Source: Pseudobdellovibrionaceae bacterium
GTDB lineage: Bacteria > Bdellovibrionota > FAC87 > UBA2466 > JACKAF01
Direction: 5' to 3'
DNA length: 64,000 nucleotides
NCBI GenBank assembly: GCA_020635235.1
Contig: JACKAF010000001.1
Coordinates: 178,380 to 242,379, forward strand
In this document: positions 1-64,000 of the stretch, one piece after another
Layout: each line of letters begins with the position of its first letter
How positions within the stretch are numbered: the stretch's first letter is position 1
Position numbers and translations under genes: made by a program
The notes under the pieces: generated by a model
Databases searched by the model: none
What the model was told of the DNA's origin: nothing
Seen by the model: only the letters and a program-made list of their open reading frames with translations

Positions 1-351
1 CTTGATTGACGGCTTTTTCCAGGTCCGTCATCACCGCTTCTACGTCTTCATGATCCATGTCCACCCGGACAACAATGCGGCTTTTTCCAGACTGGCTGGT
101 TGAGCGAACGTCTTTTAACCCACTGACTGTTCGTATTTTGTCTTCTATGGGTTTGGTAATCTTACTTTCGATATCCTCGGGTGCCGCCCCCCTGTAGTTT
201 GTCTCCACAATTGCGGTCGCGAAGTTGACCGAGGGGTACGACTCTGCGTTCAGCATCATCATGCCGAGCAGGCCTGCGATAAAGATAAAGAGGGAAAGCA
301 TCGCAGTAAGCTTATTGTTAACAAGAAAAAATTCTGCCAGCCGGCGCATAC
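1..351 (-). CDS. RND efflux transporter permease (AcrB/CzcA family), N-terminal fragment running off the window
   Basis: Reverse translation from ATG at 351-349 gives MRRLAEFFLVNNKLTAMLSLFIFIAGLLGMMMLNAESYPSVNFATAIVETNYRGAAPEDIESKITKPIEDKIRTVSGLKDV..., the TM1 plus periplasmic-loop pattern of RND pumps. SD AAGGAG lies 5 nt upstream. The start is 8 nt downstream of the TolC-like stop. Confidence 0.65.
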
Positions 352-358
352 AATCTCC

Positions 359-1828
359 TTAACGCTGGTTAAATGAACAAGGCGTTTCGGTAAAAACGGT
401 TAAATAGGCAAAAAGAGCATTCAAAGCTTCCAGTTGAGTTTGAACAACGTTCAGTTCGGAGCCCAGCAATGCATCCTGTTCTGCAACAAGTTCGGTAACC
501 GAAACACGGGCCTGAGCGTACTTCTGCTCCATGTCCTTCAGTCGTATTCGTAATTTAGCGCTGTTCTCTTTAAGTAAACTAACGACTTGAGTCAGGTATT
601 GAATCGAACGGCCAATCTGCCTGTGGGTGCTCTCAACTCGCGTTTTAAGTTCCTTTGCTTCAGCATCCGATCGAAGTTGGTCGCGCAGCGTTCTGAGTTT
701 TGATGTATCGGACTTCTTGCCGTCGAGCGGAATGCGGAGCTCTAAGCCTACTTCGTAACCAAATCGATTGTTTCCACTGATGTCGTTCCAGGCTCCCCCG
801 AGGTTGCTATCGGCATCATTATCCACACCCGTGGTCTTGAGACGCGTCTTGAAGTGGACATCGATGTCATCGTAACGAGCGTGGGAGGCCATCTGCGCAT
901 TTTTTTCAGCCTCAATCTTTTCTATGATTTGATCGTAAAGCGTGTACTGCAAGGGAGCGTCGGCCGCTGTATTGATCTGAGCCGTGCACAAAAGTACTTC
1001 GGCCACCGTGGCCTGGAGATCGTACGGAAGAAGTTCCAATTCGTGCGTCGCCAAACCTGGAAGAAGGATCATGAGCTGCTTAACAATCTCGTCTTTCTCG
1101 TAGTCCAATCGAGTCAGCTGAGCACGTCGCTGCGCTACCTGGGATTCGTAGCGGGCAACCTCTCCTTTATCCGCTATAGAGTTGCGTAGACGCTTCTTGG
1201 CATCTTTTGCTTGAATCTCCGCCGTCTCTAATAGCCTCAGCGAGATCTTGCGGGATTCTTCGTTCGCAACCAGAGCCCAATACAGTTGGCGTACAGAAAT
1301 ATTGAATGCCTTGCGATTGATCTGCTCTTCTAGCTCGCTCTTTTCCGCACGAGCTTCAAGTTCCCGACGCTTAGCGCGAGTTGTGTACCCAAGGAGATCT
1401 TTCCATAGGTCGATACTTAGATCGAGGGCGCCAGTAAGGGACGTTCCGTTGGTAAGATTTAGACTTCCGGCGGTGCGCTGATCCATCACTACACTTGCCG
1501 TCATGTCGACACCGTACGGCAGCGACTTTTGAACACCAATTTGGGCATTACGAGTGGGAGAGAAGACTGGGGCAAAGGAGATGAGCGCGCGTTCCCGTGT
1601 TTCTGCGATCTGCCCGCCCGCGAAAAACGACGGCGAAAACTTTTCGTCGTAGCTGTCGCGTTGCGATCGAGCGTCTAACAAAGCCGCGTGGATGCGAGCA
1701 ACGGAAGGGGTGGACTCCTCCACAAGCTTTAAGAGCGAACCCTCAGAAACTCTAACGGTTTCCGCCTGCGCCAAGCCGGCTACGAGGAATCCCAACCACC
1801 ATCCGAACCCAACCCATCGAGAAATCAT
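359..1828 (-). CDS. TolC-like outer membrane efflux protein (OEP family)
   Basis: 489 aa with a signal peptide. Coiled-coil-rich repeats are typical of outer membrane factor proteins. Immediately followed by the RND pump gene. Confidence 0.75.
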   Translation of the reverse strand: MISRWVGFGWWLGFLVAGLAQAETVRVSEGSLLKLVEESTPSVARIHAALLDARSQRDSYDEKFSPSFFAGGQIAETRERALISFAPVFSPTRNAQIGVQKSLPYGVDMTASVVMDQRTAGSLNLTNGTSLTGALDLSIDLWKDLLGYTTRAKRRELEARAEKSELEEQINRKAFNISVRQLYWALVANEESRKISLRLLETAEIQAKDAKKRLRNSIADKGEVARYESQVAQRRAQLTRLDYEKDEIVKQLMILLPGLATHELELLPYDLQATVAEVLLCTAQINTAADAPLQYTLYDQIIEKIEAEKNAQMASHARYDDIDVHFKTRLKTTGVDNDADSNLGGAWNDISGNNRFGYEVGLELRIPLDGKKSDTSKLRTLRDQLRSDAEAKELKTRVESTHRQIGRSIQYLTQVVSLLKENSAKLRIRLKDMEQKYAQARVSVTELVAEQDALLGSELNVVQTQLEALNALFAYLTVFTETPCSFNQR

Positions 1829-1952
1829 AAGCCCCTTTCAAACGATCGTTTCAAACAATAGTATGACTCGCAGGGGCAAGAGAGTCCAGTAAATTTTCAA
1901 ACAAACGTTTGACGCTTATAATTTCATATACTTAGTTGATTTTCTTTCTGGC

Positions 1953-2480
1953 CTAACGGCCGAAGGTGCAGCCGCCCACATCGTGGTCGACTTCGCCGTA
2001 GGGGTCACTGTACGCGGTATACCGCACGTTGGCCGAGAAGAGCTCTTTGAGATATTCGTCTCGGTACGCCCGATAGGTGGACTGGGAGAAAATGTAGCTG
2101 TTCATAATGCTTTCCTTGCGCCCGTCACTGTACGAGGTGTTGGTGTGGCCGCGCCCAAGCAGGCAGTGCCCGAGTTCATGGAACACAAGCATTTCCTTAA
2201 AGGTACCGCTCCCGCTGCGCCAGGCAGAGGAAGAAAAGTCGACGTAATTTGTGCTCCCTCCTCGGTACGTGCACATGCCGACGACTGAGCTGAACCAGAA
2301 GTTAGTGAAAGAAAAAACGATCCGATCGGCAATGAAGCTGGCGCCGTAAGTTTGAGCTAGATCCTGAAAGCTTTGGTAGTAGGGAGCCACTTCCTTATCG
2401 ACCGAAAGGCTTGGACGGCGCGGGGCCATCCCATGGGCCTGGACGGAAAACAAAACAATGAATAACAAGATGACACGCAT
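1953..2480 (-). CDS. small secreted metzincin-type zinc metalloprotease
   Basis: 175 aa with signal peptide MRVILLFIVLFSVQAHG. Extended zinc motif HELGHCLLGRGH (HExxHxxGxxH) is followed by a Met-turn-like SIMNSY. Confidence 0.55.
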   Translation of the reverse strand: MRVILLFIVLFSVQAHGMAPRRPSLSVDKEVAPYYQSFQDLAQTYGASFIADRIVFSFTNFWFSSVVGMCTYRGGSTNYVDFSSSAWRSGSGTFKEMLVFHELGHCLLGRGHTNTSYSDGRKESIMNSYIFSQSTYRAYRDEYLKELFSANVRYTAYSDPYGEVDHDVGGCTFGR

Positions 2481-2571
2481 GTAGCCTCCTCCATGAGATG
2501 CGTTGCCCTCTATTATTCATCTTGATTGTGTCATAAAGACGCGGAGACTCTGTTGCTTTCCTCAAAATTCA

Positions 2572-4074
2572 CTACTCAGCCAGTGCCTTGAGAGATTTTT
2601 GCTGAAGCACGCCGCAAATGTGCTGGTGATAATTCGAGAAAATCCAATCGTTGTGAAAGCTGTACTGAAGGAGATCGCGATCGCCATCTTTAACCATCGA
2701 TTCCAACAACGGATAGAGCAGGTACTGCAGACCATGGGCCCCGGGTCCATTGAAAGAATAGGAAACCAGTTGTGGCGTACTGGCCGTGGACCAACGGCTC
2801 ATATCAATGCCGTTTCCTTCAACCAAATAGCGCATCCATGTAGCGGTACGTAAGTTGCTCTCTGTTAAATCTAGAGTCGAAGCCGCCGCAACCGCGTCTT
2901 TCTCTTCCTTGGGCCCCGTATAAAACGGGTATTCAGGAACTAAGTCTTCACCCGGATGTTCCCGGCGCCAATTGGCCTGCCAGGCCCGCGCAATGATGGC
3001 TTCGTCACGGTGCCTTTTCCGGTAGTCTGCTTCAATGTGGTCTTTGGTATCGGCGCGCAGGGCCTCAAGTCCCATACCCAATTTTAACTCTATCTTCTTG
3101 CGCTCACCCTCGGGGAGAAAGCTCTTCATTCCTCCCTTGTCGTCCAGCAACTCATCACACGTCATCAAAGCGCCTAAAAGCGCGTACTTGTAGCGGCCAA
3201 ACCAAACAGCAGGCGTCCTTAACTCCCGCAGCATTTTTTCGAAGGCCAGCTGGCCGATGAAAATGCCAAAACGGTCGTCACGTGCAAAGGGGCCCGTCCC
3301 CTCTCCGTAGGTTCCAATCGGCTCAAAAAATTGCATGCGTTTGGGTTCTTCGCCACGGCCGTCCGATCCGCGCCACGCGCCTGGACGATAGCTGTAGGTG
3401 GGCCAACGCAAAAAGGGTGGGTTTCCATGGCAGGATGCACAGTTAGGAACGCGGTGTTTTTTTCGCTCCTCCGGATCCAGCGGGTTATCAACGAAGACCG
3501 GTTTACCTTCCGAAAAATCGAGGACGTGGACACGGAACATCTCTTTGGGCTTTGCCTTACGGTCAATTTCGAAAATCTCAATGCGTTCCGACCGTTGACC
3601 ATCGAGCGGGATTCCCAAGATAAGGTTCTGACTGCCCGCAAGCAGCCGTTTACCTTTCTGCGTGCTCAAGCTGTGATGCATGCGTGTGTGGCGATGATAA
3701 AAAGTCTCTAACTTGGGATCGGTGGCAAAAAGTTTTAACAGGGAATCCAGATCCGTGAAACCGTGTTTCTCGTGGAGCATTTCGACATTGTTCTTAAAAT
3801 CTGCATAGCTTTCTGGTTCGCCGTAACGAGGATTTTCCCACTTCTGATACGTTCGGTAATACTTCTCCAGGATTTCTTCTATCGCGAAGGTCTTTACGCC
3901 CGGGCAATACTCTTCCTTTACGGTGAGAATCTTCAAACCGTCCGGACAAATACATTCAATCGTTCCGTGGGTGCGTTCACTACCGCGCTCTTTGCAAAGC
4001 GCGCGGTGCTCATCGGATGCCCCATACAACGGTCCGAAACACAAAAGAAGGGTCGCTATCAGCAGGTTCTGCAT
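2572..4074 (-). CDS. secreted hypothetical protein with a single CxxCH haem-binding motif
   Basis: ORF 2572-4170. The likely start is the internal Met of MQNLLIATLLLCFGPLYGAS, a signal peptide. Contains NCASCHGNPPF. No other recognisable domain. Confidence 0.5.
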   Translation of the reverse strand: MQNLLIATLLLCFGPLYGASDEHRALCKERGSERTHGTIECICPDGLKILTVKEEYCPGVKTFAIEEILEKYYRTYQKWENPRYGEPESYADFKNNVEMLHEKHGFTDLDSLLKLFATDPKLETFYHRHTRMHHSLSTQKGKRLLAGSQNLILGIPLDGQRSERIEIFEIDRKAKPKEMFRVHVLDFSEGKPVFVDNPLDPEERKKHRVPNCASCHGNPPFLRWPTYSYRPGAWRGSDGRGEEPKRMQFFEPIGTYGEGTGPFARDDRFGIFIGQLAFEKMLRELRTPAVWFGRYKYALLGALMTCDELLDDKGGMKSFLPEGERKKIELKLGMGLEALRADTKDHIEADYRKRHRDEAIIARAWQANWRREHPGEDLVPEYPFYTGPKEEKDAVAAASTLDLTESNLRTATWMRYLVEGNGIDMSRWSTASTPQLVSYSFNGPGAHGLQYLLYPLLESMVKDGDRDLLQYSFHNDWIFSNYHQHICGVLQQKSLKALAE

Positions 4075-4085
4075 ACGCGAGAATC

Positions 4086-5528
4086 TTAGCTTCGATTCCG
4101 CTGCGATGACAAGAAGGCTCCCAACAAAACTAAGGGAAGGTATACCCAGCAAACACTCTGGAAGCCCCAAGAAAAGGACAGACCGATATCTGCAGGCAGA
4201 CGCCCGCCCGGCGGAATCGCACTTAGCACCCGCGCTAGGCCCTGCCCTCCGGAACCCACGTTGCCCGCGTGGCGCAAGCTGAAATTAAAAATTGCCCCCG
4301 CAATGGCCACTCCCAAGCTTTGGCCAGTGTAGCGGAACATCGCAAGCAGCCCGGACGCAATCCCTCGCCTATCGTCGGCCACCGCAGACATGATGGAATT
4401 GTTGTTGGGAGCCATGAACATCCCCAGGCTGATCCCAAGTAGAAACACACGCCAAATCACACCAAAAACCGGAGTGCTCGCGTCCAAGGCCGTCAAAAGC
4501 CAGAGGCTCAGTCCGACCATTGAAAGTCCCACAGTAGAAATGCCTCGCGAACCAAAAACATCAGAAAAGCGTCCGGAAAGAGGACTGATGACCATGAAAG
4601 CAATTGGAAGCGGCAACATCAATAGCCCGGCGGTTTGAGCATCCAAGCCGCGTAAGCTCTGCCAATAAAACGGCATGAGGAACTGCACCCCGGAAAGCGT
4701 GATCATCGCGAGCACGCCCGCCAACTGGCCAAAGGCAAACTCTCGGTTCGAGAAGAGCGAAAGATCCACAAGTGGGTGCGCGTGGCGACTCTGCATCCAC
4801 ACAAAAACAGCCGTAGTCACGGCTCCAAAACTCATGAGGGCAACAGGGGCGAAACTCCACCCGTTCTCCGCTCCTTCGGTAAGCCCAAGAAAAAGGGCCC
4901 CCAAACCAAACACACAAAGCACGGCGCCCATCCAATCCAGCCGCTCGCCGTGTTTTAGGAGCTGGTGATCGGGCAACAAGCGGTAACTAAAGGCCGCCCC
5001 CAAAATACCTATGGGAATGTTGATGAAAAAGATCGACGGCCACCCAAAGTGAGTAACCAAAAAGCCACCTAGTGAAGGACCTACTGCAGCGCCACCGCTG
5101 ATGAGGATCGCCTGTATTCCCATTGCCACGCCACGGCGCCCTGGTGGGAAAGTGTCCGAGATGATTGCCAGTGTATTGCTTGAAATAAGCGCAGCACCAA
5201 AGGCCTGCACAATTCGACCGAATATCAAGAACTCTATGCTTCGAGCTTGTGCCGCAAGCAAGCTACTCGCCGCGAATACGAGCTGCCCGATGATAAAGAG
5301 TTTCTTTCGCCCCACTATATCGCTGAGTCTTCCAGCCACGGGCACAAGGCCTATCAACATCAAGGTGTAGGAGATGACGACCCACTGAACGGTAGCAAAC
5401 GGTGCTTGTAGTTCTCGCGCAAGCGAGGGCAGCGCAATGTTTACGATAGTGACGTCGATGACGACTATGAATAGGCCGAGTCCTACACAAAGCAGGACAA
5501 GCGCCTCTTCCAAACGGCTTCTGGACAT
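4086..5528 (-). CDS. MFS transporter, DHA2-like 14-TMS drug:H+ antiporter family
   Basis: Many hydrophobic helices. MFS signature region GRLSDIVGRKKLFIIG. The second in-frame ATG (MSRSRLEEAL) has a better SD than the first. Confidence 0.8.
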   Translation of the reverse strand: MSRSRLEEALVLLCVGLGLFIVVIDVTIVNIALPSLARELQAPFATVQWVVISYTLMLIGLVPVAGRLSDIVGRKKLFIIGQLVFAASSLLAAQARSIEFLIFGRIVQAFGAALISSNTLAIISDTFPPGRRGVAMGIQAILISGGAAVGPSLGGFLVTHFGWPSIFFINIPIGILGAAFSYRLLPDHQLLKHGERLDWMGAVLCVFGLGALFLGLTEGAENGWSFAPVALMSFGAVTTAVFVWMQSRHAHPLVDLSLFSNREFAFGQLAGVLAMITLSGVQFLMPFYWQSLRGLDAQTAGLLMLPLPIAFMVISPLSGRFSDVFGSRGISTVGLSMVGLSLWLLTALDASTPVFGVIWRVFLLGISLGMFMAPNNNSIMSAVADDRRGIASGLLAMFRYTGQSLGVAIAGAIFNFSLRHAGNVGSGGQGLARVLSAIPPGGRLPADIGLSFSWGFQSVCWVYLPLVLLGAFLSSQRNRS

Positions 5529-5658
5529 TTCCCAACCCTTGCCTCTTCCCATGCTTAAAGAGGCGATCCCAGCATGCTTCGGATTGGGAACAAATACAAG
5601 GCCCCTCCCCCGCGCCGCTCGGGTTTACCATCTTACGCCTCTAGAGTACGTTGGCTCG

Positions 5659-7449
5659 ATGAGTTTGATCGCAGTGCAGAAGTTAAAAAAGTCGTTTGGC
5701 GCACGTACTCTTTTTGAAGATATTGATTTCGCCATCGAACCCGCGGAGCGCGTCGGCCTCATCGGTCCAAATGGTGCCGGTAAATCTACGCTACTCGCAA
5801 TTCTCGCCGATCGTCAGAGCCCAGACAGCGGGGAAGTGGTCCGGCAAAAGGGCGCAAAAATCGCCCTTCTGGATCAGGTACCTGTTTTGGACCTAGAAAA
5901 AACGGTATTGGACACGATCCTAGAAAATTGTGAGGGTTCCATCTCGACGGCCCTAGAAGTCTTTAGCAAAACAGGGCTTGATGCTGTAGGGGTCACCCCC
6001 GAAACACCCGTCGGGCAGCTTTCCGGCGGCTGGCGGAAGCGTGCGGCACTCGCGAGAGCGCTGGCGGCGGAACCGGACCTCTTGTTGCTAGATGAACCTA
6101 CCAACCACTTGGATGTCGAGTCGATTCTCTGGCTAGAGGAATTCTTGGGCCGAGCCCCCTTTTCAACCATTACCATTACCCATGACAGGGCTTTTCTCCA
6201 AAACACCTCCAATCGCATCTTGGAACTGGATCGGCGTAACCCAGGCGGGATGCTCAAAGTAGCCGGCGACTACGCGACCTATCTCGAAAAAAAAGAAGCT
6301 CTGCTCGCAAACCAACGCAGCCAGGAAGAGTCACTTCGCAACCGCTTGAGACGGGAAACAGAGTGGCTGCGAAGAGGGGCCAAGGCACGTACCACAAAGC
6401 AGAAAGCCAGGATCCAACGTGCAGGAGAGCTCAAAGAAGATGTCGGCGAGCTGGCCGCCAGAAACCAATCCCAGTCGGTACGTCTCACCTTCGACGGCAG
6501 CCAACGCCGATCCAAAAGACTCATCGAAGCGGTTGGTGTCAGTAAAAGCATCGAAGATCGAACGCTCTTTGAAGACTTCAGCGTTTTTTTGGGTCCGGGT
6601 AGCCGGCTGGGCCTTATAGGGCAGAACGGTTGCGGCAAAACCACACTGATCCGTACTTTGCTGGGCGAAACGACTCCGGATGCAGGGTCTATCCTGCAGG
6701 CAGACGAGCTACAGATAGCGTATTTTGAACAGCACAGAGAATCACTCGACCCAACGATTTCTGTTCAGAAAGCGGTCTGCCCGAGCGGCGATCACGTACT
6801 CTTTCAGGACCGCTCTGTTCATGTACGCAGCTATCTCGACAGATTTCTTTTCTCTGCGGAACAGGCGGATCAACCCGTATCGAAACTTTCTGGCGGGGAG
6901 CAATCCCGCTTACTAATTGCACGCCTCATGCTTAAAAAGGCGGATGTTTTAGTTCTGGACGAACCCACTAACGACTTAGACATCAGCACATTGGACGTAC
7001 TTGAAGATTGCCTTATTGAGTTTCCTGGAGCCGTCATCCTAGTGAGTCACGATCGATATTTTTTGGATCGGGTTTCCAATATCTTATATGGATTTCACAA
7101 CGGCCAACTGACGAACTTCGCCGATCTACACCAATGGGAACAGTGGCGAGAAAACTTGTCCCAGAGTGCAAAATCTGTAAAATCAGCAGACAGGCGGGAA
7201 AAAAAGAAGCGAAAACTCGGCTACAAAGAAGTTCGAGAACTAGAAGGAATGGAGGCCGCCATTCAAAAAGCTGAAAAAACCTTGGAATCGTTGACGGCAC
7301 AAGCACACAATCCGGAAAACGTTGCGAACGCAGCTAAATTGAGCTCTCTCTATGCTGAGATTGCGGCGGCCCAGGAAGTCGTCGACAAACTTTTTGTACG
7401 TTGGCAGGAACTCGAAACGCTAAAGACAGATTTGGAGAACGAGTCATGA
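5659..7449 (+). CDS. ABC-F family ATPase (Uup-like, two ABC domains plus C-terminal coiled coil)
   Basis: Two Walker A sites (GPNGAGKST, GQNGCGKTT). Two ABC signatures (LSGGWRKRAALARAL, LSGGEQSRLLIARL). No transmembrane domain. C-terminal coiled-coil tail. Start taken at MSLIAVQKLKKSFG. Confidence 0.85.
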   Translation: MSLIAVQKLKKSFGARTLFEDIDFAIEPAERVGLIGPNGAGKSTLLAILADRQSPDSGEVVRQKGAKIALLDQVPVLDLEKTVLDTILENCEGSISTALEVFSKTGLDAVGVTPETPVGQLSGGWRKRAALARALAAEPDLLLLDEPTNHLDVESILWLEEFLGRAPFSTITITHDRAFLQNTSNRILELDRRNPGGMLKVAGDYATYLEKKEALLANQRSQEESLRNRLRRETEWLRRGAKARTTKQKARIQRAGELKEDVGELAARNQSQSVRLTFDGSQRRSKRLIEAVGVSKSIEDRTLFEDFSVFLGPGSRLGLIGQNGCGKTTLIRTLLGETTPDAGSILQADELQIAYFEQHRESLDPTISVQKAVCPSGDHVLFQDRSVHVRSYLDRFLFSAEQADQPVSKLSGGEQSRLLIARLMLKKADVLVLDEPTNDLDISTLDVLEDCLIEFPGAVILVSHDRYFLDRVSNILYGFHNGQLTNFADLHQWEQWRENLSQSAKSVKSADRREKKKRKLGYKEVRELEGMEAAIQKAEKTLESLTAQAHNPENVANAAKLSSLYAEIAAAQEVVDKLFVRWQELETLKTDLENES

Positions 7450-8363
7450 AGGACGCGCTACACACACTCTGGGGGGAAATTAATTGGGCGGGCGCCATCA
7501 AGTCCGGCATTCGCATTTTCGTGTGGGTCGTTGCGATGTGGGTGGTATGGGCACTTCTTAGATCGCTCATCTTTCGTTTTGAAAAACGCGTGGTCAGTCG
7601 GACCCGCAAACAGGGTGAGCCGGCGAGTGAAGCCCAAAAACGCGCCGAGACACTTGCGAGACTAATGAAACAAGGGGTCTCCATCTCTGTTGCGCTCATT
7701 TTTGTTTTGGGAATTCTGCGGGAAATAGGGATCGACATCGGGCCTGTTCTGGCGAGCGCCGGTGTGGCTGGTTTGGCCATCGGTTTTGGCGCACAAAATT
7801 TGGTTCGCGATGTGATCTCCGGTTTCTTCATGTTACTTGAGAATCAGGTTCGGGTGGGCGATGTGGCCGTAGTGAATGGGACCAGTGGACTCGTTGAAGC
7901 CGTCAATTTCAGAACTATTGTTCTGCGGGATCTCACCGGTACAGTCCACGTTTTCCCCAATGGAACCATTAACACGCTTTCCAACATGACACTCAACTGG
8001 TCTGGGTATGTGATGGACATTGGTGTCGCGTACAAAGAGGATTTGGATAGCGTTATCGACACTATCGAGGAAGTGGGTAAAAGCCTTCAGGAAAACTCTC
8101 CCGTTGGACGCTACATATTGGAACCCATCGAAGTCTTTGGCGTGGATGATTTTGGGGATTCCGCGATTATCGTAAAAGCCCGCCTGAAAACGATGCCGGG
8201 GCAGCAGTGGCTCGTTGGCCGCGCGTACCGCAAGCAGCTCAAGTACGCCTTTGATAAGAAGGGGATTGAGATTCCCTTCCCTCACCGAAGCCTCTATTTC
8301 GGAGAAGCCAGCAAGGAAGTTGCTGTAAAACTTATCGAATCTGGAGCTAAAGCCGACAAATAG
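7446..8363 (+). CDS. mechanosensitive ion channel, MscS family
   Basis: TM helices followed by an MscS beta-domain pattern (GDVAVVNGTSGLVEAVNFRTIVLRDLTGTVHVFPNG). ATGA overlap with the ABC-F stop. Confidence 0.8.
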   Translation: MKDALHTLWGEINWAGAIKSGIRIFVWVVAMWVVWALLRSLIFRFEKRVVSRTRKQGEPASEAQKRAETLARLMKQGVSISVALIFVLGILREIGIDIGPVLASAGVAGLAIGFGAQNLVRDVISGFFMLLENQVRVGDVAVVNGTSGLVEAVNFRTIVLRDLTGTVHVFPNGTINTLSNMTLNWSGYVMDIGVAYKEDLDSVIDTIEEVGKSLQENSPVGRYILEPIEVFGVDDFGDSAIIVKARLKTMPGQQWLVGRAYRKQLKYAFDKKGIEIPFPHRSLYFGEASKEVAVKLIESGAKADK

Positions 8364-8418
8364 GCTAGCTTGACTCAGCGCATTATCTCCCCCTATGCTG
8401 TTGCACCGGAGGGACACT

Positions 8419-9198
8419 ATGCGTAGAAGCTGGCTCGTGGTTGCGGGGCTTTGGTGGACTGGCGCAGTTCTGGGAATGACCGTTCCCACGGGGACCTGGC
8501 AACCTGTGGACCGAGCTGTTTTTGAAGCACGCTATGGGGATGCGTACCCAAAGACAGAACCGACTGGTGTCACACTGATTCGCCCCACCGATAAACTTTA
8601 TGTTTACACTCTGGGAACGGCGAGCACCTCCCACTGCACCCTACTTCCACACGCTGTACAGCTAAAAGATAGCGGGAGCTTCTCGACATTTACCGCGAAG
8701 GGAAATCTAGTGGCGCTTATAAAAGCCATGAAGTTCTCTGAGATAGGTTTCACGTTCCGGGACTTTGGTGCGGCAGACGGCTATGCCACCCGCTGCCTAA
8801 TCCATGCCTTTGCAGGCATCGAACCGGAACCCTCAGCAGATGAAAAAGAACGCGCCCAATATAAGCGCATAGGATCGGTTCCATACGAAGGTGGTTTTGT
8901 ACGCAGTCTGGACTATGATCTGAGTGAACGCCTGCCATTGAAGAAGTTGCTTCTTAAGACCCCGAATTCCTGCATCCAAAAAATGGAAATCCTGGAAGTC
9001 GGTACCATTGTGAACGGCCAATTCCACCGCGCGGTACCCAGTCAAAATGGTCAGGGCGAATACTTTTATCAGGTAGACAACTCGTCCAAGGATTCATTGA
9101 CGAAGATTCGCTTGCGAGTTAATGGGAAGTTCCCATCAGACGACGATAAAATGGAATGCCCGATTGAGGTCAGCGCTTTGCTTTGGAGTCAATCATGA
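8419..9198 (+). CDS. hypothetical secreted protein
   Basis: Signal peptide MRRSWLVVAGLWWTGAVLG. No recognisable domain. Confidence 0.45.
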   Translation: MRRSWLVVAGLWWTGAVLGMTVPTGTWQPVDRAVFEARYGDAYPKTEPTGVTLIRPTDKLYVYTLGTASTSHCTLLPHAVQLKDSGSFSTFTAKGNLVALIKAMKFSEIGFTFRDFGAADGYATRCLIHAFAGIEPEPSADEKERAQYKRIGSVPYEGGFVRSLDYDLSERLPLKKLLLKTPNSCIQKMEILEVGTIVNGQFHRAVPSQNGQGEYFYQVDNSSKDSLTKIRLRVNGKFPSDDDKMECPIEVSALLWSQS

Positions 9199-9971
9199 AG
9201 CTCATATGGATATTCTTGATTTTGAGTCTTCCGGCCCATGCGAGTTATTTCGGCCCCGAGATTTTTGGTAAGGGCTTTGACAGCGCGGGTGGCGATTACA
9301 TTACAGGGTTCAGAAAGCTAGACAAGAAAATGCCCGCAAACCATATCCAGGTGATGGTCAAAAGGAATGGTCTTGGAATCTGTAAGTACCAACTAAAAGG
9401 AATCGCGGTAAAACACACGCCAGGTTCCGATGTTTTTTCAACCTATACTCCGTACCGCGAAAACTCGGAGCGGGGGGATTTTCGCTCTGACACCAAGTAC
9501 TTTTCCTACTTCCGGCTCAACGATCCGAACATCGAGGAAATTCAGTTCTTTCTGGAAAATGTAGGAGAAAACGACAATGTTTGGGAATGTGCCGTAGTCG
9601 TAAATGCGGAACCCTACAAAGAATCCGTACCAGCACCCCATCTGGACGTACGCCGCTTCCACCATCTAGACGCGATTCTATACGCAGGCGGCAACAAACT
9701 GCGTTCCCTTCCTCTAGGACCAGAAGGAAAGAATCTGCAGTACGTGCGCGTCCAAGTCCCCGCATTCTGCAACCAGAGCGTGAGAATCACTCAGGTGAAC
9801 GTTATTGATAGCGAAAAGGAAAGTTGCGAGTTGCGCGCTGTAAGCAAGCCGCTTGGAATCTACCAGGTACACCTACCGCCCAAGCGAAGCGCGAACTACA
9901 TCGAACTGAAGCTCGAGGGCGAGGAATCCACCGAAGTCTGCGCGGTACCCGTCAGCCTTTTTCAGGAGTAG
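9195..9971 (+). CDS. hypothetical secreted protein
   Basis: Signal peptide MKLIWIFLILSLPAHA. ATGA overlap with the upstream gene indicates co-transcription. Confidence 0.45.
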   Translation: MKLIWIFLILSLPAHASYFGPEIFGKGFDSAGGDYITGFRKLDKKMPANHIQVMVKRNGLGICKYQLKGIAVKHTPGSDVFSTYTPYRENSERGDFRSDTKYFSYFRLNDPNIEEIQFFLENVGENDNVWECAVVVNAEPYKESVPAPHLDVRRFHHLDAILYAGGNKLRSLPLGPEGKNLQYVRVQVPAFCNQSVRITQVNVIDSEKESCELRAVSKPLGIYQVHLPPKRSANYIELKLEGEESTEVCAVPVSLFQE

Positions 9972-11289
9972 GAAAAACCGGCGGCGTAGGCGGCGGGTTT
10001 TGCGGCGGCGCTGGCTTGGGTTCTGGCGGCGGAACCACCTGCAAATACGGACTCACCAAACGACTGAACAAGATGGGCGTTAGGACCGTAGAAACCACAC
10101 TGAGCAGCACCAAGGTTGAAAAAAGGTCGGTGCCGATAACGCCACGAGTGAGGGCGATGTCGGCAACCACCAAATCCATCGTCCCCCGACAGTTTAGAAT
10201 AATTCCAATGCCAAGTGCGACCTTGGGATCCACCTTGGCCCATCTCCCCGCAAGTTTGCTGGATAGGATCTTGCTACCGATAGACACTGAAATGAGGGCT
10301 ACCGCGAAGCAGATTCCCCAGAACGACTGCAAGGGGGACCAGCTAAAATTCAAGCCGATGAACGCAAAAAAGATGGGAGCAAGAAACCCTGTCGTAATGG
10401 AATTCAGGGTCTCTTCCAGGTTCTTATAGAGCTTCGGACCGATGGCGTCCTTGCTAATCAGTAGGCCGCCAAAAAAGACCCCGATAACGAAATGGGAGCT
10501 CAGTTCCTCACTAAGAGAGCCGACTATCAACACAAAGAGGATCGTAAGGCCAAAAAGGGATTCTTTCCCGAACAGTCGGATAATGCGGGTCAGCTGTTTT
10601 TCTAAAAGTCCACGCTGTGTGCCCGCCCACTGGAATACATAGTAAATGACAAACATCACTACAGCGAAAATCATCAGTTTTCCGCCGGTGTGCTGCACAG
10701 ATGTTAGTAGCTCCGAAAAGCTGAACTGCGCCGCGGGCAGGCCCAGTACCACACCAAGAAAGAAGAGTGCCGCAATGTCATTAAACATCGCCGTCGCTAT
10801 CGAAAACTGCGAGATTGGGTGGTTCAGAAGCTTAAAGTTAGAAAAAATACGGATAATCACCGGCAATGCCGTGATTGCAATGACGAGCGCCAGAATAACT
10901 GTTTGCGTCGCGGTCTTGCTAAATAGAATACCGAGCAATATCCCGCTACTGAGTGGGATCAAAAAGGATACGGCCCCGAGTATGGAGCCTCGCCCGATGA
11001 AGGCTTTCATCACTTCCCGAAAATCCATTTCCAGACCGGCGGAAAGTAGAATGAGAAACACACTCAGCTCGGAGATCCCTTTCAGCTCAAGGGTCGGCTG
11101 AATAAAGCCCAAAGCGGCGGGACCGAGGATAATTCCCGCAAGGATTTCCCCAACCACCGGCGACTGCTTTAGCCGGTTCATCAACTCACCCAAAAGGCGA
11201 GAGAAAACCAGCAAAAGCAGTATGCTGGTGATTAATCCCACCGTTTCATGCGAATTCTCAATGAGGCCGGGTTCCGCTAAGTGTTCCAT
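9952..11289 (-). CDS. cation:proton antiporter (CPA/Kef-type Na+/H+ exchanger family) with a Pro-rich C-terminal tail
   Basis: N-terminus GEILAGIILGPAALGF is typical of Na_H_exchanger proteins. About 12 TMS. Tail PPPEPKPAPPQNPPPTPPVFPTPEKG. Confidence 0.7.
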   Translation of the reverse strand: MEHLAEPGLIENSHETVGLITSILLLLVFSRLLGELMNRLKQSPVVGEILAGIILGPAALGFIQPTLELKGISELSVFLILLSAGLEMDFREVMKAFIGRGSILGAVSFLIPLSSGILLGILFSKTATQTVILALVIAITALPVIIRIFSNFKLLNHPISQFSIATAMFNDIAALFFLGVVLGLPAAQFSFSELLTSVQHTGGKLMIFAVVMFVIYYVFQWAGTQRGLLEKQLTRIIRLFGKESLFGLTILFVLIVGSLSEELSSHFVIGVFFGGLLISKDAIGPKLYKNLEETLNSITTGFLAPIFFAFIGLNFSWSPLQSFWGICFAVALISVSIGSKILSSKLAGRWAKVDPKVALGIGIILNCRGTMDLVVADIALTRGVIGTDLFSTLVLLSVVSTVLTPILFSRLVSPYLQVVPPPEPKPAPPQNPPPTPPVFPTPEKG

Positions 11290-11388
11290 GAGTAGTTAAG
11301 AGCAACTTTTACACGCGCGGAAACGGCCGTCAAAAGGAAAAGATTTTCTGGCGGATAGGTCTAGAGAGAAGTTTCGAAGCTGGGAGAC

Positions 11389-14300
11389 CTAGAAGCAATC
11401 TCTCGAAATACTGAGAATATTTGAGGCGGGCGCGTAATTTTGCTCCTGGAATTCCGTTGGCATCCCGGGGTTTGTCATGTCGAAGTTTTCCATATTTTCG
11501 TCGTGATTCCAGTTTGCAAAAGACTGCCCAAACACCGCTCCTGTGCGAGCCGCTCCGTTTAGATCACAGTACGGCCACGCGCCGATTGCACCAATCTGGG
11601 CAACACAGAAATTCGCGACAGTCTTTTTAAGGTAGCGTTCGGCTTCTTCTTTTTCGCCCTCAAGCTCAAACGAACCGGTAGCACAGGTTCTATCTGTCTT
11701 GCCTCCCAAAAAGTTGGAAGCAATATGCACTCCAGATTCATTCGGGGAGAAAAGTCGAACGTAGGTCGCACCCGCCGTTACATAATAACCGTCCTCGGAA
11801 CCCATCGCAGTCATGTAGCTAGTGGAGGAGTAACCGTCGACATTTCGCACGCGGCCCAAGGGGGACCCGCCGGAGACATAAACACGATCCTGACCATCTA
11901 CCGCTACAGCAAACGGGAGTTTAAGTTTCGCCTGAGAAGCGGGTCCACCATCACCCGAATCACCCATTTGGCCAGTTCCAGCAAAAACTTCCCAGTTCCC
12001 GGCCGGCTTTTTTCTCCAAACCTTATGGCTTAAAGCCTCCGGAACATAAAGAGTGCCGTCCGAAGACACCGCAATGTCAGTAGCGGACTGAAAGGTCGCT
12101 CCCGCCGCTGCATACCAGCAATGGCCACGGGTCAGGTAGGTAGCCTTCCGGGCGACCTGATCAATCTTAACTACATAGTTCGTCGAGACATCCACGCCGC
12201 CGCTATTGGAAGGATCCGACGTCATGATATGACCGCTCGTAACCACATACACGTTTTTGGCCGCGTCCACCGCGACACCCACCGGAAAAGTCGTGTAAGC
12301 GGAGCATTGCTCCGCCGGGGGATCCGGTTCCGGAACATATTCGTCTGAGCACGGTATTTCTACTGAGTTGCCTTCACTATCGGTCTCATACCAGGGCGTA
12401 CACGTGCTTGCGTAATAGCCTGTGTCACTGATGGGTGCATTAACTTCACTGTCATCAGGTCTCGCGTCGCAGCCGCGGTTCAAAAGATCGGTCACGACCC
12501 CCGCTTGCGTAACTTTTAGAACTCGGTGGTTGTCGGTGTCCGCAACATAAACGCTTCCGTCCTTATCGACCGCGAGGGAGCGCGGGTATTCTAGTTTGAC
12601 CTCGAGAGGCGCACCGAGGTCGCGGCTACAACCGGGCTGTCCAGTACCCAAGAAAGGATCCACAACCATGTCACCCTCCTCATCCCGGTGAATGACCCAA
12701 ACGCGATGGTGACTTGCATCGACATAGTAAATTGAACCGTCGGGCCCGATTGCCACGTCCGAAGCTTTTTCCAGCTGGGTGATGGAGGCGAGGCGTTTTT
12801 TCGGCTCCACGCCAGGCACCTTCCCGAAAACGGTTCGGTACAACCCGTCTGCCCCGATGGACCGCACGTGCCTGTCCGGTCTACCGTCGCGGTCATTATA
12901 GATAAAGAAGAGGCGATCACTCGTGCCCGCTTCGGTCGAAGGAATTGCGGTCACAGAAATTACAATCGGCAAGGATTCTGTGGTACTTGGCACGCCGCCT
13001 TCGGGGAACGTATAAGTACCGCCGTAGGCGTAGGGGCTGACCCCATTTCCAGCGATGGCCGTGACGACTTTGGTCGCCAGATCAAGGCGGTGCAGACCTT
13101 TTTGCGAAGAGAAATACATGTTGTTCCCAGAACCGACACTAATGTGCCTTGGAACAAGACCACCGGTTATATACTTATCAGCGACCAAAGTGCCATTTTG
13201 ATCGATATGGTAGATACTATTTCCCATGGTGATATATATCTTTGAGCCGTCGAGGCTAACCGCAAGATCTTTCGCCTGATAGAGAAGTGCATCCCGAGCT
13301 ACGGTCGAAGCCATCCCTCCATCGGGCGACCCCATCATCGTACAGTTCTCTGGCAGGGAATCTACGGAAGTTCCCGCATTGTACATGGTTTCCGGATCAC
13401 ACGTTGCGTAGTAGTCAGGATCCGACGGATCCATCGTTGAGCAAGCGTCGTTGTACTCGCTAGACTGCCGTATTACTGCGGCGCGGGCGTCCATATCCAC
13501 GAGCCAGTGGTCTTTCGCCCAATTCTTATAGTCTGTTTGATAGTTTGTAGGATCAAAGGCCCCGGGACACGGGCCCTTACCCGCAAATCGGTATACAGTT
13601 GTGCCGGTCGGATCGATTCGCCGAACAACATTTCTACCCTCAACCAAATACAATGAGCCGTCTTTACCGGCCGCATAGCCCATAATGTTATAAAGGTCAA
13701 AACCCGTGCTATAGTTGCCCCATTTCACGGTATTTGCCGGCACCTGATCGTAGACCATGGTTGCCGCTTCAATCGAACTAGTCTCCGCCACGAACTTGAG
13801 ATCATCGCCCTTAATCATATAGATTTTCCAGCGCTCTCCGGATGTCGTGTACATGGGATCCATAGTCGACATCGTCCAATCCCATGGGTTGTATTGGATC
13901 TTGCTGAGAACCCAGATAACGCCGGGGTTCTTAGGATGGCAGGTAGTGTAGAGCGTAGGGTGTAAGTTTGTTTTTAATCGATGTGCAGTGTTGCCCGGGG
14001 TAAGCGTATCGGATGGGTTGGCGGAACCTGCAAAAAGTTCAGCGGCGCCATCTAAATTCACTTTGTAAACAAATCCCTGCGAGGTCACGTAGTAGGCGTT
14101 TCCATCAAAACAGCCAGACTCCGCCGGGTCAATTTGCACCGCACGGGGGTTAAATTTTAGCGTTTGGTAACCCGCATATTCAGTGTCTGAAATTTGCCCT
14201 TTGGAGCCCGCTAAGAATACCTGAGGTATCGCAAATACAAATCCGTAGGCCTCTACCTCGATCAGGGTAACTGTCGCCGTTCTGGTATCTGTATCCACTA

Positions 14301-14793
14301 CAACGCCGTTTCGTACGTCTTCTTTTGTTAAATGGAAGTCAACGGAGGTGGTCTTTTCTTCGTAAACACTAATGTCACAAGTATGAGTGGTCCTGTCGGG
14401 AGAACTCGTACAACTGATACTACGAATGTTGCTTTCTTCACTGGCGGGAGGATCTGTCCAGCTCAGGCGCACCGAGGTTTCGACGTTACGTAACTCATTT
14501 CCGTTTTCTTTGTTAACCGTGTAACACTGGACCGTGAAATCTTTCGAGCTCTGTTTCTTTTCTCCGTCCAACACGCAAACCGCTTCGGAATCCATGTTCG
14601 CGCCGCCGACGTTTCGTCCCACGCCATTGTTGGGGAGCGCGGCCAACTCTTCAAAGCCTTCATCGCCGTTACTCCCCGTACTTCCGCTACCCGAACCGCT
14701 GCTCTTGTTACCAAACATGGCAAACGGACACGCCGTTAACGTGAATAGAAAAAAGACGTAGATAGACGATTGTAGATAAGGTCTTAATTTCAC
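11389..14793 (-). CDS. giant NHL-repeat lipoprotein (copy 1) with a Cys-rich C-terminal domain
   Basis: 1134 aa. Lipobox FLFTLTAC. NHL-type repeats (YVADTDNHRVLKV, YYVDASHHRVWVI). Paralogous to 44056-47064. Both end in a conserved four-Cys domain terminating in -CF. Confidence 0.7.
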   Translation of the reverse strand: MKLRPYLQSSIYVFFLFTLTACPFAMFGNKSSGSGSGSTGSNGDEGFEELAALPNNGVGRNVGGANMDSEAVCVLDGEKKQSSKDFTVQCYTVNKENGNELRNVETSVRLSWTDPPASEESNIRSISCTSSPDRTTHTCDISVYEEKTTSVDFHLTKEDVRNGVVVDTDTRTATVTLIEVEAYGFVFAIPQVFLAGSKGQISDTEYAGYQTLKFNPRAVQIDPAESGCFDGNAYYVTSQGFVYKVNLDGAAELFAGSANPSDTLTPGNTAHRLKTNLHPTLYTTCHPKNPGVIWVLSKIQYNPWDWTMSTMDPMYTTSGERWKIYMIKGDDLKFVAETSSIEAATMVYDQVPANTVKWGNYSTGFDLYNIMGYAAGKDGSLYLVEGRNVVRRIDPTGTTVYRFAGKGPCPGAFDPTNYQTDYKNWAKDHWLVDMDARAAVIRQSSEYNDACSTMDPSDPDYYATCDPETMYNAGTSVDSLPENCTMMGSPDGGMASTVARDALLYQAKDLAVSLDGSKIYITMGNSIYHIDQNGTLVADKYITGGLVPRHISVGSGNNMYFSSQKGLHRLDLATKVVTAIAGNGVSPYAYGGTYTFPEGGVPSTTESLPIVISVTAIPSTEAGTSDRLFFIYNDRDGRPDRHVRSIGADGLYRTVFGKVPGVEPKKRLASITQLEKASDVAIGPDGSIYYVDASHHRVWVIHRDEEGDMVVDPFLGTGQPGCSRDLGAPLEVKLEYPRSLAVDKDGSVYVADTDNHRVLKVTQAGVVTDLLNRGCDARPDDSEVNAPISDTGYYASTCTPWYETDSEGNSVEIPCSDEYVPEPDPPAEQCSAYTTFPVGVAVDAAKNVYVVTSGHIMTSDPSNSGGVDVSTNYVVKIDQVARKATYLTRGHCWYAAAGATFQSATDIAVSSDGTLYVPEALSHKVWRKKPAGNWEVFAGTGQMGDSGDGGPASQAKLKLPFAVAVDGQDRVYVSGGSPLGRVRNVDGYSSTSYMTAMGSEDGYYVTAGATYVRLFSPNESGVHIASNFLGGKTDRTCATGSFELEGEKEEAERYLKKTVANFCVAQIGAIGAWPYCDLNGAARTGAVFGQSFANWNHDENMENFDMTNPGMPTEFQEQNYAPASNILSISRDCF

Positions 14794-14952
14794 TAACGTT
14801 CCTCTAATGACCGGATAAGTCTCCTGATTATCCCAAGAAACTGTGGGGCAATTATGAAAAGACCTTCAAAGTCCACCCGTTGGACAACTTTTCCCTCATG
14901 CGCAAGACTGAGATAAATAGCCGATATTAGAGGTTTTAATCAAAAACCAGCC

Positions 14953-16455
14953 TTGAGGTGTGTGCTGAGCACACCCGCATTCGGAAAACCTAGGCCTGCC
15001 TGTCTAGCTACAAACGAAGCCATCGCTTACGCCGAAGCCATCGATTCGCTTCCGCTGGCCCACTCAACAACTGTGGCCCGTCCGATGACGCTCCCGCCGC
15101 GTACGAGAGCGTCAGAAGCCGTCGATCCGGAAGGCCATCTCACACCGTATCTCGAACTTGCCAATAGCCCAACGATCCACACGGAAACAAAGCGTCTCTA
15201 CGATGAAGCGTTTCGACTCATGGCAGAGCGCGATCTGGCGGCAAAGCGCTATGAGTTTCTAGCAGCAAAAAAATCGCCAGCGGATCCCGTTCAACACGCT
15301 AAAGATCTCGCAGCCGCAGAAGCCGCATACTTCCAAAAGCGCGCAGAGTACGATGCCAATCAAAGGCTCCTTGGACGCAACCGCGCCGCTCTTCGACTCA
15401 AAGAGCTGCACGACAAGGGAAAGATCCTTCAGGTCATCACCCAAATGGACGCGAGCCAAATGCATGCTCTCAACCACAGTGGTGAAAAAGATGTCCCGCC
15501 TTGGGGAGACGAAGCCCCTCCTTTGCTTCTGCTTTTGAAACCCGACACTGTTCTTACCCGTGTCTATGGACAGGACGCCGGTATGTTTGGGGGTTTTGCG
15601 ACTTTTCCTAGCCGCGCTGTTTACGAACCACGTACCAATGCGAGTGTGAACCGCAACCGCCTAGCCACGCCCCACGGCGACTATGAAAACACCCTCACCC
15701 ACGCAGTGAAGTTTACCTTTGCTAAACCACTTCAACCCGGGGAGGATCCGACAACTCAACCGGTACTGGCGTGGTACGGAACAACGGGGCCAATCTACCC
15801 CACCGGCGGTGAGGTGAGAGGCGCGGTGCGCGCACCGAACGGTGATCAATACGCGAGCGAAACTCTAGGGAGTCCCGGTGGTGGTGTCCAAGTCATTATC
15901 GGAAACGGAAGATGGAAGTACTACGCGGACGGATCCGAGCACAAAATTCCAGCGAGCATAAAGTGGCATTACGAAACCGCCCCGGGCGGCGAAAAAATAG
16001 TCGTTTTCGATTCCGGAAACCCTTATATGAACGAAAAGGACAACGTCATTCGGGACGTCACTATTGTTAGCAACCTACACGACATACAATCTCACATCAC
16101 GATGGATCTATTCCGCTTAAGACGCGAGCAGGTTTTTGCCGGCATCAGGGCGGGCGAGCCTTACACGGAATACCGCCAAACCACACGCTTACCCGAAGAC
16201 TGGGTCGATACACCGGAATATAGAGAGAACTACAATAGAATTTACCGAACGCTTGCAGCTATAAAGCAAACGAATATGGCGATCGTGCAAGCGGGCGCCC
16301 GCTTTCCCGAGGCAGAGGTACGTTCTGCCAGTCTAACTCTGCGCGACGTACAGATTCTGGAACAGGAACTAAGTGAGCTGAAACCCGCCGGAACTAGCTA
16401 TGCCCCGGTAAACGCGTCAGTAGGAGTGTCCACTGGCACCTACGTTCCCAATTAA
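14953..16455 (+). CDS. hypothetical protein (start uncertain)
   Basis: 500-aa ORF with TTG start. No signal peptide or known motif. Located between NHL copy 1 and cyclase copy 1. Confidence 0.45.
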   Translation: MRCVLSTPAFGKPRPACLATNEAIAYAEAIDSLPLAHSTTVARPMTLPPRTRASEAVDPEGHLTPYLELANSPTIHTETKRLYDEAFRLMAERDLAAKRYEFLAAKKSPADPVQHAKDLAAAEAAYFQKRAEYDANQRLLGRNRAALRLKELHDKGKILQVITQMDASQMHALNHSGEKDVPPWGDEAPPLLLLLKPDTVLTRVYGQDAGMFGGFATFPSRAVYEPRTNASVNRNRLATPHGDYENTLTHAVKFTFAKPLQPGEDPTTQPVLAWYGTTGPIYPTGGEVRGAVRAPNGDQYASETLGSPGGGVQVIIGNGRWKYYADGSEHKIPASIKWHYETAPGGEKIVVFDSGNPYMNEKDNVIRDVTIVSNLHDIQSHITMDLFRLRREQVFAGIRAGEPYTEYRQTTRLPEDWVDTPEYRENYNRIYRTLAAIKQTNMAIVQAGARFPEAEVRSASLTLRDVQILEQELSELKPAGTSYAPVNASVGVSTGTYVPN

Positions 16456-16507
16456 GGGTCCACATTGGGAAAACCCCTAAGAGTGCCGATACAGATTCCG
16501 AAGCCTT

Positions 16508-18790
16508 ATGCGATCCACAGTCTCAAATTGGCGCGGACAACGGTACCTGTCACCGCGTCAGGCCGCAATCATTGCCGCGGTGAGTCTTTTGGCGGTTTTC
16601 TTGATTCTGTCATCTCTTGGGGTGGAAAACGCCGCCTCCAACTTTGATCTTCGTCTCCTTTTTACAACCCGATCGAAATTGGGCAAGAATCCCAATTGGG
16701 ATCCCAAGCTGAAAGTATTCGCCTATGACGATCTAGCCGTCTCACTCCTCCAGAAGAGTGAACCTCCGGCCGGCATTCTTGCGGAAACCCTACGCGCCAT
16801 AAAAGCCCAAAAACCAAAAGCCATATTAATAGACAAGATGTTTAGCTACCGCCTAGAAGGGGATGTGGAAAAGCTCAAGGCCGCGATTGGCGAAGTTCCC
16901 CCCATCTACACAAGCGCATCGTTTTCTGACTCCGCGATTCCCCACCGCAATCCAATTTCCAATGAAGTCCTTATCAACCAGTCGAGCGGGTGGAGAGTCT
17001 CGGAGGCCGATTGGATACCCAACGCGACTTTCGCGTACGGGGCCAATGCAACGTACGGCTCAGCGTTCACAAAGGTAGGCCACCTCAATCTCGCAAAGGC
17101 CGAAAGGATCCAGCCGGTCGTGCGCGTCGGTGAGGCACTGCTCCCACACTGGGCACTTCGCTGGTGGGATCAAGCGGAGCTAAACCCATCGGGCATCACG
17201 AGCTCTTGGGGGCAGATTCCCGTAACTGGTAACGGAACGACTCTAGTTAACCTTGTCCCCTTAGAGGTCTTCGGGAAAAAAGCGCGCTCCATTGCTGCGG
17301 TCTTTTCTAGGATTCAGAAAAACGCGCCCATCGACGAAATCGAAGAGGGCGACATCGTCGCGTTGGTGATGGGTCTTTATTCTGGAAAAGAAACCTATAT
17401 ACGGACAGCGATCGGCTCCCTCCCACGTTCGTACTTGAACATTGCAACTCTGAATAGTGCTTTGTCGGATCAGTGGATCCACGAATTCGATCATCCTATT
17501 CTAGCGAGTCTCGGTGCGGGCGCACTTGCTCTTCTAACAGCTTTCTTTCTTCGGGGATTACTGTTTTGGGCGTCGGCGGGCCTTTTCTCGCTCTTTTGGA
17601 TAGGCTTTGCTCTCAGTTTGTTTGCCTACGGGAGTACTACGCTGCCATTACTTGCTCCAGTAGTTTCGTACGTCCTTTGCGGCGGAACCTACTTCGCGTT
17701 GAACATGGTCGCTGGCGAAAAACGGGTGCGGTCGCTCAAACAATCTCTGGAAGGCCTCGTTGAGCCTGAGAAACTGAAGCAACTCATTCGGAATTCCAAC
17801 GACATCCAATGGCAGCCAAGACTGCAGCAACTCTCCGTGATGTTCGTCGACATTGTAGGGTTCTCGAAAAGCGCTGAGAGAAAAGACCCGAGAGAGGTTT
17901 TTCTAAATCTGCGGAGTTTTCTCGAAAAAGCAAGCCACGTAGTACACGAACACAACGGGATCATCGACAAAACGCTTGGAGACGGACTGCTTGCCTTTTT
18001 TGGGTATGAATTCGATGGGAGCTCTTCAAACGATCACGCTGACAACGCTGTCCAATGTGCGGTAGCCCTACAACAAATGGCGCTTGAATACGCTCTCGAG
18101 TGCGTGGCGGTTAAGGCTCCAGTTTACCCACTTCGAATTGGAATTCATACGGAGGAGGTTTTTATCGGAGATCTGGGCGGAGCCAACCGCGTCGATTTTA
18201 GTATCGTCGGTCAAGGCGTTAATTTTGCTCAACGCTGTGAAGCTGCCTGTGAGTCCTTTCGTGTGATCTTCTCAGACGCCACAAAAAAATCGCTCAAACG
18301 AGGCTTCGATAGTACCTTCAAACTTCACGAGCGGGCGATCCAAATCAAACACCATGACGAGGCCTTTGCCGTTTGGGAGCTCGAACCCTTGGAGGAAAAT
18401 CGAACTCAGGTACAGCAAGTCATTCGACACCACCGACAACAAATTGGTTTAGAGCGCGAAGAATCCCGGTTCACTCTCCGCCAAAGTCTAGAGGCCCACT
18501 TCAAAGCGAATGACATCCAGGCCGAGATCTTAAATTTCTCGCGATCTGGTTTCCTACTTTTTACTTCCGGCTATTTGGGCGTGAAGAGCCGCCTGCAATT
18601 GCGTACGCCCCATCTCCAAAAAATGGGCAATTCCTTTCCCCAGCTCCTGGACGTCGAAATCCGTTGGGGCCAGCCACATCGAGACGGCTACATTCACGGC
18701 GTGCGCATTCTAAACCTAAATGATAACGAGAAGAACGCGCTCTTTGAGACACTCGCCTCCTCAAACCCCTCGCTGGCTGGCGTTGGTTAG
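16508..18790 (+). CDS. CHASE2 sensor, class III adenylate/guanylate cyclase, C-terminal PilZ-like domain (copy 1)
   Basis: N-terminal TM, then a periplasmic CHASE2-like region (KLKVFAYDD...). A TM cluster follows. Cyclase homology domain VMFVDIVGFSK...GDGLLAFFG. C-terminal RHHRQ...NFSRSGF resembles the PilZ RxxxR/DxSxGG pattern. Confidence 0.75.
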   Translation: MRSTVSNWRGQRYLSPRQAAIIAAVSLLAVFLILSSLGVENAASNFDLRLLFTTRSKLGKNPNWDPKLKVFAYDDLAVSLLQKSEPPAGILAETLRAIKAQKPKAILIDKMFSYRLEGDVEKLKAAIGEVPPIYTSASFSDSAIPHRNPISNEVLINQSSGWRVSEADWIPNATFAYGANATYGSAFTKVGHLNLAKAERIQPVVRVGEALLPHWALRWWDQAELNPSGITSSWGQIPVTGNGTTLVNLVPLEVFGKKARSIAAVFSRIQKNAPIDEIEEGDIVALVMGLYSGKETYIRTAIGSLPRSYLNIATLNSALSDQWIHEFDHPILASLGAGALALLTAFFLRGLLFWASAGLFSLFWIGFALSLFAYGSTTLPLLAPVVSYVLCGGTYFALNMVAGEKRVRSLKQSLEGLVEPEKLKQLIRNSNDIQWQPRLQQLSVMFVDIVGFSKSAERKDPREVFLNLRSFLEKASHVVHEHNGIIDKTLGDGLLAFFGYEFDGSSSNDHADNAVQCAVALQQMALEYALECVAVKAPVYPLRIGIHTEEVFIGDLGGANRVDFSIVGQGVNFAQRCEAACESFRVIFSDATKKSLKRGFDSTFKLHERAIQIKHHDEAFAVWELEPLEENRTQVQQVIRHHRQQIGLEREESRFTLRQSLEAHFKANDIQAEILNFSRSGFLLFTSGYLGVKSRLQLRTPHLQKMGNSFPQLLDVEIRWGQPHRDGYIHGVRILNLNDNEKNALFETLASSNPSLAGVG

Positions 18791-18894
18791 CCAACTCCTT
18801 GATGTTACCGCCCTTAGTCTGTCCAAATGCTTTACATTGATTATGAAGAAACAGATTCACTACAATAGTCAGATAGGGATCCCCTATATCGTAG

Positions 18895-19875
18895 ATGAAA
18901 TTAACGCCAGCTTCATTGCGCCACGGCTTCATTTTGCTCGTTCTGTCTGGAATTGCCCTAACGGCAAGCGGCTGCTTTTTCCGGCTTGCGGGAAGCGGCG
19001 AGGACTCGCTGTCCAATTTCCCCCCCATTTCAGAAGATGACTTCACCACCACCAACCCGATCTTCGGAAGCGGAGGCGGGGAAGAGAATGTAGCCTCGAA
19101 ACCTTTTTGCCAGCTTTCCCATTCGGAAAAGTTTGAGGAACCGGGAGCTGAATTCTCGTGCTGGTGGAGCCGCTCGCCGTCTTTGATTGCGCAGCCGCTC
19201 CCCGGGCAGATCGTTGCCGTGTCGGTCTTTGATCGAAAAAATTCTTATTTTTGGAGAGCGGTCGATTTCAAAGTGAATGAAGACTATGTCGAAGGCTCCA
19301 GTGACCCGGCCTTCTATTTTTTGGACAAGACTGATTCGTTCTTCGGCCCCGGAGGCGATCTCATTCCATTTTTCGGAGACCAGATCGAAATTCGGGTCGT
19401 TTTTAGAAGAATTCTCGCACTCCCGCATACCAATATTGCCCTGCCCTTTGACGTAAACGCAGACGGTATCGTGGATGCGGGCGACGTAGCAGCTTTGAAT
19501 GAAGAATTTGAGGTCAATGGGTATCGGCGGATGGACTCAAGTATCACGTCCCCGCCCTCAATATTCGTGGACGTCGATAGAAACCTGTTCTTCAACCACG
19601 ACGATCTAGATCTGCTCAATATGTACCTTTCCCCTCCACACCCGTGGCAAAACCCCCTCAACCGTTTGGACGTAGATAACAACGGCGTGATCGCACCCGT
19701 CGATATCATGCTACTCCAAAACTTGATGACCCAATATGGCCAAGAAATAGATTTGGCGATAGACCCCCCATGGAGAAGCAAGCCAGTCGGCGTTCTTTAT
19801 GCGGATCCCAGCGGGGACAATCGACTGACCCCCCTTGATGTCGAGATGATCATCAATTACCTCAATTCGGACTAA
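18895..19875 (+). CDS. lipoprotein with dockerin-type calcium-binding repeats
   Basis: Lipobox LTASGC. Four dockerin-like repeats (DVNADGIVDAGDVAALNEEF, DVDRNLFFNHDDLDLL, DVDNNGVIAPVDIMLLQNLM, DPSGDNRLTPLDVEMIINYL). Confidence 0.6.
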   Translation: MKLTPASLRHGFILLVLSGIALTASGCFFRLAGSGEDSLSNFPPISEDDFTTTNPIFGSGGGEENVASKPFCQLSHSEKFEEPGAEFSCWWSRSPSLIAQPLPGQIVAVSVFDRKNSYFWRAVDFKVNEDYVEGSSDPAFYFLDKTDSFFGPGGDLIPFFGDQIEIRVVFRRILALPHTNIALPFDVNADGIVDAGDVAALNEEFEVNGYRRMDSSITSPPSIFVDVDRNLFFNHDDLDLLNMYLSPPHPWQNPLNRLDVDNNGVIAPVDIMLLQNLMTQYGQEIDLAIDPPWRSKPVGVLYADPSGDNRLTPLDVEMIINYLNSD

Positions 19876-19919
19876 AACAAAAATCCACCCCCAGGCGAAT
19901 TCTCTGGTATAGCTAGGCA

Positions 19920-20570
19920 ATGAGGTTGCCTATGCGTTTGCACCGTGCCGTACTTTTTGGCTGCTCGTTTTTGCTGCTAGCCTTGGGAGGATCCAAACCT
20001 ACCGAAACGCCTACAAACGAACATCTCCCCACGTTTGATCGTATTAGCTTAAAGATAGCTGTGAAGCGCGATAAGAACACCTACCGCCTACGTACAGCAG
20101 GCCAGCTAAACTTCCTTGTCACTAGCCCAGTCCAGGGGGAAATCGCCTCCGTTTGTGAGCTCCCGGTTGTGTTGGAGTATTTGGGTGATAAGAACGACTT
20201 TGACAAAAAAGCCTCGAGCAAGATGGATCGCATCGCTAAACAGATGGGGCTCGAGCACTCCTCGGCTCAGGAGTTTTCGAGTGATCTCTTCTTTTTGAAG
20301 GAAGGTAAGTTTGCGGAGGAATTTGCGGGTCGCCTAGACGATCTTCTCACCCGCTATGAACTTACGCCGGTGCTGCTCGAAAAAACTGGGGAAGTGATCT
20401 TCGCTAAAACCGAAAAAGGGTTCGCTTTTAAGTTGCCCCTCGATACAAAGCTTGAATCGCAGATGTCGATTATTATCTCGCTCCGCCCAACAGACGACGC
20501 GGGGACGAGCGCTCTTTGCCAGCAAATCATCGGCAAGGGGTGGAGGCGGGCAAAGCCAACTCCGGGCTAG
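19920..20570 (+). CDS. hypothetical secreted protein
   Basis: Signal peptide MRLPMRLHRAVLFGCSFLLLALGGS. No known motif. Confidence 0.45.
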   Translation: MRLPMRLHRAVLFGCSFLLLALGGSKPTETPTNEHLPTFDRISLKIAVKRDKNTYRLRTAGQLNFLVTSPVQGEIASVCELPVVLEYLGDKNDFDKKASSKMDRIAKQMGLEHSSAQEFSSDLFFLKEGKFAEEFAGRLDDLLTRYELTPVLLEKTGEVIFAKTEKGFAFKLPLDTKLESQMSIIISLRPTDDAGTSALCQQIIGKGWRRAKPTPG

Positions 20571-21496
20571 TTTAGCCGATCGATGCGATCTCGTTTTTTA
20601 GGCCGCTCGATGGATCGGGCGATGCGCTTTTCGTTCACATCGAGGATAAAATCCCAATTGAATTTGACCTTGTTGTTCTTCAAAAGTTCCTGTGGTGGGT
20701 TGGGAAATCTTCCGACATCTTTAAAGGCTTTGATGGCGGCCTCATCCAAATACCCGGATTGGCTACTCGCTACAACCGCCAAATCAACCAGATTGCCCTC
20801 GCTATCTAGTTCCACGTAGACTTTGGTCCTTTTAATTCCATCCTTGAGTTTTCTTTGGCTCATCACCAAAGCGCGTGCACGGCGCTGCACTTCTGGCCGC
20901 CATTTGGGCGCGATTTTTTGTTTGATCCGATCGAAATAGATCCAGTGAGCAAACTCCTTGGTATTAAGAAGTGTGCGGGGCCCGCCGTCTATTCCCTCCA
21001 GGTATTCGTCCCGGGTGCTGCCAAAGCGAATTTCAAAGTCTGGAACACCGTGTTCGGATTTGTTAGGGCCCGCCGTCTGATCTCCCATCGTGTACGCATC
21101 GGGCAATAGCCCCAAACTTTGCAAAGAATCCTCTGAGCCGCCCGAGGCGACGGGGTCGCCTGTGAAAAAGGCCTCGCCTATCGGGGCGCGGGTTTCTTTG
21201 TCGACGGTTTGGCTGCGATCACTCAACTGATCTTCGCTCCCCGCTCTTGAGTCGTCCAGTGCGGCTTCTGTACGCACGAGCTTCTTGCTCTGTTCCGACT
21301 CGGGAACGACTCTCTCGCCGAGAACAGACTCGGCTTCCGAGATCTCAATGAGATCTTCCTCAGAAAGCGGATTTTTAGGCTGCGCTATAAAAATCTGCGG
21401 CGGCTGTATCTGAACCAAAAGAATTACCGCGTGAACAGCTACAGAAAGACAGAGATAGAATGAGCTAGAAAGCCGTTTGAGGGTTTTATCGAGCAT
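20567..21496 (-). CDS. TonB C-terminal-domain protein (membrane-anchored, acidic linker)
   Basis: N-terminal TM anchor. C-terminal roughly 90 aa (KVYVELDSEGNLVDLAVVASSQSGYLDEAAIKAFKDVGRFPNP) fits the TonB_C pattern. No adjacent exbBD. Confidence 0.5.
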   Translation of the reverse strand: MLDKTLKRLSSSFYLCLSVAVHAVILLVQIQPPQIFIAQPKNPLSEEDLIEISEAESVLGERVVPESEQSKKLVRTEAALDDSRAGSEDQLSDRSQTVDKETRAPIGEAFFTGDPVASGGSEDSLQSLGLLPDAYTMGDQTAGPNKSEHGVPDFEIRFGSTRDEYLEGIDGGPRTLLNTKEFAHWIYFDRIKQKIAPKWRPEVQRRARALVMSQRKLKDGIKRTKVYVELDSEGNLVDLAVVASSQSGYLDEAAIKAFKDVGRFPNPPQELLKNNKVKFNWDFILDVNEKRIARSIERPKKRDRIDRLN

Positions 21497-22117
21497 AGCG
21501 TTAGGCCGAGTGCGGGAAACACCGGGCGGTACTCTTCATTCTAGATGAAGCGACAACGCATCTGAAGCAAAACCGGAAAAATCGGACGGCGCTCGGCATT
21601 AGCAGGATAGCCACCTGCGTAATAAAGGGAAGGAAGGAAAGGTGGGTAGGCCGAACACTACGCAACTAATTTTTCTATGAGACTTAGGTGACTGGTATTG
21701 CAGTATTGGATCGCGTATGTGTTCAGCCCTCTTTATTCCCACTGCTTACGGGACAATCTATAGCTATTGTGCGCTTCACCGGGCCCAAGCTCACGTGACA
21801 AGGGTGGCGAGAAAAGGAGGCCACGCTGAGCCCAGTTTGTCGGAAACGTATTCAGTCTGTGTACAGAGCTTGGTCAGCTGGGGAGATAGCTGTATTCATT
21901 AGCTAAATGGATTTTTCCCGGACGAGTGTCGAGCTTCATAGGCCCTCAGGCACGATGGGGGTTGCCATATAATACCAATATAATCAAGTGCTTATTGACT
22001 GCCGGGATGGCCCGGGCCTTGCAATTTGTAGAGGCTGTCTGGCTGCTTTCACCTTTGACCTTCATCCCTGTCCCACTTCATTGAATCTTCCAAGCAAAGC
22101 AAAGTCGAAGGGTTCTA

Positions 22118-23656
22118 ATGTCCGCGCTTTTCAAAAATTTGTTTCTGCTCTCCCTGATAGCACTTGCCGGTTGTACCCGGATTACCGGAGGTAACGGCGA
22201 AGTTTTCGGGGGCGGCGATATTACCAAACAGCTTCTCAATCGCATCCGCAATACGATCCTGTTGGACTCAGTCCGAAACTTAGCGGATGGGCGACAAGTC
22301 AGCTGCAACCTTGAAGCGCTTTGCAGCGAGCACTCGGAGACGCGCGTTTGCCAATCGCGTCCTGTACTGAACCAAACCGAAGTTCAAGCCTGTGAATACA
22401 TCATCCAAAGAAACATCGGAAAACTTCTCTCCGTAGTGCAGTCAACTCAAGTTACGATGGAAAGCTCCGAAAAACCTATTTTTGATAATGGGGCACGCGT
22501 CTCTGCAATTACCTCATTATCCAGTAGCGGCCCGATTCGAGTGGACGTTGCCCGCGTACGGGAACAAAACCTGACGGATTCGGAAATCGCCACACTCTTT
22601 GCCCATGAATTCCTCCACAAAGTTCAGGATCTAATGCCTGGAACGGGATACCTGGATGACGAGGACTCGCTTTCGCCGTTTAGCCAGGGAAGAAAACTCT
22701 TAGATGCCATCGCAACGGTAGTGGGAATCGGCACGCTTAGGAGAATAAGCGCCAAAACCGCTCGCATCGCGGTCGGAACAGACTCGGGAATTCTACGCAC
22801 TCTTCTGGTCTCAGAACAAAAACTCGCTTCTGATCTTTTTCAGCAGCTGGACGCCTTTGGTGAAGACGCCGCACCCGCCATTGCCTCAGGAGATCTGAAC
22901 GGAGACGGGACAGCGGATCTGGTTCTTTCAAGCGCACTCTCCTCACAAGTGATCGCTATCGATGGAAAAACCGGCTCCCAGCTCGCGAGCTGGGTAGGTT
23001 TGGGCGCCGGTTCATCCGTCGCGGTAGGAGACGTGAACGGCGACGGTCTCCCCGATGTCCTCGTGGGTACGCCTCCTGGCCCCGTAAACAAAATTGTAGT
23101 TTACGACAATTTGAACCAGTCGGAATTATATGTCCACCAACCCTATGACACCGGTTTTATCAGTGGGGTTTACGTCGCGGCAGGCGATGTAAATGGAGAT
23201 GGACGCGATGAGATCGTCTCCACCCCTCGGTTGGGCGGCGGCCCTCACCTCAAAGTTTATGATCCAATGGCCGGGATCTACCGATATGATGGATTCGTGT
23301 ACAACCCCGCCTATGTCGGCGGTGTCTCTGTTGCCGCAGGGGATTTGAACGGTAACGGCCGGGATGAGATAATTGTGGGTGCCGCTTTTGGCGCCGGTCC
23401 TCACGTTCGCGCTTTGGACGTCGTCTCCGGAACCATAGCTTATGATGGCTTCCCCTACGATCCCGGTTTCACGGGGGGCGTGCTGGTAGCCAGTGGTGAT
23501 ACGGATGGAGATGGTTTAGCAGAAATCATCACTGTGCCGCATCAAATCGAAAATTTGCCATTGAAAGTGCTTAACCCAAGAAACTCCTCGATAGCGTTTC
23601 AATTTCAGCTATCTCAGGGAGCCACGGGGCCACGCACTTTGGCTTTCATCCGATAA
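22118..23656 (+). CDS. lipoprotein with conserved N-terminal HExxH domain plus FG-GAP repeats (module A, copy 1)
   Basis: Lipobox LIALAGC. HEFLHKVQD motif. Five to six FG-GAP-like repeats (GDLNGDGTADLV, GDVNGDGLPDVLVG, GDVNGDGRDEIVS, GDLNGNGRDEIIVG, GDTDGDGLAEIITV). N-terminal 180 aa paralogous to 25355-26713. Confidence 0.65.
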   Translation: MSALFKNLFLLSLIALAGCTRITGGNGEVFGGGDITKQLLNRIRNTILLDSVRNLADGRQVSCNLEALCSEHSETRVCQSRPVLNQTEVQACEYIIQRNIGKLLSVVQSTQVTMESSEKPIFDNGARVSAITSLSSSGPIRVDVARVREQNLTDSEIATLFAHEFLHKVQDLMPGTGYLDDEDSLSPFSQGRKLLDAIATVVGIGTLRRISAKTARIAVGTDSGILRTLLVSEQKLASDLFQQLDAFGEDAAPAIASGDLNGDGTADLVLSSALSSQVIAIDGKTGSQLASWVGLGAGSSVAVGDVNGDGLPDVLVGTPPGPVNKIVVYDNLNQSELYVHQPYDTGFISGVYVAAGDVNGDGRDEIVSTPRLGGGPHLKVYDPMAGIYRYDGFVYNPAYVGGVSVAAGDLNGNGRDEIIVGAAFGAGPHVRALDVVSGTIAYDGFPYDPGFTGGVLVASGDTDGDGLAEIITVPHQIENLPLKVLNPRNSSIAFQFQLSQGATGPRTLAFIR

Positions 23657-23661
23657 AAACC

Positions 23662-25116
23662 ATGGATCTTGCCTCGCGATTCGCTGACATCGACCATCTG
23701 ATTCAGAAGGGTCGAAGCCAGGAAGCCTTTGAAAAATTATCTCATCTAAATGCCAAAGAATTGGAGCGTTCAGATTTGCCGGCCTACGCCCAACTTGCCT
23801 GGCGGGCCAACGCCCCAGAACTAGGAATAAGAGCTTTAGCAAAATACGTACGGCCGGATCTTAAAACAACGCAAGATCCCTCAACGGCAGAAGTTGCGGA
23901 ATATGCTGCCTGCCTTTCTCGCATTGGGGCCCACGCAGAAGCGGAATTTTTGCTAGCGCCTTGCGACCCGGGGGAGTACCCGAGAGTCTTATTTTATCGG
24001 GCCGCCTTACACATCTCTAAATGGGAATACCACCTAGCCGTCCCAATTCTCAGAAATTTTCTATCCAATTCTCGTATCACACCCTACGAGCGCCTCGTTG
24101 CAAGGATAAATGTCGCCGAAGCGCTTGTCGTTCTGGGTGAAGCCATTCAGGCCAACTATCTCCTCAGAGAGCTGCTGCACACGACTAACCTGTACCAGTA
24201 CCAATACGCAAATGCCAAAGTGCTCGAGCTTTCTGCGCAAAATGCCATCCAAAGAGGTGACATAGAGATCGCGCAAAAAATGCTGAACAGCGCGGGCGAG
24301 ATGTTGGGCGAGGCGAAAAACTTTGAGCCCCTGTTCATTTCTAAATTCAAACTCTACGCGCGGATGCACGCCAACCCTGGAGAAGCAGGGCTTCTTGCGG
24401 AGCTAAAGGAGCTCCTCCTGCGGGCTAAGGAAATTGCCCACTACGAAACGGTCAGGGATCTGGAAGCTTGTATCGCTATTTACAATCAGGACGATAAAAG
24501 GTTTTTGCGCGTTTACGAGGGCACCCCCTATCTGGCATTCAGAAGCAAGATGCTGAGCGCATGGCCCAATGAAGCCCCCGCCCCACGCGGCATACTGCGG
24601 CTGGGTCCCGAAAATGGCGAAGCGAAGCCCCTATCTCTCTTTGGAAAAGAGGAGGAAGGCAAACCCAGCCTGCTCATTCAAAAGGTTTTTTCTGCGCTAC
24701 TAAAGGACCTCTACCGACCGACAAAGGTAGCTACGCTCTACGCAGCCATTTACGAAGGCGAGCACTATCGATACGAAAGCTCCCCGCTACGCGTACGCCA
24801 GGCGGTAAAACGCGCGAGACAATGGCTTTCGGAGAATTGTAACGGACTCAAGATTGAGAGAAGTGAGGACGGTTTTTTTCTCAGTGCCGATGAGCCAATC
24901 GACGTGTACGTGGCGCCCCCTCAGCCCGCCGCGGAGAACCGCTTGGAGGCGTTAAAAGAAAATTTTGGGCAAGAGGCCTTCTCACTCCAAACCGCGGGTA
25001 AGGTGCTCGAACTCTCGCCTCGTTCGGTACTGCGTCTGCTCAGCGAACCGCTCGACTCGGGAGAAATCCAGAAGACGGGTTCGGGTCGCCAAACCAAGTA
25101 CCGGTTCTGCTCGTAG
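23662..25116 (+). CDS. TPR-like helical protein with C-terminal winged-helix motif (module A partner, copy 1)
   Basis: 484 aa. Helical repeat-rich N-region. C-terminus LSPRSVLRLLSEPLDSGEIQKTGSGRQTKYRF carries a GxGRxTxY winged-helix signature. Paralog of 26716-28191. Confidence 0.6.
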   Translation: MDLASRFADIDHLIQKGRSQEAFEKLSHLNAKELERSDLPAYAQLAWRANAPELGIRALAKYVRPDLKTTQDPSTAEVAEYAACLSRIGAHAEAEFLLAPCDPGEYPRVLFYRAALHISKWEYHLAVPILRNFLSNSRITPYERLVARINVAEALVVLGEAIQANYLLRELLHTTNLYQYQYANAKVLELSAQNAIQRGDIEIAQKMLNSAGEMLGEAKNFEPLFISKFKLYARMHANPGEAGLLAELKELLLRAKEIAHYETVRDLEACIAIYNQDDKRFLRVYEGTPYLAFRSKMLSAWPNEAPAPRGILRLGPENGEAKPLSLFGKEEEGKPSLLIQKVFSALLKDLYRPTKVATLYAAIYEGEHYRYESSPLRVRQAVKRARQWLSENCNGLKIERSEDGFFLSADEPIDVYVAPPQPAAENRLEALKENFGQEAFSLQTAGKVLELSPRSVLRLLSEPLDSGEIQKTGSGRQTKYRFCS

Positions 25117-25153
25117 GCCCCCACTGAACAAAGCCCTAACGCCTGCCCAAAAC

Positions 25154-25170
25154 GTATACAACTTGTATAC
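25154..25170. promoter_or_regulatory. perfect 8-1-8 palindrome GTATACAACTTGTATAC, candidate operator
   Basis: Read directly from the sequence. Lies in the intergenic region between the two copies of module A. Confidence 0.35.
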
Positions 25171-25354
25171 TGACCGGGGGGTGTGCAGCAATATTATCCT
25201 TTACTTTCAATAACTTACCAACTGATCTACCGCCCGAATCTGGCACGTCACTTGCTTTATTTAGGTGTGACGCCTTTTAGATAACTTCTTTGCCGGCCAC
25301 TTCTTAGAAACTCTTTCCAACGATTCGCACCCAGGCATTTCCGATAGGTGCTTT

Positions 25355-26713
25355 TTGAGAGACTTCGCTAAAAACTTCCGAATTTTGGTTCTAGGCCTCA
25401 GCCTAAGCGCGCTTCTCACCGGTTGTCTCGATCTAAACAACGGTGAATTCTATGGCGGCAGTGACGGGCTCAAGAAAAAGGCGCAATCTGCTTGGGCACT
25501 AGCGAATAAGCACATCATGGAAATCGAAACAGCGATTAACGCGGGAACGCTAGAACGGGACAGCCTCTGCGTTGCTTCGCTTTGCGATCAGAATCCCGAG
25601 GTCTGTGCGCACCTTCAGGCTGTGAGCACGATCGATTTGGAATCTGCGCGGGACTTTTTAGTGAACCCAAACAACGTGATTGACCTTGTGACGGCAATCA
25701 ACTCAATGGAACTGGTTATTAGTGAGAATCCGCTCTTCCTCAACGGTACGGAAAAAGACGCCATCGTCAACCTTCGCAATCAAACGATTGCCCTAAGCCG
25801 ACCGCGAACCAAAGACATGAGCGTCTCCCGTCTTCAAATGCTCATTGTTCATGAGTTGATTCACATTGTAGAGCAAACTGCGCAGGAGCTTCCGGAAATG
25901 GATAACGTAGGCGCCTGTGTCGCGGTTTTCGGGAATCCGACAGACAGCTTGGGCCCTCAGTACGAGCGCCCCCACTGCGAGTTGCGATTGAGCAAGAGCG
26001 TAGCCGAGCTCAACGAAAATATTGAAGCAACCGTCCGCGTAGTATCCGGTGACGCCGGAGCACGCGCCCGAATCGACGGTGAAGTTGCCGCTATCGAGGA
26101 AGACAGCGATGAGTCTCTCGTCGCCAGCCGGATGATTTCCTTCGCGCGCGACGGGGTGAAACAGATTGAGGCCTCCGTACTAGGTAAAGACGGTAGTTAC
26201 TACGCGTGTGAAGCGGGTGCAAACGGGACCCCCCGCTACCCAGCACAAATTACCCTTCTCCCGCCTAAGTGCGAATCGCGCATATCCATCTTGACCGGTG
26301 AAGTCTCGGGCTTGAGAGCGGGTGAGCTAACAAGCACGGTTTACATTCCCATTTACCCGGAGCTGCGCGAAGGGGAGAGCAAAAGGTTGATGGTGTATGC
26401 AATGGTTGAAACAATTCCCGATAGGAACGACCCGAACGCACCCGCGAACGGGCGGGTGACGGTGCGCGTGCGCACGTCCAACCCGAACATCCCGTCACAG
26501 AATCCCTTAGAAGTTTGGTGCGACCATGGTTTGCTTCAAAGCAATATGGATACACTTGAGTTCCTGGTTACCGAAGAAACTGCCCCGGAAGTTCGGGACC
26601 GTTTGCACTTGAAATTAATGCATGAAGTGTCTGACAGAGGCCCGAAATTCTTCCCAGATACTCATCCGGATTTGACCTCCTGGAGAGGCATTCGGGTCTT
26701 TGAAAGGCAGTAA
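25355..26713 (+). CDS. lipoprotein with conserved N-terminal HExxH domain (module A, copy 2)
   Basis: TTG start with SD AGGTG. Lipobox LLTGC. HELIHIVEQ motif. The N-domain aligns with copy 1 (GC..NGE.FGG.D...C..SLC...VC...HE..H.V). The C-terminal region is different. Confidence 0.6.
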   Translation: MRDFAKNFRILVLGLSLSALLTGCLDLNNGEFYGGSDGLKKKAQSAWALANKHIMEIETAINAGTLERDSLCVASLCDQNPEVCAHLQAVSTIDLESARDFLVNPNNVIDLVTAINSMELVISENPLFLNGTEKDAIVNLRNQTIALSRPRTKDMSVSRLQMLIVHELIHIVEQTAQELPEMDNVGACVAVFGNPTDSLGPQYERPHCELRLSKSVAELNENIEATVRVVSGDAGARARIDGEVAAIEEDSDESLVASRMISFARDGVKQIEASVLGKDGSYYACEAGANGTPRYPAQITLLPPKCESRISILTGEVSGLRAGELTSTVYIPIYPELREGESKRLMVYAMVETIPDRNDPNAPANGRVTVRVRTSNPNIPSQNPLEVWCDHGLLQSNMDTLEFLVTEETAPEVRDRLHLKLMHEVSDRGPKFFPDTHPDLTSWRGIRVFERQ

Positions 26714-26715
26714 AC

Positions 26716-28191
26716 CTAAGCTTTGAAGCGGTAGCGAGTAGAACGCCCACCACCTGTCTTTTCCAAAATTCCGTCCGCGACAAAGTCCGCGAGCAGCCTG
26801 GTTGCCGATCGATCGGACATCGCGAGGCAAAACGCCGCTTCCTTTAGCGAAAAAGGCGTTGCGCTGAGCTTCTCACGAAGTTTTTCCAGTTTTACCCCAC
26901 CCCGCGAGGCCAAGGTTTCCCGGTGCGGCACGGTAATTGTACATTCCGGTTTAGCGACGAGGCGATAGTGGCGCCCCTGGTGGGCGATGCCCAGCGGGAT
27001 CTTGTTCAGCTCAAACCACTCACGAAGACGCACAATTCCCTGATGTATCCTGCCCGGCGAAGTGCTCGGATTGAAAAATTCATCGCCGAAAACCTCCGAA
27101 AAAAGTGCGGCGATCTGACGGGGGCGATAAAAGTCGGAGCACAAGGCCCCTAACAATCGATGAGGAAGTTGACCCACCTTAAGCGGATCTCTGAAATTGG
27201 ACTTCTCCTCAAAAAGGCGGAAGGCCTTTTCTTCTTTTAGATTTCCAACGGCCCAATTGAATTCTTTTGGAATTGCTAGATCCTCACCAAAATCTTTTAA
27301 AAGATACTCACGATACCGCTTGTGGGGAGTTCCAAAGTAAAGTTTTAAGAGCAGTTCTTCATCCTTAGCGATTAACGCTAAAAACCGATCACAGTCCCTA
27401 ACCGTTTCCCAGTGTCCAAATTCTACGGCCCGAGAGCGTACCGAGTGAATGTTCCGAAAGTTTTCGGAACTCGGTGAGAGTTTGGCGCAAACAATCGCTG
27501 ACCACTTATCAATAAACAATCTATCGACGGTATTAGATTCTTTTAGGAGAGTTCGCGCACGATCAAGAAAAGTACCTGCACCCGCTAGGTCCCCAAGAAA
27601 AACCGCGTGCGTCGCGGATATCTCAAGGGCATTAGCCAAAAGTCTTGTGTGCTTGTGGAGGCTCGTGTCGTGCAACAACTCTCGTAAAAGAGCCGTCGCA
27701 GGTACCTCCTGGCGTTCGAAGACCAGCGCCGAAGCAAGGTTCACTTTCGCTACCAGTCTCTGGTACGGATCCTCACCAGGGGCTTCCAAAAATTCCTGAA
27801 GTAGAGGAATGGCTTCCTGGTACGCCCAGGACCCAAAATAGGCAAAAGCCCGGTAGAGAGAGGTTTTCGGAGTAGGTTCAGCGATGGAGTCTAAGATCCC
27901 CAACGCCTCCGGGGTTGCCCCCAAGCGCATCAAACACGCGGCGTATTCGAGCTTCTCCTCAACACTCGCTTCTTTTTTCTTGCGCTCCGAAGGGCGGACG
28001 ATCGCGTGCAAAGCCAAAAGGCCAGCTTCGGGTAGACCTGCGCGCCAGGAGAGTTGCGCGAGCTTCGCCCGAAAATCTCGGGGTGTTTTTCGAGCCGCTA
28101 GATCCTTTAAAAGGGCCTGGGCCTCACCCCCCTGCCCCGCCTGGATTAGCCGGTGGATTTGCTCCAATTGGGTGCTGTAGGGAGAGCTCAT
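26716..28191 (-). CDS. TPR-like helical protein with C-terminal winged-helix motif (module A partner, copy 2)
   Basis: 491 aa, paralogous along its length to 23662-25116. Ends ...ILEKTGGGRSTRYRFKA. Convergent with, and 2 bp from, the copy-2 lipoprotein. Confidence 0.6.
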   Translation of the reverse strand: MSSPYSTQLEQIHRLIQAGQGGEAQALLKDLAARKTPRDFRAKLAQLSWRAGLPEAGLLALHAIVRPSERKKKEASVEEKLEYAACLMRLGATPEALGILDSIAEPTPKTSLYRAFAYFGSWAYQEAIPLLQEFLEAPGEDPYQRLVAKVNLASALVFERQEVPATALLRELLHDTSLHKHTRLLANALEISATHAVFLGDLAGAGTFLDRARTLLKESNTVDRLFIDKWSAIVCAKLSPSSENFRNIHSVRSRAVEFGHWETVRDCDRFLALIAKDEELLLKLYFGTPHKRYREYLLKDFGEDLAIPKEFNWAVGNLKEEKAFRLFEEKSNFRDPLKVGQLPHRLLGALCSDFYRPRQIAALFSEVFGDEFFNPSTSPGRIHQGIVRLREWFELNKIPLGIAHQGRHYRLVAKPECTITVPHRETLASRGGVKLEKLREKLSATPFSLKEAAFCLAMSDRSATRLLADFVADGILEKTGGGRSTRYRFKA

Positions 28192-28363
28192 AGGAGGGTT
28201 TATTGTACCATGGGGGTGACCGCAGGCCGGCCCGACGCGAGCATAACTTATTAATATTATTCATATATATTACTTGCTATTCTCGCCAAAATGCTAAATC
28301 GGAACGCACGTCCCATTTCCGTAAACTAAGAGAATACGAACCCCTTTTACTTAAGAGGCCAAC

Positions 28364-29302
28364 ATGAAAAACATACTTAGTGCATTCACCCTCATAGTAA
28401 TCCTTCAGGCGACTGTCGCCTGCCAAAAAGCACCGATAAACCTTGTCCCGCAAGAGGCGGCTATCAAGTCCGCTAGGAACGGGAAAATTTACCCAGTCAA
28501 CTGCCTCATCGAAATGGGTGCGGACGACATGGAGCAATGCGCGCTCTCGGAAAGCCAAGTTCGATCGGGCGGAAGCAGCGCTAGAGGGCTCGCGAACTCG
28601 CAATTCAACTACACTCAACCTGGATACGGGTACACGCAGCTCTTTAATCCGTACTATTTCTTGAACGTGGGTAGCTACAACGAGTTTGATCTTTGTACCT
28701 ACCTTTTTGGGATCGATCGCTGTTTCGAAGCCTTTGGTTATTTCCCGCCGCTGCCTTTGAACTCCGGGCCTAGCGACTGCGAACTCGCGTTTCTCTTTGG
28801 GGGCGCTCCTGTATTCGATCCCCGGTGCTTTATCGGCGCGGTTCCGGAATTTCCTGGAGTTGTCATCGAGCCAACAGAGCCGCTTTCAGGCCACGAGGCA
28901 AACCCGCACATCCTCATTGAGGTGCGCATGCGCCGCGGTACTTCGGCGAAGTTCCTGCGCGTAATGCGCAACCGCGACATTGTCACCGGCTGCTCGGGTG
29001 ATCAGGAATGCCCGAACCGCACCGTGCGCAAGATCACGACCGAGCGCGAGAACAATATTCGCGAAGCGCTTACCAAGCTCAAAAAAGAAGATCTCGAAGT
29101 ACTTGTGAACGACCGCACTTGCCAGGGCAACCCGGCTCGGCCCGCAACGAACTTCGACCGCTTCACTGCAAACGATCGAGAATTCGTACTGTTCGAACAG
29201 ATCCGAACGCAATGCTTGAGCCGAGTCCGACAAGATCGTACCAACCCTGCGGTACGCTTGTACGACATTCTTCGCCAGCTCAGAAACGAGGTTCAATTAT
29301 AA
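28364..29302 (+). CDS. Cys-rich secreted hypothetical protein
   Basis: Signal or lipoprotein peptide MKNILSAFTLIVILQATVAC. Multiple Cys residues. No known domain. Confidence 0.45.
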   Translation: MKNILSAFTLIVILQATVACQKAPINLVPQEAAIKSARNGKIYPVNCLIEMGADDMEQCALSESQVRSGGSSARGLANSQFNYTQPGYGYTQLFNPYYFLNVGSYNEFDLCTYLFGIDRCFEAFGYFPPLPLNSGPSDCELAFLFGGAPVFDPRCFIGAVPEFPGVVIEPTEPLSGHEANPHILIEVRMRRGTSAKFLRVMRNRDIVTGCSGDQECPNRTVRKITTERENNIREALTKLKKEDLEVLVNDRTCQGNPARPATNFDRFTANDREFVLFEQIRTQCLSRVRQDRTNPAVRLYDILRQLRNEVQL

Positions 29303-29333
29303 GGAATGGTCCCTAATACCTAAGCACGCAACT

Positions 29334-29378
29334 CCCGACTCCAGACTAGCGCCCGCAGTGTCTGGAGTCGGGTTTTAT
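29334..29378. terminator. bidirectional rho-independent terminator hairpin
   Basis: 13-bp stem CCCGACTCCAGAC / GTCTGGAGTCGGG followed by TTTTAT. Sits between convergent genes 28364-29302 and 29423-33919. Confidence 0.55.
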
Positions 29379-29422
29379 CCTTGTAAACATGGCGCTCTTC
29401 GGCCGCGGCGGCGAAAAATCAC

Positions 29423-32400
29423 TTACTTGCTGATACGTACGTACGCGTTGTTACAGGAGTTTGCGTCAAATAACGAACTCCCCTTCGTCATGTCGGTCAT
29501 GATGCGGGGCATGAGTTCTACAACGATATCAGAATGGATCTGACCTTCCTGGATGACCCCCTTTACAACGTCTTCCAGATCCCCCGGCTGCAGGTACTTG
29601 AAAAAGTCACCGAGCGCGATGACCCCTTTCTGCACGCGGATCAGGTAATCTGATGCCCCACCTTTTTCTGTTTTTTCCTGAATGAGTTTAAACAGGTAGT
29701 CCCCAAAGGCGTGATCCCCGGTACCGAGTTCGGATTTGAAGCTTTTTACCCCCTCATAGAGGACATCCGCGAGTACTTTTCTATCTTCTGTCGTTGGCAG
29801 CTGATCGTCGGTTGCCATTGCACCGAAATCAAACAAGTAGATCTTGTTTCCGTCTATTTTGAGCTGCGCACCGTGGCGATCGTGATCGAATTTCTCGCCT
29901 CTCAGTATCCGTGAAATCTCAAGCGCCACATAAGCGCGCGCGATGTCGCGCTTGCGTGCTTTTTGCTTGGCGGTTCTTTCGGGGAGATCGTTAAAATGCA
30001 CGCCTTTAGCCTGCTCCATCACGCGGTAACCCTCTCCGCTCTCCAGTGTGCGGGCCACGTGTATCTCGAAGGGTTTGCCATCGCCCACTTTAATCGTGGC
30101 GCCGTGATAAAGGCGCTCAGCGTCCTCGGCTTGCTTTTTCCCGATTTGCCAATCGGTTTCAATATCAGCCATCCGTTCGGCTTGCTCGATCATGGAAACA
30201 AGGACCTTAAAGGCGGAGTTCTTTTCGGCCTGCTTTTGCGCCATCTTCTTCATGACTTCAAAACCAGTCTTGGCGCGCTTCTTCGCATGCGGACGAAGGA
30301 GAGAAATCACGCGGCTTTCTAGTACGACGCCGCCATTGGGCCGCACGGTCTCTAGTTCTACTTCGTAGGTGACATAGTAGGACGCAGCGCCAAGTATCCG
30401 TTTGACGCGTTTAATGCGCTTTTTGAGAGAAGCGGGAATGACATCTCCATGCAGCTTAAAGAGATCCCAACGCGTTAGCACGTCCGCTTCGCTCTTGAGG
30501 CGGCCCATCCCATCACGGATTTCATGTGGGGTGTGCGGACTACTGTGCAGGACTTGTCCCAACTTTGTTTCGGCGGGTCCCATGCGTTCTAGAATAAGCG
30601 CCAGACGTTCTCCAATGGTGGTCTTAAAGCGAGACTGCTCCGTATTTTGCGCCGCCGCCATAAGCGCTGCGATCACAAGGCTGCGTTGGTACTTGGGGAT
30701 CTCCTCGATGTAGAGTCGCACCAGATCGTGCGCCTCTTTTGAGTACTTTTCACCCGTTGGGAAAACCTTGTTTAGGATTCTCTCGGCAGCCTTTTCAAAT
30801 TCACCGTCACTTCGCCTGTCTCCGGGAAGAATAAGTTCATCAATGATCCCGACCCGAAGCTCCATGTCGGACGCCCAGAAGTTTTGGTGAATCTCGCGGG
30901 CCAGACGCTGGTAACCCTCATCGGTTGAAATGGCTTGACCATCGGTGAGGAGCTGTTGCTCAAGACTTAGGGCGTGGCCAAAATCCGAAAGAGAACGCGC
31001 GGTCATCGGGCGCGTGAGAAAATCGACTAGTTCGTCGCGAAATTGATGGTTGGCTCGCACCAAGCGCAGGGAGAGGTTAAGCCCCATCATTTTTAGGTCG
31101 GTCTCGACACCTTGCCCCCTTCGCGCTTCTCCTAGCTTCAAACTGAGATCTTCTTGCGATTCCACTTCGTTGGCGAGGTGGTTGAATAGTTCGTGCCGGT
31201 CTTGGGCATAGAGGTGTGTCCCGGCGCGATCAGCTTCTGCGAGGATAGTTTCGGTGTAGATAGAATCGCCTGCATCCTTACCGAATCGCTCACGCGCGGA
31301 TTGCGCCCAGAGTTTAAGCATGCGGGTTCGCAGTTTTGGGTCTTGTACTCGTGGGCCTCTAAAGATGCGCTCAATGGCGCCTTGGCGAAGCGCTGGCGAG
31401 CTGTATTCGGAAAGCCGATCCAGAATGTCTTTGATAAGTTTGTAGCGCAGCACCCCGTCCTCCGGGAAAAGCCTCGCCTTGTCAAAGAGGGTAAACTCGT
31501 TGAGTAGTGGCCGTGCGCTTTTTGGCCAGTCTTTGCGGTTTTTTACGTAGTTCGAAAACCTTTTTTCTAAGCTTGTGGTTTTCTCTCGCCATTCGCTATG
31601 CAGATATGGAAGCACGCGTTTTGGATCCAGGTTTTCTTTGGGGTGGTTGACCTGAAAGACTTCTGCTTCCATCGCCGCCAGCCCGGCGAGGAAGTTTCCG
31701 GGACGGGATCCCAGACTTTCCAGTAGCTTGTAGAGCTCCTCGGCCGTTTGTGGTTGCTCGTAACCCAACTGCCTCCTAACGGTCGTGAGATAGAGATTGG
31801 CTGTATCTTGCCGGACATCGGGCATACCGCTAGGGGCGAGCGGCGGCACGAGGGCTGAGGTAAATCCAAGCACATGGACTTTGTCCTGACGCGAGGGAAA
31901 TAGGCCGTGAGGGTCTTCGAGCGCAAAGCTTACTAGCGGGTGGGCAAGCGGCAGACCGTCAAAACCGTGCTCGCCATAAGAGGCCCCCGCTCTGCCCGCG
32001 ATATCGGGGAAGGCGCCTTTCATATAAAACTCGCGGACGATGGGTTTCCATTTGTCCGGATCTTCTCGGATGAGTTCGGAGAGCTTTTTTATGAGTTGCC
32101 CGGCGGGCGCACCCGAGCGTGCCGGGATATCAGACAGGATCGGCATATTGACCCGCATAAAAAGATCAAAATCTTTATCTATGGATTCGAGTCCGATGAG
32201 GCCGTCTGATTTTCCCATTGAGGAAGCGCTCGCAGTAGCTAAAATGTCGTGGGCTTCCGTATCGCCGTGAATCGCTCGCTGAAAGAGTTCCGGTACATAC
32301 TCTCCGAAGAGTTCGCGGCGTAACTCTTCAGCTTTTCCCGAGCCCGGCTTTCGCAGCCCGACCGCTTCACCGTCGGCGCCAATAACCAAACGATCCATGG

Positions 32401-33919
32401 TGCGATCGTCCCGACGAGGGCCTTCGTTCACCGATTTGCAGCGTCCCAGCATACAGAGCGCTTTGTCGTTAAGATCCATCAGCTGATAGACGCGCGGCTC
32501 TTTCACTCCGAGATGATAGAGCGCCAAGCTTAGGTGTTTGGAATCGTCCCCCACGCCCTGCGACCAAACGATGGCCCGTTCCCATTCCACGGTTTCGCCC
32601 TTTCGGGGAAAACGAAAGGTTGGGATGTAAAGATCCTGTAGAAAGGCGGCATCAATCTTTCCGTCTTTGATGGCCTTATTCAGGCCGATGGCGGCTTCCA
32701 CTGCGGCTTTTCTGTAAGAGTCTGCGGTGCGGGTATCCCCTTCGTCCGAGGCTTCGGTGGCTTTTCTCACTGCCTCCACAAAATCATAAGCATAGACGAA
32801 GATTGGCTCTGCATCTCCCAGAGCGGTGTCGGATTTGTGGTAGCGCTGCGCGAGAGCGGTGTAGAGTCTTTGGCGTGGGCCCGTGAGTCCAAGTTTTTCA
32901 TCTGGGTCACGTGTTGGCAGATGCAAGATGAGATTTGCGGCCTTGCTGAGTTCCACCCAACGCGGATCATCGTCCATTTCGATGCTTTCCAGGGAGGGGA
33001 TCGTTCCAATCGCTGCGCTAAGGTCCTCGGTGCGCGCATCGTGACCGGAAAGAATGTGGGGCATCTGCGCCTGGACAAATTTCAGTTTCTCTACAGCGTC
33101 CAGAGTGGAGAACTTGGCCTTTTCCATTTCCTTATCTAAAAAAGATACGTGCTTGCTACTGCCGGCCGCGGCAATCTTGGGATCCACAGGAGTGCTGGCA
33201 ATCTTTTCCCCGGCGTCCGTTTCCTCAAGCTTTCCTTTTTTGAAACGTAAATGCCCTAACCCTTTCTCCACCATCGAGCGGCGCGTGGGGAGGTCCCACG
33301 CAAATATTGAGCGATCTCCAAATCCGAACTTCGATCGGGGTTCATTTTCAAGAGCGTCCTGTACGCTTAGCGCGGCCGTAGCGTCGAAATGGCGTTCATG
33401 GAGGACTTCCAAAGCGCGCGTGACCCCGAGAGCGTCATCTGCCATACCGGTTCGGGCTTGTGGCTCGGAATCGATCTGGTTCGAAATGACTTCGGTCGCG
33501 AGCAAGTAGGCGAGCTCATCTTGTGTCTTTACCGTCCGCACGGTTTGCGTGGTGAAGCCAATGAAGTTGTGTCCGTCGGTAACGAAGCTTTTGTGCCCGA
33601 GACGATCGCTATCCATCAGGAAAAAATGAACGGGGTGCTTTTTTAGGTCGTGATTGGGAAAGAGCCGCTTAAAGAGCTCTTGCATTTCGATGTCGAAGTC
33701 GCGCGCCACGGGGGATTGGAGATCCACCACACGGTGATTTTCCTGAAGGCGTTGAGACATCTCGCCACGCGCAAGCGCTTTGTCTTCATCGTCCGTAGGA
33801 TCTGCGTGCAGGGCAAAACTGAAGGCAAAAAACAGAAAAAATAGAATTTTAGCTAGGGACTTGATCCCGGCCTCCTCGTGCGTAATCCGTCGCTTGTTGT
33901 TATGCAAGGAGACGGCCAA
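29423..33919 (-). CDS. giant signal-anchored protein: degenerate M48-like peptidase segment plus C-terminal ABC1/UbiB-type atypical kinase domain
   Basis: 1498 aa. Hydrophobic N-terminal segment ILFFLFFAFSFALHA. N-terminal region FFLMDSDRLGHKSFVTDGHNFIGFTTQ...DELAYLLATEVIS resembles the M48 core, but HExxH is replaced by TEVIS. C-terminal LERMGPAETKLGQVLHSSPHTPHEIRDGM ... FDHDRHGAQLKIDG ... LFDFGAM match ABC1 kinase motifs. Confidence 0.65.
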   Translation of the reverse strand: MAVSLHNNKRRITHEEAGIKSLAKILFFLFFAFSFALHADPTDDEDKALARGEMSQRLQENHRVVDLQSPVARDFDIEMQELFKRLFPNHDLKKHPVHFFLMDSDRLGHKSFVTDGHNFIGFTTQTVRTVKTQDELAYLLATEVISNQIDSEPQARTGMADDALGVTRALEVLHERHFDATAALSVQDALENEPRSKFGFGDRSIFAWDLPTRRSMVEKGLGHLRFKKGKLEETDAGEKIASTPVDPKIAAAGSSKHVSFLDKEMEKAKFSTLDAVEKLKFVQAQMPHILSGHDARTEDLSAAIGTIPSLESIEMDDDPRWVELSKAANLILHLPTRDPDEKLGLTGPRQRLYTALAQRYHKSDTALGDAEPIFVYAYDFVEAVRKATEASDEGDTRTADSYRKAAVEAAIGLNKAIKDGKIDAAFLQDLYIPTFRFPRKGETVEWERAIVWSQGVGDDSKHLSLALYHLGVKEPRVYQLMDLNDKALCMLGRCKSVNEGPRRDDRTMDRLVIGADGEAVGLRKPGSGKAEELRRELFGEYVPELFQRAIHGDTEAHDILATASASSMGKSDGLIGLESIDKDFDLFMRVNMPILSDIPARSGAPAGQLIKKLSELIREDPDKWKPIVREFYMKGAFPDIAGRAGASYGEHGFDGLPLAHPLVSFALEDPHGLFPSRQDKVHVLGFTSALVPPLAPSGMPDVRQDTANLYLTTVRRQLGYEQPQTAEELYKLLESLGSRPGNFLAGLAAMEAEVFQVNHPKENLDPKRVLPYLHSEWREKTTSLEKRFSNYVKNRKDWPKSARPLLNEFTLFDKARLFPEDGVLRYKLIKDILDRLSEYSSPALRQGAIERIFRGPRVQDPKLRTRMLKLWAQSARERFGKDAGDSIYTETILAEADRAGTHLYAQDRHELFNHLANEVESQEDLSLKLGEARRGQGVETDLKMMGLNLSLRLVRANHQFRDELVDFLTRPMTARSLSDFGHALSLEQQLLTDGQAISTDEGYQRLAREIHQNFWASDMELRVGIIDELILPGDRRSDGEFEKAAERILNKVFPTGEKYSKEAHDLVRLYIEEIPKYQRSLVIAALMAAAQNTEQSRFKTTIGERLALILERMGPAETKLGQVLHSSPHTPHEIRDGMGRLKSEADVLTRWDLFKLHGDVIPASLKKRIKRVKRILGAASYYVTYEVELETVRPNGGVVLESRVISLLRPHAKKRAKTGFEVMKKMAQKQAEKNSAFKVLVSMIEQAERMADIETDWQIGKKQAEDAERLYHGATIKVGDGKPFEIHVARTLESGEGYRVMEQAKGVHFNDLPERTAKQKARKRDIARAYVALEISRILRGEKFDHDRHGAQLKIDGNKIYLFDFGAMATDDQLPTTEDRKVLADVLYEGVKSFKSELGTGDHAFGDYLFKLIQEKTEKGGASDYLIRVQKGVIALGDFFKYLQPGDLEDVVKGVIQEGQIHSDIVVELMPRIMTDMTKGSSLFDANSCNNAYVRISK

Positions 33920-34105
33920 TTCTTGTCCGTCATTTCAACTGGTTAGCAGCCTGTAAACTAGCTGAGTTCGTAGTAGATCTAAGCACCAGTCTGGGTCTTG
34001 ATATAAGGTGAAAGCGAGGAGCTGCATTCTAGAAGTGTGCTCCCGAGGAGAGCGAAAGATTCGACCCCGAAGGGAACGAATCACAAAACCGTCAGCCAGT
34101 GAAAC

Positions 34106-34231
34106 TGGCGGAGAGAGAGAGATTCGACCCCGAAGGGAACGAATCACAAAACCGTCAGCCAGTGAAACTGGCGGAGAGAGAGAGATTCGACCCCGAAGGG
34201 AACGAATCACAAAACCGTCAGCCAGTGAAAC
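34106..34231. repeat. two perfect tandem 63-bp repeats, each starting with a copy of the 22-nt 3' end (with CCA) of the adjacent tRNA-Ser; a degenerate third copy lies at 34043-34105
   Basis: Unit is TGGCGGAGAGAGAGAGATTCGA plus CCCCGAAGGGAACGAATCACAAAACCGTCAGCCAGTGAAAC. Copies start at 34106 and 34169. The tRNA itself starts at 34232. The degenerate copy matches 17 of 22 nt. Confidence 0.85.
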
Positions 34232-34319
34232 TGGCGGAGAGAGAGAGATTCGAACTCTCGATAGGTTTCCCTATACACGCGTTCCAGGCGTGCGCCTTCA
34301 ACCACTCGGCCATCTCTCC
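34232..34319 (-). tRNA. tRNA-Ser (anticodon GGA), type II with long variable arm
   Basis: Reverse complement GGAGAGATGGCCGAGTGGTTGAAGGCGCACGCCTGGAACGCGTGTATAGGGAAACCTATCGAGAGTTCGAATCTCTCTCTCTCCGCCA folds as a cloverleaf. 7-bp acceptor stem, anticodon loop CTGGAAC, T-loop TTCGAAT, encoded CCA. Confidence 0.85.
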
Positions 34320-34590
34320 TTAGGCGATTTGGAAACTGACAAGAGTAACGAGATAACACGGTTTCACACACGCGTCTACGCCAGAAAAGTAGCCTAATCT
34401 TAGCTGTTTAGAGCGTTCTGGGCGCAGTTGCCAGGAATGAGGGACCTGCCCCCCAACACGGCTCCCGGACAGAATTCCAGCCCCAACAGGATCCCGTCCA
34501 GCAGGCATACGATCTAGGCGTATTCCGACAGAATTCCTGGCCCCCTCGGGCTCACACCGTGGCCTTAGCTTTGCATTTTCGCTCCTTAGT

Positions 34591-36030
34591 ATGGCTGGGG
34601 GTCACAAACTACTATTCTTTTTTCTTTTGCTTGCGCGCGCCGTAATGGCCGACACTCTTTCACCACCCGCCACCCCCCTTGATTGCCGTGCGGCGCTCCA
34701 AGAAATCGGCCTTACTCCCGATGAAGCCTCCGCGCTCATGAACGAGGCGTCCCCGTCCTCTCTTCGCCACATCATCGAGAACCACTACCGAACTCCGTCG
34801 AGCCTGGAGGACTCTTTGCGTAAGCACGTCGCGGGTGACCGAGCCCTTTCCGATTCCGCGGTAGCCGCCTTGGAGAAAGCCGGCTATCGGGTAATCCGCA
34901 AACTCGGGCAAGGCGCTTTTGGCACCGCACACCTTATTGAAAAAAACGGAAAGCGCTTTGTCGTAAAAGAGGGGCACTCACCAGAGTCCCTGATCCGAGA
35001 GGCTGAGGCCATCTCCGCATTGCCCCAAATTCCACCGCAGTTTTTCTACTTCCCGTCAGTGTGGTACCCAACCGCCACTGAATTTCCGTACCAGCGCGGC
35101 GGCAATAAAGATAACTTGCTCATCGCGGCCCTTTTCGAAAAGTGCCCCGGCTGTCACGAGCCAGCTCCCGCGCTTAGCCAACGTATTAAAGAGCAGTTCT
35201 TGGATCCTCAAGAAAATCCGGTACGGTACCAGCACTTCGTACGGAGCCTACTGGATAGCGTCGCTGTTCTCCATACTTCAGGCCGTATCATCCACCGCGA
35301 TATTAAACCCGAAAACATTCTGGTGGACGACTCGGGAAACGTGGGGGTCATCGACTACGGAATGGCCATCGACGGCGCCGCCTTCGGACCAACCACCCTC
35401 TCGGGCACGCTGAAATACGTCTCGCCAAGTGCGCTAAGGGGAAACCCTCCCTCTCCCCTTGATGATATCCACGCGCTACGGATCACTTTGCGCAGCGTTC
35501 GCCAATCGACCGATCCTAATGCTGCGCCACTCATCAATGTTTCGACTGATTATGGCGTCTTGCCGCTTCACAGCCACGCGGCTGAACTCCCAGGTAAACC
35601 GGACAGAGTTGCAATGCTTGAATGGAGCCGAGTGTTTGACTCCGTTACTGAGTGGCAAGCAGCGTTGGACAAGCGGGCGATTCCGGATCGTGAGTTTGAC
35701 CCTTGGTACGGCCAACGGTTGACGACTCAGGATGATTCAACAATCGCACTCGAAATGCTCAGTTCCCTCTATTCTATCGAACGCTTCCGATCCAACGGTG
35801 GGTACCAGATTGAAAATGAGCGGTTAAAAGAAATAATCGTTGAAGTTATTCGCCTCGATGGCGCTTTAGGGAACCAGCCCGCGCTCCTTCTGGAACGGGG
35901 CTTCCTGACTAGAGACGCACACTTTGAGGAATTCTACGATCAAGTAGAAACACTCTACCAACACGGAGAAATACCCCACTACCTACTACGCATGGCGCGG
36001 GAATCGCGCACCCGCCGCGCAGGCCCCTAG
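34591..36030 (+). CDS. eukaryotic-like Ser/Thr protein kinase with N-terminal signal peptide
   Basis: Signal-like MAGGHKLLFFFLLLARAVMA. Gly-rich loop LGQGAFGTAHL with VVKEG lysine. Catalytic loop HRDIKPENILVD. DYG(MA) variant of DFG. Confidence 0.75.
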   Translation: MAGGHKLLFFFLLLARAVMADTLSPPATPLDCRAALQEIGLTPDEASALMNEASPSSLRHIIENHYRTPSSLEDSLRKHVAGDRALSDSAVAALEKAGYRVIRKLGQGAFGTAHLIEKNGKRFVVKEGHSPESLIREAEAISALPQIPPQFFYFPSVWYPTATEFPYQRGGNKDNLLIAALFEKCPGCHEPAPALSQRIKEQFLDPQENPVRYQHFVRSLLDSVAVLHTSGRIIHRDIKPENILVDDSGNVGVIDYGMAIDGAAFGPTTLSGTLKYVSPSALRGNPPSPLDDIHALRITLRSVRQSTDPNAAPLINVSTDYGVLPLHSHAAELPGKPDRVAMLEWSRVFDSVTEWQAALDKRAIPDREFDPWYGQRLTTQDDSTIALEMLSSLYSIERFRSNGGYQIENERLKEIIVEVIRLDGALGNQPALLLERGFLTRDAHFEEFYDQVETLYQHGEIPHYLLRMARESRTRRAGP

Positions 36031-36051
36031 TGGATCCGAAAGCGGATTCCT

Positions 36052-36873
36052 TCAGCTAGTTAGATTCAACCCTTCGCTCAGCACTTGTATCCCGTGCGCA
36101 AAAAGCGGAATACCCGCCTCAAGCGCCTCCTGCTCGAGCTGCCGCCGACGGGCACGAAGACTTTGGCGAGACGCCTTTTCTACGCCGTTGGCCTTGGCCC
36201 ACTCCTCCAGCACTGCCAGATCGTGGGCCGTACCGAGAAGTTTACCGAGCGCCTCGACGGCCTCAAGCCTCCTGGCGGCAAACTCCATATCCCGAAGCAA
36301 CTTCAAATGAAAGCCGTGGTACTTCACGCGCTTCCGCCACACGTGAAATTTCAGTGCAGAGGGCTTCGCCTCCGCCTCCCGCCCACAGCGCTCCGCGCGC
36401 CGATACGTCTTCAAGAAACCAGGAGCAAACCCAGCGGCCTCTAAAAACTTCCACTTACCGCAACGCGCCTGCCCAAGCAGCAATCTCTGCCGGACCTCTT
36501 TGAGTACCTTTTCAATCTCCAATTCCGTCGCTTGCTCGGCCCTTAACTTCTCCAACCACAAATTTGCCTCTGGCTGAGACTCGCCCCATTTTGCCGCGGT
36601 TAGCTGCAAAATTTCGCCGTCCCGATACCGCGACAACAATCTACCGGTATCGCGGTACCACCTGTTCTCCTTGCGATAGGTTTTTACAGGCAAGCTGGCG
36701 CGAAAAAGTCGCAAACTCGCGCGAATCCTTTTCAAACTTCTCCGAATACTGTGCACTCGTTCAGCGAGTGACTTCCCTTCGGTGGTGTTTACTAGCGACT
36801 CGGTGAGCTCCTCACGGATCACGCGAGCTAGTTCCTGATTGGCGGGCGCATAGAGGTCGATCTTAAAGGCCAT
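36052..36873 (-). CDS. CHAD domain-containing protein
   Basis: Conserved His-containing helices VHSIRRSLKRIRASLRLFR, FHVWRKRVKYHGFHLKLL and LGTAHDLAVL match the CHAD pattern. Confidence 0.65.
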   Translation of the reverse strand: MAFKIDLYAPANQELARVIREELTESLVNTTEGKSLAERVHSIRRSLKRIRASLRLFRASLPVKTYRKENRWYRDTGRLLSRYRDGEILQLTAAKWGESQPEANLWLEKLRAEQATELEIEKVLKEVRQRLLLGQARCGKWKFLEAAGFAPGFLKTYRRAERCGREAEAKPSALKFHVWRKRVKYHGFHLKLLRDMEFAARRLEAVEALGKLLGTAHDLAVLEEWAKANGVEKASRQSLRARRRQLEQEALEAGIPLFAHGIQVLSEGLNLTS

Positions 36874-36911
36874 TCTTACCGTGTAAAACTAACGGTGGCA
36901 TCTGGCAATGC

Positions 36912-37796
36912 CTAAGCGTTTCGGGAGAGCTGCAGGCCTTGGGCCGGAAGCGTCCGAATGTGGATGTCGCGCTGCGGAAAGGAAATCTCAATACCGCTCT
37001 TCCTAAAGGCCGCATCGATGGCGAAACGCAAATCAGACATAATTCGGTCTTTGATCCAAAGTTCCTCTACCCAAACGCGGAGATCAAATTCCAGCGAGGA
37101 GTCGCCAAAGTTTTCAAAAAACACTAGAGGAGGCGGATTATTGAGTACGTGTTCATTGGCCGCGGCCACTCGAAGCAGCTGCTCCTTAACAGCAGCCGTA
37201 TCCGATCCGTAGGCGACACCGACTCGCACGTGCACCCTCACTCGGTCCGCGGAAAAACTCTCGTTTACCACCGTTTCTGATACCAATTGCGAGTTCGGGA
37301 TAATCATCGCCACATCGTCTCGCGACAGTAGAATAGTAGAACGAACACGGATATCGGACACCCTGCCCTCGACATCCCCAACCTGTAGAATGTCCCCCTG
37401 TTTAATGGGCCGCTCAATCAAGATGATAATGCCTGAAATAAAGTTCTGTGTGATATTTTGCAGACCGAAACCGATACCGACCATCAAAATCGCGCCGAGT
37501 GCCGTCAACGATTGCAAGCTGACCCCAACGGTGTCCAAGGAAATCAGTGAGCCTACAACAATCACGAGGTAACGTGAAAAGCGTTCGATAGACCCTTTGA
37601 CCCCCCGGTCCAGATGAAGGTTTCTAAGCCTTCTCTCGACCACCTGGCCGACAAATTTGGCAAATAGTAACGAACCGCCAAAAATGATACCGGCAGTAAT
37701 GAGAGAAAAAAGTGTGATGGTATTGCCGCCGATTTCAAAAAGCGGACGAGAAATCAATTCTAGAAACATTTTTACGTACTCTTTGAAGTTTTCCAC
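36912..37796 (-). CDS. mechanosensitive ion channel, MscS family (second paralog)
   Basis: TM helices followed by GDILQVGDVEGRVSDIRVRSTILLSRDDVAMIIPNSQL, the MscS beta-domain pattern. Confidence 0.8.
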   Translation of the reverse strand: MENFKEYVKMFLELISRPLFEIGGNTITLFSLITAGIIFGGSLLFAKFVGQVVERRLRNLHLDRGVKGSIERFSRYLVIVVGSLISLDTVGVSLQSLTALGAILMVGIGFGLQNITQNFISGIIILIERPIKQGDILQVGDVEGRVSDIRVRSTILLSRDDVAMIIPNSQLVSETVVNESFSADRVRVHVRVGVAYGSDTAAVKEQLLRVAAANEHVLNNPPPLVFFENFGDSSLEFDLRVWVEELWIKDRIMSDLRFAIDAAFRKSGIEISFPQRDIHIRTLPAQGLQLSRNA

Positions 37797-37813
37797 AAGG
37801 CCTCTTTAGACGT

Positions 37814-38479
37814 CTATTTTACACTTTTATTGCGGTTCTCCACAAATCCCCGCGCTGCAGAACCGGCGGCGATTCCGACCAGCATCAAAACCACCAAAGG
37901 TAGGTAGTGAAAAAAGAAGGCGTGCCAAGGGTTGTACATGCAGGCGAGCTGCATCAAGGATGAGGAAATAAGACCCGCGGCCAAGGCCGCGACGGCCCCT
38001 GCCCGTTTCCAGTCTTGGACGAGTCCCCGATAGAGAAAAAAGGCAAGCCAGGGCCAGGCGAGCAAGGCATAAAAGATAACCTCAAATTCGCACCCGCGCC
38101 GTGCCCCTTCCGCTGTTGTGGGCGTATCCGAAGAGAGCCCAAAGTAGAGGGCAGCGAGAAAAGCGCCGAGGGCCGCTCCTGAAAGCAAACGCAACCAACT
38201 GCCTCCGGTTTCACCCGGTACCGCGCTTCGAAAAAGATAAAGGAAACTCAAAAGCGAAAGCGCGAGGCCCGCTACCACCTCGACGCCCAGGTGCGGGTGG
38301 CGAAGCATGTCCTCCCACCACATCGCGCGGAAGGGCTGCACCAGAAACAGCATAAGAATCTGTGCTGCGAGAATTCCGATAAAACCAACAGCCGCCCGCA
38401 CCTTAGAAGGCCAAAGCCTCCCCGTCGGCTTGTAACTCTCCACGAGCTCTGAAATAAAAGTGTCCTTACTCTTCGGCAC
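37814..38479 (-). CDS. polytopic membrane anti-sigma factor, NrsF/DUF1109-like (putative)
   Basis: Immediately downstream of the ECF sigma gene. GTG start with SD GGAGAAAG overlaps the last sigma codons. About 6 TM helices and a size typical of NrsF-type anti-sigma factors. Confidence 0.5.
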   Translation of the reverse strand: MPKSKDTFISELVESYKPTGRLWPSKVRAAVGFIGILAAQILMLFLVQPFRAMWWEDMLRHPHLGVEVVAGLALSLLSFLYLFRSAVPGETGGSWLRLLSGAALGAFLAALYFGLSSDTPTTAEGARRGCEFEVIFYALLAWPWLAFFLYRGLVQDWKRAGAVAALAAGLISSSLMQLACMYNPWHAFFFHYLPLVVLMLVGIAAGSAARGFVENRNKSVK

Positions 38480-39059
38480 TATCTTTCTCCAGAGACTGAC
38501 TAAATAAATCACCCAAACTTTTGTACGCCCGAGAGATACGCTTGCGAAGCGCAGGCTCAGCTACCCCAACTCGCCTGGAGGCCTCGGCATAGCTTAGGCC
38601 CTCGACCTTGGTAAGCTGGATCGCTTCGCGGAGCGATTCGGGCAAGCGTCCGATGGCCTCTTGCAAGTGCGCAAGGGTCTCGCCCTTCTCCATGGAGTTC
38701 GCTCCGCCTTCCGCTTTTGTGACATCGGCCAGGTTATCGGGCAGTGCCTGCTCCTTGCGCCGCGATACACGACGGAAGTGATCCACGATCTTGAAGCGCG
38801 CAATCGCATACAGCCAAGGCTTAATGCTTCTACGAGTGTCGTAAGAAGCTAAAGATCGGTGGACGGCGATCAGAGACTCTTGGGTGACATCGTCCGCGTC
38901 GACCACCCCACGAAGTTTCTTTGAAAACAGATCCTGGAAAAACGGGTAAAGCTCTTGGAGGAGGCTCTCGTACGCCTGCCTGTCTCCCGCCTGACTCTGG
39001 GCCGCCAAACGCTGCCAGCGCTCGAAGATACTGGAATATTTGTCTTTTCCCGATGTCAC
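38466..39059 (-). CDS. ECF-type RNA polymerase sigma-70 family sigma factor
   Basis: Region 2 (DADDVTQESLIAVHRSLASYD...KPWLYAIARFKIVDHFRR) and region 4 (EAIQLTKVEGLSYAEASRRVGVAEPALRKRISRA). GTG start. Confidence 0.8.
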   Translation of the reverse strand: MTSGKDKYSSIFERWQRLAAQSQAGDRQAYESLLQELYPFFQDLFSKKLRGVVDADDVTQESLIAVHRSLASYDTRRSIKPWLYAIARFKIVDHFRRVSRRKEQALPDNLADVTKAEGGANSMEKGETLAHLQEAIGRLPESLREAIQLTKVEGLSYAEASRRVGVAEPALRKRISRAYKSLGDLFSQSLEKDSAEE

Positions 39060-39124
39060 AAAATCAGCCTTTGGACGAATTCTAAAGTGAGCCCGTTAGA
39101 TTATACTTGATGGAGGGAGGGCCA

Positions 39125-39868
39125 ATGAAACTAGTTTTCTTAATAAGTGCCGTTCTTGCGGTCGCCCCGACCCTCTCCTTTGGCAAAAATGACAGCTTTG
39201 AAAGCCCTTCGCGGCAAGCGCACTTGCTAGAGCTTTTCAGTACCCAAAGCTGCAGCAGCTGCCCACCCGCACAACGCTGGGTATCCGGACTGAAGGAAGA
39301 AAAGACCTTGTGGAAGAATTTTGTTCCGGTTGTTTACCACGTAGACTATTGGGATTATCTAGGTTGGAAAGATCCTTACTCACAAAAAAGCTATACACGC
39401 CGACAACACGGGTATGCACAACAATGGAAGTCATCTCGGGTCTACACTCCGATGTTCGTGTTGGACGGCAAGGAATGGCGGGATCGATCCACAACCAAAC
39501 TCAATGAAGTGGGATCCGATAGCGGCGTCCTCAAGGCAGACCGAGGCAAAGGACTGCAATTTACGGTTACTTTTAGACCTTCAAGAAACCGCAAAGACAG
39601 ACTGATCGTTTTCGCAGCACTTCTCGGGAATGAAATAGCCACCAACGTAACGTCCGGAGAAAACGGTGGAAAAGTATTGAAACACGATTTCCTGAGTCTG
39701 GATTTGCAGCAGAGCAATGCGGTAGAGAAAAATGGAGTCTACCAGGCCAGTTTTGATTTTAAGACCGCTCCCAAAGAAGTCACAAACTTGGGAGCTTCAT
39801 TTTGGATTACGACCTCCAACGGGACGGTACTACAGGCCGTTGGCGGCAATCTTTCGAAGGGAGAATAA
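39125..39868 (+). CDS. DUF1223 family thioredoxin-like secreted protein
   Basis: Signal peptide. [15 protein letters not shown] and [16 protein letters not shown] motifs characteristic of DUF1223. SD GGAGGGAGGG upstream. Confidence 0.65.
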
Positions 39869-39869
39869 C

Positions 39870-40967
39870 ATGAAACGGTACGTGTTAGCGGCGTTCCTAT
39901 CCATAGTGACCTTGAACGCGTTGGGAGCCACAAAAGAAAAAAAGTCCACAACTTCCAAAACCGAGACCGCCACCTTTTCCGGTGGATGCTTCTGGTGCAT
40001 GGAATCGCCTTTTGAAAAACTCGACGGTGTTTCCGCTGTTATCTCCGGCTACACAGGTGGGACCGTGAAAAACCCCACCTACGAACAAGTATCAAGCGGC
40101 TCAACAGGACACATCGAGACCGTTCAGATCACCTATGACCCCACCAAAGTGAGTTATGAAGATCTTCTCCACGTCTTTTGGCGGAATATCGACCCGACAG
40201 ACGGAGGCGGGCAATTTGTGGATCGTGGTGGGCAATATGTATCAAAAATCTTTTACCACAACAAAGAGCAGCAGAAGGCCGCCGAGGCCTCCAAAAAAGC
40301 CCTGCAAGAATCCAAAAGATTCAGTAAGTCTATAGTGACTGGGATTGTTCCTGCTGTGACGTTTTACCCAGCGGAGGAGTATCACCAGGATTACTACAAG
40401 AAGAACCCGATTCGGTACAAGTACTACCGCTACCGATCCGGACGGGATCAGTTCTTGGACAAGACTTGGGGAGAAGAGCGGTATTCGCACCGCAAAGCGG
40501 AAAATTCAAAGTATCAGAAACCGGAGGGTTCAAAATTGAAAGAGAAACTTAGCAAATTGCAATACCATGTGACCCAGGAAAACGGCACCGAAGCCCCGTT
40601 CAAGAACGAATACTGGAACAACAAAGAAGCGGGCATCTACGTGGACATCGTCTCGGGCGAACCTCTTTTCAGCTCAGTTCATAAATACGATTCAGGTACC
40701 GGCTGGCCGTCCTTCTACCAGCCCTTGGAAAAAGCAAACGTGGTCGAGAAGTCGGACAATACACTGTTCATGAGACGCACCGAAGTCCGATCCAAGAATG
40801 GCGATTCTCATTTGGGACACGTATTCGACGACGGCCCACAGCCAACAGGGCTTCGCTATTGCATCAATTCAGCGTCCCTGCGGTTTATCGCAGTCGCCGA
40901 CTTGGAAAAGGAAGGCTACGGCCAGTACGCAGCTCTCTTCTCAGGGCAGCAAGTGAGCAAGAAATAA
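39870..40967 (+). CDS. msrAB: secreted bifunctional peptide methionine sulfoxide reductase MsrA/MsrB fusion
   Basis: Signal peptide. MsrA active site [11 protein letters not shown]. Msr[12 protein letters not shown] and a CxxC zinc site. Start 2 nt after the DUF1223 stop, with SD AAGGGAGA. Confidence 0.9.
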
Positions 40968-42494
40968 CTATTCGAACAAAGAGGCCGCCGGAACCACCTT
41001 AATCTGTGCGGCCTCGACACCCACATCATAAACGGCGATCTTCTTGTCTTCTTCCGAAATCTCTGCAGGGACCTCAACTCCGTCCTTGTAAGTTATCTCG
41101 CACTTGTCGCTTGAGATCTCTTTGGAGAAGGCATCCGTGTCCTTGGTGACTACCACCATTTGCAGACTCTCCGGCTGAACATACTTCTTGATCGCTGCGT
41201 TCACTTGCTCGTGCGTCAGCTCACTGACTTTGGCCTGAAGGTTCGCGAGGTAATCCCCGGTAACCCCATAGAACTCAGAGTCGATAGAGATCCCCAAACG
41301 CTTTTCGATACCGGCAGCGGTAATCGGTATATTGCCGATGAGATATTTTTGAACGCGTTTGAATTCCTCTTCGGTTATTCCCTCGTTGGCGAGCTTTGTC
41401 GTCTCACGGGCTAGGAGTCGCAGCAGAAAACACCCGTTTTCGGCCGTCGTGGGACGTCCCCAAACCGTGAAGGCCTGCTGGCTGCGCGCGACCTGGGTTT
41501 GCTCCGAAAGATAGCGGCCGCCGTTTGGAAATTCCTCAATATAGGAATAGGTGCCGTAGTTCATGCTGCGGATCTCACGGACAATGCGCATCAAACGGCC
41601 GACAAAATCACGGTGCTTGCCGTAAGCATTGTTGGCGAGAAACATCGCAGGAAAATCAGCACTCGCGCGAGTCAAGCTCGTCGGGTGTCCCAGATGCACG
41701 CCGGTTCCTTCGAAATCACCCTTCACCAAAGTAAGGGTACGCGCCGTATGCGCTGGAGCGGCCGGCAAAGTGGCTTTGGCAGACTCACCCTCTGGCAAAC
41801 TATCATTGAAGACCTTTACAGCAGCCTCAAGATCCCCACCGATAACACCGGTCACACCCACCGTCAGTCGTTGCTTGGTGTAGAGTTTCGCGGCAAATTC
41901 CTTTACATCTTCAATAGTCGTCGCTTCCACCCCGGCCAGTGTGCCCTCCACGACGTGAGAGTATGGGTGTGCAGGGCCATACATCACTCGCTCCAAGGCG
42001 GCTTTGCCGAGCTCTTCCTGATCCTGCTGCGGCCACTTTTGGGTAAGAGAGAGCTTAGTCTCCTCTTTGATGCGCTTGAATTCGACCGGATCAAGAGCGG
42101 GCGCTTGCAGCACCTGGCGAAGAAGCGCAAAGACACGGTCTCCATTCTCCGCAGTTGCCATTACAGAAAACGAGGTTTGCTCTTTGTTCACGGAAACGGA
42201 AATATCTGCCGCCAAGGGGAAGAGTACCTTCTCCAACTCGGGTCGAGTCAAAGCGGGCAAATCTCCCAGCGCTTTCACACCGCCTTCACGAACCAGACGC
42301 GCCGTCAGATTTGCAAGACCCTGACGGGCCTGCGGATCATCTGCCGAACCAGCGCGGAACGTAATGTTGAAAACGGTCAGCGGTAAATCGTTGTTTTTCT
42401 CCAAGAGCACCTTCCCCAAACAAGATGGACTATAAAAAACGCTCCCGGCTAAAGCCAGAACCACAAAGCCCAATCCAAATAGCTTCTTGTTCAT
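40968..42494 (-). CDS. M16 family peptidase-like protein (probable non-catalytic subunit)
   Basis: Signal peptide. Overall M16 (insulinase-like) pattern but no HxxEH motif. Paired with the catalytic paralog upstream. Confidence 0.65.
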   Translation of the reverse strand: MNKKLFGLGFVVLALAGSVFYSPSCLGKVLLEKNNDLPLTVFNITFRAGSADDPQARQGLANLTARLVREGGVKALGDLPALTRPELEKVLFPLAADISVSVNKEQTSFSVMATAENGDRVFALLRQVLQAPALDPVEFKRIKEETKLSLTQKWPQQDQEELGKAALERVMYGPAHPYSHVVEGTLAGVEATTIEDVKEFAAKLYTKQRLTVGVTGVIGGDLEAAVKVFNDSLPEGESAKATLPAAPAHTARTLTLVKGDFEGTGVHLGHPTSLTRASADFPAMFLANNAYGKHRDFVGRLMRIVREIRSMNYGTYSYIEEFPNGGRYLSEQTQVARSQQAFTVWGRPTTAENGCFLLRLLARETTKLANEGITEEEFKRVQKYLIGNIPITAAGIEKRLGISIDSEFYGVTGDYLANLQAKVSELTHEQVNAAIKKYVQPESLQMVVVTKDTDAFSKEISSDKCEITYKDGVEVPAEISEEDKKIAVYDVGVEAAQIKVVPAASLFE

Positions 42495-43885
42495 TGTACT
42501 TTCCCTCTCAGCGTTACTGTAGTCCGCTTGGTATTGACCAAATACTTCTTGGCGAATGCCGCCACATCGGACGGCTGTACTTCGTCAATTCGTTGAAACA
42601 CGCGATCGAGTACCTCGAAGTCGGCCTCAAAGTTTGTGTACCAATTGATTTGGCCTGCCAAAGAGTCAGGTGCACTGAACCACTGGGTCAACGCGGCATT
42701 ACGCGCGCGCATTTTTGCCGACGTCAGCTCCGCCGTGTCTACCGGCGAATTTTTGATTTTCTCCATCTCGTCCAAAACTGCCTGCTTGAGTTCCGCTTCT
42801 TTGTCTTTACCGGCCTCCGAAAGGACCAATTCGACCTTCCACAGCCCCGGATCAACGGTCTCAAAGGGGAATGCAGAAACAGAATCTAACCAGCCTTTTT
42901 CAAAGCGATAGATTTTCTGGAACTCAGATGTCTCCGAGAAGTAAACGTCGGCGATGAGCTTGAGCGCGGCGTTTTCAACGTCTTTGGTACCAAAGGCAGG
43001 TACTTTGTGTGCAATTGCTATTCGTGTAGGTGTTGCAGACGGAAACTCAACGGCTTTGGAACGTTCATCGTTCTGCTCAGACTCCGGCGTTACCTCCTGC
43101 GGGAGTTCGGCAGGGTTTTCCCAGGCTCCGAAATTGGCGCGGATAAGCTCCAGCGCTTTATCGAATTCAATATCTCCCACTAGTACGATCCGCACGTTTG
43201 AAGGACGGTAGTAGCGCTTAAAGAACGGCCACACATCCTGGTACCGATTCGGGTACTGCTCAATGTCCGCCTTGTAACCCAAAGTCGTATGACCGTAGGT
43301 GTGGGACTTATAGGCAAGTTCCTGCATGGTCTCTTCCATCAGGAAGCCGGGATCGGACGCGCTTTTTAGGTATTCACCCATCACCGCGCCGGCCTCAGCC
43401 TTCAGCGCGGCTTCGGAAAAATCCAAGTTTTGAAAACGATCGGCCTCGGCCGCCAGGATTTTGTCCAGATACCGAGAGGCGACTTTGCCGTGGTAATTGG
43501 TCATGTCGTACCAAGTCCAAGCGTTGTAACTCACGCCGTTTTCCGTATAAATCGCACCAAATTCCTGCGAGCTAAGGGTTTTTGTTCCCCGGAACATCAG
43601 ATGTTCAAAGAAGTGTGCAAAACCGCTCTTGCCTTTCTCCACTTCGTTTCTCGAGCCGACTCGCACACCCAGCTGGTACGCGACAACACCGGTGCTCGGG
43701 TATTTCACCAAAAACACCTTCAGCCCGTTCTCCAAAGTCGCGGTCTGGTGCGGAAGAGTGAGAATGCTCTTAGATGCTCGGTTCACGTTCGCTCCCATCC
43801 CGTTTGTAGAATTCTTGGTGCAGGCAACCAGCAGACATAGGCCTAGGCTCGCTACGCCGAAAAACAGACTAGATTTTCCCATCAT
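42491..43885 (-). CDS. M16 family zinc peptidase (pitrilysin-like, catalytic)
   Basis: Signal peptide. Inverted zinc motif HFFEHLMFRGT (HxxEH) with downstream E residues. 4-bp overlap with the partner gene. Confidence 0.75.
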   Translation of the reverse strand: MMGKSSLFFGVASLGLCLLVACTKNSTNGMGANVNRASKSILTLPHQTATLENGLKVFLVKYPSTGVVAYQLGVRVGSRNEVEKGKSGFAHFFEHLMFRGTKTLSSQEFGAIYTENGVSYNAWTWYDMTNYHGKVASRYLDKILAAEADRFQNLDFSEAALKAEAGAVMGEYLKSASDPGFLMEETMQELAYKSHTYGHTTLGYKADIEQYPNRYQDVWPFFKRYYRPSNVRIVLVGDIEFDKALELIRANFGAWENPAELPQEVTPESEQNDERSKAVEFPSATPTRIAIAHKVPAFGTKDVENAALKLIADVYFSETSEFQKIYRFEKGWLDSVSAFPFETVDPGLWKVELVLSEAGKDKEAELKQAVLDEMEKIKNSPVDTAELTSAKMRARNAALTQWFSAPDSLAGQINWYTNFEADFEVLDRVFQRIDEVQPSDVAAFAKKYLVNTKRTTVTLRGKVQ

Positions 43886-43982
43886 TTGCTCCTGAAGCTA
43901 TAATCACCGCATACCGGAATCCCGAAGGGATGGGAAGCTCGCAAACAACAGGAATTAAATATCTGTAATTACTAGTATTTTT

Positions 43983-44006
43983 AATTGTGCCCGACTCGGC
44001 ACAATT
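43983..44006. promoter_or_regulatory. perfect 9-6-9 inverted repeat AATTGTGCC-N6-GGCACAATT in a divergent promoter region
   Basis: Read directly. A further ACAATT half-site lies 8 nt downstream. Located between the M16 operon and NHL copy 2. Confidence 0.35.
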
Positions 44007-44055
44007 CCCCTACAATTGCGTGTCATACTCAGAGGACTAATCTGAGGCACGTTGA

Positions 44056-47000
44056 TTGTTCCAAAAAAGCTTACAAATTCTCAAATCCCTCTCCTTTGTA
44101 TGTCTGATTATGGCCAGCCCTGCCTGCCTTAAGCTCAACGATAGCGGTGCGAGCTCAGGCGGCGACGGCGAAGACTTGGCGAGTATTCCCACCTCTGGCA
44201 CGGGCCGCAATGCGACCGTTATCGCCACGGCGACGAACAGTTTGGCCCGGTGTAGTTTCACCCAAATGGGTCTCGTGGAATTTTCCCTAGAGTGCGCGGT
44301 CGTAGTCGTCCAGAACAATCAGGAGTTGGTAGCCAACGAAGCTGAAAATGTTGAGTTCAACTGGGGTACGCCCAGTCGCGTTTCCGGCGCGGAAATTCTC
44401 ACTTCGACCTGCGAATCCGGTTACAAGAACTTGAGCCACAATTGCGATCTCGTATTAGACGAGCCCCGAACGACTGAAGTCGAAGTCGGCTTGTTGCGAA
44501 CAAACACCGTAACGACAGAAGCGGATGAGTTATCCGCACTCGTTTTGCTCGCCTATTCAGTTTCTTCCTATGGCTTGGTTCCGCAAATACCGATCGCGTT
44601 CAACCCTGGCCCGCGCGGACTGCTCGGTTTGAGCGGCAAAGACCGATCGGAAATGGGCTTCGCCACCCGAAGTTTTGTGGCGGACAACATCTCAGTCGAT
44701 GAGATCAAGTCGCAGTGCTGGGACGGCACCCACAAGATCTCTACTGAAGGCTACATCTATTCCCGAAACGCCACTACCGGACGAGCGGAAATCTTCGCGG
44801 GTACCGCGAACACGCTAAACACTTTGGATTATCCGAACACCGAACACCGCCTGCGCGTTCACTTTGAGCCGGGAGATCTCTTCCTGGCGTGTAGTCCCGC
44901 CAAACCCAATCTCCTCTATGTTCTAGTCCGTCAAAAGGGTGTCGACCCCAACGGCTATTACGTTCCGGATGCGCTCCTAAAGATATATAAAATAGAGAAC
45001 GACATGGTTTCGGTGGTCGTTCGCGCTAATCCCGGCGAAGGCGAGTACAACTGGTTAACGCCCCCCCTTGTCGAGGCCGCGGTGAACGCCAACCTCGATT
45101 CTTTAGGCGGCGGTGCCGTTGGCGACGATGGTGCACTTTATTTTTCCGAACCCGGACGCGGTATCGTGCGAAAGCTGGACGCCGACGGTGGCAACATCCA
45201 CCTTTACGCCGGCGCTGGCCCTTGTGCCACCTACAATCCGGATCCTGATGAAAATGGAAACGATCAAAACCCTCCGTGGTGCACGTTTACCGGAAATGGT
45301 TATCTCGATGGCCCCATCAGCCAATCTTTGCTCAGCTCGCCCAAGGGCTTGGCTTATCACAACGGCAAACTCTACATTGCCGATGAAATGAATCGCCGGA
45401 TCCGTGTCGCGGAAAATGGAATGGTTTCGACATTCGCTGGCGGTGGCACTCAAACCACTGACGGTGCGAGCCCGTTGGCCGCGCAGTTGGGTTACCTTCA
45501 AGATGTCAGTGTTGACTCTGCCGGTACTATTTATATTGCCGACTCCGATGTGAACCGGATCAAGAAGATTGAAAATAACCAGGTCATAACGATTGTTGGC
45601 TCAGGCGACGAAGGAAACCCTTCGCACGGAGACAGCGCTCTTTCGGCTGCCGTCTTTCATCCCTTTTCAGTGGTGTCGGGTAGCCCTTCACAGGTTTATT
45701 TTGCTTTTCAGTTGTTTGAACAAGTCTCGCCGGCTCCAAACGGGAGGCGAGTTTTTGGTTTGAATGAAAGCAACGAGCTCAAAGTTGTTTTTGGCGAGGC
45801 CACCATAGATTTGAATTTGAGCCCAGATACCCGCTTTGCGCAGTTAAGAGAAGCGTCTGGCATCGCCTTTCACCCGAATGGAGACATTTACTACACGGAC
45901 GCCCAGAACCATCTCGTCATGCGGATTCACAAAGGAAGTAGAGGACAGGACGTCGTCAGTCGATTTGCGGGCATTGGGCTAAGTGGCTGCACGAATGTTC
46001 TCGGTGGCAATCCGGCTACCCTAGTATTGAATGAACCGACCGGTATCGCCATTACCGAAAACGGTGATATTTTTGTGAGCGACACAGGAAACCATCGTAT
46101 CCTCAAATTCCACGAAGGTTTGTTTGTGTACAACATCTCTCGGGCGACTGGACTAAATTGTAATGAGAGTCCGTTTGCTCCATACTACAATGGCTATAAC
46201 GAGCCCCTGTACGACGAAGAAGGAAATGAAATTCCGCAACCTCCAGCGGTTTGCGGCATCTACACGCCGTACCCGACAGCCATGACGGCAGACCCCTCTG
46301 GCAACGTCTTTGCTATCTTGGGCGCTTCCCAGGAAATCGTAAAAATCCCTGCTGAAGGCGCCCCTCGCTACTACGTAGGTGGGTGCGATTCCATTGCAAC
46401 TCTCCCCACGCGTGAAAAGCTCATCGGAATTACTTCCGACGGTGATGGAAACATTTACGTTTCGGACGCCGAGACTTCAAAAATCCACCGAATTGGAAGC
46501 GATAACGTCGGCGTCACCATCGCCGGTACCGGAACGCGTGGAAGTGCAGGCGACGGAGGCCCGGCTCTCAGCGCTCAATTTGAGTACCCCGCCGCACTGG
46601 CGTACGACAATGATCGCCTTTATGTTGCAGACGGCGGAAGCGCCATCGTGCGCATGCACATGGCTGATGGTGCGGCCAATCCCGACTTCAGCGATATCCC
46701 ACCGGGGTATGACATATCTTCTGGAAGCACGCGGATCCGTGTGATCGAAACTCAACAAGATACAACGCTTCGCGTTAGTTTGCTTGTGGGTGGCCGCCTG
46801 AATAACACTTGCGGAACAGGTACTGTCCAGGGTTCCAGTGAATCCTCAAACCTATTCGATCAATTGAGTGCCAGTTTGTCCAACTACTGCCGCGCACGCA
46901 TCCGAGCGCTTGCCGGCAAAAACACGTGCGACGCAGAGCAGAACCAGACTTCGCTCGTTTTCGCGCAAAGCTTTTCTTCCGTCTACGAGAACGAAATCCT

Positions 47001-47064
47001 CGAAGCCTTCTCCCGTAACGCGCCGTCCTCAAACGTCATCAAGGTGGATCGACAGTGCTTTTAA
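44056..47064 (+). CDS. giant NHL-repeat secreted lipoprotein (copy 2) with Cys-rich C-terminal domain
   Basis: 1002 aa. Signal peptide with ASPAC. NHL repeats (YIADSDVNRIKKI, FVSDTGNHRILKF, YVSDAETSKIHRI). C-terminal region aligns with copy 1 and ends ...KVDRQCF. Confidence 0.7.
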   Translation: MFQKSLQILKSLSFVCLIMASPACLKLNDSGASSGGDGEDLASIPTSGTGRNATVIATATNSLARCSFTQMGLVEFSLECAVVVVQNNQELVANEAENVEFNWGTPSRVSGAEILTSTCESGYKNLSHNCDLVLDEPRTTEVEVGLLRTNTVTTEADELSALVLLAYSVSSYGLVPQIPIAFNPGPRGLLGLSGKDRSEMGFATRSFVADNISVDEIKSQCWDGTHKISTEGYIYSRNATTGRAEIFAGTANTLNTLDYPNTEHRLRVHFEPGDLFLACSPAKPNLLYVLVRQKGVDPNGYYVPDALLKIYKIENDMVSVVVRANPGEGEYNWLTPPLVEAAVNANLDSLGGGAVGDDGALYFSEPGRGIVRKLDADGGNIHLYAGAGPCATYNPDPDENGNDQNPPWCTFTGNGYLDGPISQSLLSSPKGLAYHNGKLYIADEMNRRIRVAENGMVSTFAGGGTQTTDGASPLAAQLGYLQDVSVDSAGTIYIADSDVNRIKKIENNQVITIVGSGDEGNPSHGDSALSAAVFHPFSVVSGSPSQVYFAFQLFEQVSPAPNGRRVFGLNESNELKVVFGEATIDLNLSPDTRFAQLREASGIAFHPNGDIYYTDAQNHLVMRIHKGSRGQDVVSRFAGIGLSGCTNVLGGNPATLVLNEPTGIAITENGDIFVSDTGNHRILKFHEGLFVYNISRATGLNCNESPFAPYYNGYNEPLYDEEGNEIPQPPAVCGIYTPYPTAMTADPSGNVFAILGASQEIVKIPAEGAPRYYVGGCDSIATLPTREKLIGITSDGDGNIYVSDAETSKIHRIGSDNVGVTIAGTGTRGSAGDGGPALSAQFEYPAALAYDNDRLYVADGGSAIVRMHMADGAANPDFSDIPPGYDISSGSTRIRVIETQQDTTLRVSLLVGGRLNNTCGTGTVQGSSESSNLFDQLSASLSNYCRARIRALAGKNTCDAEQNQTSLVFAQSFSSVYENEILEAFSRNAPSSNVIKVDRQCF

Positions 47065-47111
47065 GCGCTGGCCGTTGAGTACCGATAAGATCCTGAAACA
47101 ACTTAATTTTA

Positions 47112-49454
47112 GTGAATAAGACAAAGTCATTTTGGAACCGCTTTGCCCCCCGGGACATTTCCTTGCAGCGGGGGCTTGTGATCGTAGCAGTCTGCACGGC
47201 GGCGTTTTCAGGTTTGTACTCCTCACAATGGGGAGAGCGCATCGAACGACGAGCCGCACATCCTATCGCGTTTCAGATCCGGCATTTGCTCGGCATGGAT
47301 CCGAAGATCGATCCGCGCCTTAAGGTGTACGCCTTTGATGACTCCACACTTAAGTACGTCGACGAAGAGGATCTCACCCTCAAGCAGTGGGCCGACACGT
47401 TGGAAAGTTTCATAAAGGCGAATCCGAAGGCAGTGATTATTCCGAAATTGTTTGGGACTCCGAGCGGCCGAGAGTATGCAAAACATTTCGAGAAAAGAAT
47501 TCAGCAACTCCCGTTCCCCGTCATCACCGCGGCTGTGTTGACTCACGACGCTTCCCGGGCACCCCTAAGAATGGAGCAAGATTTTTCAGACCTGGAAAGC
47601 CTAGCGGCGGCTGGAAAATTTCAGGAAACTCTACAATCGCTGACGCTTCCCAAAGCAAGCGATCTGAATCCCATAGGACCTCACCCAACTATTGAAAAAG
47701 CCTTCTCACACGTTGGCCATATCAATTACTATGACGATTTCTTCTTTGAAACTTTTGTCCGAGTTAATGAAAAAAAAGCTCTGCCTGCGGCGCCTCTGCT
47801 GCTGGCAGACACTCTATATTTTGACGACGGGGATCTTTATGCGGACGGAACAGAAATACCGACCGACAGCCGTGGTCGAGTTCTCATTAACATGGGAGAC
47901 CCCTCAAAGTACTACGAGCGGATCTACGCGCTGAAAAGCGTGATCAAAAGAGCGTCCCAAGGAGAGCAGGTCACCACATTACCGGATAACTCCGTGGTAC
48001 TTCTCCTTTTTATGTTTTCGCCAAACGTAGACATGACACAGTCGCCTTTTGGTCCCATCCCTGAGGGCCTGGTTTTAAACGCATTCGTCAATAGCGTCCT
48101 GACAAAACAGTGGGTTCGCTTTTTGCCTATGGGTGTTTTCTGGGTGGCGGTTTTCTGTTTAATCGGTGGCGCTCTAGGGCTGTACTTTCAAGGAAGTCAG
48201 TTTTGGATCACGCTGGCGGCAGGGACCTTTTCCATTTTCGTTGCCGGCTGCGCGGCCTTTTCCTATGGGTCTATCCATACTCCATGGTTTTTCTCCGGTC
48301 TGGGACTCTTGACCACCGGGGCGACGGTATTTCTAGAAAAGTATCGGCTAATCGACAAAAAAACTCGTCGTGTTCGGGCTGCATTGGACGGCTTGGTTCC
48401 TCAGCGACAACTTCTCGAAATAATCAAACAACCCCTTGCAGAATTAACCAAACCCTCAGAACACGTCACTACAATCATGTTTATCGACGTGATCGGTTTT
48501 TACCTAACGGCTGAGACGCAAGCACCGGCAAACGTTTTCCTCTCACTGAAAGACCTGCTTTCCCGCTTAACAAACACCATTCATAGTTTTGATGGAATCG
48601 TCGACAAAACCACTGGAGACGGGATGCTGTGCTTTTTTGGTTATGACTACGTAACCGGAAAAGTAGATCCAGAGCACGCCAATAAAGCGCTGGCCTGCGC
48701 TATCGAGATCCAGCGAACAAGCCTGGAACTCAATCTAAAGGCGCACGAAAATCACAAAGCCCTCTTCCCCTTGCGCATCGGACTCAATACGGGGAACGTT
48801 TTTATCGGTGATTTGGGGAACTCTCAGCGAATGGATTTCACCATCATCGGTCATGCTATTAATTTTGCGAAAAGGCTTGAAAGCGCCTGCGAAGACTACT
48901 GCGTAATGTTAGGCGCCTCCACTTATGACTTGATTTCCCTGGAGCCCGAGGGAGTGGGAATCAAGAAGAAGATGTTGCAGATCAAGCACTACCAGGAACT
49001 GATTGAAGGGTACGAAGTAGATCCACTGGCCCAACTGCAGGAACAACGGCAGGCCGCACTGAGCGCCTACTGGAACTTCGCACACAAGGCTCAGCACAGT
49101 CCACGCTGGGAAGTACCAGAGAGCGTCCGAATAGAGGCCATCACAAAAACCCACGGCAAAGGTCGAGTCGTTAATTTTTCCTTAGGTGGAATGGCAATCG
49201 AACTGGATCAGTACCTCGCCCGCGGAGTAATTCTCGAGTTTCATATCGAATCCCAATCACCAGAACTAATCGAACAGCTAAAGAAGATCGGACTGCCTTC
49301 TTTGGTGGGAGAAATCCGCTGGGGGCGTCCCAAGAGCAACGGATTATACCTGCATGGGGTCGCGCTGCAAAATCTTACGGAAGATCAATCTAAGGAAATC
49401 CAACGTATTCTCCGCTCGACGGTGACCTCCACAACGCTCCGAAAAACGGGCTAA
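47112..49454 (+). CDS. CHASE2 sensor, class III adenylate/guanylate cyclase, C-terminal PilZ-like domain (copy 2)
   Basis: GTG start. Same architecture as 16508-18790 (RLKVYAFDD..., IMFIDVIGF...GDGMLCFFG). C-terminal VNFSLGGMAIE is a canonical PilZ DxSxGG-type motif. Confidence 0.75.
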   Translation: MNKTKSFWNRFAPRDISLQRGLVIVAVCTAAFSGLYSSQWGERIERRAAHPIAFQIRHLLGMDPKIDPRLKVYAFDDSTLKYVDEEDLTLKQWADTLESFIKANPKAVIIPKLFGTPSGREYAKHFEKRIQQLPFPVITAAVLTHDASRAPLRMEQDFSDLESLAAAGKFQETLQSLTLPKASDLNPIGPHPTIEKAFSHVGHINYYDDFFFETFVRVNEKKALPAAPLLLADTLYFDDGDLYADGTEIPTDSRGRVLINMGDPSKYYERIYALKSVIKRASQGEQVTTLPDNSVVLLLFMFSPNVDMTQSPFGPIPEGLVLNAFVNSVLTKQWVRFLPMGVFWVAVFCLIGGALGLYFQGSQFWITLAAGTFSIFVAGCAAFSYGSIHTPWFFSGLGLLTTGATVFLEKYRLIDKKTRRVRAALDGLVPQRQLLEIIKQPLAELTKPSEHVTTIMFIDVIGFYLTAETQAPANVFLSLKDLLSRLTNTIHSFDGIVDKTTGDGMLCFFGYDYVTGKVDPEHANKALACAIEIQRTSLELNLKAHENHKALFPLRIGLNTGNVFIGDLGNSQRMDFTIIGHAINFAKRLESACEDYCVMLGASTYDLISLEPEGVGIKKKMLQIKHYQELIEGYEVDPLAQLQEQRQAALSAYWNFAHKAQHSPRWEVPESVRIEAITKTHGKGRVVNFSLGGMAIELDQYLARGVILEFHIESQSPELIEQLKKIGLPSLVGEIRWGRPKSNGLYLHGVALQNLTEDQSKEIQRILRSTVTSTTLRKTG

Positions 49455-50464
49455 GGATCCAACTGTTCCAACCACTCCCGCAACCACTGAACTGCCCTTT
49501 CATCTACTAGTTTTGTGCCAATTGGGGGCATTCGATTAAAGTCGGTGGATTCCATTCGGTAGAGCACCGCGCTTTTATCAGGCTCATGGCCTTTCAGTCT
49601 AAAGGTGGATTCCATTCCGGGAATTTGAAAAAAGAGGGTCGGCTGATTCACGGCAGTCAGGAATGCCGGGGCCGCTTGCTCAGTGGTCATTTCTACGTCG
49701 TGTCTCATCCAAAGGTTTGTCCATCCCGCACTGCCTTGCGGGTTGTGGCAATGTCCGCAGTTGCCGTGCAGATAGCCCATCGAGACCCGTGCTTCAGCTG
49801 TGGCGGCATGAATTCGGGGCGCAGGATTTAGCTCCGTTTCCTGTCTATCTATCAGACCTTCCCTTGCCAGCATAAGCAAGTCGAGTCCTACAGAATTGGA
49901 AGGCATACTCAGCGGATCGCGATCGGTAGAAAGCTGAAGCGCGCCGAACCCCAAAACCGGATCGCCCCCTCTGCGGTGGCAGGTCAGACAATCAGCGCGG
50001 CGGGGGATATCATGAGAAACACCGGGAGCGACGGGATAGTGGTTGGACAAGCCTCCTGACGGCGCCAATACAGCGTCGTTTTCACCCTCCTCCCAGACGT
50101 ACGATCCAAATTCCCATTCGCCCTCCGCTACTTTCTCTATGAGACGGGTCTCCACACGGTGCAGCCCACTATCAGTATTGTAAGCAAACTCCTTCCAGAT
50201 CTTGGTGCCCAAGGGGAAAGCCCAGTGGTTGATGTCAGCACCCTCGCCCTGAGTCCGAATGGTCTGCGCCGGAGGCAAGTAGATCCATCTTCTCTTTTCT
50301 GCCCCGTCGGTCCATAGAGGGTACTGAGGATCATAAAATCTGTTCTCCGGTTTTACTTCTTTGGTTGAAATATTTGTGTAGAGACCTGTTTCAGACAGTC
50401 GTAGACTTTGCGCCTGCGCCGATAAAGCAAGGACCAAGAATGAAATACTGATGCGTAGGCGCAT
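49451..50464 (-). CDS. secreted di-haem c-type cytochrome (putative)
   Basis: Signal peptide MRLRISISFLVLALSAQAQS. Two CxxCH motifs (CLTCH, CGHCH). 4-bp convergent overlap with cyclase copy 2. Confidence 0.55.
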   Translation of the reverse strand: MRLRISISFLVLALSAQAQSLRLSETGLYTNISTKEVKPENRFYDPQYPLWTDGAEKRRWIYLPPAQTIRTQGEGADINHWAFPLGTKIWKEFAYNTDSGLHRVETRLIEKVAEGEWEFGSYVWEEGENDAVLAPSGGLSNHYPVAPGVSHDIPRRADCLTCHRRGGDPVLGFGALQLSTDRDPLSMPSNSVGLDLLMLAREGLIDRQETELNPAPRIHAATAEARVSMGYLHGNCGHCHNPQGSAGWTNLWMRHDVEMTTEQAAPAFLTAVNQPTLFFQIPGMESTFRLKGHEPDKSAVLYRMESTDFNRMPPIGTKLVDERAVQWLREWLEQLDP

Positions 50465-50676
50465 TCAAAACCTCCATGGCGGGCCCCATCTAGGCCCCGC
50501 ATTCAGTTTCCGGTTTTTTGAAGTTTCTTTGCAGCGCAAAGGGTGCAAGTTGCCGTTGCTGTCATTGCAAGGCGCCTTGTGGCACCGTCACACCAATTTG
50601 GAACCAAGTTTCTCTGTCTCGGAGGCACGAAAATTCTGGCATCACGATTGCAATCTCATTGGCTTGGAGGGGCACC

Positions 50677-51147
50677 ATGCAGCGCCTGGTAACAGCATTT
50701 GTACTTCTAGTTGGACTAATGGCACAGGGAAGCGAGGAGAACATCCGGCTAAGCCTGGTGGAAACCGAGCTCCAGGGAGACGGTGTTTCCGCAGGACTGC
50801 AAAAGATGATTCGGGTTAACCAGGATGGTGTCGCCTACGGGATTTTGCAAGGAGCACAGGGAGAAGTACACAAAGTATACTTGCGCGTGTTTCTAAAAAA
50901 AGAAATGGACGATCTCGAAACTAAGATCTCAGAAGTGGACAATGGTTCGCACACCCATCGGGCGGCACAATGTCTCGCACTCCCCACCAAGCGCTTTGCC
51001 TACCATGCTGCCAACGATTCCATTTCGCTATATGAAGCTAGCGCGCCGTGCGGCGCCTCCGATCGGAATGAAGCGCCGGCAACCTCGGCACTCATCAACA
51101 TCTTGGACGCTCTTCAATTAAGTTTTCAAGAAGAACTGGAGACTTAA
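50677..51147 (+). CDS. hypothetical secreted protein
   Basis: The internal Met of MQRLVTAFVLLVGLMAQGSEE gives a clean signal peptide. The longer ORF from 50518 has an implausible Cys/Arg-rich leader. Confidence 0.4.
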   Translation: MQRLVTAFVLLVGLMAQGSEENIRLSLVETELQGDGVSAGLQKMIRVNQDGVAYGILQGAQGEVHKVYLRVFLKKEMDDLETKISEVDNGSHTHRAAQCLALPTKRFAYHAANDSISLYEASAPCGASDRNEAPATSALINILDALQLSFQEELET

Positions 51148-51176
51148 ACTCTCCTTTTTTTCCATTAGCGGACGAA

Positions 51177-51210
51177 GGCGTGGGCACGGTGCCCGCGCTT
51201 TCGTTTTTTT
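51177..51210 (+). terminator. rho-independent terminator
   Basis: GC-rich hairpin GCGTGGGCAC-G-GTGCCCGCGC followed by TTTCGTTTTTTT, 30 nt after the stop at 51147. Confidence 0.55.
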
Positions 51211-51535
51211 ATCCAGAATTATTTGAGTTTAGGCGAGGCGCCAGCTCTTCAAAGCTGGCGCCCACTCCATTGTGCTTTCACCGTGGGACACAAAGAAAGG
51301 GTCCGACGGCTTGCAACCAGGGTACCCGCAAACCCCCGACCGCGGGGCCTCGTTGCTGAAAGCGTTCCCCCCTGTTTTGGAACTTTCAAAAAGGTGCGTC
51401 CTTCCGCAATAACCGGGATGGACGCGAAAACTGTTAACTGATTCCAAAACCTGTTGCGTAAAAAAAACGTAGCGCGCTAGGCCAGCGATGTCACAGCCCG
51501 CCATTGCATAGTGTTAACAAATGCTACCACTTCCG

Positions 51536-52792
51536 TTAACGGACCTGGCCGCTCCCGTCGATGATCCAGCGGGCGCTGGTCAATTCTCTGAGGCCGACGG
51601 GGCCTCTCACGTGAAGTTTTTGGGTGCTGATGCCGAGCTCACCCCCGAGACCAAAGGCAAAGCCATCGGTAAAACGAGTTGAAGCGTTCCAATAGGCGGC
51701 CGCACAATCCACTTCCTGCTGGAACGCACGTGCGGGTTCCGGCGAGGCCGTAACAATAGATTCCGAATGTCCGGAACCGTGCCTTTCAATATGCTCCAGG
51801 GCCGCCTCAAGACTGGGCACGACACGACAATTTAGCTGGTAATCGAGGTACTCCGTATCCCAGTTTTGGTCAGTAGCAGCCGCAACCCCCGACTTGCCTT
51901 CCAATACTTTTAGCGCCCTTGGGCAGCAAAACCACCGAACACTCTTTGAACTCAAACGTTCATACATCTTGGGCAAGAGATCGTCGGCTATGGATTCATG
52001 GACCAGCAAAGTCTCCATCGCATTGCAGACCCCTGGTCGCTGCGTCTTGGCATTCTCAACGATACTCAGACTCATTTCCGGATCGGCGTCGGCATGCAAA
52101 TAAACGTGGCATAATCCACGGTCATTCTTAATGATTGGCATCCGCGCGTTTTCAACGACATAGTTGATAAGCCCTTCGCCGCCCCTGGGCACCACTATGT
52201 CTATGAAGCGTTTCTGTTTGAGCAGAAACTCCACCAAACTTCGGTCCGGATCCGTGATGCCCCAAAACAATTGGGTCGACATTTCATTCAGCGAAAGTGC
52301 TTCTTGCAGCAAGGAATAAATAGCGGCAGTGGAGTGGCGGGATTCTTTTCCCCCACGCAAGATAATGATGTTGCCCGACTTAAAGGCTAGGGAAAAAGCT
52401 TCGAGCGCTACATTGGGTCGCGACTCAAAAATGAGCAAAATAACTCCGAGTGGGCTTCGCACCTGACGCAATTTCAGGCCATTCTCCAACACGCGGGAAG
52501 AAACTTCTTCGCCAATCGGATCCTGTTGAGCGGCAACCTGTTGCAAACTATCGGCTGCTTGCTTCAGCCTTTCTTCGCTGAGCAAAAGCCGATCCTTAAA
52601 GGCAGAACTCGCGTCTCCGGGCAGCGCCGCAAGATCCTTCGCATTGGCCTCAAGAATTGAAGGGCTTTTCTTCAGGAGCAATTCAGCGGCGGTTAGTAGC
52701 ACGGCATTCTTTTTTTCCACGTGGGAAGTTCGCAACTCACGAGCTTCTTTTTTGCAGGCGGCCAACTGACTGAGAATCTCATTTTCTGTCAT
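51536..52792 (-). CDS. proA: gamma-glutamyl phosphate reductase (glutamate-5-semialdehyde dehydrogenase)
   Basis: 418 aa. Aldehyde dehydrogenase-like ProA pattern (N-terminal MTENEILSQLAACKKEARELR, catalytic Cys region NDRGLCHVYL...). ATGA overlap with proB. Confidence 0.85.
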   Translation of the reverse strand: MTENEILSQLAACKKEARELRTSHVEKKNAVLLTAAELLLKKSPSILEANAKDLAALPGDASSAFKDRLLLSEERLKQAADSLQQVAAQQDPIGEEVSSRVLENGLKLRQVRSPLGVILLIFESRPNVALEAFSLAFKSGNIIILRGGKESRHSTAAIYSLLQEALSLNEMSTQLFWGITDPDRSLVEFLLKQKRFIDIVVPRGGEGLINYVVENARMPIIKNDRGLCHVYLHADADPEMSLSIVENAKTQRPGVCNAMETLLVHESIADDLLPKMYERLSSKSVRWFCCPRALKVLEGKSGVAAATDQNWDTEYLDYQLNCRVVPSLEAALEHIERHGSGHSESIVTASPEPARAFQQEVDCAAAYWNASTRFTDGFAFGLGGELGISTQKLHVRGPVGLRELTSARWIIDGSGQVR

Positions 52793-53568
52793 CGTTCAGC
52801 TCCTACTGATGTTCCCAAAGCTTCTCCGTCGGCTAATCGCAAAAGAACGTTGGGAAGATCTCCCCGTACCAGCGACGCACGGATGCCCGCAGCGTTGGCC
52901 TCTTTAGCCGCCTTCAGTTTGGAGTACATGCCGCCGGTTCCAAATTTCGATCCCTCCGAGGGGGCGAGTTGTTCCAACAATTCATCGCTCACCGAATTCA
53001 AGTGTGAAACGACTTTGCTTTTCGGATCCTGTTTGGGGTTCTTCTCATACAGACCATCCACGTCCGTAAGGAGGACCAGCCTGTCCGCACGCAACATCAC
53101 CGCAACTTTCGCACTGAGAGAATCGTTGTCACCGAACTTGATCTCTTCAGTGGCCACGGCATCGTTCTCGTTGAGTATGGGAACGACACCCCACTGGAGC
53201 AATGTCTGAAGGGTACGCTCTAGGTTTTGGCAGCGCACAGGATCTGCCATATCCCCATAGGTGAGTAGAATCTGGGCACCCTTGAGCCCAACGGCATTGA
53301 GGCTCAAGTTGTAGAGATCCATTAGACCGGGCTGCCCAATCGCACTCAGTGCCTGCTTTTCTGCCAAAGTCCGCGTGGACGACTCAAAGCCCGTGCGCTC
53401 TACTGCCATCGCGATCGCGCCCGAAGTAACCCAGACCACCTCTACCTGTTTCTTGGCTAGGGCGGCCACCTGCTGCATCCAGGTCCGCAATAGCAAGGGC
53501 CCGCCGTTACAAACGATCTGGCTACCGACCTTGACCACCCATCTCTTTTTTGAAGAATCAGACATTCT
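52789..53568 (-). CDS. proB: glutamate 5-kinase (short form without PUA domain)
   Basis: Amino-acid kinase fold: VVKVGSQIV..., DNDSLSAKVA.... Start taken at MSDSSKKRWVVKVGS. Confidence 0.8.
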   Translation of the reverse strand, partial: RMSDSSKKRWVVKVGSQIVCNGGPLLLRTWMQQVAALAKKQVEVVWVTSGAIAMAVERTGFESSTRTLAEKQALSAIGQPGLMDLYNLSLNAVGLKGAQILLTYGDMADPVRCQNLERTLQTLLQWGVVPILNENDAVATEEIKFGDNDSLSAKVAVMLRADRLVLLTDVDGLYEKNPKQDPKSKVVSHLNSVSDELLEQLAPSEGSKFGTGGMYSKLKAAKEANAAGIRASLVRGDLPNVLLRLADGEALGTSVGAER

Positions 53569-53614
53569 AGGCCCACTTATAGAATAGTCAGGCGATCGGC
53601 ACAAGGGCCTGAGG

Positions 53615-55174
53615 CTAATGGGATCGCCAAAAGGCGGGCATAAGAAGTACGAGAATCGCAAAGACCTCCAAGCGTCCAATCACCATCAGCAAGGAGAGAA
53701 TGAGCTTACCCGATGCCGATATCCACCCAAAATTCTCCACCGGACCAACGGCGGCCAGTCCGGGACCCACGTTGTTTAAAGTAGCAATAGCCGCCGCCAT
53801 CGCGGTGGTCCCCGACACGCCACTCCCGGCCTCTGTGATCATTATCAGCACGGAACCAAGGCCGAAAAGGAACAGAATCCCCAAAACATAAGCAAGAATG
53901 GAGATTCTCTGGTGATATTCGACATTGTGGGTCCCGATGCGTACCGAACGCAAAACACTCGGGCGAAAAGCCCGCTCGAGTTCCACCTTCATGATCTTAA
54001 GTGCCCCGATGACTCGGATCACCTTGATGCCGCCGGCCGTAGATCCCCCGCACCCCCCGATGAACATCAGCGCGACGAGGACGGCCTTTGGAATCAAACC
54101 CCACTGGTCAAAGTTCGCAGTTGCGGAACCAGTAGTGGTCTGAATCGAAACTGCCTGAAAAATAGCATCCCGAGCTGTCGTAAAAATGTCTTTCTCGTTC
54201 ACTGCACCGGTTGTCGCGTGGTACTCGGTTCCGTAGATAAAAAACCCGATGGTAAGAGAGGCCGCCGCAATAATAGCCAGATAAACGCGAAACTCCGTAT
54301 CCTTCACCGCAGACCGAATTTTTCCCAGTACCACCTTCTTGTAGAGCCCGAAGTTGATTCCGGCCAGAATCATGAAGAGGATAATCACCCATTGAACCGC
54401 AGGGCTGTGTTGACCAGAGCTCGCATTGTAAATGTTATAACCACCAGTACCCAACGTACCGAAGGCTTCAGTGATGCACGAAAACCAACCAATGCTAGGA
54501 TCCACCAGTTTCATGAGGACGATCTGAGAAACGGTAAGGGCACTGTAGATAAGTAGCAAAATCCGAGTAGTTTCTTTGATGTTCGAAGAGGCCGTATCTG
54601 ATCCGATCCCTGTCGACTCGAAGTGAAAAAGTTTTTTCCCCCCGCCGCCCAAAGAGGGAAGAACCGCCACGAAGATGACCACGATACCCAGCCCACCCAG
54701 CCAGTGGGTGAACGCACGCCAGAAGAGAAGTCCACGCGGTATAGATTCCACATTAGACAAAACCGTAGCGCCTGTCGTCGTTAGCCCACTCATTGCCTCG
54801 AAGTAACAATTAACAAAGGATAGGAACGCCCGGTCCTGAAGCGGTACAAAAACGTGGGTTTTGGCCCAGAAATAAAAAGGGAACGCGGCCAGCATGGCTC
54901 CGACCAACCAAGAAATGCTTACCAGAAATAATGCCTCGCGCTTCCCAAAATGCCCGTCCGTACTCCCGAAGAACCAAAGGCCACCTCCGATAAATCCCCC
55001 AATGGCCATAGTCACCAGAAATGCGCGGACAATCTCCACCCCCTGGCGCCAAGTGGAAACACGAAAGAAGTACTCAAAAATAGACCAGCTAAACGCCAAA
55101 ACCATTGAGGCGCTCATCAATAGAAGCAGCAAACCCAGGAGCCGCAGAACGTATCTGTGATTGATCGTTTTCAC
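53615..55174 (-). CDS. trkH: Trk/Ktr-type potassium uptake membrane protein (TrkH/KtrB family)
   Basis: 519 aa polytopic protein with repeated GxG-containing pore loops (TTTGAT, GTGGY, TTTGSA, GGSTAGG). Confidence 0.8.
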   Translation of the reverse strand: MKTINHRYVLRLLGLLLLLMSASMVLAFSWSIFEYFFRVSTWRQGVEIVRAFLVTMAIGGFIGGGLWFFGSTDGHFGKREALFLVSISWLVGAMLAAFPFYFWAKTHVFVPLQDRAFLSFVNCYFEAMSGLTTTGATVLSNVESIPRGLLFWRAFTHWLGGLGIVVIFVAVLPSLGGGGKKLFHFESTGIGSDTASSNIKETTRILLLIYSALTVSQIVLMKLVDPSIGWFSCITEAFGTLGTGGYNIYNASSGQHSPAVQWVIILFMILAGINFGLYKKVVLGKIRSAVKDTEFRVYLAIIAAASLTIGFFIYGTEYHATTGAVNEKDIFTTARDAIFQAVSIQTTTGSATANFDQWGLIPKAVLVALMFIGGCGGSTAGGIKVIRVIGALKIMKVELERAFRPSVLRSVRIGTHNVEYHQRISILAYVLGILFLFGLGSVLIMITEAGSGVSGTTAMAAAIATLNNVGPGLAAVGPVENFGWISASGKLILSLLMVIGRLEVFAILVLLMPAFWRSH

Positions 55175-56514
55175 TTATCTATGAAGAGCCTTCGCAACTC
55201 AGGTTCGACTCCAGTTGGTCCAATTACTACTAGGATATCGTTCCGTATGATGTTGTTGTTGGCTCCCGGGACGTGCACTTCACCCCCTCGCTGAATCGCA
55301 GCGACAAAGGAACCCTTGGGTAAGGAAATATCTTTTAACAGTCGATCCACCGCTTCGCCCTCGCGCACCGGCCCCACTTCATAAACGTCGGCAACATTGG
55401 GAGCCAGATTCGCGAGTCGTCGCACGCTGGCATCGTCTACGAGTTTGAGTAGCTCTCGCGCAGCAACAATTCTCGGGCTCAATGGCCAATCCACACCAAG
55501 ATTCTCCAACAGAGGCAGATAGGTCGGCATGTGGATGACTGCTGCCGTTAGGCGAGCACCCAATTGCTTGGCTTGCAAGGCACCTAAAATATTATGTTCG
55601 TCGTCGTCAGATACGGCAATAAAAGCAGTTGCTTCATCTAAATGCTCTTCCTTGAACTCGACAGGATCCGTAGGATCCGAATCCAAAACAGTGAGGTGAG
55701 GAAAGCGCTCGGAAAAATCAATGGCGCGGGCGCGGTTCTTTTCAAATACCCGAATCGCAAAGTCTCTTCTTTTTAGGTCTTCGGAAAGCCACTCCGTCAT
55801 CGAAGTGGCACCCATGATCGCCACACTATTATTCGACGTCTTGCGCGGGCTGAATAGATGCCGTACCAGCGTAAAGTGCTTAGTTTCGCCAATCAGGGTT
55901 ACCACGTCATCGGCTAGCAGGGTGGTCTCTCCCCCCGGCGTAAAGAAATGCCCGTCCCGATTTACGACCGCAAGGCGCACTTCGCTGGGAAGCTTCAGTT
56001 CGCTTAACTTGGTGCCGATCGCCTTGGAATCCGTCTCCACGGTGTAACGATGCATTTCTATTTTATTTTGAGCAAATCTTTCTATCGCCATGACGCCCGG
56101 GTCCTCTAGTTTTCCGGTAATGGCTTGCGAGGTAAGCTGTTCGGGACAAATAAGATGATCGATAGCGAACTCTTTACCGTAATCCATCAGGGTGCTGTCG
56201 ATGTAAGTCCGGTGATGGATCCGCGCAACGACCCGGCCGGCGCCCATTCGCTTTCCCAACGCCGCAGAAAGAAGGTTAAATTCGTCGTGATTAGTCGCCG
56301 CGATCAACAGATCTGCCGAACCCACCGAAGCTTCTTTCAGCGTTTCCGGGTGGCAGGAGGAACCGCGAATAGACCGCACATCCACGCTCTCCTCCACCAG
56401 GGCGAGCCTTGCTGCCGCAACGTCGATAACGGAAACCGCATGCCCTTCGCGGGCGAGCACCTCAGCGGCGTGTTTACCAACCTCACCCGCTCCACAGATG
56501 ATGATTTTCTTCAT
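55171..56514 (-). CDS. trkA: Trk system potassium uptake protein TrkA (tandem RCK/NAD-binding domains)
   Basis: MKKIIICGAGEVGKHAA Rossmann motif. A second RCK_N (AIMGATSMTEW) and RCK_C domains. 4-bp overlap with trkH. Confidence 0.85.
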   Translation of the reverse strand: MKKIIICGAGEVGKHAAEVLAREGHAVSVIDVAAARLALVEESVDVRSIRGSSCHPETLKEASVGSADLLIAATNHDEFNLLSAALGKRMGAGRVVARIHHRTYIDSTLMDYGKEFAIDHLICPEQLTSQAITGKLEDPGVMAIERFAQNKIEMHRYTVETDSKAIGTKLSELKLPSEVRLAVVNRDGHFFTPGGETTLLADDVVTLIGETKHFTLVRHLFSPRKTSNNSVAIMGATSMTEWLSEDLKRRDFAIRVFEKNRARAIDFSERFPHLTVLDSDPTDPVEFKEEHLDEATAFIAVSDDDEHNILGALQAKQLGARLTAAVIHMPTYLPLLENLGVDWPLSPRIVAARELLKLVDDASVRRLANLAPNVADVYEVGPVREGEAVDRLLKDISLPKGSFVAAIQRGGEVHVPGANNNIIRNDILVVIGPTGVEPELRRLFIDK

Positions 56515-56599
56515 GCTGTTTCATCTCTCGTTTGGTGAAACCTTAGATGATATAAGCCTCGCGAGAGAATGCCAACAATCAGGCACAAAATGCATCGCG

Positions 56600-58369
56600 T
56601 TATACGGGGGAAGAACCCTCTAACAAAATGGGAACAAAAGCCGCTAGGTTTTTCGGTAGCAGAGGGACGCCGAGCTTCTGACAGCGGGCGCGGACAGCTT
56701 TTTCATCGGAGCGACTGGTCACCAGCACGGAGTTAGCAGCGATAGAGTGCTCCGCTATGAGCTGAAGGCCATTCTTGGACTCGCCCACCAACTCGTAATC
56801 GATCAAATAGACATCCCCCGGTGATGCGTTCTTGGGGTTCTCAAACCACCGGCTAGCGTCTTCCCCAGTCGAGAAGTGACAAATCTGAACCGATCGCTCC
56901 CGCAACTTGAGAGATTGGAACCGCCCTTCCCAAACATGGTGAATCGATGGATCGTCGTCTAAAATCACAACAGTAGTACGCGGCTTAAGAACCAATTGGG
57001 AAAAAAACCAGTTGGGGATCGCCACTCGAGGAAGATCGATCTGCACGGTCGTTCCCTTGCCCTCCTGGGATTGGATCCTAATAGATCCTCCCCAGGCCTC
57101 CACGGACCGTTTGGCGTGGTACAGCCCTAGACCCGCGCCACTGGATTTACCGAAAGTTTCTCCCCGAGTCATCAAACGCGGAAGATTCTCTGCTGAAATC
57201 CCTTTCCCGTTGTCTACGACGCAGATAGTGACGGCCTCTTTGTCGGCAAAGGTTTCCACCACTACCTTTCCTTTTTTACCTAAGGCCTCTACTCCGTTGT
57301 CGATGATATTGGAGAGAACGCGCTTAAATTCCGTAGAGTTCACCTTGGCGAATAGCCCATATGACCTCGGGCCAACGACAGAATCAATCTGAATCTCCAG
57401 CTTGCCTCGGTATTGGACCCGCTTTTCAGAGAGGAGTGGTTCGACCAAGCTGGAAATCAATTCGGCTTTAATTTCCGTTTCCGCAGCTGTGTCAGTCGGA
57501 TGAGTGCGGTGCTTATCCAGTAAGCCATTTGCGATATCCCGAATTCTGCCCAGCGCCCCACGCATCAGTACTCGCTTCTCTTCTGGAAGTTGCGTGAGGC
57601 CGGTCGCCAACATGTCCAAAGCGGCAAGCGGAGAACGAATGTCATGTGCGACTTGTGCGGCCATATCGCCGATAGATGCCTGGGTTTGCAACGTAAGGGC
57701 CTTGTCTTTTTCCAAATCCCGTTCACGCATGTAACTTTGTAGTTTCTTGTAGAGTGTCACCGTTTCTTCGGCCACCCAAGGTTGGGTCCCCCCATCCCAG
57801 TTTTCCGGATCCCGGGCGAGCCGCTTGATGGGTTCGACAATAGATTTTTCAAGCTCTTTGCGGATTCTATACGTTGTAAACAGGCCAAAAAGGATCAAAG
57901 GCACGCAGAACCAAAAGACAACCGAGAATCCGGTAGCCAAACTTAACTCCGGTGTACGGCTACGAACCACCAGAAACAGCGAAGCACTAATTTCTTTTAA
58001 CGGGACCGCGAGGCAACTTTCGAAAGTAGGGATCCATTTCCGCCAGGTATCGGAACGAAGCGTGCATACATTTTCGTTTTTTACCAGTTCAAGCGAACTA
58101 AGATTGAACTGGCGCTTCAGTTCTTCGCTCAAGAGTTCAAGAGATCGTTCGTCCCCAACAAGCAACTCACTCGCGATTGAGCGCGTAATCGCGGGTGCGA
58201 CGACCGCCAAGCGGCGCTCTTCCTTGTCGATCCTGGCCCGTACTTCTTGAAGTAGCGCTATGAGCGAAAAAATGGTGACAAAGAAAATTGTCGCGATGAA
58301 GGCCCAAACCGAAGCTTTCTTGGCTATCCAATCGATAGATATGTGGGAAGTTTCGGCGATCGTTTTCAT
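56600..58369 (-). CDS. sensor hybrid histidine kinase (TM sensor, HisKA, HATPase, C-terminal receiver-like domain)
   Basis: H-box AHDIRSPLAAL. N/G boxes (IIDNGVEA, DNGKGI, GAGLGLY). C-terminal VVILDDDPS...YLIDYEL receiver-like segment. Confidence 0.8.
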   Translation of the reverse strand: MKTIAETSHISIDWIAKKASVWAFIATIFFVTIFSLIALLQEVRARIDKEERRLAVVAPAITRSIASELLVGDERSLELLSEELKRQFNLSSLELVKNENVCTLRSDTWRKWIPTFESCLAVPLKEISASLFLVVRSRTPELSLATGFSVVFWFCVPLILFGLFTTYRIRKELEKSIVEPIKRLARDPENWDGGTQPWVAEETVTLYKKLQSYMRERDLEKDKALTLQTQASIGDMAAQVAHDIRSPLAALDMLATGLTQLPEEKRVLMRGALGRIRDIANGLLDKHRTHPTDTAAETEIKAELISSLVEPLLSEKRVQYRGKLEIQIDSVVGPRSYGLFAKVNSTEFKRVLSNIIDNGVEALGKKGKVVVETFADKEAVTICVVDNGKGISAENLPRLMTRGETFGKSSGAGLGLYHAKRSVEAWGGSIRIQSQEGKGTTVQIDLPRVAIPNWFFSQLVLKPRTTVVILDDDPSIHHVWEGRFQSLKLRERSVQICHFSTGEDASRWFENPKNASPGDVYLIDYELVGESKNGLQLIAEHSIAANSVLVTSRSDEKAVRARCQKLGVPLLPKNLAAFVPILLEGSSPV

Positions 58370-59475
58370 TTGGAAACTACGTAAGCGTAATTCACTTTGG
58401 GGCCTTCGAGTGTAAAGACCGCGACTTTCATGTCTGTCTTAAAGTGATCGGGCTTTAGTCGTTTCAGGTAGGCGAGGAACGCCGCCTTGTCTTTGGGTTT
58501 CAACTGGCACAACTCGTCTGAGAGCCTCCGCACAAAATCGACGAGCATGAATGAAGCAAAATCCGGCAGCACACTCCTACCCGCATGCTCGCGACGAAGC
58601 GATCGCACCTTATAATAGTCACGCATATTGGAGGCCGAGGGGCCTCCGCGCACGTGGATACCTCTCACGGACAGAGGTAAGTTGTACTTGTCCAAGTTAG
58701 GAACCTGCTCGTCCCCCCAGAAATCAGCCCCGACAAACTTAATGGCCGGAAATTTTTCGTGTACCTGCTTGATGACATAGGCGGACAAACTGGAAAAATT
58801 TGGAATCAGCAGAAAATCCACAGGCTTTGCGGCGAGCTCGGTCATCAAGCCCAAAAGATCCGGCGTGTTGCCCACCACATCGATCCAAAAAAGACGCTCG
58901 AACTTCCCCTGGGACTGCCTGGCAAACTCCTCGCCGAAGTCTTTGCACGAAGGGCAGCTCGCATCAATCAACGCCCCGTAATGGCGCCCAAATACTCCTT
59001 TTTCCGCTCCCACCACAGCGCCGTTCGCCAGCTCATCAATTGCGGGATACATCGTAAAGAAAGGAGGCGGAAGGCTCGTTACAGCGCGCGCACCCGCCAT
59101 AGCCGACACCATCGCCGTTTCAGTAAGTCCTTTGCGTGCCACAAGAAATGGGTAGCTGGAGAGAGGGCCGAAAATAGCCCACGCACCCTCTTTTTCCAAA
59201 GCCTGCGCCCGCTCCTTGGCCGAAAGCTTGTCATCATCGTCAAAATAGGAGAGACGCGCTTCGAGTTCGTATCCGCATTGATTGAGCCGCTTGTCGTTTT
59301 CGCCGATCGCGTAGAAAAGCGCGGCCTCTAAACCGCGTTCGTAGTCGCTTAGACGTTCCTTGGGCGAAGCCTGCCCCTGGAGCATGCCGAGTTTTACGGC
59401 TATCAGCTCTTGATTGGCCCCGAAAGAGGCCCCCAGCCAAGCCACCCCCAGCGTTATCACCAGGATTCGCATCAT
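58366..59475 (-). CDS. periplasmic substrate-binding protein (type 1 PBP/ANF-receptor-like), co-transcribed with the kinase
   Basis: Signal peptide MMRILVITLGVAWLGASFG. Two-lobe PBP-like pattern. ATGA overlap with the histidine kinase gene. Confidence 0.55.
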   Translation of the reverse strand: MMRILVITLGVAWLGASFGANQELIAVKLGMLQGQASPKERLSDYERGLEAALFYAIGENDKRLNQCGYELEARLSYFDDDDKLSAKERAQALEKEGAWAIFGPLSSYPFLVARKGLTETAMVSAMAGARAVTSLPPPFFTMYPAIDELANGAVVGAEKGVFGRHYGALIDASCPSCKDFGEEFARQSQGKFERLFWIDVVGNTPDLLGLMTELAAKPVDFLLIPNFSSLSAYVIKQVHEKFPAIKFVGADFWGDEQVPNLDKYNLPLSVRGIHVRGGPSASNMRDYYKVRSLRREHAGRSVLPDFASFMLVDFVRRLSDELCQLKPKDKAAFLAYLKRLKPDHFKTDMKVAVFTLEGPKVNYAYVVSK

Positions 59476-59716
59476 CTAACACCTCATTGAGCCGGTCCGT
59501 GGTTGCGACGCTTCATAGAAGTTGGACTGTTCGTACCAGAAAGCGAGTCCCTTTGGTAGTGGAATGCGGCGTCGCGCTATGCCACAAAATAAGCTTTATT
59601 AACAGATACTTAAGAGATTGTGCTGTCGTCTCCCTCTTTGAATCAAAATTTTCTTAATTTCGTCCGAAATAATAGGAGTAGGCCCCGATGTACCCATTTA
59701 ACGAAAGGGGAGAGCC

Positions 59717-60973
59717 ATGAAGTTCCTAAAACGAACCACGAAACTTTCCGTTTGGATGATGTCCTTTCTAACGGCACTCTTCTTTGTCTCCTGCGCGGGC
59801 CAGAACGAGAGCGAATTTTTTGATGAAAGCCTAAAGGCCTCGATGGGCGATAGCCTCGACACAGGCATCGAGAGCGTAGATGAGCTCGGTGGCCAGGGCA
59901 CCCAGACCGCAGATTTGAGCGTAGATAACCTTTTGTCTGAAGAACCTTCGGACAGCACTTCAGAAAACATGGACGCGGAAACGGAAGAGTTGGACGGCGA
60001 GATGGCCGCCCTCCTTTCGGACGAAGAAGCCGGTACTGAAGGTAGCGATGCGCTCTTCAATGACAGCGCAGCGCCCGTCGCGCAAGCCGTGAGTGCGGAA
60101 ATGCCGATGGAAGACAACGGCCCTCTTTTTGACTCCGAACCCGCTGGAGACATCGCCTTGGACAGCCTTGCGGCCCCGGAAGCAGCGCCTCTTGCGCTTG
60201 ATTCCTCCAATTTTGAGCCGGCCACCGTGGCGGCCTTAACTCCAGAACCAGCGGCCCGTCGCACGCCCAGCCGGGCCCGTGCGAAATCTAAAACGCCCGA
60301 AATCGCTGGTGACGCTATCCAAGAGGGTGGCAAAGTTTTGAACCGCTACTACTTCGTTCGAAACGGAGACACCCCTGAATCGGTTTCTGAAATGATCTAT
60401 GGAACGCAAGACCGTGTCGCTGACTTGCTCGCCTCCGCCGGAGGAGCGCCGAGCTGGGAACCCGGAACGGCCGTTTACTATACATCGACCGAGCAGCCGA
60501 CTGACTCCAAGATGCGCTCATTTTATTACGAACGTACCGTAAAACCTGAAACCTACACGATTAAGCGCGGCGACAGCTTGGCGCAAATCGCAAAAGAGGC
60601 TTATGGCGATTCGCGAAGCTGGAAAGAAATTGCTGTAGTGAACCAGATGGGAGATCCGACCGATCTCGAAGAAGGGCAGCTACTCGCGTTGGCACCGAAA
60701 AACCTGAGCGACTACGCCCGCAACAACTGGATCGTCGCCCGTCAAATGGATCCCAAAGATATCGAACTCAGCGAAGAAGCGATGGCCGCCCAGGCCAAGG
60801 CCGAGTTCAATAAACCGCTCTCCGACATAGAACGCAATGCAAACAGCCAACAAGCAAATGTCGGCATCAGTGGCTTTATTCGTCAGAATTGGTTGTTTCT
60901 CGGCGTCATAATGACGATTGGGCTTGCGGCTCTTTTCTTCCTCGTCATTATGCCCAGACGTTCGAGCTTCTAA
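59717..60973 (+). CDS. LysM peptidoglycan-binding domain lipoprotein with acidic linker and C-terminal TM segment
   Basis: Lipobox FFVSC. Two LysM-like segments (YYFVRNGDTPESVSEMIYG..., YTIKRGDSLAQIAKEAYGDSRSWKEIAVVNQ). C-terminal hydrophobic helix. Confidence 0.65.
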   Translation: MKFLKRTTKLSVWMMSFLTALFFVSCAGQNESEFFDESLKASMGDSLDTGIESVDELGGQGTQTADLSVDNLLSEEPSDSTSENMDAETEELDGEMAALLSDEEAGTEGSDALFNDSAAPVAQAVSAEMPMEDNGPLFDSEPAGDIALDSLAAPEAAPLALDSSNFEPATVAALTPEPAARRTPSRARAKSKTPEIAGDAIQEGGKVLNRYYFVRNGDTPESVSEMIYGTQDRVADLLASAGGAPSWEPGTAVYYTSTEQPTDSKMRSFYYERTVKPETYTIKRGDSLAQIAKEAYGDSRSWKEIAVVNQMGDPTDLEEGQLLALAPKNLSDYARNNWIVARQMDPKDIELSEEAMAAQAKAEFNKPLSDIERNANSQQANVGISGFIRQNWLFLGVIMTIGLAALFFLVIMPRRSSF

Positions 60974-60974
60974 G

Positions 60975-61994
60975 CTACCAACCTAAGACGTAGGCAAACA
61001 CGAGGGGCGCCACAATGGTGGCGTCCGATTCGACGATGAATTTAGGCGTGTCGATGCCCAACTTGCCCCAAGTGATCTTTTCATTCGGCACGGCGCCTGA
61101 ATAAGAGCCATAGCTCGTCGTGGAATCAGAAATCTGACAGAAGTAGCCCCACAGAGGGACGGACTTCGTTTCATCGTGTCGCAGAATATCCTGATTGATC
61201 AAAGGTACAACGCAGATAGGAAAATCACCCGCTATACCGCCGCCAATCTGGAAAAACCCGTACGAATTCTCGGTGGCCTCGGTTCGGTACCATTCCACCA
61301 GTGCCGCCATGTACTCCAAACCACTCTTCATCGAGCGCAGAGATCGTAAATTCCCGCGGTGGGTTTCAGCGACACAGGCGTTGCCGAGCGTGGAATCTTC
61401 CCAGCCAGGAACAAACATCGGGAGCTTTTTCTCCCAAGCGGCAACAAGCCAGCTGTTTTTCGGATCGATCTGGAAGGGCCGCTCCGACTCCGGCATCGCC
61501 ATCCAGTCGCCTATTAGCTGATAAAAATACTCGTGGGGGAAGAAGCGCTCCCCAGACTCCTCGGCGGAAGCCCATTTCCGAACCATCAACTTGTCGATAA
61601 CCCGCATCGCATCGTCTTCCGGAATGCAGGTATCGGTTACTCGATTCATGCCCTTATCAAGCAGGGCCGCTTCCTGAGCAGCTGTGAGATCTCGATAATT
61701 TGGAATTCTTCGGTAGTGCTCATGGGCGACGAGGTTATAAACGTCCTCTTCCAGATTCGCGCCAGTACAGCTGATCGCGTGTACTTTTCCCTGACGGATC
61801 ATCTCTGCGAGCGACAGGCCGAGCTCGGCGGTACTCATCGCGCCCGCCAAGGTTACCAGCATTTTCCCGCCCTTTTCCAGGTGCACACGGTAACCTTCCG
61901 CTGCATCAATCAGGGCCGCCGAATTGAAATGGCGGTAATGGTAGGTAATAAAGTGGGAAACAGGCGACTTTGCAGGGTCAAACATCCGAGCCAT
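60975..61994 (-). CDS. deoxyhypusine synthase-like protein (DHS/homospermidine synthase-like)
   Basis: 339 aa. HAISCTGANLEEDVYNL motif and overall DHS-like pattern. Confidence 0.65.
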   Translation of the reverse strand: MARMFDPAKSPVSHFITYHYRHFNSAALIDAAEGYRVHLEKGGKMLVTLAGAMSTAELGLSLAEMIRQGKVHAISCTGANLEEDVYNLVAHEHYRRIPNYRDLTAAQEAALLDKGMNRVTDTCIPEDDAMRVIDKLMVRKWASAEESGERFFPHEYFYQLIGDWMAMPESERPFQIDPKNSWLVAAWEKKLPMFVPGWEDSTLGNACVAETHRGNLRSLRSMKSGLEYMAALVEWYRTEATENSYGFFQIGGGIAGDFPICVVPLINQDILRHDETKSVPLWGYFCQISDSTTSYGSYSGAVPNEKITWGKLGIDTPKFIVESDATIVAPLVFAYVLGW

Positions 61995-62097
61995 TTTTCG
62001 TGAGACCTCCTAGGAATCGTTCAGAGAGACAGGGTTTTCATACCAGAAGAATTCCAGTGAATCAAACGATGAGCCGGAAAATCAAGCTGGGTGAGCC

Positions 62098-62799
62098 TTA
62101 CAAGACTGTAATGACCCCGGCAGTGAGCTCGATCCCCCTACTGTAGTACTGATCGGCGTCTTTTTGCAGATCTACCAGACCGAGCGAGTAGCGAAGATTC
62201 ACAAACCCACGGAAGTTTTTAGCGAAGACAAATTCGGTGCCCACACCGATGGCAAGCCCGATATCAAACTCGTTGAAACGGTCGATCAACGTCTGCGTGA
62301 CCAGATTCAGGAGCCGAATCTCGCGAATGAGCGCCAACGAAAATGTGGGGCCCGCAAAGACGTATGGATTGAATCTGGCGCTGCCAAACTTGTATTTTAG
62401 GAGGATTGGAACTTCTACCGCGTCCATGGCGATTGTGCCGCCAACGCCAAATCCAAGCACCGGGAGGATCGTGTTCACTCCCTTTTGTATGTAGCGCAAG
62501 CCGGGCTGGATGAAGAGGCGTTCCGTAAGGAAAGCCCTTTCCCAGAACACCCCAATAATGAGTCCTTGGCGCGTCGAACCTTCTCCTTTTGGTTCATTCT
62601 TGGAAAACGCGAAATTAATGCCCAACTCAGCGCCGATTAGCCAGGGGACATAATAGCTTTTGTGCTGCGCTTTGGTTCGGCGCACCTTCTTCTTGCGGGC
62701 GGCAATCGCTGGCGCACCGTCCCCAAGAAGGGCGAACAATACGAGAAGCAGAACCGATTTCCTTACCCAGCCTAGTTGCTTGGGGCAAAATTGCATCAA
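62098..62799 (-). CDS. outer membrane beta-barrel protein (OmpW/OmpA-like small porin family)
   Basis: Signal peptide. Alternating amphipathic beta strands. C-terminal aromatic residue pattern ...TAGVITVL. Confidence 0.55.
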   Translation of the reverse strand: MMQFCPKQLGWVRKSVLLLVLFALLGDGAPAIAARKKKVRRTKAQHKSYYVPWLIGAELGINFAFSKNEPKGEGSTRQGLIIGVFWERAFLTERLFIQPGLRYIQKGVNTILPVLGFGVGGTIAMDAVEVPILLKYKFGSARFNPYVFAGPTFSLALIREIRLLNLVTQTLIDRFNEFDIGLAIGVGTEFVFAKNFRGFVNLRYSLGLVDLQKDADQYYSRGIELTAGVITVL

Positions 62800-63422
62800 T
62801 GCCTACTGGTTGATAGGGCGGGCCACTCCGGGGCCGAATCGCCAGAAGCGTCCTTACAGAAAGGATACAGGAAGAGCTGTAGTTTAATCAATTCGTCCGC
62901 TGTCAAACCATCTGCTGGTATGGTCATCTGAATTTCGAATTCTGACCGGATGGGAAGCGACAGGTGGCGGACGTTTTTCTTGGATTCCGGCAGCGAGATT
63001 TCTTTAGTCTCACTCACGACGGGACGTTTTGACTTCGTTTTCGGGCGAACTGGCGCCGGCGCTTCCGGCTTTGCCACGGAGACCTTGTTCATCATCGCGT
63101 GCTCCCAGCCTATGGGATCCCGACTCCACTGCATGAAGTCCTCAACCGAGCTCTTCACCCGCGACTTGTAGACCTTTAAAGTGTTTTTGTTTACGTTGGT
63201 ATTCTTCTTCTTGAATCTGCCAACCAAGAGACCGAGATTCTTGAGTACATATTCCGCGTTGGTTTCGCCTTCGCGAAGGACTCCGAAGAGATTGTTGCAG
63301 GCGCTCATACGACTGTGCATGGCGTTTTCGGAGATAATGCCGTTTTTCCCAGCGTCCTCCAAGAATTTGATGACCTCTTGAGTTTCATCGATCAAAGACA
63401 TTTGACTATCCATAGGATCCAT
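62796..63422 (-). CDS. hypothetical protein
   Basis: 208-aa ORF with 4-bp overlap to the downstream beta-barrel protein gene. No recognisable motif. Confidence 0.35.
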   Translation of the reverse strand: MDPMDSQMSLIDETQEVIKFLEDAGKNGIISENAMHSRMSACNNLFGVLREGETNAEYVLKNLGLLVGRFKKKNTNVNKNTLKVYKSRVKSSVEDFMQWSRDPIGWEHAMMNKVSVAKPEAPAPVRPKTKSKRPVVSETKEISLPESKKNVRHLSLPIRSEFEIQMTIPADGLTADELIKLQLFLYPFCKDASGDSAPEWPALSTSRH

Positions 63423-63650
63423 CGAATTCCCTACACTGATGCCTTACCAGAATGACTCATGCCGGACGGATTCAACGAAGTTAGCCCGTTACCCGAGAAC
63501 AGCAATAACATAGAGCTGTTCTGAGGAACTTGCAAGACCAACATCCGAGCTCTTTCCAGTATGATTCTGAAAGCTTACTGCATGCCCATTGAGATCAAAT
63601 CGATAATTCTGTATTATGTGCGCCCTATCCTTAAGATTGTGGAGGAATTC

Positions 63651-64000
63651 GTGCCAAAATTTGTCACCACCGCTATCAGGAATGCCGTGCTCGTTGCCAT
63701 GCTGCTGTTGCTCAACGCTTGTGGCGATGGAACCGACACGTTGAAAGCAAAATCTAGTTTCATCCCTGACGGCGTGGCACTCGACAATATGGAAAAGGCG
63801 CTGCCGACCGACACGGGCATTGGTCTTCTCTATAAATATAAATCGGACAACGTACAGGTGGATTCGGTTTCCATAAATCCGGAAATCCGCGCCGACTTCC
63901 CCACTACGGCCAAACACCATTACGCCTTGAGTACGCGTTACTTCCAGGTGCTTGCCTTCTTACGTAAAATTGAGGCCTTCCTGAAAGAACACGAAGATTT
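63651..64000 (+). CDS. putative lipoprotein, N-terminal fragment running off the window
   Basis: GTG start. VPKFVTTAIRNAVLVAMLLLLNACGDG has a clean lipobox (LNAC). More plausible than the antisense 143-aa ORF 63489-63920. Confidence 0.4.
   Translation, partial: MPKFVTTAIRNAVLVAMLLLLNACGDGTDTLKAKSSFIPDGVALDNMEKALPTDTGIGLLYKYKSDNVQVDSVSINPEIRADFPTTAKHHYALSTRYFQVLAFLRKIEAFLKEHED

Follow-up and report, generated by a model that had tools for sequence, protein, structure and literature searches.

The window analyzed here, a 64,000-nucleotide stretch from an uncultured Bdellovibrionales MAG, contains two full-length paralogous gene pairs, each consisting of a large lipoprotein with NHL-type propellers and a membrane-bound nucleotide cyclase. 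Do these proteins work together, or are their genes neighbors by accident? The preliminary description proposed a conserved functional unit in which the NHL protein serves as ligand or co-receptor for the cyclase. The reading that we tentatively favor, while rating it somewhat below an even chance, is that of a receptor adenylate cyclase gated by c-di-GMP, which would work with interchangeable periplasmic lipoprotein partners.

Two lipoprotein-cyclase pairs

In copy 1, NHL1 (11389-14793, minus strand), encoding a 1134-aa lipoprotein, and CYC1 (16508-18790, plus strand), encoding a 760-aa putative receptor adenylate cyclase, are divergent, with the orphan gene unk500 (14953-16455, plus strand; 500 aa) between them. 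In copy 2, NHL2 (44056-47064, plus strand; 1002 aa, a length that holds only with a TTG start) is followed in tandem, on the same strand and after a gap of 47 bp, by CYC2 (47112-49454; 780 aa). A terminator scan of this gap found no terminator-like site, and NHL2 and CYC2 are probably co-transcribed. Both layouts had been described earlier and agree with the ORF coordinates; the domain calls for an NHL lipoprotein and a CHASE2-cyclase-PilZ protein hold at each locus, and full-length BLASTP confirmed that the copies are paralogous (27% identity, E 9e-93 for NHL1 and NHL2; 28% identity, E 3e-91 for CYC1 and CYC2). The window also contains other old paralog pairs, namely two MscS genes and a duplicated pair of an FG-GAP gene and an unknown gene.

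The NHL1 sequence is identical to NCBI protein KDD39_06515 (P0119). NHL repeats were detected with Pfam in both lipoproteins (62.8 bits for NHL1 and 100.6 bits for NHL2; cutoff 20), as was TEN_NHL, and NHL1 also matched SBBP. An AF2 model of NHL2 (pLDDT 81, pTM 0.84) contained a beta-sandwich (aa 55-185), approximately 12 propeller blades (aa 200-860) and a C-terminal domain (aa 890-1002) ending in QCF. Foldseek searches with this model matched the teneurin NHL domain, the tandem propellers of LRP6, and NHLRC2. By homology to the NHL2 model, which sets its domain limits, NHL1 has an N-terminal beta-sandwich (approximately aa 45-200), an NHL-type propeller region (approximately aa 200-985) and a Cys-rich C-terminal domain (approximately aa 986-1134) with DCF as its last residues. 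The lipobox is canonical in NHL1 (LTAC, Cys22) and non-canonical in NHL2 (SPAC), and its Cys is almost invariant in an alignment of 60 family members. The predicted architecture of these 1000-1130-aa proteins is thus a beta-sandwich followed by two NHL-type propellers of six blades each and by a C-terminal domain that is probably disulfide-rich.

CYC1 and CYC2 share the domain order TM, periplasmic CHASE2, three TM, class III adenylate cyclase and PilZ. Cyclase domains (CYC1, 17819..18334, aa 438-609; CYC2, 48465..48938, aa 452-609) scored 65.1 and 61.9 bits against Pfam Guanylate_cyc (cutoff 21.9), and PilZ domains (CYC1, 18455..18748, aa 650-747; CYC2, 49098..49415, aa 663-768) scored 28.1 and 33.7 bits (cutoff 22.5). 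The CHASE2 region of CYC1 (16598..17479, aa 31-324) scored 25.1 bits, slightly below the 26.3 cutoff, and Pfam reported no CHASE2 match for CYC2; the assignment was made because both proteins show full-length homology to relatives with PF05226, align with the family over their full length and have a typical topology of one TM, a loop of approximately 290 aa and a hydrophobic block. In CYC1, TM1 spans aa 21-39 and the three TM lie at aa 330-400. A hydropathy window scan found a clear N-terminal TM in CYC1 only and resolved the central block into two segments in each protein; the reading as one TM, a loop and three TM comes from inspection of the sequences and from the family alignment.

The catalytic set of CYC1 comprises metal-binding D448 and D492, ATP-specifying K488 and D563, and transition-state residues N572 and R576. 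These residues are intact in CYC1, CYC2 and most other aligned relatives; the exceptions are one member with Arg in place of the substrate Lys (DRS; L007), a group with Glu in place of D563 (L015, L016, L094, L097 and L098) and two members lacking the catalytic Asn (L022 and L023). Both PilZ motifs are complete in CYC1 (RxxxR as REESR, NxSxxG as NFSRSG), and RxxxR and (D/N)xSxxG are present in most aligned members of the family. CYC2 retains NFSLGG, with the first Arg of RxxxR replaced (QHSPR). The cyclase family seems to be confined to Bdellovibrionota MAGs (Oligoflexales, Silvanigrella, Pseudobacteriovorax, Pseudobdellovibrio and Bdellovibrionales).

Recurrence and history of the pairing

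Among 30 independent loci of the cyclase family, a propeller lipoprotein adjoins the cyclase at 3, namely both loci of the window and one on a marine contig from a TARA sample (L005). Chance would give approximately 0.04-0.2 such loci (Poisson P approximately 1e-5 to 1e-3). On the marine contig, the lipoprotein, an 882-aa full-length family member, and the cyclase, 35-36% identical to CYC2, are convergent, with 38 bp between stops. Pair 1 is also kept in a sister MAG (L011; orthologs of NHL1 and CYC1 with 70% and 66% identity, respectively), where the genes are directly divergent and 145 bp apart. The orthologous intergenic region of the sister MAG lacks unk500 by blastn, and approximately 80 bp at the NHL1 start, within the left part of the window's divergent intergenic region (14794..14952), is conserved between the two; a promoter scan of this left part found no promoter-like site above shuffle expectation. 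We regard unk500 as a lineage-specific insertion of approximately 1.57 kb, judging from these sequences, and it is probably not part of the lipoprotein-cyclase module. It had no match in Pfam, NCBIfam, PHROG, PADLOC or PDB, its sole database match was a 100% identical fragment, and its single-sequence AF2 model had a pLDDT of 41, too low to be informative.

Gene trees of the two families are incongruent. NHL1, P0120 and NHL2 formed a clade in 50/50 NJ bootstraps, whereas CYC1 and CYC2 were grouped in 0/200. Duplication of one block would not produce this pattern, which argues for repeated juxtaposition. The lipoprotein of the marine contig joined the NHL1, P0120 and NHL2 clade in only 1/50 bootstraps and belongs to another branch of its family.

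It is quite conceivable, if somewhat doubtful, that no functional coupling exists, and that members of dispersed, lineage-expanded envelope and signaling families became adjacent by accident in the lipoprotein-rich Bdellovibrionota and were kept so by weak synteny. Consistent with this, 27 of the 30 cyclase loci, including one in another Bdellovibrionales MAG (L020), lack a propeller lipoprotein, and the lipoprotein family is large, with no fewer than 95 clusters when grouped at 50% identity; no cyclase was found in the available flanks of two independently sampled members (L174 and L175). In addition, the orientation of the pairs varies from locus to locus (divergent, tandem or convergent), hence co-transcription is not conserved; pair 1 tolerates unk500 between its two genes; and the other old paralog pairs suggest that ancient duplications are common in the window. 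However, accident does not readily account for three independent adjacencies, for tree topologies that differ between the partners, or for a marine cyclase paired with a lipoprotein of a different family branch. The conserved unit proposed previously is partly supported: adjacency above chance stands, whereas conservation across the cyclase family does not. The NHL genes do form a large dispersed family, as had been considered in the preliminary description, but one that is not unrelated to cyclase genes. As the pairing exceeds chance but is missing from most cyclase relatives, a functional link between the two proteins is best described as plausible.

Other lipoproteins are found beside the cyclases. 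The commonest neighbor, an unrelated small lipoprotein of approximately 200 aa, lies directly downstream of the cyclase at 13 loci. Lipobox-positive products were predicted for 19 of 54 genes adjoining a cyclase and for 30 of 252 other genes at the same loci, although the P value (Fisher P 1.2e-4) is optimistic because the predictor is crude (a PBP and a 7TM kinase were wrongly flagged) and many loci are phylogenetically related. The same reservation applies to loci without the small lipoprotein, 12 of 17 of which have a lipobox-positive neighbor (22% expected). In the window, a 326-aa dockerin-repeat lipoprotein (18895..19875, plus strand; Pfam Dockerin_1, lipobox ASGC, signal-anchor hydropathy) is encoded directly 3' of CYC1 and is a possible additional partner.

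A putative receptor and its proposed lipoprotein partners

In the favored reading, CYC1 and CYC2 would be inner-membrane receptor adenylate cyclases that receive input through periplasmic CHASE2 and produce cAMP through the class III domain, while cytoplasmic c-di-GMP would modulate this output by binding the C-terminal PilZ domain. If so, c-di-GMP signaling would feed cAMP signaling. The propeller lipoprotein may act as a membrane-anchored accessory sensor in the periplasm, taking up a ligand or envelope cue and handing it to CHASE2. Partners would be exchanged by lineage: the propeller lipoprotein in this lineage and one marine lineage, the small lipoprotein in 13 relatives and unrelated adjoining lipoproteins in some others. 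We infer coupling (physical or functional), the direction of signaling, cAMP as product and c-di-GMP gating from gene neighborhood and conserved motifs.

An unlikely alternative is that the genes are clustered for shared regulation and form no receptor complex, the lipoprotein being an output, such as an envelope adhesin or enzyme, whose expression or deployment would depend on the cAMP or c-di-GMP that the adjoining cyclase makes or senses. The ancestral form of pair 1, directly divergent around a shared, partly conserved region of approximately 145 bp, and the tandem pair 2 with its terminator-free gap would both suit such an arrangement, and NHL propellers serve generally as scaffolds for binding or catalysis. 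However, the convergent marine pair has neither a promoter nor a transcript in common, and none of the loci showed a gene for a cAMP receptor or a c-di-GMP-dependent regulator. It is highly improbable that these proteins are Pycsar-type defense cyclases producing cCMP or cUMP: PADLOC PycC profiles matched CYC1 (95.8 bits, E 6.7e-28) and CYC2 (71.8 bits, E 1.4e-20), but cross-matches are expected because PycC, too, belongs to the class III cyclases. Neither gene adjoins one for an effector that has a cyclic-nucleotide-binding domain, both proteins keep the Lys/Asp pair usual in class III cyclases specific for ATP, and the CHASE2 and PilZ receptor architecture points to signaling.

Comparison with known systems

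The proposed receptor cyclases resemble CHASE2 class III adenylate cyclases (PF05226 and PF00211) in having a TM, CHASE2, three TM and a cyclase domain with the full catalytic set, and differ in their additional PilZ domain and in a diverged CHASE2 at or below the Pfam cutoff. A full-text literature search gave no description of a protein that fuses CHASE2, cyclase and PilZ domains. PilZ domains are c-di-GMP receptors in proteins of the YcgR, BcsA and Alg44 type. CYC1 and CYC2 share with them a Pfam PilZ match above cutoff, and CYC1 and most relatives share both binding motifs, whereas here PilZ is fused to an adenylate cyclase, CYC2 has QxxxR and binding is predicted from motifs. The fusion would imply control of cAMP synthesis by c-di-GMP.

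NHL propellers also occur in teneurin and NHLRC2, and in PknD of M. tuberculosis the propeller is the extracellular sensor of a signaling enzyme. Unlike these, NHL1 and NHL2 are separate lipoproteins with two tandem propellers and family-specific N- and C-terminal domains, and are not fused to the signaling enzyme. In RcsF-IgaA-Rcs and NlpE-CpxA, outer-membrane lipoproteins relay envelope or surface cues to a signaling protein of the inner membrane through its periplasmic domain. The proposed logic is similar; however, the present proteins are not homologous to these, their output would be a second messenger, and gene neighborhood is what suggests that they are coupled.

Bd1971 of Bdellovibrio bacteriovorus, a member of the same phylum, is reported to be a cAMP-sensing EAL c-di-GMP phosphodiesterase (PMC6717892). 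It likewise joins the cAMP and c-di-GMP pathways in one protein, but with opposite wiring: the input of Bd1971 is cAMP and its activity breaks down c-di-GMP, whereas for CYC1 and CYC2 the input would be c-di-GMP and the product cAMP. Beyond generic domains, they have no sequence relationship to Bd1971. The Burkholderia BiofilmReg operon combines genes for a CHASE2 histidine kinase, a periplasmic protein with LysM and FecR domains and a lipoprotein with DUF4136, and was conserved in the genomes that its authors surveyed (PMC5192318). Its output is a kinase rather than a cyclase, its accessory proteins are unrelated (Pfam found no FecR, LysM or DUF4136 matches at the present loci), and the pairing described here is sporadic by comparison. 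As in the present loci, the gene of a CHASE2 sensor lies with genes for accessory proteins of the periplasm or for lipoproteins, and we count this operon as a precedent for such linkage.

The two loci and their receptor cyclases

At locus 1, the putative propeller lipoprotein NHL1 (1134 aa) was encoded by a minus-strand ORF at 11389-14793, followed on the plus strand by ORFs for unk500, a 500-aa gene without assigned function (14953-16455), and the CHASE2-cyclase-PilZ receptor CYC1 (16508-18790; 760 aa). At locus 2, plus-strand ORFs for the putative lipoprotein NHL2 (44056-47064; 1002 aa) and the receptor CYC2 (47112-49454; 780 aa) were separated by 47 bp. The preliminary description had placed two paralogous pairs at these positions, and this proved correct: real ORFs were found there, and paralogy extended over the full length of both proteins, with 27% identity between NHL1 and NHL2 (E 9e-93) and 28% between CYC1 and CYC2 (E 3e-91). 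An NCBI protein from a 'Bdellovibrionales bacterium' MAG (KDD39_06515) was identical to NHL1. Promoter and terminator scans gave site counts that were not above those in shuffled sequence.

Profile searches of all four proteins agreed with the domain content described previously, detecting NHL repeats in both lipoproteins as well as Guanylate_cyc (PF00211; 65.1 bits in CYC1 and 61.9 bits in CYC2, gathering cutoff 21.9) and PilZ (PF07238; 28.1 and 33.7 bits, respectively, gathering cutoff 22.5) in both receptors. The Pfam CHASE2 model (PF05226) scored 25.1 bits in CYC1 against a cutoff of 26.3 and had no reported match in CYC2. CHASE2 receptors are expected to have one N-terminal transmembrane (TM) segment, an extracytoplasmic domain of ~250-300 aa and three TM segments preceding an output domain. 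A hydropathy scan located TM1 in CYC1 only (aa 21-39) and two segments of a central hydrophobic block in each protein (about 330-369 in CYC1; 337-355 and 366-384 in CYC2); for CYC2 TM1 and the final helix of the central block, we relied on inspection of the sequence and on the family alignment. Taken together, these data gave an N-terminal TM, a loop of ~290 aa, three TM and the output domain. We assigned CHASE2 to CYC1 and CYC2 because of this topology and because PF05226 matches were recorded for full-length relatives (P0003, P0004, P0006, P0007 and P0010).

Alignments of 11 and later 27 family members were used to examine the catalytic residues. Metal-binding D448 and D492, substrate-specifying K488/D563 and transition-state N572/R576 (CYC1 numbering) were conserved in CYC1, CYC2 and most aligned relatives; one catalytic position departed in each of L007, the L015/L016/L094/L097/L098 group and L022/L023. 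In class III cyclases, the Lys/Asp pair confers specificity for ATP. Given this conserved residue set, CYC1 and CYC2 look like active adenylate cyclases, with cAMP as the predicted product. Both sequence motifs for c-di-GMP binding, RxxxR and (D/N)xSxxG, were present in most relatives; CYC1 contained REESR and NFSRSG, and CYC2 contained NFSLGG and QHSPR, which lacks the first Arg of RxxxR. The cyclase family was small and confined to Bdellovibrionota MAGs and unclassified metagenome contigs, and a full-text literature search found no paper describing a CHASE2-cyclase-PilZ fusion.

Propeller lipoproteins and recurrence of the pairing

The Pfam NHL repeat scored 62.8 bits in NHL1 and 100.6 bits in NHL2, and TEN_NHL also matched both proteins. 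An AlphaFold2 model of NHL2, built from a 60-sequence family alignment, was confident (pLDDT 81, pTM 0.84) and contained a beta-sandwich at the N-terminus (aa 55-185), about twelve blades of four strands each (aa 200-860) that would correspond to two six-bladed propellers, and a C-terminal domain (aa 890-1002). Foldseek searches with this model returned NHL and YWTD propellers with E values of 1e-20 to 1e-13, including the teneurin NHL domain, the tandem propellers of LRP6, and NHLRC2. The lipobox of NHL1 (LTAC) was canonical; that of NHL2 (SPAC) was non-canonical and was reached only from a TTG start. The lipobox Cys was conserved in at least 90% of 60 family members. Exhaustive HMMER searches with the family-specific N- and C-terminal parts yielded 95 clusters at 50% identity, most of them 850-970 aa long and matching at both ends, and therefore the propeller lipoproteins form a sizeable family. 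No Pfam or NCBIfam model covered its N- and C-terminal domains. A metagenome scan with an alignment of these domains gave zero matches, which says little because the method needs exact degenerate patterns.

Occurrence of the pairing was assessed in 28 independent cyclase-family loci outside the window, obtained by exact-protein look-up (8), from species-representative genomes (13) and from metagenomes (7), with family membership verified by the family HMM. Six-frame ORFs of all loci were searched with lipoprotein HMMs (full-length, N- plus C-terminal, N-only, C-only and 79-sequence models), and matches occurred in only two of the 28. In a TARA marine contig (L005), an 882-aa full-length family member and the cyclase were convergent, their stop codons lying 38 bp apart. 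In the sister MAG GCA_020435295.1 (L011), orthologs of NHL1 (70% identical) and CYC1 (66% identical) were directly divergent and 145 bp apart. Several other neighboring proteins were considered as remote propeller-family members, including those of L006 (573 aa), L007 (660 aa) and L001 (353 aa) and a small lipoprotein, and were rejected since full-length, N-domain, C-domain and 79-sequence HMMs gave no match; a weak match in L001 came from the signal peptide and disappeared with a model of the N-domain only.

Overall, a propeller lipoprotein was adjacent in 3 of 30 independent cyclase loci, compared with a chance expectation of 0.04-0.2 loci of 30 (Poisson P 1e-5 to 1e-3) under assumed genome-wide copy numbers of 2-10 family members per 3000 genes. 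Conversely, a cyclase-family gene was absent from both independently sampled lipoprotein loci, L174 (P0134) and L175 (P0138, with 10-kb flanks); P0138 was the closest relative of the L005 lipoprotein. The preliminary description had regarded the pairing as a conserved functional unit. Recurrence of the pairing in L005 and L011, together with adjacency above chance, agrees with this idea, but the pairing is facultative: adjacency in most members of both families, as in a conserved two-gene system, was not observed. What we found was adjacency above chance with more than one origin, as indicated by the Poisson P and by incongruent gene trees.

In a neighbor-joining (NJ) analysis of 78 lipoprotein-family members, NHL1, its ortholog and NHL2 formed a clade in 50 of 50 bootstraps, which the L005 lipoprotein joined in 1 of 50; NHL1 and NHL2 were also reciprocal best hits in their N-terminal, middle and C-terminal regions. 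A clade of CYC1 and CYC2 was recovered in none of 200 bootstraps; weak groupings linked CYC2 to the L005 cyclase (97/200) and CYC1 to L018 (129/200). Had one segmental duplication of a two-gene block produced both pairs, the trees should be congruent; this origin was rejected because they are not. The NJ trees cover deeply diverged sequences; most simply read, they would mean that a lipoprotein gene and a cyclase gene came together on at least two occasions.

The gene separating NHL1 from CYC1 is a later addition. The orthologous intergenic region in L011 lacked unk500, and the ~1.57 kb of extra sequence in the window was bracketed by intergenic flanks conserved with L011, which makes unk500 a lineage-specific insertion into a formerly directly divergent gene pair; it is probably not part of any module. 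Searches of Pfam, NCBIfam, PHROGs, PADLOC and PDB sequences with unk500 gave no match, and its single-sequence AlphaFold2 model was uninformative (pLDDT 41). Its sole database relative was a 100% identical 331-aa fragment (KDD51_16115) on a 3.4-kb contig attributed to the other MAG. As NHL1 shares just 70% identity with its ortholog in that MAG, this match suggests mis-binning or a very recent transfer. In L011, an extra 323-aa gene (4416-5387) without Pfam match lay between the NHL1 ortholog and a Na+/H+ exchanger and had no counterpart in the window; single-gene indels thus distinguish the two MAGs on either side of NHL1.

Other lipoproteins beside the cyclase family

A census of ORFs within 5 kb of each cyclase, followed by clustering, revealed that the commonest neighbor was a ~200-aa lipoprotein carrying the motif RLYWVMVRVLSEKYGCF...CRDRR. 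In 13 of the 28 related loci (L003, at 3102-3686; L014-L017; L024; L094-L100), its gene directly followed that of the cyclase, and the two often overlapped. This small lipoprotein had no Pfam match, was absent from the window and was unrelated to the propeller family by HMM. When a single crude lipobox rule was applied to every gene, 19 of 54 cyclase-adjacent genes were positive versus 30 of 252 other genes of the same loci (Fisher P 1.2e-4), two of the positives being false (a class A PBP and a 7TM kinase) and the lineages not being independent. A lipobox-positive neighbor was also present in 12 of the 17 loci that lacked the small lipoprotein, versus 22% expected. The tendency of lipoprotein genes to lie beside this cyclase family appears soft but real, its softness reflecting the two false positives and the non-independent lineages.

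Directly downstream of CYC1, we observed a lipoprotein with two dockerin type I repeats (18895-19875), followed by a 216-aa protein and a protein with a TonB C-terminal domain (20567-21496, minus strand). In an Oligoflexus relative (L001), the genes downstream of the cyclase likewise included a lipoprotein, this one containing a discoidin-like domain, and a TonB_C protein; no sequence similarity was detected between these genes and those after CYC1.

Possible signaling role and genomic surroundings

We tentatively favor a model in which the cyclase would act as an inner-membrane receptor whose CHASE2 domain receives an envelope or ligand cue from a partner lipoprotein in the periplasm, which in these pairs would be the tandem-propeller protein; the class III domain would then make cAMP, and PilZ would add c-di-GMP control. 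This reading is quite possible, and its strongest argument for a functional link is the repeated joining of lipoprotein and cyclase genes. A serious alternative, which we consider plausible if somewhat doubtful, is that no functional link exists and that dispersed families simply meet in lipoprotein-rich genomes; the small number of paired loci is consistent with it, and adjacency above chance argues against it. A co-regulation model, in which the lipoprotein would be an output rather than an input, is rather unlikely. A Pycsar-type defense role was rejected as highly improbable, since PADLOC PycC profiles do match the cyclase domains but no neighboring gene of CYC1 or CYC2 has a cNMP-binding domain that could mark an effector, and the architecture is that of a signaling receptor.

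A broader version of the lipoprotein-to-CHASE2 model is more speculative and, in our view, unlikely as a whole: a modular trans-envelope relay in Bdellovibrionota, in which interchangeable periplasmic lipoproteins dock on the CHASE2 domain of a c-di-GMP-binding (PilZ) adenylate cyclase. Partners may include the tandem-NHL-propeller family, the ~200-aa RLYWVMVRVLSEKYGCF family and others. If true, these lipoproteins would be the first defined class of input partners for CHASE2, and c-di-GMP would be linked directly to cAMP, in mirror image to the cAMP-sensing c-di-GMP phosphodiesterase Bd1971.

Component parts of the two pairs are all of known kinds (CHASE2 receptor cyclases, PilZ receptors, NHL propellers and lipoprotein-to-sensor relays), and the pairs are not a new system. 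In the searchable literature, the N- and C-terminal domains of the lipoprotein family and the recurrent but facultative cyclase-lipoprotein association were not described. The factors recognized by CHASE2 have been stated as not known, and the BiofilmReg operon of Burkholderia comprises a CHASE2 kinase, a LysM/FecR protein and a DUF4136 lipoprotein (PMC5192318). This operon is a published precedent for a CHASE2 sensor linked to periplasmic accessory proteins; however, FecR, LysM and DUF4136 were not found beside either copy or in ten neighbors from related loci. For messenger cross-talk, the closest functional parallel is from the same phylum: Bd1971 of Bdellovibrio is reportedly a cAMP-sensing c-di-GMP phosphodiesterase. 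Its wiring is opposite, with cAMP controlling c-di-GMP degradation, whereas CYC1 and CYC2 are predicted to place cAMP synthesis under c-di-GMP control.

CHASE2 is a widespread sensor domain, and repeated lipoprotein neighbors make it testable that its input may be a protein partner rather than a small molecule. The fusion of CHASE2, adenylate cyclase and PilZ in turn predicts direct control of cAMP synthesis by c-di-GMP. Both ideas bear on how envelope and surface cues are integrated in predatory and related bacteria. Should there be no coupling, an uncharacterized receptor cyclase family would still be found beside a large lipoprotein family.

Several additional features were observed in the window and related loci. 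In L175, a 357-aa protein (13786-14859) with weak PilZ and faint HATPase_c matches was encoded two genes downstream of the cyclase-less propeller lipoprotein, which may be coincidence. A second set of paired paralogs was present in the window at 22118-28191, where an FG-GAP protein (22118-23656) and a 484-aa protein (23662-25116) had paralogs on the opposite strand (25355-26713 and 26716-28191); the 484/491-aa proteins were 33% identical (E 5e-80) and the 512/452-aa proteins 22% identical (E 5e-8). A 1498-aa ORF (29423-33919, minus strand) contained an ABC1 atypical-kinase domain near its C-terminus as the sole Pfam match, its first ~1200 aa having none. Paralogs of an MscS-type mechanosensitive channel (7401-8363 and 36912-37796; 26% identity, E 5.5e-14) were each located within a few kb of one lipoprotein-cyclase locus. 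Between the two loci, a stress-type cluster (37814-40967) encoded an NrsF-like anti-sigma factor (37814-38512), an ECF sigma factor (38466-39059), a DUF1223 protein (39107-39868) and a fused MsrA-MsrB methionine sulfoxide reductase (39732-40967).

Follow-up and report, generated by a model that had tools for sequence, protein, structure and literature searches.

Putative two-input receptor adenylate cyclases with a C-terminal PilZ domain in a Pseudobdellovibrionaceae bacterium

Introduction

No global second messengers are in wider use among bacteria than cyclic AMP and c-di-GMP. In the membrane-embedded cellulose synthase BcsA, and in the related alginate system Alg44/Alg8, a canonical PilZ domain comes after the catalytic domain, the RxxxR motif is located in the connecting linker, and c-di-GMP bound at the PilZ domain of BcsA allosterically activates catalysis. 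A second group of comparable proteins consists of receptor cyclases with a CHASE2 sensor. It includes Sinorhizobium meliloti CyaD1, CyaD2 and CyaK, CHASE2 receptor adenylate cyclases that are not known to carry PilZ, as well as three proteins from other phyla (P0016, P0019 and P0039) for which no Pfam PilZ domain is on record. The nearest solved cyclase domains are those of Pseudomonas aeruginosa CyaB, Spirulina CyaC and Synechocystis Cya2 (PDB 3r5g, 1wc0/1wc1 and 2w01, respectively).

Amikam & Galperin, and likewise Galperin & Chou (bioRxiv 10.1101/814665), have catalogued PilZ fusions to REC, GGDEF, EAL, HD-GYP, MCP and CheC domains. Adenylate/guanylate cyclase is absent from that list, and neither "adenylate" nor "cyclase" appears as a word in the text of the 2019 PilZ survey (Galperin & Chou, bioRxiv 10.1101/814665). 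The cross-regulation of cAMP with c-di-GMP is termed "extremely limited", the listed links from c-di-GMP to cAMP being transcriptional (mLife 2024, PMC11139211). A connection at the protein level is represented by Bdellovibrio bacteriovorus Bd1971, a cAMP-sensing EAL phosphodiesterase (PMC6717892). No description of a cyclase–PilZ fusion was found in a literature search on PilZ with adenylate/guanylate cyclase, on CHASE2 cyclases or on c-di-GMP in Oligoflexia.

The window, i.e., the whole stretch of 64,000 nucleotides that was analyzed, contains two paralogous genes, referred to here as copy 1 (16508–18790, plus strand) and copy 2 (47112–49454, plus strand). Both encode a class III nucleotide cyclase that is preceded by a predicted periplasmic sensor of the CHASE2 type with transmembrane helices and followed by PilZ at the C-terminus. 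With BcsA and its relatives they have in common the order of a membrane enzyme, a catalytic domain followed by a canonical PilZ domain and an RxxxR motif in the linker. They differ from BcsA in that the enzyme is a class III nucleotide cyclase expected to work as a homodimer rather than a GT2 glycosyltransferase, that the predicted output is a second messenger rather than a polysaccharide, and that a periplasmic sensor is added. P0016, P0019 and P0039 show the same succession of an N-terminal transmembrane helix, CHASE2, three transmembrane helices and a cyclase at similar length, with Pfam matches to CHASE2 and Guanylate_cyc, but have no PilZ domain on record and are only 23–27% identical across roughly one third of the protein. 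The crystallised domains of CyaB, CyaC and Cya2, unlike the window copies, carry no PilZ, and the regulatory domains of these three cyclases differ from those of the copies. As in the catalogued fusions, a canonical PilZ domain is appended to a signal-transduction output domain. Bd1971, from the same broad lineage, directly wires cAMP and c-di-GMP signalling in one polypeptide, as is proposed for the window copies; its direction is opposite to the one proposed here, as it senses cAMP and degrades c-di-GMP, its domains are different (cNMP-binding and EAL), and it is not homologous to the copies.

Results

Architecture and membrane topology of copy 1

Copy 1 was found to be one exact open reading frame of 760 amino acids plus the stop codon, and its architecture was assigned from Pfam, from full-length alignment with relatives and from an AlphaFold2 model of the monomer (pLDDT 91.5, pTM 0.79). 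The N-terminal transmembrane helix region (residues 16–57; 16553–16678, plus strand) was recognized from predicted helices at residues 16–34 and 37–57 and from a hydrophobic stretch at residues 14–44. The periplasmic CHASE2-type sensor (residues 31–324; 16598–17479, plus strand) was assigned on the basis of Pfam CHASE2 (PF05226), the AlphaFold2 model and family matches. Its Pfam score of 25.1 bits lies just under the curated cut-off of 26.3, and the region is predicted to adopt a mixed alpha/beta fold with pLDDT >90.

Three further transmembrane helices (residues 330–414; 17495–17749, plus strand), predicted at residues 330–347, 350–375 and 382–414, follow the sensor. According to the predicted helices and hydrophobicity, the periplasmic domain has one transmembrane helix on its N-terminal side and three on its C-terminal side. 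The last of these runs on as a cytoplasmic helix into the cyclase, and both the cyclase and the PilZ domain are placed in the cytoplasm in the full-length model. Matches of this model to the PDB (Foldseek) stop at the cyclase and the preceding helix, with at most 284 aligned columns of 760 residues.

Class III cyclase domain

The catalytic domain of copy 1 (residues 438–628; 17819–18391, plus strand), including the terminal beta-hairpin IKHH...ELEP, was delimited by Pfam, PDB sequence matches and Foldseek, and that of copy 2 (residues 452–640; 48465–49031, plus strand) by Pfam PF00211 and the family HMM. Guanylate_cyc (PF00211) matched residues 438–609 of copy 1 with 65.1 bits and residues 452–609 of copy 2 with 61.9 bits, at a cut-off of 21.9. 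Among PDB sequences, Cya2, CyaB and CyaC were the closest solved cyclase domains (E 1e-14 to 1e-19), and the predicted cyclase fold matched Cya2, CyaC and CyaB with Foldseek TM values of 0.85–0.90 and an rmsd of about 2 Å.

By family conservation and alignment to CyaB and Cya2, the catalytic residues of copy 1 (17849–18235, plus strand) were assigned as Asp448 and Asp492 for metal binding, Lys488 and Ser565 for the substrate, and Asn572 and Arg576 for the transition state. In an alignment of 62 family members, the two metal-binding aspartates were retained in 62 and 61 sequences, and the asparagine and the arginine in 61 each. With all catalytic residues present, the cyclase of both copies looks active.

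The substrate signature is K488/S565 in copy 1 and K499/T577 in copy 2. These residues align to Lys and Thr of CyaB, so that the substrate pattern of CyaB equals the Lys + Ser/Thr of the window copies. Replacement of the class IIIa aspartate by Thr/Ser, together with Lys, is in the established classification the adenine-specific class IIIb pattern, and 61 of the 62 aligned members carry T or S at the position of that aspartate. For both copies, the signature predicts ATP as the substrate and cAMP as the product of a class IIIb-like enzyme.

An alternative is that the cyclase is silent, or that its product is cGMP or some other cyclic nucleotide instead of cAMP, in which case the protein would be mainly a membrane c-di-GMP receptor. 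The substrate-defining lysine does vary within the family (K in 36, R in 20 and N in 4 of the 62 members), and parts of the family may therefore form another product; moreover, Cya2, the closest solved sequence, is a guanylate cyclase, and cyclase-fold enzymes yielding pyrimidine cyclic nucleotides are known from the literature. Cya2, however, has Glu at the position of the substrate lysine, which neither window copy does, and both copies show the Lys + Ser/Thr pattern of CyaB. The complete retention of metal-binding and transition-state residues also argues against a pseudoenzyme. A different product or a silent cyclase is therefore regarded as decidedly improbable for the two copies, and adenylate cyclase remains the preferred assignment.

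A run of six T (17996–18001, plus strand) lies inside the cyclase domain of copy 1. A public contig of 99.95% identity has five T instead of six here, and the gene is split in that contig.

PilZ domain of copy 1

The original prediction had stated that both cyclase paralogs end in a PilZ-like segment and that two messenger systems would be coupled in one polypeptide. The presence of a class III cyclase and a C-terminal PilZ domain in the same protein, and with it the proposed coupling, is supported by sequence, profiles and predicted fold. In copy 1, PilZ (PF07238) matched residues 650–747 with 28.1 bits (E 2.6e-6), above the curated cut-off of 22.5, and the isolated C-terminus reached 32.3 bits. 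From Pfam, AlphaFold2 and Foldseek, the domain was delimited as a beta-barrel with a C-terminal helix at residues 650–751 (18455–18760, plus strand).

The last 156 residues were also modelled separately with AlphaFold2, and this model again showed a beta-barrel and a C-terminal helix (pLDDT 84); strands were predicted between residues 655 and 734 and the helix at residues 739–751, with pLDDT 84–92. When this model was compared with the PDB by Foldseek, the best 31 matches were all PilZ structures (Alg44, PP4397, YcgR, BcsA, MotI, PlzA and MapZ). The best of them, Alg44, PP4397, YcgR and BcsA, were matched by the predicted structure at E 5e-4, with a probability of 1.00 and a target-normalised TM of about 0.66. 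The similarity of copy 1 to BcsA and Alg44 thus includes the PilZ fold, and the predicted fold resembles c-di-GMP-bound PilZ structures. A profile of the C-terminal region gave zero matches at E ≤ 1 against PDB sequences, which indicates that these PilZ domains are divergent, and fold comparison was used instead.

All strings cited in the original prediction were found, namely RHHRQ and NFSRSGFLL in copy 1 and VNFSLGGMAIE in copy 2 (47112–49454), but their interpretation had to be revised in part. RHHRQ, taken there as the upstream motif of copy 1, occupies residues 638–642 of the linker helix between the cyclase and PilZ (residues 629–646; 18392–18445, plus strand; AlphaFold2 helix and alignment). 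It was rejected as the RxxxR motif, as it follows the pattern RxxRx, lies in this helix and falls in a column that is not conserved. The true motif is REESR (residues 650–654; 18455–18469, plus strand), recognized from family conservation, the start of the Pfam match and its position in a predicted loop directly before the beta-strand at residues 655–665. It lies 22 residues upstream of NFSRSG (residues 676–681; 18533–18550, plus strand), the second motif identified by family conservation.

Copy 1 had also been considered degenerate and possibly c-di-GMP-blind, with DxSxGG as the required motif. The second motif, which is expected some 20–30 residues after RxxxR, has [D/N]hSxxG as its accepted form (Galperin & Chou, bioRxiv 10.1101/814665). 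Because NFSRSG fits this form exactly and REESR is intact, copy 1 is not degenerate. Judged by its motifs, profile match and predicted fold, the PilZ domain of copy 1 is predicted to be of the canonical c-di-GMP-binding type, and copy 1 should respond fully to c-di-GMP.

Copy 2 and its ortholog

Copy 2 encodes 780 amino acids with the same architecture, as established by Pfam, alignment and comparison with its ortholog, and is 28% identical to copy 1 over the full length. No further paralogs were found in the window by family HMM search. Pfam CHASE2 gave no match to copy 2 at E ≤ 0.1; the protein aligns end to end with CHASE2-matching relatives. Its PilZ domain (PF07238; residues 663–768; 49098–49415, plus strand) scored 33.7 bits against the cut-off of 22.5 (E 4.8e-8), and alignment places the second motif, NFSLGG, at residues 688–693 (49173–49190, plus strand).

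The defect that had been ascribed to copy 1 lies in copy 2, the two copies having been reversed in this respect. The RxxxR motif of copy 2 is degenerate, reading QHSPR (residues 661–665; 49092–49106, plus strand; alignment and ortholog comparison); the first arginine is lost (codon CAG), while the syntenic, 84% identical ortholog P0120 keeps RHSPR (codon CGA). From this substitution, copy 2 probably binds c-di-GMP more weakly or not at all. Between copy 2 and the ortholog, dN ranged from 0.06 to 0.15 in every domain, PilZ included; dN alone is reported per domain, without dN/dS, as synonymous sites were saturated.

Conservation of the cyclase–PilZ family

An exhaustive profile search yielded 567 sequence clusters at E ≤ 1e-10. 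Among the best 150 of these 567 clusters, nearly all were either about 750–800 amino acids long with a C-terminal match, or fragments. Full-length relatives in named genomes all came from Oligoflexia-type MAGs or unclassified ones. Current annotation gives family members no label more specific than "adenylate/guanylate cyclase domain-containing" or "CHASE2 domain-containing" protein, and NCBIfam contains no specific model for a cyclase–PilZ protein, the sole match being a weak and irrelevant one to TOMM kinase/cyclase.

CHASE2 was matched at E ≤ 1e-3 in 44 of the 62 full-length relatives (best 3e-17), with which both copies align end to end. A Pfam PilZ match was obtained in 49 of the 62, the other 13 missing E 1e-3; when C-terminal segments of relatives were searched in isolation, 11 of 12 matched PilZ. 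Both c-di-GMP-binding motifs were kept in 54 of the 62 aligned members. In RxxxR, the first arginine was present in 55 and the second in all 62; in [D/N]hSxxG, N/D was present in 62, an aromatic residue at h in 60, S in 61 and G in 62. Alignment and profile matches also showed a constant order of fusion and a constant linker length throughout the family. On this comparison of sequences, the cyclase–PilZ fusion is a fixed family of several hundred diverged sequences and not a one-off.

These data bear on the possibility that the C-terminal segment is a chance likeness to PilZ or a decayed remnant, in which case the tail would be inert and the proteins would be CHASE2 adenylate cyclases of the ordinary kind. 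In favour of this reading, PilZ is a short domain with simple motifs, the Pfam scores of 28 and 34 bits are modest, and the profile search of PDB sequences was empty. Both copies nevertheless exceed the curated Pfam cut-off, the predicted fold is confident with exclusively PilZ structures as its best matches, and the motifs are kept in hundreds of diverged relatives. Mean pairwise identity was, moreover, higher in PilZ (31%) than in CHASE2 (26%) or the transmembrane part (22%). An inert tail is thus already contradicted by the present profile and model evidence and is given hardly any weight.

It is also conceivable that the PilZ domain is functional but does not regulate catalysis. Binding c-di-GMP or nothing, it could serve as a docking or localisation module, tethering the cyclase to a partner or to the cell pole like the non-binding Xanthomonas PilZ, which acts by contacting other proteins, or it could sequester c-di-GMP. 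PilZ domains acting purely via protein–protein contacts are documented (Galperin & Chou, bioRxiv 10.1101/814665), and the domain persists without the complete motif pair in copy 2 and in some 13% of the family. A pure scaffold, however, needs no such motifs, and both are strongly constrained in the remainder of the family. The fixed fusion order and linker length also speak against this explanation, as does the predicted geometry: in copy 1, a single helix of about 18 residues links the last cyclase strand straight to the RxxxR loop, and one short linker helix with the RxxxR hinge right after it is suited to allosteric transmission. A PilZ domain without influence on catalysis is consequently considered unlikely.

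Proposed coupling of c-di-GMP and cAMP

The original prediction mentioned neither the periplasmic sensor of the CHASE2 type nor the topology in the membrane; together, these indicate receptor cyclases with two inputs. The preferred reading, to which a probability of roughly 60% is assigned, is that both copies are inner-membrane receptor adenylate cyclases of this kind. Within each protein, c-di-GMP probably controls cAMP synthesis, and the coupling of the two second-messenger systems is reinforced by how strongly the family conserves the catalytic residues as well as the PilZ motifs. The prevalence of HD-GYP c-di-GMP phosphodiesterases in groups including Oligoflexia, according to a literature listing, was counted as a sign that c-di-GMP is present in the class.

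By comparison with solved PilZ complexes, c-di-GMP would sit with the RxxxR loop on one side and the [D/N]hSxxG turn on the other. As the RxxxR loop also forms the hinge toward the catalytic domain, bound c-di-GMP would fix the PilZ barrel relative to the cyclase, which would alter closure of the catalytic homodimer and hence the rate of cAMP synthesis; this hinge mechanism, proposed from monomer models, is an argument from connectivity. The protein would in this way integrate an extracytoplasmic cue, received via CHASE2, with the intracellular c-di-GMP level. As for the direction of the effect, the analogy with BcsA and Alg44/Alg8 gives a slight lean toward activation by relief of autoinhibition.

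A receptor adenylate cyclase gated via a built-in PilZ domain may represent the first case in which c-di-GMP acts on cAMP directly and post-translationally; this claim is tentative and is put at a little below even odds. If it is true, the protein would be a coincidence detector for the c-di-GMP level and an extracellular cue, the latter perceived by CHASE2, possibly with a co-duplicated NHL beta-propeller lipoprotein. Combined with c-di-GMP phosphodiesterases that are activated by cAMP, as in the Bd1971 type, such a cyclase could then close a two-messenger feedback loop in Oligoflexia and Bdellovibrio-like bacteria, and the paralogs with intact and damaged RxxxR would provide a c-di-GMP-sensitive and a c-di-GMP-insensitive channel, respectively, within one cell.

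Through the fusion, adenylate cyclases would join the enzymes known to carry PilZ. In a cyclase with its own PilZ domain, a protein-level effect of c-di-GMP on cAMP is directly testable with one purified protein, and such a protein is a natural template for a cAMP generator under c-di-GMP control, for use in synthetic biology or as a biosensor.

Neighbouring genes

Among the window ORFs scanned with Pfam (most ORFs of at least 250 amino acids), no GGDEF, EAL, HD-GYP or cNMP-binding (cAMP-receptor) genes were found. Promoter and terminator scans around both copies remained at chance level and were uninformative on operon structure. A conserved neighbourhood as a general feature of the family was rejected, as the neighbours vary (SBP_bac_5, PBP1, ABC ATPase, Kelch, VWA and unannotated genes).

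An NHL-repeat gene accompanies each copy. Directly upstream of copy 2, on the same strand and separated by a gap of 47 bp, lies a gene for an NHL-repeat protein (44056–47064, plus strand; Pfam NHL, 100.6 bits). The ortholog locus (L085) shows the same pairing of NHL and cyclase genes as copy 2; among the family loci compared, the NHL pairing was seen only in the source organism and its close relative. Copy 1 is adjoined by a gene for an NHL-repeat beta-propeller protein, a putative lipoprotein (11389–14793, minus strand; Pfam NHL / TEN_NHL), which by this association is a possible extracytoplasmic partner of copy 1. The two NHL proteins are full-length paralogs, with 27% identity over the full length.

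Domain Organization of the Two Paralogs

The first cyclase gene, copy 1 (16508-18790, +), is exactly one open reading frame of 760 amino acids plus the stop codon. In its product, Pfam identified a CHASE2 domain at residues 31-324 (25.1 bits, just below the 26.3 cut-off), a class III adenylate/guanylate cyclase domain at residues 438-609 (65.1 bits) and a PilZ domain at residues 650-747 (28.1 bits, cut-off 22.5, E 2.6e-6). Copy 2 (47112-49454, +) encodes 780 amino acids, with corresponding scores of 61.9 bits for the cyclase and 33.7 bits (E 4.8e-8) for PilZ. The two proteins aligned over their whole length with 28% identity (E 3e-91) and are therefore old paralogs; family HMMs found no third copy in the window.

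A full-length model of copy 1, built on an alignment of 62 family sequences (pLDDT 91.5, pTM 0.79), placed a membrane helix at residues 16-57, a mixed alpha/beta domain at 58-329 and three helices at 330-347, 350-375 and 382-414, the last of which continues into the cytoplasm. These are followed by the cyclase (438-628), a single helix (629-646), a loop carrying the RxxxR motif, and the PilZ barrel (655-734) with a terminal helix (739-751). Since one membrane helix precedes the sensor domain and three follow it, the sensor is predicted to be periplasmic and the cyclase and PilZ domains cytoplasmic. PDB matches to this model stopped at the cyclase and its preceding helix, with at most 284 of 760 residues aligned. 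A conserved "IKHH..E..DP" stretch, considered as a special linker, was rejected as such: it forms the terminal beta-hairpin of the cyclase fold, which leaves a single short helix as the connection to PilZ.

Identity and Conservation of the PilZ Domain

When C-terminal segments of the two copies and ten relatives were checked in isolation against the PilZ profile of Pfam, 11 of 12 matched. AlphaFold2 modelled the last 156 residues (pLDDT 84.1) as the last cyclase hairpin, one helix, a beta-barrel and a C-terminal helix. The best 31 Foldseek matches of this model in the PDB were all PilZ domains, mostly c-di-GMP-bound structures, including Alg44, PP4397, YcgR, VCA0042, BcsA, MotI, PlzA and MapZ (probability 1.00, best E 5e-4, target-normalised TM about 0.66). 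A sequence profile of the region gave no match among PDB chains at E<=1. The domain thus appears, as modelled, divergent in sequence and not in fold, and its assignment exceeds a coincidence of motifs.

Between copy 2 and its syntenic ortholog (P0120, from GCA_041391485.1, 84% identical), synonymous sites were saturated, and dN was 0.146 for the sensor, 0.08 for the membrane part, 0.056 for the cyclase and 0.12 for the helix plus PilZ. Across the family, the cyclase had the highest mean pairwise identity (46%), followed by PilZ (31%), the sensor (26%) and the membrane part (22%). Judged by these values, PilZ is maintained at least as strictly as the sensor. That the tail is a chance or decayed PilZ-like segment is contradicted by both fold and conservation, and is very improbable.

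The original prediction, which had placed a PilZ domain at the C-terminus of both paralogs, was therefore borne out by Pfam scores above cut-off and by best fold matches that were PilZ only. Its interpretation holds in part: the core was right, but it missed the sensor half of the protein and interchanged the intact and the damaged copy.

c-di-GMP-Binding Motifs

The accepted c-di-GMP-binding motifs of PilZ domains are RxxxR and [D/N]hSxxG (Galperin & Chou, bioRxiv 10.1101/814665). Copy 1 carries both in canonical form: REESR (residues 650-654), in the loop just ahead of the first barrel strand, and, 22 residues further on, NFSRSG (676-681). The earlier view of copy 1 as degenerate and possibly c-di-GMP-blind is thus reversed, as copy 2 is the one without the first arginine. 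RHHRQ, earlier taken as the arginine motif of copy 1, is part of the linker helix (residues 638-642) and falls in an alignment column that is not conserved.

In copy 2, the NFSLGG motif is perfect and QHSPR stands in place of RxxxR, whereas P0120 reads RHSPR. The codon at 49092-49094 is CAG (Gln) in copy 2 and CGA (the first Arg of the motif) in the ortholog, and the surrounding stretch is otherwise identical (AHKA[Q/R]HSPRWEVPES). The comparison points to a key c-di-GMP contact having been lost recently in this lineage; if binding is impaired in either copy, it would be in copy 2. Both motifs were intact in 54 of 62 family sequences.

Cyclase Catalytic Domain

In the family alignment, the metal-binding aspartates were present in 62/62 and 61/62 sequences, and the transition-state Asn and Arg in 61/62 each. 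Thr or Ser occupied the position of the class IIIa Asp in 61/62. Both copies retain the substrate Lys, K488 with Ser565 in copy 1 and K499 with Thr577 in copy 2, a combination which we take, by established class III rules, to be the signature of class IIIb adenylate cyclases. The closest solved domains were Synechocystis Cya2, P. aeruginosa CyaB and Spirulina CyaC (E 1e-14 to 1e-19), with TM 0.85-0.90 and rmsd of about 2 A in fold comparison. CyaB aligns its own Lys and Thr with these residues, whereas Cya2, a guanylyl cyclase according to its PDB entry, has Glu in place of Lys. The cyclase therefore looks active and adenine-specific from its residues; a different nucleotide product, or a silent enzyme, is rather unlikely.

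The Lys488 column contained Arg in 20/62 and Asn in 4/62 sequences, all other catalytic residues being conserved. Substrate or product may accordingly differ in part of the family.

Distribution and Novelty of the Family

No more than about a dozen relatives, 29-33% identical, came out of a word-indexed search. When the C-terminal profile was run exhaustively with HMMER against 1.84 billion cluster representatives, 793 clusters matched at E<=1e-3; of these, 567 reached E<=1e-10 and 190 reached E<=1e-30. With few exceptions, the 150 best matches were proteins of 750-800 amino acids matched at the C-terminus, or fragments thereof. The 62 aligned full-length sequences consist of the two window copies and 60 members from this search; at E<=1e-3, the cyclase was detected in 62, PilZ in 49 and CHASE2 in 44.

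Among species-representative genomes, relatives extending through PilZ occurred only in MAGs labelled Oligoflexia, Oligoflexales, Silvanigrella or Pseudobacteriovorax, or unclassified (loci L001-L008 and L025); in relatives from other phyla the match was limited to the cyclase region. Other N-termini of the cyclase-PilZ unit were also observed: a 515-amino-acid protein of an Oligoflexales MAG (L025, 5599-7146) has no CHASE2, and the 586-amino-acid relative P0012 carries the cyclase-PilZ unit behind a region not alignable to CHASE2. Given these different N-termini, the pair seems to behave as a mobile two-domain cassette.

Source names for relatives were only "adenylate/guanylate cyclase domain-containing", "CHASE2 domain-containing" and "class 3 adenylate cyclase", and NCBIfam holds no specific model for cyclase-PilZ proteins. 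A survey of PilZ architectures reports fusions to REC, GGDEF, EAL, HD-GYP, MCP, CheC, HlyD-type and glycosyltransferase domains, cyclases being absent (bioRxiv 10.1101/814665). A 2024 review calls cAMP/c-di-GMP cross-regulation "extremely limited", with transcriptional links only (PMC11139211). No description of a cyclase-PilZ fusion was found in the literature searched, including that on this cross-regulation. As literature coverage was incomplete and any domain database would show the architecture, the fusion is best called undescribed and uncharacterised, though not unseen.

Proposed Mechanism

The protein is a class III cyclase of the receptor type, to whose C-terminus a canonical PilZ domain is hinged. 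By descent, its nearest relatives are CHASE2 adenylate cyclases without PilZ; in function it comes closest to BcsA, a membrane enzyme that likewise carries PilZ at its C-terminus. In the most likely mechanism, the RxxxR loop and the [D/N]hSxxG turn would hold c-di-GMP between them, as in the solved complexes matching the model. Because that loop is also the hinge to the catalytic domain, binding would fix the barrel relative to the cyclase, change closure of the catalytic homodimer and thereby adjust cAMP synthesis. An external signal received via CHASE2 would in this way be integrated with the c-di-GMP level inside the cell. Alternatively, PilZ may serve as a docking module without control of catalysis, a less probable option.

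If c-di-GMP does control the cyclase, activation has a slight edge over inhibition. Analogy with BcsA and Alg44 favours the former; the reciprocal antagonism of c-di-GMP and cAMP seen in other systems would favour the latter. The nearest conceptual counterpart is Bd1971 of Bdellovibrio, in which cAMP controls a c-di-GMP phosphodiesterase (PMC6717892). Oligoflexia are among the groups listed in the literature with prevalent HD-GYP c-di-GMP phosphodiesterases, so c-di-GMP is plausibly in use in the class. A scan of window ORFs, covering most of those with at least 250 amino acids, revealed no GGDEF, EAL or cAMP-receptor genes. The cyclase-PilZ proteins, a sizeable and unstudied family, would connect c-di-GMP to cAMP directly at the protein level, in a way that is easy to test.

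Neighbouring Genes and Sequence Variants

Large NHL-repeat beta-propeller proteins, putatively lipoproteins, adjoin both paralogs (11389-14793, -; 44056-47064, +). The two NHL proteins are also paralogous over their full length (27% identity, E 8e-93), a divergence similar to that of the cyclases (28%), and the pairing recurs at the ortholog locus in GCA_041391485.1 (L085, 885-3807). These features suggest that a two-gene sensor module was duplicated long ago, with the NHL protein as a possible periplasmic partner for CHASE2. In two relatives' loci, the cyclase gene has immediately upstream of it a divergently oriented gene for a family-5 periplasmic solute-binding protein (SBP_bac_5; L002, 3934-5778, -; L003, 3949-5652, -), and in L002 a Kelch beta-propeller protein is encoded downstream. 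The periplasmic protein paired with CHASE2 may vary between subfamilies.

A Logan contig from SRR17907852 (L081) was 99.95% identical over 7.5 kb. It has T5 (near 4488) where the window has T6 (17996-18001), in the LAFFGY codons of the copy 1 cyclase domain, and the gene is consequently called there as two pieces of 518 and 237 amino acids. Either a sequencing error in the homopolymer or a genuine frameshift variant would account for the difference.

A 500-amino-acid ORF (14953-16455, +), conserved in the same contig and without a match in Pfam or NCBIfam, ends 52 bp ahead of the copy 1 start codon on the same strand and may be co-transcribed with it. Copy 1 is followed downstream by a dockerin type I repeat protein that looks secreted (18895-19875, +), a TonB-C-terminal protein (20567-21496, -) and an FG-GAP repeat protein (22118-23656, +); with these and the NHL proteins, the region has a strongly cell-surface character.

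Follow-up and report, generated by a model that had tools for sequence, protein, structure and literature searches.

A giant Bdellovibrio-like protein with a degenerate M48 peptidase domain, a helical solenoid and a UbiB/ABC1-like kinase-fold domain: a putative Sec-exported enzyme or effector

What might a protein of 1498 amino acids (aa) do that seems to carry an export signal, a peptidase domain without its metal site and an atypical kinase fold? The question arises from one gene in the window, i.e. the whole 64 kb stretch of DNA that was analysed.

Positions 29423 to 33919, minus strand: whole open reading frame (ORF), 1498 aa, uninterrupted, start codon TTG 33919.

Other in-frame starts are TTG 33907 and ATC 33865. 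NCBI holds the identical protein as a ‘hypothetical protein’ (MCB9253221.1 / MCB0417594.1, H6617_00880), and the record source of H6617_00880 is a Bdellovibrionaceae/Pseudobdellovibrionaceae MAG. The source organism is an uncultured, Bdellovibrio-like (predatory) bacterium. All motifs quoted in an earlier sequence-only reading of the locus were found in this ORF and their positions were checked. With high confidence regarding both architecture and family assignment, we describe the protein as a putative export signal followed by an M48 domain without a metal site, a long helical region as scaffold and a kinase-like domain of the UbiB/ABC1 type. Our reading of the whole, to which we assign a probability of roughly 0.5, is that the protein may be a Sec-exported enzyme or effector with the UbiB-like module as its working part. 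PADLOC anti-phage defence models yielded 0 families at E ≤ 0.01 when compared with the protein.

The region following the N-terminal signal contains these features:

Positions 33134 to 33742, minus strand: BepA-like M48 domain lacking the zinc ligands (pseudo-peptidase), aa 60-262, identified by leave-out family profile and AF2 fold.
Positions 33482 to 33496, minus strand: degenerate zinc motif TEVIS replacing HExxH, aa 142-146, identified by family column alignment.

While a Pfam search of the 1498-aa protein gave no M48 match, six of six close relatives had one. The leave-out family M48 profile matched aa 60-262 with 75.8 bits (E 2.3e-19), and the family M48 profile in turn matches 3c37 and BepA at about E 1e-10 to 1e-14 (9e-11 to 9e-15). 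Moreover, the fold of the AF2 model matches BepA (6sar/6ait) and 3c37 with a probability of 1.0 and low TM-scores. These profile and fold tests identify the segment as truly homologous to M48 peptidases of the BepA type, as had been proposed from the sequence alone, and the accompanying claim of a pseudo-peptidase with replaced zinc ligands was likewise correct. H-E-x-x-H is kept in 90 of 95 family M48 domains and reads T-E-x-x-S in the window protein, which makes the latter a rare pseudo-protease variant. Loss of HExxH is restricted to three of the 95 scored domains (the window protein, P0006 and P0057), and the 75%-identical orthologue L001 has TEVIA at this position. At the third-ligand position (ExxAD), the window protein has Asp162 instead of the Glu found in 91 of 95 relatives; the ‘AD’ is ‘GV’ and the DVHP..NR loop is deleted. 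None of the zinc-binding elements of the peptidase remains.

The pseudo-peptidase is followed by a long helical region:

Positions 30743 to 33133, minus strand: alpha-helical solenoid, aa 263-1059, identified by AF2 secondary structure and Foldseek.

Nearly all of this region is predicted as helix, and Foldseek of the model returned HEAT/ARM-type solenoids besides the BepA matches; the Pfam search of the region returned no family. An exhaustive search recovered 628 clusters of relatives (50% identity, E ≤ 1e-3), 396 of them at E ≤ 1e-30. Members are mostly 1450-2000 aa long, and the homology lies chiefly in the last ~650-700 aa, which comprise solenoid and kinase-like module. Almost every member retains the solenoid beyond about aa 780, and most of them align from query fragment residue ~480-560, equivalent to ORF aa ~780-860. 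Together they form a large, uncharacterised family of giant proteins with a common plan of BepA-type M48 metallopeptidase domain, alpha-solenoid of ~800 aa and divergent UbiB/ABC1-type kinase-fold domain. The giant form, regarded as unusual in the earlier reading, is therefore the normal architecture of the family; unusual in the window protein is the loss of HExxH (3/95) together with an export signal (17/118). In NCBI, one relative is annotated as ‘M48 family metalloprotease’ and a fragment as ‘AarF/UbiB family protein’. Three further relatives, P0117, P0136 and P0144, match the window protein at E about 1e-57 to 1e-60 via the shared C-terminal solenoid and UbiB-like module, and carry an N-terminal SidE_PDE domain (E 1e-34 to 1e-38) and ankyrin repeats instead of M48. 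P0073 carries M48 and an EF-hand. No conserved neighbour, secretion-system gene or partner gene was found in six family loci.

The C-terminal part contains the module that is shared throughout the family:

Positions 29426 to 30742, minus strand: UbiB/ABC1-like atypical kinase-fold domain, aa 1060-1498.
Positions 30554 to 30565, minus strand: KxGQ motif K1119-L-G-Q1122 (within GPAETKLGQ), aligned to KFGQ of E. coli UbiB.
Positions 29864 to 29890, minus strand: catalytic loop FDHDRHGAQ, aa 1344-1352 (FDHDRHGAQLK from 1344), identified by motif and family alignment.
Positions 29822 to 29830, minus strand: DFG motif D1364-F-G1366 (LFDFG from 1362), identified by motif and family alignment.

Both the whole protein (31.6 bits) and its C-terminal piece (34.6 bits) exceeded the gathering cut-off of Pfam ABC1 (PF03109; 22.9 bits), and the best structural match of the domain is an ADCK3-type fold, i.e. 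a kinase core with the KxGQ helical extension. The ABC1 call made from the letters alone was consequently upheld by profile and fold. K1119, Q1122, the ExD Glu E1254, D1347, H1349 and D1364 recur in virtually every one of ~153 family domains (the KxGQ Lys in 150 and Gln in 151), and two extra residues are similarly conserved, K1142 in 147 and Q1263 in 148. The metal-binding Asn position is occupied by Gln1352 (family column: Q 114, N 39). LGAASYY aligns to LASASIA, the Ala-rich nucleotide-binding loop of UbiB, and the family columns are S/A, A/G and S. The window protein retains every residue that does not vary in the kinase-like domain of the family. UbiB proteins are ATPases in which the KxGQ Gln holds the attacking water, and the mutation D507N of the DFG-type Asp abolished both ATP binding and activity (bioRxiv 10.1101/149823).

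We also considered a housekeeping UbiB of quinone biosynthesis. The Pfam ABC1 match and a weak TIGR01982 match point in this direction, but the equivalog scores refute it (TIGR01982: 45.4 bits, cut-off 487.55; PRK04750: 13.3 bits versus 667). Furthermore, the family kinase profile matches neither E. coli UbiB at E ≤ 1e-3 nor COQ8A by sequence, the window protein has no C-terminal membrane helix, no ubi genes lie nearby, and the export signal and ~1000 extra residues do not fit such a role.

Of the canonical kinase-fold residues, the beta3 Lys is missing and the alpha-C Glu appears to be missing as well. The beta3 Lys (UbiB K153 in VVIKVIRP) aligns to Ser1206 (RVISLLRP), in a column that is S/A/T/L/R across the family; Lys occurs there only in a handful of proteins, for example P0011. 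The spacing of motifs, counted from the ExD Glu, places the alpha-C Glu position at Gly1260 (family column: G/S/A), in a helix where the hhalign alignment is gapped. Without these residues, the domain could be a pseudo-enzyme that binds no nucleotide, and we consider the chances of an active UbiB-like module to be evenly balanced.

Comparison with L001 indicates which parts of the protein are constrained. The non-synonymous difference pN was 0.04 in the kinase segment, 0.11-0.23 in the pseudo-M48 domain and 0.15-0.16 in the solenoid, and the synonymous difference pS (0.77-0.95, saturated) was far above pN in all five segments. Purifying selection thus seems to act on pseudo-peptidase and solenoid as well, and constraint is strongest in the kinase segment, with 94% aa identity at saturated synonymous divergence. 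This bears on the possibility that the protein is wholly non-catalytic, with M48 and UbiB-like domains both being pseudo-enzymes, and has no function after export other than scaffolding or binding. Such a role would agree with the lost zinc ligands, the absent beta3 Lys, the apparently absent alpha-C Glu and a solenoid that makes up more than half of the protein. It would also agree with the presumed location, as the periplasm contains no ATP. Nevertheless, we consider it unlikely: besides the constraint on the kinase segment, the catalytic Asp, DFG Asp, DxH His, KxGQ and ExD Glu are invariant in the ~153 domains despite their divergence (28-40% identity), and the metal-binding position is an invariant Q/N pair. 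A pure scaffold would not be expected to conserve catalytic side chains so strictly.

A catalytic role for the UbiB-like module raises the question of where the protein acts, for which its N-terminus is informative:

Positions 33803 to 33865, minus strand: signal peptide or signal anchor, aa 19-39, sequence IKSLAKILFFLFFAFSFALHA followed by DPTDD.

This is the sole hydrophobic segment in the 1498 aa. It comprises K20 and K24, then ILFFLFFAFSFAL, then two possible cleavage sites (between SFA and L or between LHA and D), and its best 11-residue stretch has a mean hydropathy of 2.72; the assignment was judged by hydrophobicity and conservation. GGAGG is located 5 nt upstream of ATC 33865, and L001 also has GGAGG, then AT[C/T], a hydrophobic core and ADPTD[DE]E. 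Signal peptides are likewise found at the start of the closest full-length relatives P0003, P0004, P0005, P0010 and P0019. The N-terminal hydrophobic signal of the earlier reading is thus borne out, and the window protein appears to belong to a minority clade of the family with a Sec-type signal (17 of 118 long members). It is probably exported from the cytoplasm via the Sec pathway, and aa 19-39 may be either a cleaved signal peptide or an uncleaved anchor.

Alternatively, translation could start at Met54 (ATG 33760), in which case the apparent signal peptide would be an untranslated leader and the protein would work in the cell like its signal-less relatives. About 100 of the 118 long relatives are without an N-terminal hydrophobic stretch, ‘GEMSQRLQENHRVVD’ including its Met is conserved in L001, and the cytoplasm is the most sensible location for an ATP-using domain. 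In L001, moreover, the signal-encoding stretch is closely preceded by a stop (TAG) and closely followed by a frameshift, and it is out of frame with the remaining gene. However, the L001 gene has four single-base frameshifts, which indicates a pseudogene or an error-prone assembly. Between window and L001, the stretch remains hydrophobic despite nucleotide divergence and ADPTD[DE]E is kept, a coding-type conservation. As the conserved GGAGG, the intact frame in the window and the classical signal peptides of all five nearest full-length relatives also speak against it, we regard a cytoplasmic protein as improbable.

Upstream of the gene, two features concern its possible mobility:

Positions 34232 to 34319, minus strand: tRNA-Ser(GGA), 313 nt upstream of the ORF on the same strand, context only.
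Positions 34047 to 34253, minus strand: 63-nt tandem repeat, 3.3 copies, each unit consisting of the last 22 nt of the tRNA and 41 nt of downstream sequence.

The locus had been described as a tRNA integration hotspot. A tRNA-Ser(GGA) indeed adjoins the gene, but the hotspot rests only on the local 63-nt tandem repeat. Cargo of a mobile element integrated at this tRNA would be compatible with the other readings and could account for the 3.3 copies of the tRNA 3′ end between tRNA and gene, for the entirely different neighbourhood of L001, without a tRNA, and for the lack of conserved neighbours among family members. Yet the scanned flanking ORFs contain no integrase, transposase or other mobility gene, the 64 kb contain no further copy of the 22-mer from the tRNA 3′ end, and the composition does not shift (G+C 0.53-0.55 across the gene versus 0.50-0.55 in the remaining window). 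Plasmid and phage collections gave no matches either, and replication slippage explains the head-to-tail array equally well as repeated integration. We therefore see little probability that the gene is mobile cargo.

Returning to the putative exported enzyme or effector, the Sec pathway would move the protein out of the cytoplasm, and the dead peptidase and solenoid would form a binding or scaffolding part. The UbiB-like domain would then bind and hydrolyse nucleotide, or transfer phosphate from it, by means of E1254, D1347, Q1352, D1364 and the KxGQ motif; K1142, invariant in the family, is a candidate substitute for the missing beta3 Lys. The periplasm offers no ATP, and some relatives have SidE-PDE, ankyrin or EF-hand domains in front of the C-terminal module; such activity would therefore most likely take place in a prey cell or a nucleotide-supplied compartment, which would imply an effector-like role. 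Domains of this kind, which are typical of proteins injected by bacteria into host cells, also lend indirect support to the earlier suggestion of a secreted or envelope effector or scaffold. Action in prey specifically is doubtful.

Among known systems, BepA (YfgC) and other M48 proteins (PDB 6ait, 6sar, 3c37) resemble the family in its N-terminal profile and the window protein in its model fold. The order of peptidase and helical repeats and the presumed periplasmic address also resemble BepA. Differences are TEVIS, the Asp as third ligand and the missing NAF and DVHP..NR elements, a helical part of ~800 aa compared to ~200 aa in the TPR domain of BepA, and the kinase-like domain at the end. 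To the UbiB/ABC1/ADCK proteins (E. coli UbiB, human COQ8A/ADCK3, M. tuberculosis Rv3197 and M. smegmatis MSMEG_1954), the structural alignment gives 13% identity. In contrast to these, the family lacks the beta3 Lys and apparently the alpha-C Glu, has the extra invariant K1142 and Q1263, and 75% of its members carry Gln at the catalytic-loop Asn position. The window protein lacks a membrane helix, its domain is fused behind ~1050 aa of other domains, and it has a probable export signal; known UbiB proteins, by contrast, work at the cytoplasmic or matrix face of a membrane. The likeness to modular translocated effectors of the Legionella type (SidE-family PDE, ankyrin-repeat) lies in the relatives P0117, P0136 and P0144; effectors are typically large, show domain shuffling and have no conserved neighbours. 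The window protein differs from them in that it contains no SidE_PDE, ankyrin or EF-hand domain, its putative signal is of the Sec type and not of type IV, and its source is Bdellovibrio-like.

The minus-strand reading frame is intact, and its product consists of a degenerate M48 domain, a long solenoid and a C-terminal UbiB/ABC1-like domain. The protein is identical to MCB9253221.1 and MCB0417594.1, which were deposited as H6617_00880, a 'hypothetical protein', from a MAG labelled Bdellovibrionaceae, Bdellovibrionales or Pseudobdellovibrionaceae bacterium. All motifs quoted in the sequence-only reading were found in this frame, and its interpretation of the domains (ABC1 plus degenerate M48) proved correct as judged by profile, fold and relatives.

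29423-33919, minus strand, single unbroken ORF of 1498 codons, start codon TTG
Residues 142-146, TEVIS, at the HExxH site of the M48 domain
Residues 1119-1122, KLGQ of GPAETKLGQ, UbiB/ABC1-like domain
Residue 1344 onwards, FDHDRHGAQLK, catalytic loop
Residue 1362 onwards, LFDFG, DFG motif

The Pfam M48 profile did not match the window protein itself, even at E ≤ 10 and with four separate pieces, nor did any Pfam family match its middle 800 residues at E ≤ 10. Assignment of the N-terminal domain comes from the relatives. Peptidase_M48 matched at residues ~60-150 in six of the six closest full-length homologues, and one close homologue carries the NCBI name 'M48 family metalloprotease'. The M48 profile of the family matched the solved enzymes 3c37 (E 8.7e-15) and BepA (E about 1e-10), spanning both the HExxH block and the ExxAD...HP..R block. 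BepA and 3c37 were also found with the AlphaFold2 model of residues 19-779 (pLDDT 82.4) at a probability of 1.0, the TM-scores being low because most of this model is solenoid. No zinc-binding element of this domain is left in the window protein.

Zinc-site region of the M48 domain in relatives and in the window protein
HExxH motif: H-E-x-x-H in 90/95 relatives; T-E-V-I-S in the window protein
Third-ligand Glu: Glu in 91/95 relatives; Asp162 in the window protein
NAF: present in relatives; GHK in the window protein
DVHP..NR loop: present in relatives; deleted in the window protein

An orthologue with 75% identity, from a second Bdellovibrionota MAG (locus L001 in BC2.86, JAWKNY010000001.1), has TEVIA at the HExxH site and is thus also degenerate, so that the loss is shared and old. 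A separate alignment of 25 long relatives (A5, ~1800 aa, without M48 profile match) contains a conserved N-terminal Cys/His region (VGxCxEH ... DxHxFLAINRD ... FDxWN) to which no Pfam family matched. Next comes GFxxPxIAIHxxFL...ELxFAxAxxL, which resembles a further M48 domain whose HExxH is degenerate; if it is one, loss of the zinc site extends beyond the lineage of the window protein.

The window protein is a new variant inside the UbiB/ABC1 superfamily. Pfam ABC1 (PF03109) matched residues 1205-1373 with 31.6 bits, or 34.6 bits for the isolated piece (gathering score 22.9), and TIGR01982, the NCBIfam UbiB equivalog, matched residues 1079-1388 with 45 bits (cut-off 487.55). Queries of the PDB by sequence returned no match, whether with the whole protein, with the kinase piece or with a profile of the kinase domain alone; the domain is tied to UbiB only by comparison of folds and by profile comparison with E. 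coli UbiB. For the former, a confident AlphaFold2 model of residues 780-1498 (pLDDT 87.6, pTM 0.86), built from 45 family sequences, retrieved COQ8A (5i35, E 1.2e-6) in Foldseek, followed by MSMEG_1954. For the latter, the kinase-domain profile of the family aligned with UbiB of strain MG1655 over 253 columns (probability 80%, E 1.4e-5). A housekeeping UbiB was ruled out by the TIGR01982 score, the architecture and the gene context.

Aligned motifs of E. coli UbiB and the window protein
LGPVWIKFGQ in UbiB; MGPAETKLGQ in the window protein
LASASIAQVH in UbiB; LGAASYYVTY in the window protein
VVIKVIRP in UbiB; RVISLLRP in the window protein
FFHADMHPGN in UbiB; KFDHDRHGAQ in the window protein
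IDCG in UbiB; FDFG in the window protein

The window protein keeps the UbiB-like catalytic residues, and counts over about 153 family domains separate positions that hardly vary from those that were replaced.

Conservation of the kinase-like site, numbered by the window protein
K1119 and Q1122, KxGQ: kept in all except a few sequences
E1254, Glu of ExD: invariant
D1347 and H1349, catalytic loop: invariant
D1364, Asp of DFG: invariant
Q1352, metal-binding Asn position: Q in 114, N in 39, never another residue
S1206, beta3 Lys position of UbiB: S/A/T/L/R, still Lys in a few members
G1260, expected position of the alpha-C Glu: G/S/A
K1142, RLK motif of the KxGQ extension, family-specific: 147/~153
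Q1263, family-specific: 148/~153

For COQ8/UbiB the measured activity is that of an ATPase, the Gln of KxGQ positions the attacking water, and mutation of the DFG-type Asp (D507N) abolished both ATP binding and activity (bioRxiv 10.1101/149823). Because the catalytic aspartates are strictly conserved, this pattern argues that the domain is enzymatic and its nucleotide site rewired. The rival explanation, a wholly non-catalytic scaffold, would fit the dead protease, the missing beta3 Lys and the apparently missing alpha-C Glu; the invariant aspartates are what we weigh against it.

We then compared the window gene with its L001 orthologue in five ungapped segments. Synonymous sites were saturated (pS 0.77-0.95 in all five), and we therefore give pN against pS instead of dN/dS. 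Values of pN were 0.04 in the kinase-like domain, 0.15-0.16 in the solenoid, and 0.11 and 0.23 in the two parts of the pseudo-M48 domain. By this comparison, all parts of the window protein are under purifying selection, the dead protease included. Four indels of one base each, near 10100, 10638, 11337 and 13179, split the orthologue itself (L001 10000-14453), and NCBI annotates the pieces separately as 'hypothetical protein' and 'AarF/UbiB family protein'. Conservation at the protein level runs unbroken across each indel and pN is far below pS, which points to very recent pseudogenization, to a split gene or to a faulty assembly; overlapping ORF pairs elsewhere in L001 hint at indel errors.

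The sole hydrophobic stretch of the window protein lies at its N-terminus (residues 19-39, IKSLAKILFFLFFAFSFALHA). Ahead of it are three in-frame candidate starts, TTG at 33919, TTG at 33907 and ATC at 33865, the last standing 5 nt after a GGAGG (window 33863-33886 for the two together) and directly ahead of the codons of the putative signal peptide. At L001 10005-10019 the GGAGG and the 5-nt spacing are kept, with ATT in place of ATC, and the hydrophobic core (different in sequence) and the following ADPTDEE are conserved as well; since these elements persist, the signal-like stretch is read as coding. Upstream of the GGAGG region, L001 has an indel and a TAG stop and no canonical start codon, which suggests that initiation uses a codon other than ATG, GTG or TTG, or that L001 has lost the signal. 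The true start is probably close to residue 19. The stretch is predicted to be a Sec signal peptide or N-in anchor that leaves most of the protein outside the cytoplasm, judging from hydropathy, charge distribution and conservation. Translation from Met54, giving a cytoplasmic protein, is the alternative; it would agree with the TAG stop in L001, and the conserved hydrophobic core and GGAGG speak for the exported form.

The sequence-only reading had also placed the gene at a tRNA integration hotspot. The features of this locus are as follows.

34232-34319, minus strand (that of the ORF), tRNA-Ser(GGA)
34047-34253, minus strand, between tRNA and ORF, 63-nt tandem repeat, 3.3 copies, 98% identity
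34591-36030, plus strand, divergent from tRNA and ORF, 479-aa protein-kinase-domain protein (Pfam Pkinase 3e-19), annotated 'phosphotransferase'
36052-36873, CHAD-domain protein

Each 63-nt unit joins the final 22 nt of the tRNA, encoded CCA included, to 41 nt downstream; the 22-mer occurs in three exact copies and a fourth degenerate one. The repeat of the tRNA 3' end is real. No mobility gene was found in the scanned flanks of the ORF, the 64 kb contain no further copy of the 22-mer, and G+C content does not shift across the locus. The array may have arisen by slippage or by repeated integration and excision. An integration event at tRNA-Ser is possible, and the gene as cargo of a tRNA-integrated element is an unlikely rival reading. 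In L001 the orthologue has other neighbours and no tRNA beside it, the two loci having nothing in common except the gene itself. The CHAD gene and the Pkinase gene are accompanied by an MscS channel and an NrsF/ECF-sigma pair, and no link between these neighbours and the large ORF was found. Elsewhere in the window, 11389-29302 and 44056-47064 are rich in orphans and in large proteins predicted to be secreted or surface-exposed. Four of these ORFs (312-500 aa) have no Pfam match; others encode two NHL-repeat proteins (1134 and 1002 aa), an FG-GAP/VCBS protein, a dockerin-domain protein and a CHASE2-cyclase-PilZ protein.

When 1.84 billion representatives were searched exhaustively with HMMER, 628 clusters were retrieved at E ≤ 1e-3, of which 396 reached E ≤ 1e-30. 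This overturned the orphan status given by a word-indexed search, which had returned no hit for the full protein, four hits for the kinase piece and one for a 34-sequence profile; such a search, limited to 8000 candidates, can make a well-populated family of long, moderately conserved proteins appear orphan. Members are mostly 1450-2000 aa long, up to 3069 aa, and their similarity is centred on the final 650-700 residues. The giant form had been considered unusual, but M48 followed by solenoid and UbiB-like domain is the usual plan of the family, of which the window protein is a degenerate member; the family is large and unnamed. An M48-like N-terminus was detectable in 93 of 118 long representatives and an N-terminal hydrophobic signal in 17 of the 118, the signal-bearing ones being chiefly those closest to the window protein. 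In P0117, P0136 and P0144 (2677-3069 aa), which lack M48, a SidE phosphodiesterase domain (E 1e-34 to 1e-38) and ankyrin repeats precede the same C-terminal solenoid and UbiB-like module, and a fourth member, P0073, combines M48 with EF-hands. SidE-family and ankyrin domains are typical of proteins that intracellular bacteria such as Legionella deliver into eukaryotic cells, and the predicted domain sets of these four members amount to effector-like domain shuffling. Across six loci of relatives there were no common neighbours, plasmid, phage and PADLOC defence-system collections gave no match, and the window contains no paralogue. Literature on UbiB/ABC1/AarF proteins (effector, secreted, Legionella, Bdellovibrio; M48) yielded nothing on an M48-UbiB fusion.

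In the mechanism proposed here, which we rate at about even odds, the protein would leave the cytoplasm via Sec (probable), and the dead protease and the solenoid would serve as binding module and the UbiB-like domain as active module (about as likely as not), with the family-specific K1142 as candidate stand-in for the beta3 Lys. It would act where nucleotide is available, most plausibly in the prey cell (a step of lower confidence), given the lineage of the producer and the effector-type relatives. It may further be speculated, with a probability of roughly one in five, that solenoid and UbiB-like module form an unrecognised, widespread effector cassette. The cassette would use ATP, with the invariant Lys of the KxGQ extension replacing the beta3 Lys/alpha-C Glu pair, and would be fused to varied 'warheads' (M48, SidE phosphodiesterase with ankyrin, EF-hand) and delivered into other cells; the window protein would be exported into prey by its predatory, Bdellovibrio-like producer and keep its dead protease for targeting. 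If so, it would be the first UbiB-family enzyme acting outside the cytoplasm of its producer and, for predatory bacteria, a candidate exported enzyme. An active module would widen the range of UbiB-type activities and their places of action, and its natural variants could show which residues the UbiB fold truly needs. The main interest lies in the family, with its rewired active site and modular effector-like relatives, more than in the single gene. The window copy adds a putative export signal combined with a fossil protease, a natural case in which one enzymatic domain became a pseudo-enzyme while its fusion partner is still strongly constrained.

Few members of the kinase superfamily are as poorly understood as the UbiB/ABC1 proteins. 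To our knowledge, a lipid-stimulated ATPase is their sole firmly measured activity, and all studied members that we know of function in quinone or lipid metabolism at the cytoplasmic or matrix face of a membrane. In contrast to these, the family described here forms its own branch, with at least 600 sequence clusters. Its UbiB-like domain is fused to a protease and a huge solenoid, the canonical Lys-Glu pair appears to be replaced whereas the catalytic aspartates are invariant, and some members carry domains of the injected-effector type and others predicted export signals.

Follow-up and report, generated by a model that had tools for sequence, protein, structure and literature searches.

A 63-bp tandem array on the 3' end of a tRNA-Ser(GGA) gene in a Bdellovibrio-like bacterium

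The 3' end of a tRNA-Ser(GGA) gene is reiterated directly behind the gene in a head-to-tail array with a period of 63 bp. The array is likely to be a young, species-specific minisatellite (VNTR) that was built on the 3' end of the tRNA. This reading draws on what can be seen directly in the DNA: the anatomy of the array, the identity of its spacers, the flanks common to three haplotypes of the species, a difference in unit number between them as assembled, and the absence of the array from relatives. Structures of this kind are already known, and the present array is a new instance in a phylum far from Escherichia coli. Throughout the text, the window is the whole 64-kb stretch of DNA that was analysed, and all coordinates refer to it unless another contig is named.

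Anatomy of the array

The window has a single tRNA call (ARAGORN), an 88-nt tRNA-Ser(GGA) gene with an encoded CCA on the minus strand (34319..34232), which scores 59.9 bits against the Rfam tRNA model RF00005. In the RNA sense, the gene ends in ...GAGAGT-TCGAATCTCTCTCTCTCCGCCA. The last 22 nt (34232..34253, minus strand) are the parent block of the array and contain the T-loop from position 55, the 3' strand of the T-stem, the 3' strand of the acceptor stem, G73 and CCA; the same 22-mer can also be written as TCGAATCTCTCTCTCTCC(GCCA). On the same strand the block is followed by a 41-nt trailer, GTTTCACTGGCTGACGGTTTTGTGATTCGTTCCCTTCGGGG (34191..34231), which is the first copy of the spacer, and then by a first perfect copy of the 22-nt tRNA end (34169..34190). 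A second spacer (34128..34168), a second perfect copy (34106..34127) and a third spacer (34065..34105) come next, all of them exact matches to their counterparts. The array closes with a degenerate copy, TCGAATCTTTCGCTCTCC (34047..34064, minus strand), which is 18 nt long, agrees with the parent block at 16 of 18 positions and lacks G73-CCA. Past this element the similarity ends (TCGG versus GCCA, one match in four) and unique sequence begins.

Each 63-bp unit is composed of the 41-nt spacer and the last 22 nt of the tRNA, from the T-loop to CCA. TRF gives 3.3 copies of a 63-bp period with 98% matches over 34047-34253. The 22-mer has exactly three exact occurrences in the window and none in 100 shuffles; the 41-nt spacer likewise occurs exactly three times, with 0 mismatches, and is absent from the shuffles. 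Because the three spacers are identical, the copies arose by the duplication of one unit and not by independent recombination events. An earlier note on this DNA, made without database searches, had described a tRNA 3' end reiterated at a 63-bp period in two perfect and one degenerate extra copy, and both TRF and the exact matches agree with it. It had also placed the array immediately behind the tRNA 3' end, which is right, with the correction that the tRNA and its downstream side both lie on the minus strand. The 41-nt spacer, which the note had put after every copy, is found after the tRNA's own end and after the two perfect copies, but not after the degenerate one.

Several origins of the repeated DNA were considered and rejected. 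As a decayed second copy of the tRNA, the spacer gives local alignments no better than those of shuffled sequences (1663 of 2000 for the tRNA body), and the same applies to an inverted tRNA copy (914 of 2000 shuffles for the reverse complement, 153 of 2000 for the reverse complement of the 22-mer). The spacer resembles neither the tRNA body, nor its reverse complement, nor the flanks. A CRISPR array is not in question either, as the spacers are identical and no cas families occur among the listed Pfam matches.

The array is located between tRNA-Ser(GGA) and the next gene on the same strand, which encodes a 1498-aa ABC1-like protein (29423-33919, minus strand), and it is probably co-transcribed with the tRNA. 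On the upstream side, the neighbours are a Ser/Thr kinase, a CHAD protein, MscS and an NrsF/ECF sigma pair. All of these are ordinary chromosomal genes. The flanking proteins assign the DNA to an uncultured Bdellovibrionales/Bdellovibrionaceae MAG.

Unit number and distribution of the array

Three haplotypes of one species, 99.4-99.8% identical, have the flanks, the spacer and the degenerate copy in common. As assembled, they differ solely in the count of 63-bp units, and no inserted DNA is found in any of them. The assembly GCA_020435265.1 is about 99.7% identical to the window over 8.3 kb and, as assembled, has one unit, which makes it exactly 126 bp (two units) shorter than the window. The third haplotype is represented by a Logan contig from SRR7638773 (L012), with 99.7% identity to the window and 99.4% to GCA_020435265.1. 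This contig stops at ttgtgattcgttcccttcggggtcgaatct|t. Its first 30 bases are common to a spacer followed by a perfect copy, where the next base is C, and to a spacer followed by the degenerate copy, where the next base is T. Logan contigs derive from a de Bruijn graph with k=31, in which a unitig must break if, and only if, both continuations are present in the reads. It follows from the break at the shared 30-mer that two or more units are present in SRR7638773; a C/T polymorphism at this position is the less parsimonious alternative. The unit numbers, which come from assemblies and not from reads, are three in the window, one in GCA_020435265.1 (possibly an assembler collapse) and, by inference, at least two in SRR7638773.

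The locus with one unit may be a genuine allele, or it may stem from a short-read assembler, which yields just such a locus on collapsing a perfect tandem repeat. The opposite error, a three-unit array assembled from a true one-unit locus, is very unlikely. It is true that tandem repeats are known to cause errors in assemblies (PMC6868369) and that a single unit is seen in the one other assembly that covers the full locus. However, assemblers usually collapse perfect repeats and do not expand them, and the de Bruijn contig of an independent sample breaks exactly where a second unit demands it. Moreover, the proteins of the window are found on a 795,214-bp MAG contig, and a contig of this size would point to long reads, which could cross the 207 bp of the array. 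The multi-copy state is independently supported by the Logan contig and is hence not an artefact of the assembly of the window. For annotation and assembly, the disagreement of MAG assemblies by exactly two units is a reason for caution; if the minisatellite reading is right, the array could also be used to tell strains of this uncultured Bdellovibrio-like species apart.

A stepwise origin can be proposed for such a minisatellite. The basal state would be the one assembled in GCA_020435265.1, in which the 41-nt trailer separates the tRNA 3' end from an imperfect direct copy of 18 nt. The array would probably have been seeded by this older direct repeat, now the degenerate terminal copy. The tRNA end and the 18-nt copy, both short, would have acted as direct repeats for replication slippage or unequal recombination, by which the 63-bp unit was duplicated; as the internal copies are fully tRNA-like, the first switch would have to lie within the first eight shared bases, TCGAATCT. 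Two perfect units could easily misalign by homology, leading to further expansion or contraction of the unit number. In a locus without the spacer and the 18-nt copy, the distal flank that would directly abut the tRNA reads TCGGGAGCACAC... Slippage is in keeping with internal copies that are perfect, a terminal copy that is degenerate, flanks that are conserved and an apparent difference in unit number. The mechanism is our inference, as are the neutrality of the array and the direction in which the unit number changed (expansion versus contraction); nothing indicates a selected function.

In comparison with known minisatellites (VNTRs, as used for MLVA loci), the array has the same intergenic setting, a unit of tens of base pairs, near-perfect copies, a degenerate terminal copy and conserved flanks, and its unit number, taken from assemblies and not from reads, may differ between closely related strains. 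Unusually for a VNTR, its first unit extends over the functional 3' end of a tRNA gene. If the minisatellite reading is true, the locus would be a clean example of a tRNA 3' end acting as the first unit of a minisatellite, with modest practical value.

A pattern extending from the anticodon stem to the 3' end of the tRNA retrieved 32 Bdellovibrionales loci from one-genome-per-species collections. The 28-nt 3' part of the tRNA is identical in all 32. None of these tRNA-Ser(GGA) loci contains the spacer or a nearby reiteration of the 3' end, as judged by a script that recovered the E. coli tyrT/tyrV repeats as a positive control, and the 41-nt spacer has only chance matches of 10-16 nt in the relatives. 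The downstream flanks differ among all 32 loci, none of which has the flanking genes of the window. A gapped pattern, made of the 22-mer, 20-50 nt and again the start of the 22-mer, gave 0 matches in 185,579 GTDB species genomes and 0 in JGI metagenome contigs; the 41-nt spacer alone gave 0 matches in JGI metagenomes and 0 in viral contigs. As far as can be seen, the array is confined to one species, which favours a recent origin and disfavours a conserved function.

The flanking genes were followed into other genomes as well. The 1498-aa gene has a homologue in a closer relative, GCA_041391485.1 (L048), with 73% nucleotide identity and homology starting about 117 bp beyond the array. Neither a tRNA nor an array is found next to this homologue, and both of its flanks differ. 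The Ser/Thr kinase has only two homologues in a large protein database; the locus of the one at 60% (L011) is not syntenic and has no tRNA.

Among the species representatives (L014-L045), the DNA directly 3' of tRNA-Ser(GGA) is different in nearly every case, including genomes labelled Bdellovibrio bacteriovorus. Some of these flanks carry genes of a defence or mobile type, such as GmrSD, a C-5 methylase, an IS200 Y1 transposase and HTH_3/Peptidase_M78. The tRNA-Ser(GGA) gene may mark a variable region in Bdellovibrionales, judging from 8-kb loci that are too short for distal repeats. In one representative (L044), the sequence GAAGCAATCTCTCTCC, located 153 nt downstream of its tRNA-Ser(GGA), matches the tRNA 3' block at 13 of 16 positions. 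It is CT-rich and probably a chance match; no further near-hit turned up for the 60 tRNAs checked.

Comparison with integration sites in tRNA genes

The first direct repeat might itself go back to the integration of a mobile element. A tyrosine-recombinase element would once have entered the block between the T-loop and the 3' end, giving attL in the tRNA and attR in the displaced copy; its interior would then have been deleted down to 41 nt and the junction amplified. We regard such a scar as plausible, though less likely than not. It is compatible with a minisatellite, as it concerns the origin of the first direct repeat alone. Integration of this type into tRNA genes is a general mechanism (PMC9897764).

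The repeated block, which runs from the T-loop to the 3' end as att identity blocks commonly do, is in line with this origin. Sublocation classes of att blocks within tRNA genes were reportedly distinguished by Williams in 2002. A further point is the presence of the identical 22-mer on an unrelated viral contig (IMGVR_UViG_3300038312_000179, L008), within a 28-nt partial tRNA copy that begins 5 nt after a Phage_integrase gene (E 1e-23). There, the tyrosine integrase occupies positions 8318-9399, followed after the 5 nt by GAGAGT and the 22-mer, and the locus has no full tRNA. The 28-nt copy is a candidate attP or att junction of a phage whose target is a tRNA ending in this way. Three other viral contigs (L003, L004 and L007) contain longer fragments, from the anticodon arm to the 3' end, of a different tRNA-Ser(GGA), again with no full tRNA. 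Finally, the distal copy in the window is the degenerate one, as expected once a copy lies outside the functional tRNA.

Against this, the 64 kb show no mobile gene, no shift in composition and no second fragment of the tRNA. No integrase came up when 43 ORFs of the window were scanned with Pfam (in the second scan, among the top 25 families listed), and no Phage_integrase is present in the precomputed annotations covering 19.4-40.9 kb. The GC content is flat across the region. A search for further tRNA fragments over the 64 kb, allowing up to 3 mismatches in 22 or up to 5 in 18, found no copy of the 22-mer or the 18-mer beyond chance, and a distal attR inside the window was rejected on this ground. 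The similarity of the distal copy ends at the acceptor strand (16 of 18 positions, then one of four), whereas a displaced 3' end should have G73-CCA, and the spacer matches nothing viral or otherwise. Among the 32 relatives, no Phage_integrase is found in the top 25 Pfam families listed for 52 ORFs just downstream of the tRNA.

The array and a tRNA-integrated attL/attR pair have in common a full tRNA gene, a partial 3' copy in direct orientation and a block that starts at the T-loop. They differ in what lies between the copies, which is 41 nt here and not kilobases with an integrase. The array is also tandem, with identical spacers, its distal copy has neither G73-CCA nor the original trailer, and the window holds no mobile genes. 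The repeats bracket no integrase-bearing element and, if the array is a minisatellite, a direct repeat of a tRNA end alone is no evidence of one.

The earlier note had read the array as an att-type footprint. The T-loop-to-CCA block is indeed of the kind used by tyrosine integrases, but nothing mobile is found between or near the copies. Of the two processes it had proposed, amplification of a junction fits the tandem 63-bp duplication, while repeated integration and excision is contradicted by the identical 41-nt spacers. Its statement that the window has no integrase holds for the Pfam scans of ORFs (at least among the top 25 families listed) and for the annotations of 19-41 kb. The integration hotspot that it had suggested finds no counterpart in mobile DNA between or near the copies, in GC content or in another tRNA-Ser fragment within the 64 kb. 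Strain-level relatives have identical flanks and, as assembled, differ in unit number alone, which is largely the picture that the note itself had associated with a minisatellite. An active hotspot, in which mobile elements would reuse the array as tandem attB cores, is hardly credible: it could draw on the multiple perfect copies of a sequence that appears to serve as a phage att core elsewhere, but the identical spacers speak for duplication and not for independent events, the three haplotypes share the same flanks with no inserted DNA, no integrase is present in the window (Pfam, top 25 families listed), and the upstream tRNA context (the T-stem 5' strand), present in att sites such as that of L008, is found at the tRNA-proximal copy only.

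Comparison with the tyrT/tyrV repeats of E. coli

The array could also be a functional RNA module, with units that are co-transcribed with the tRNA and act in processing or termination, or that yield CCA-ended small RNAs like the E. coli RtT RNA; its (UC)n tracts could alternatively be Rho-loading sites. This is improbable, although the layout matches that of tyrT/tyrV. In E. coli K-12 (NC_000913.3), a 178-bp unit is repeated 3.1 times after tyrV, each unit closing with 19 nt from the 3' end of tRNA-Tyr (T-loop to CCA). In both systems (RtT, RF00391; rttR/tpr), the tRNA is followed by about three head-to-tail units ending in the T-loop-to-CCA block of that tRNA (19 nt long in E. coli and 22 nt in the window), and the last element is a copy of the block. 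The annotated rttR RNA has its 3' end at the CCA of the first repeated copy of the tRNA end (PMC3318445). The folding of the window array also leaves some room for an RNA module: the 63-nt unit folds somewhat better than its shuffles (MFE, z -2.8 to -3.5) and two units do so at z -5.4. The MFE structure includes a CCC-UUCG-GGG hairpin in the first spacer. The block that is repeated, a (UC)n tract, is rich in C and poor in G. No intrinsic terminator was detected between the tRNA and the ABC1-like gene downstream, and neither a terminator of this type nor a sigma-70 promoter was detected within 33600-34700.

The structural and comparative evidence points away from such a role. The module is conserved in 0 of 32 relatives and was not found in GTDB species genomes or JGI metagenomes, and the unit number apparently varies. 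Rfam recognises no family other than tRNA, and no RtT at the gathering score, in the whole window, where the remaining matches are weak, sub-threshold and due to chance. Between 33500 and 34800, RF00391 gives no match even at E<=10; as a positive control, the same model gave four matches of 133-138 bits in E. coli. The MFE structure of E. coli rttR contains the helix GGGGAAGGAU/AUCCUUCCCC. In RtT, a closing helix of 10-12 bp leaves ACCACCA free, whereas the window unit has no such helix. It contains no internal complement of the acceptor strand (no GGAGAGA-like sequence), and its MFE fold pairs the CCA, with GCCA opposite UGGC. The apparent inverted relation between the spacer and the 22-mer is not significant (153 of 2000 shuffles). 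Further differences concern the unit (178 bp versus 63 bp), the lack of sequence or covariance-model similarity between the two arrays, and the confinement of the window array to one species. The array resembles a tRNA-end repeat of the tyrT type in layout only and does not belong to the RtT family.

A role in processing or in Rho-dependent termination is conceivable, unsupported by conservation. By analogy, the array might be an independently evolved counterpart of tyrT/RtT, taking part in tRNA 3'-processing or providing (UC)n Rho-loading sites, and thereby releasing CCA-ended unit RNAs or ending the tRNA transcript before the ABC1-like gene; we give this little credence. If the units were processed or terminated transcription, they would bear on the origin of RtT-like tRNA-linked RNAs. 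If the array were a true counterpart, 'tRNA-end minisatellites' would be a recurrent way of building tRNA-linked RNA modules.

The unit length of 63 is divisible by 3, which lets a frame without stop codons extend across the array (33935-34210, minus strand) and encode a 21-aa repeat, VIRSLRGRISLSPPVSLADGF. This frame was rejected as a gene, with nothing in its support beyond the absence of stops. It is a curious parallel to the tpr ORF within the E. coli tyrT repeats.

In the intergenic region between the tRNA and the kinase gene, a 17-nt direct repeat, GACAGAATTCC(A/T)G(C/G)CCC, is present at 34468-34484 and 34527-34543, 59 bp apart. Each copy contains a GAATTC palindrome, and the motif may bind a regulator or be associated with a promoter. 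An overlapping match to an HDV-like ribozyme, below threshold at 18.7 bits (E 6.8), is probably due to chance.

The 1498-aa protein encoded beyond the array has a signal-peptide-like N-terminus, and Pfam recognises only its C-terminal ABC1/UbiB-like kinase domain. The gene is the only block shared with L048, where the gene neighbourhood is entirely different. The homologue there (6923-11254) is annotated as four consecutive ORFs (190+218+609+417 aa), which suggests frameshift errors or pseudogenisation. The leader of the gene, ACAAGAATTGGCCG...CTTGCATAA...AGGAGGCC (about 33930-33870 on the minus strand of the window; 6751-6810 in L048), is conserved between the two species, and the sequence further upstream differs. 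It likely represents the gene's own promoter and ribosome-binding region, in which case the 1498-aa gene could be transcribed without read-through from the tRNA.
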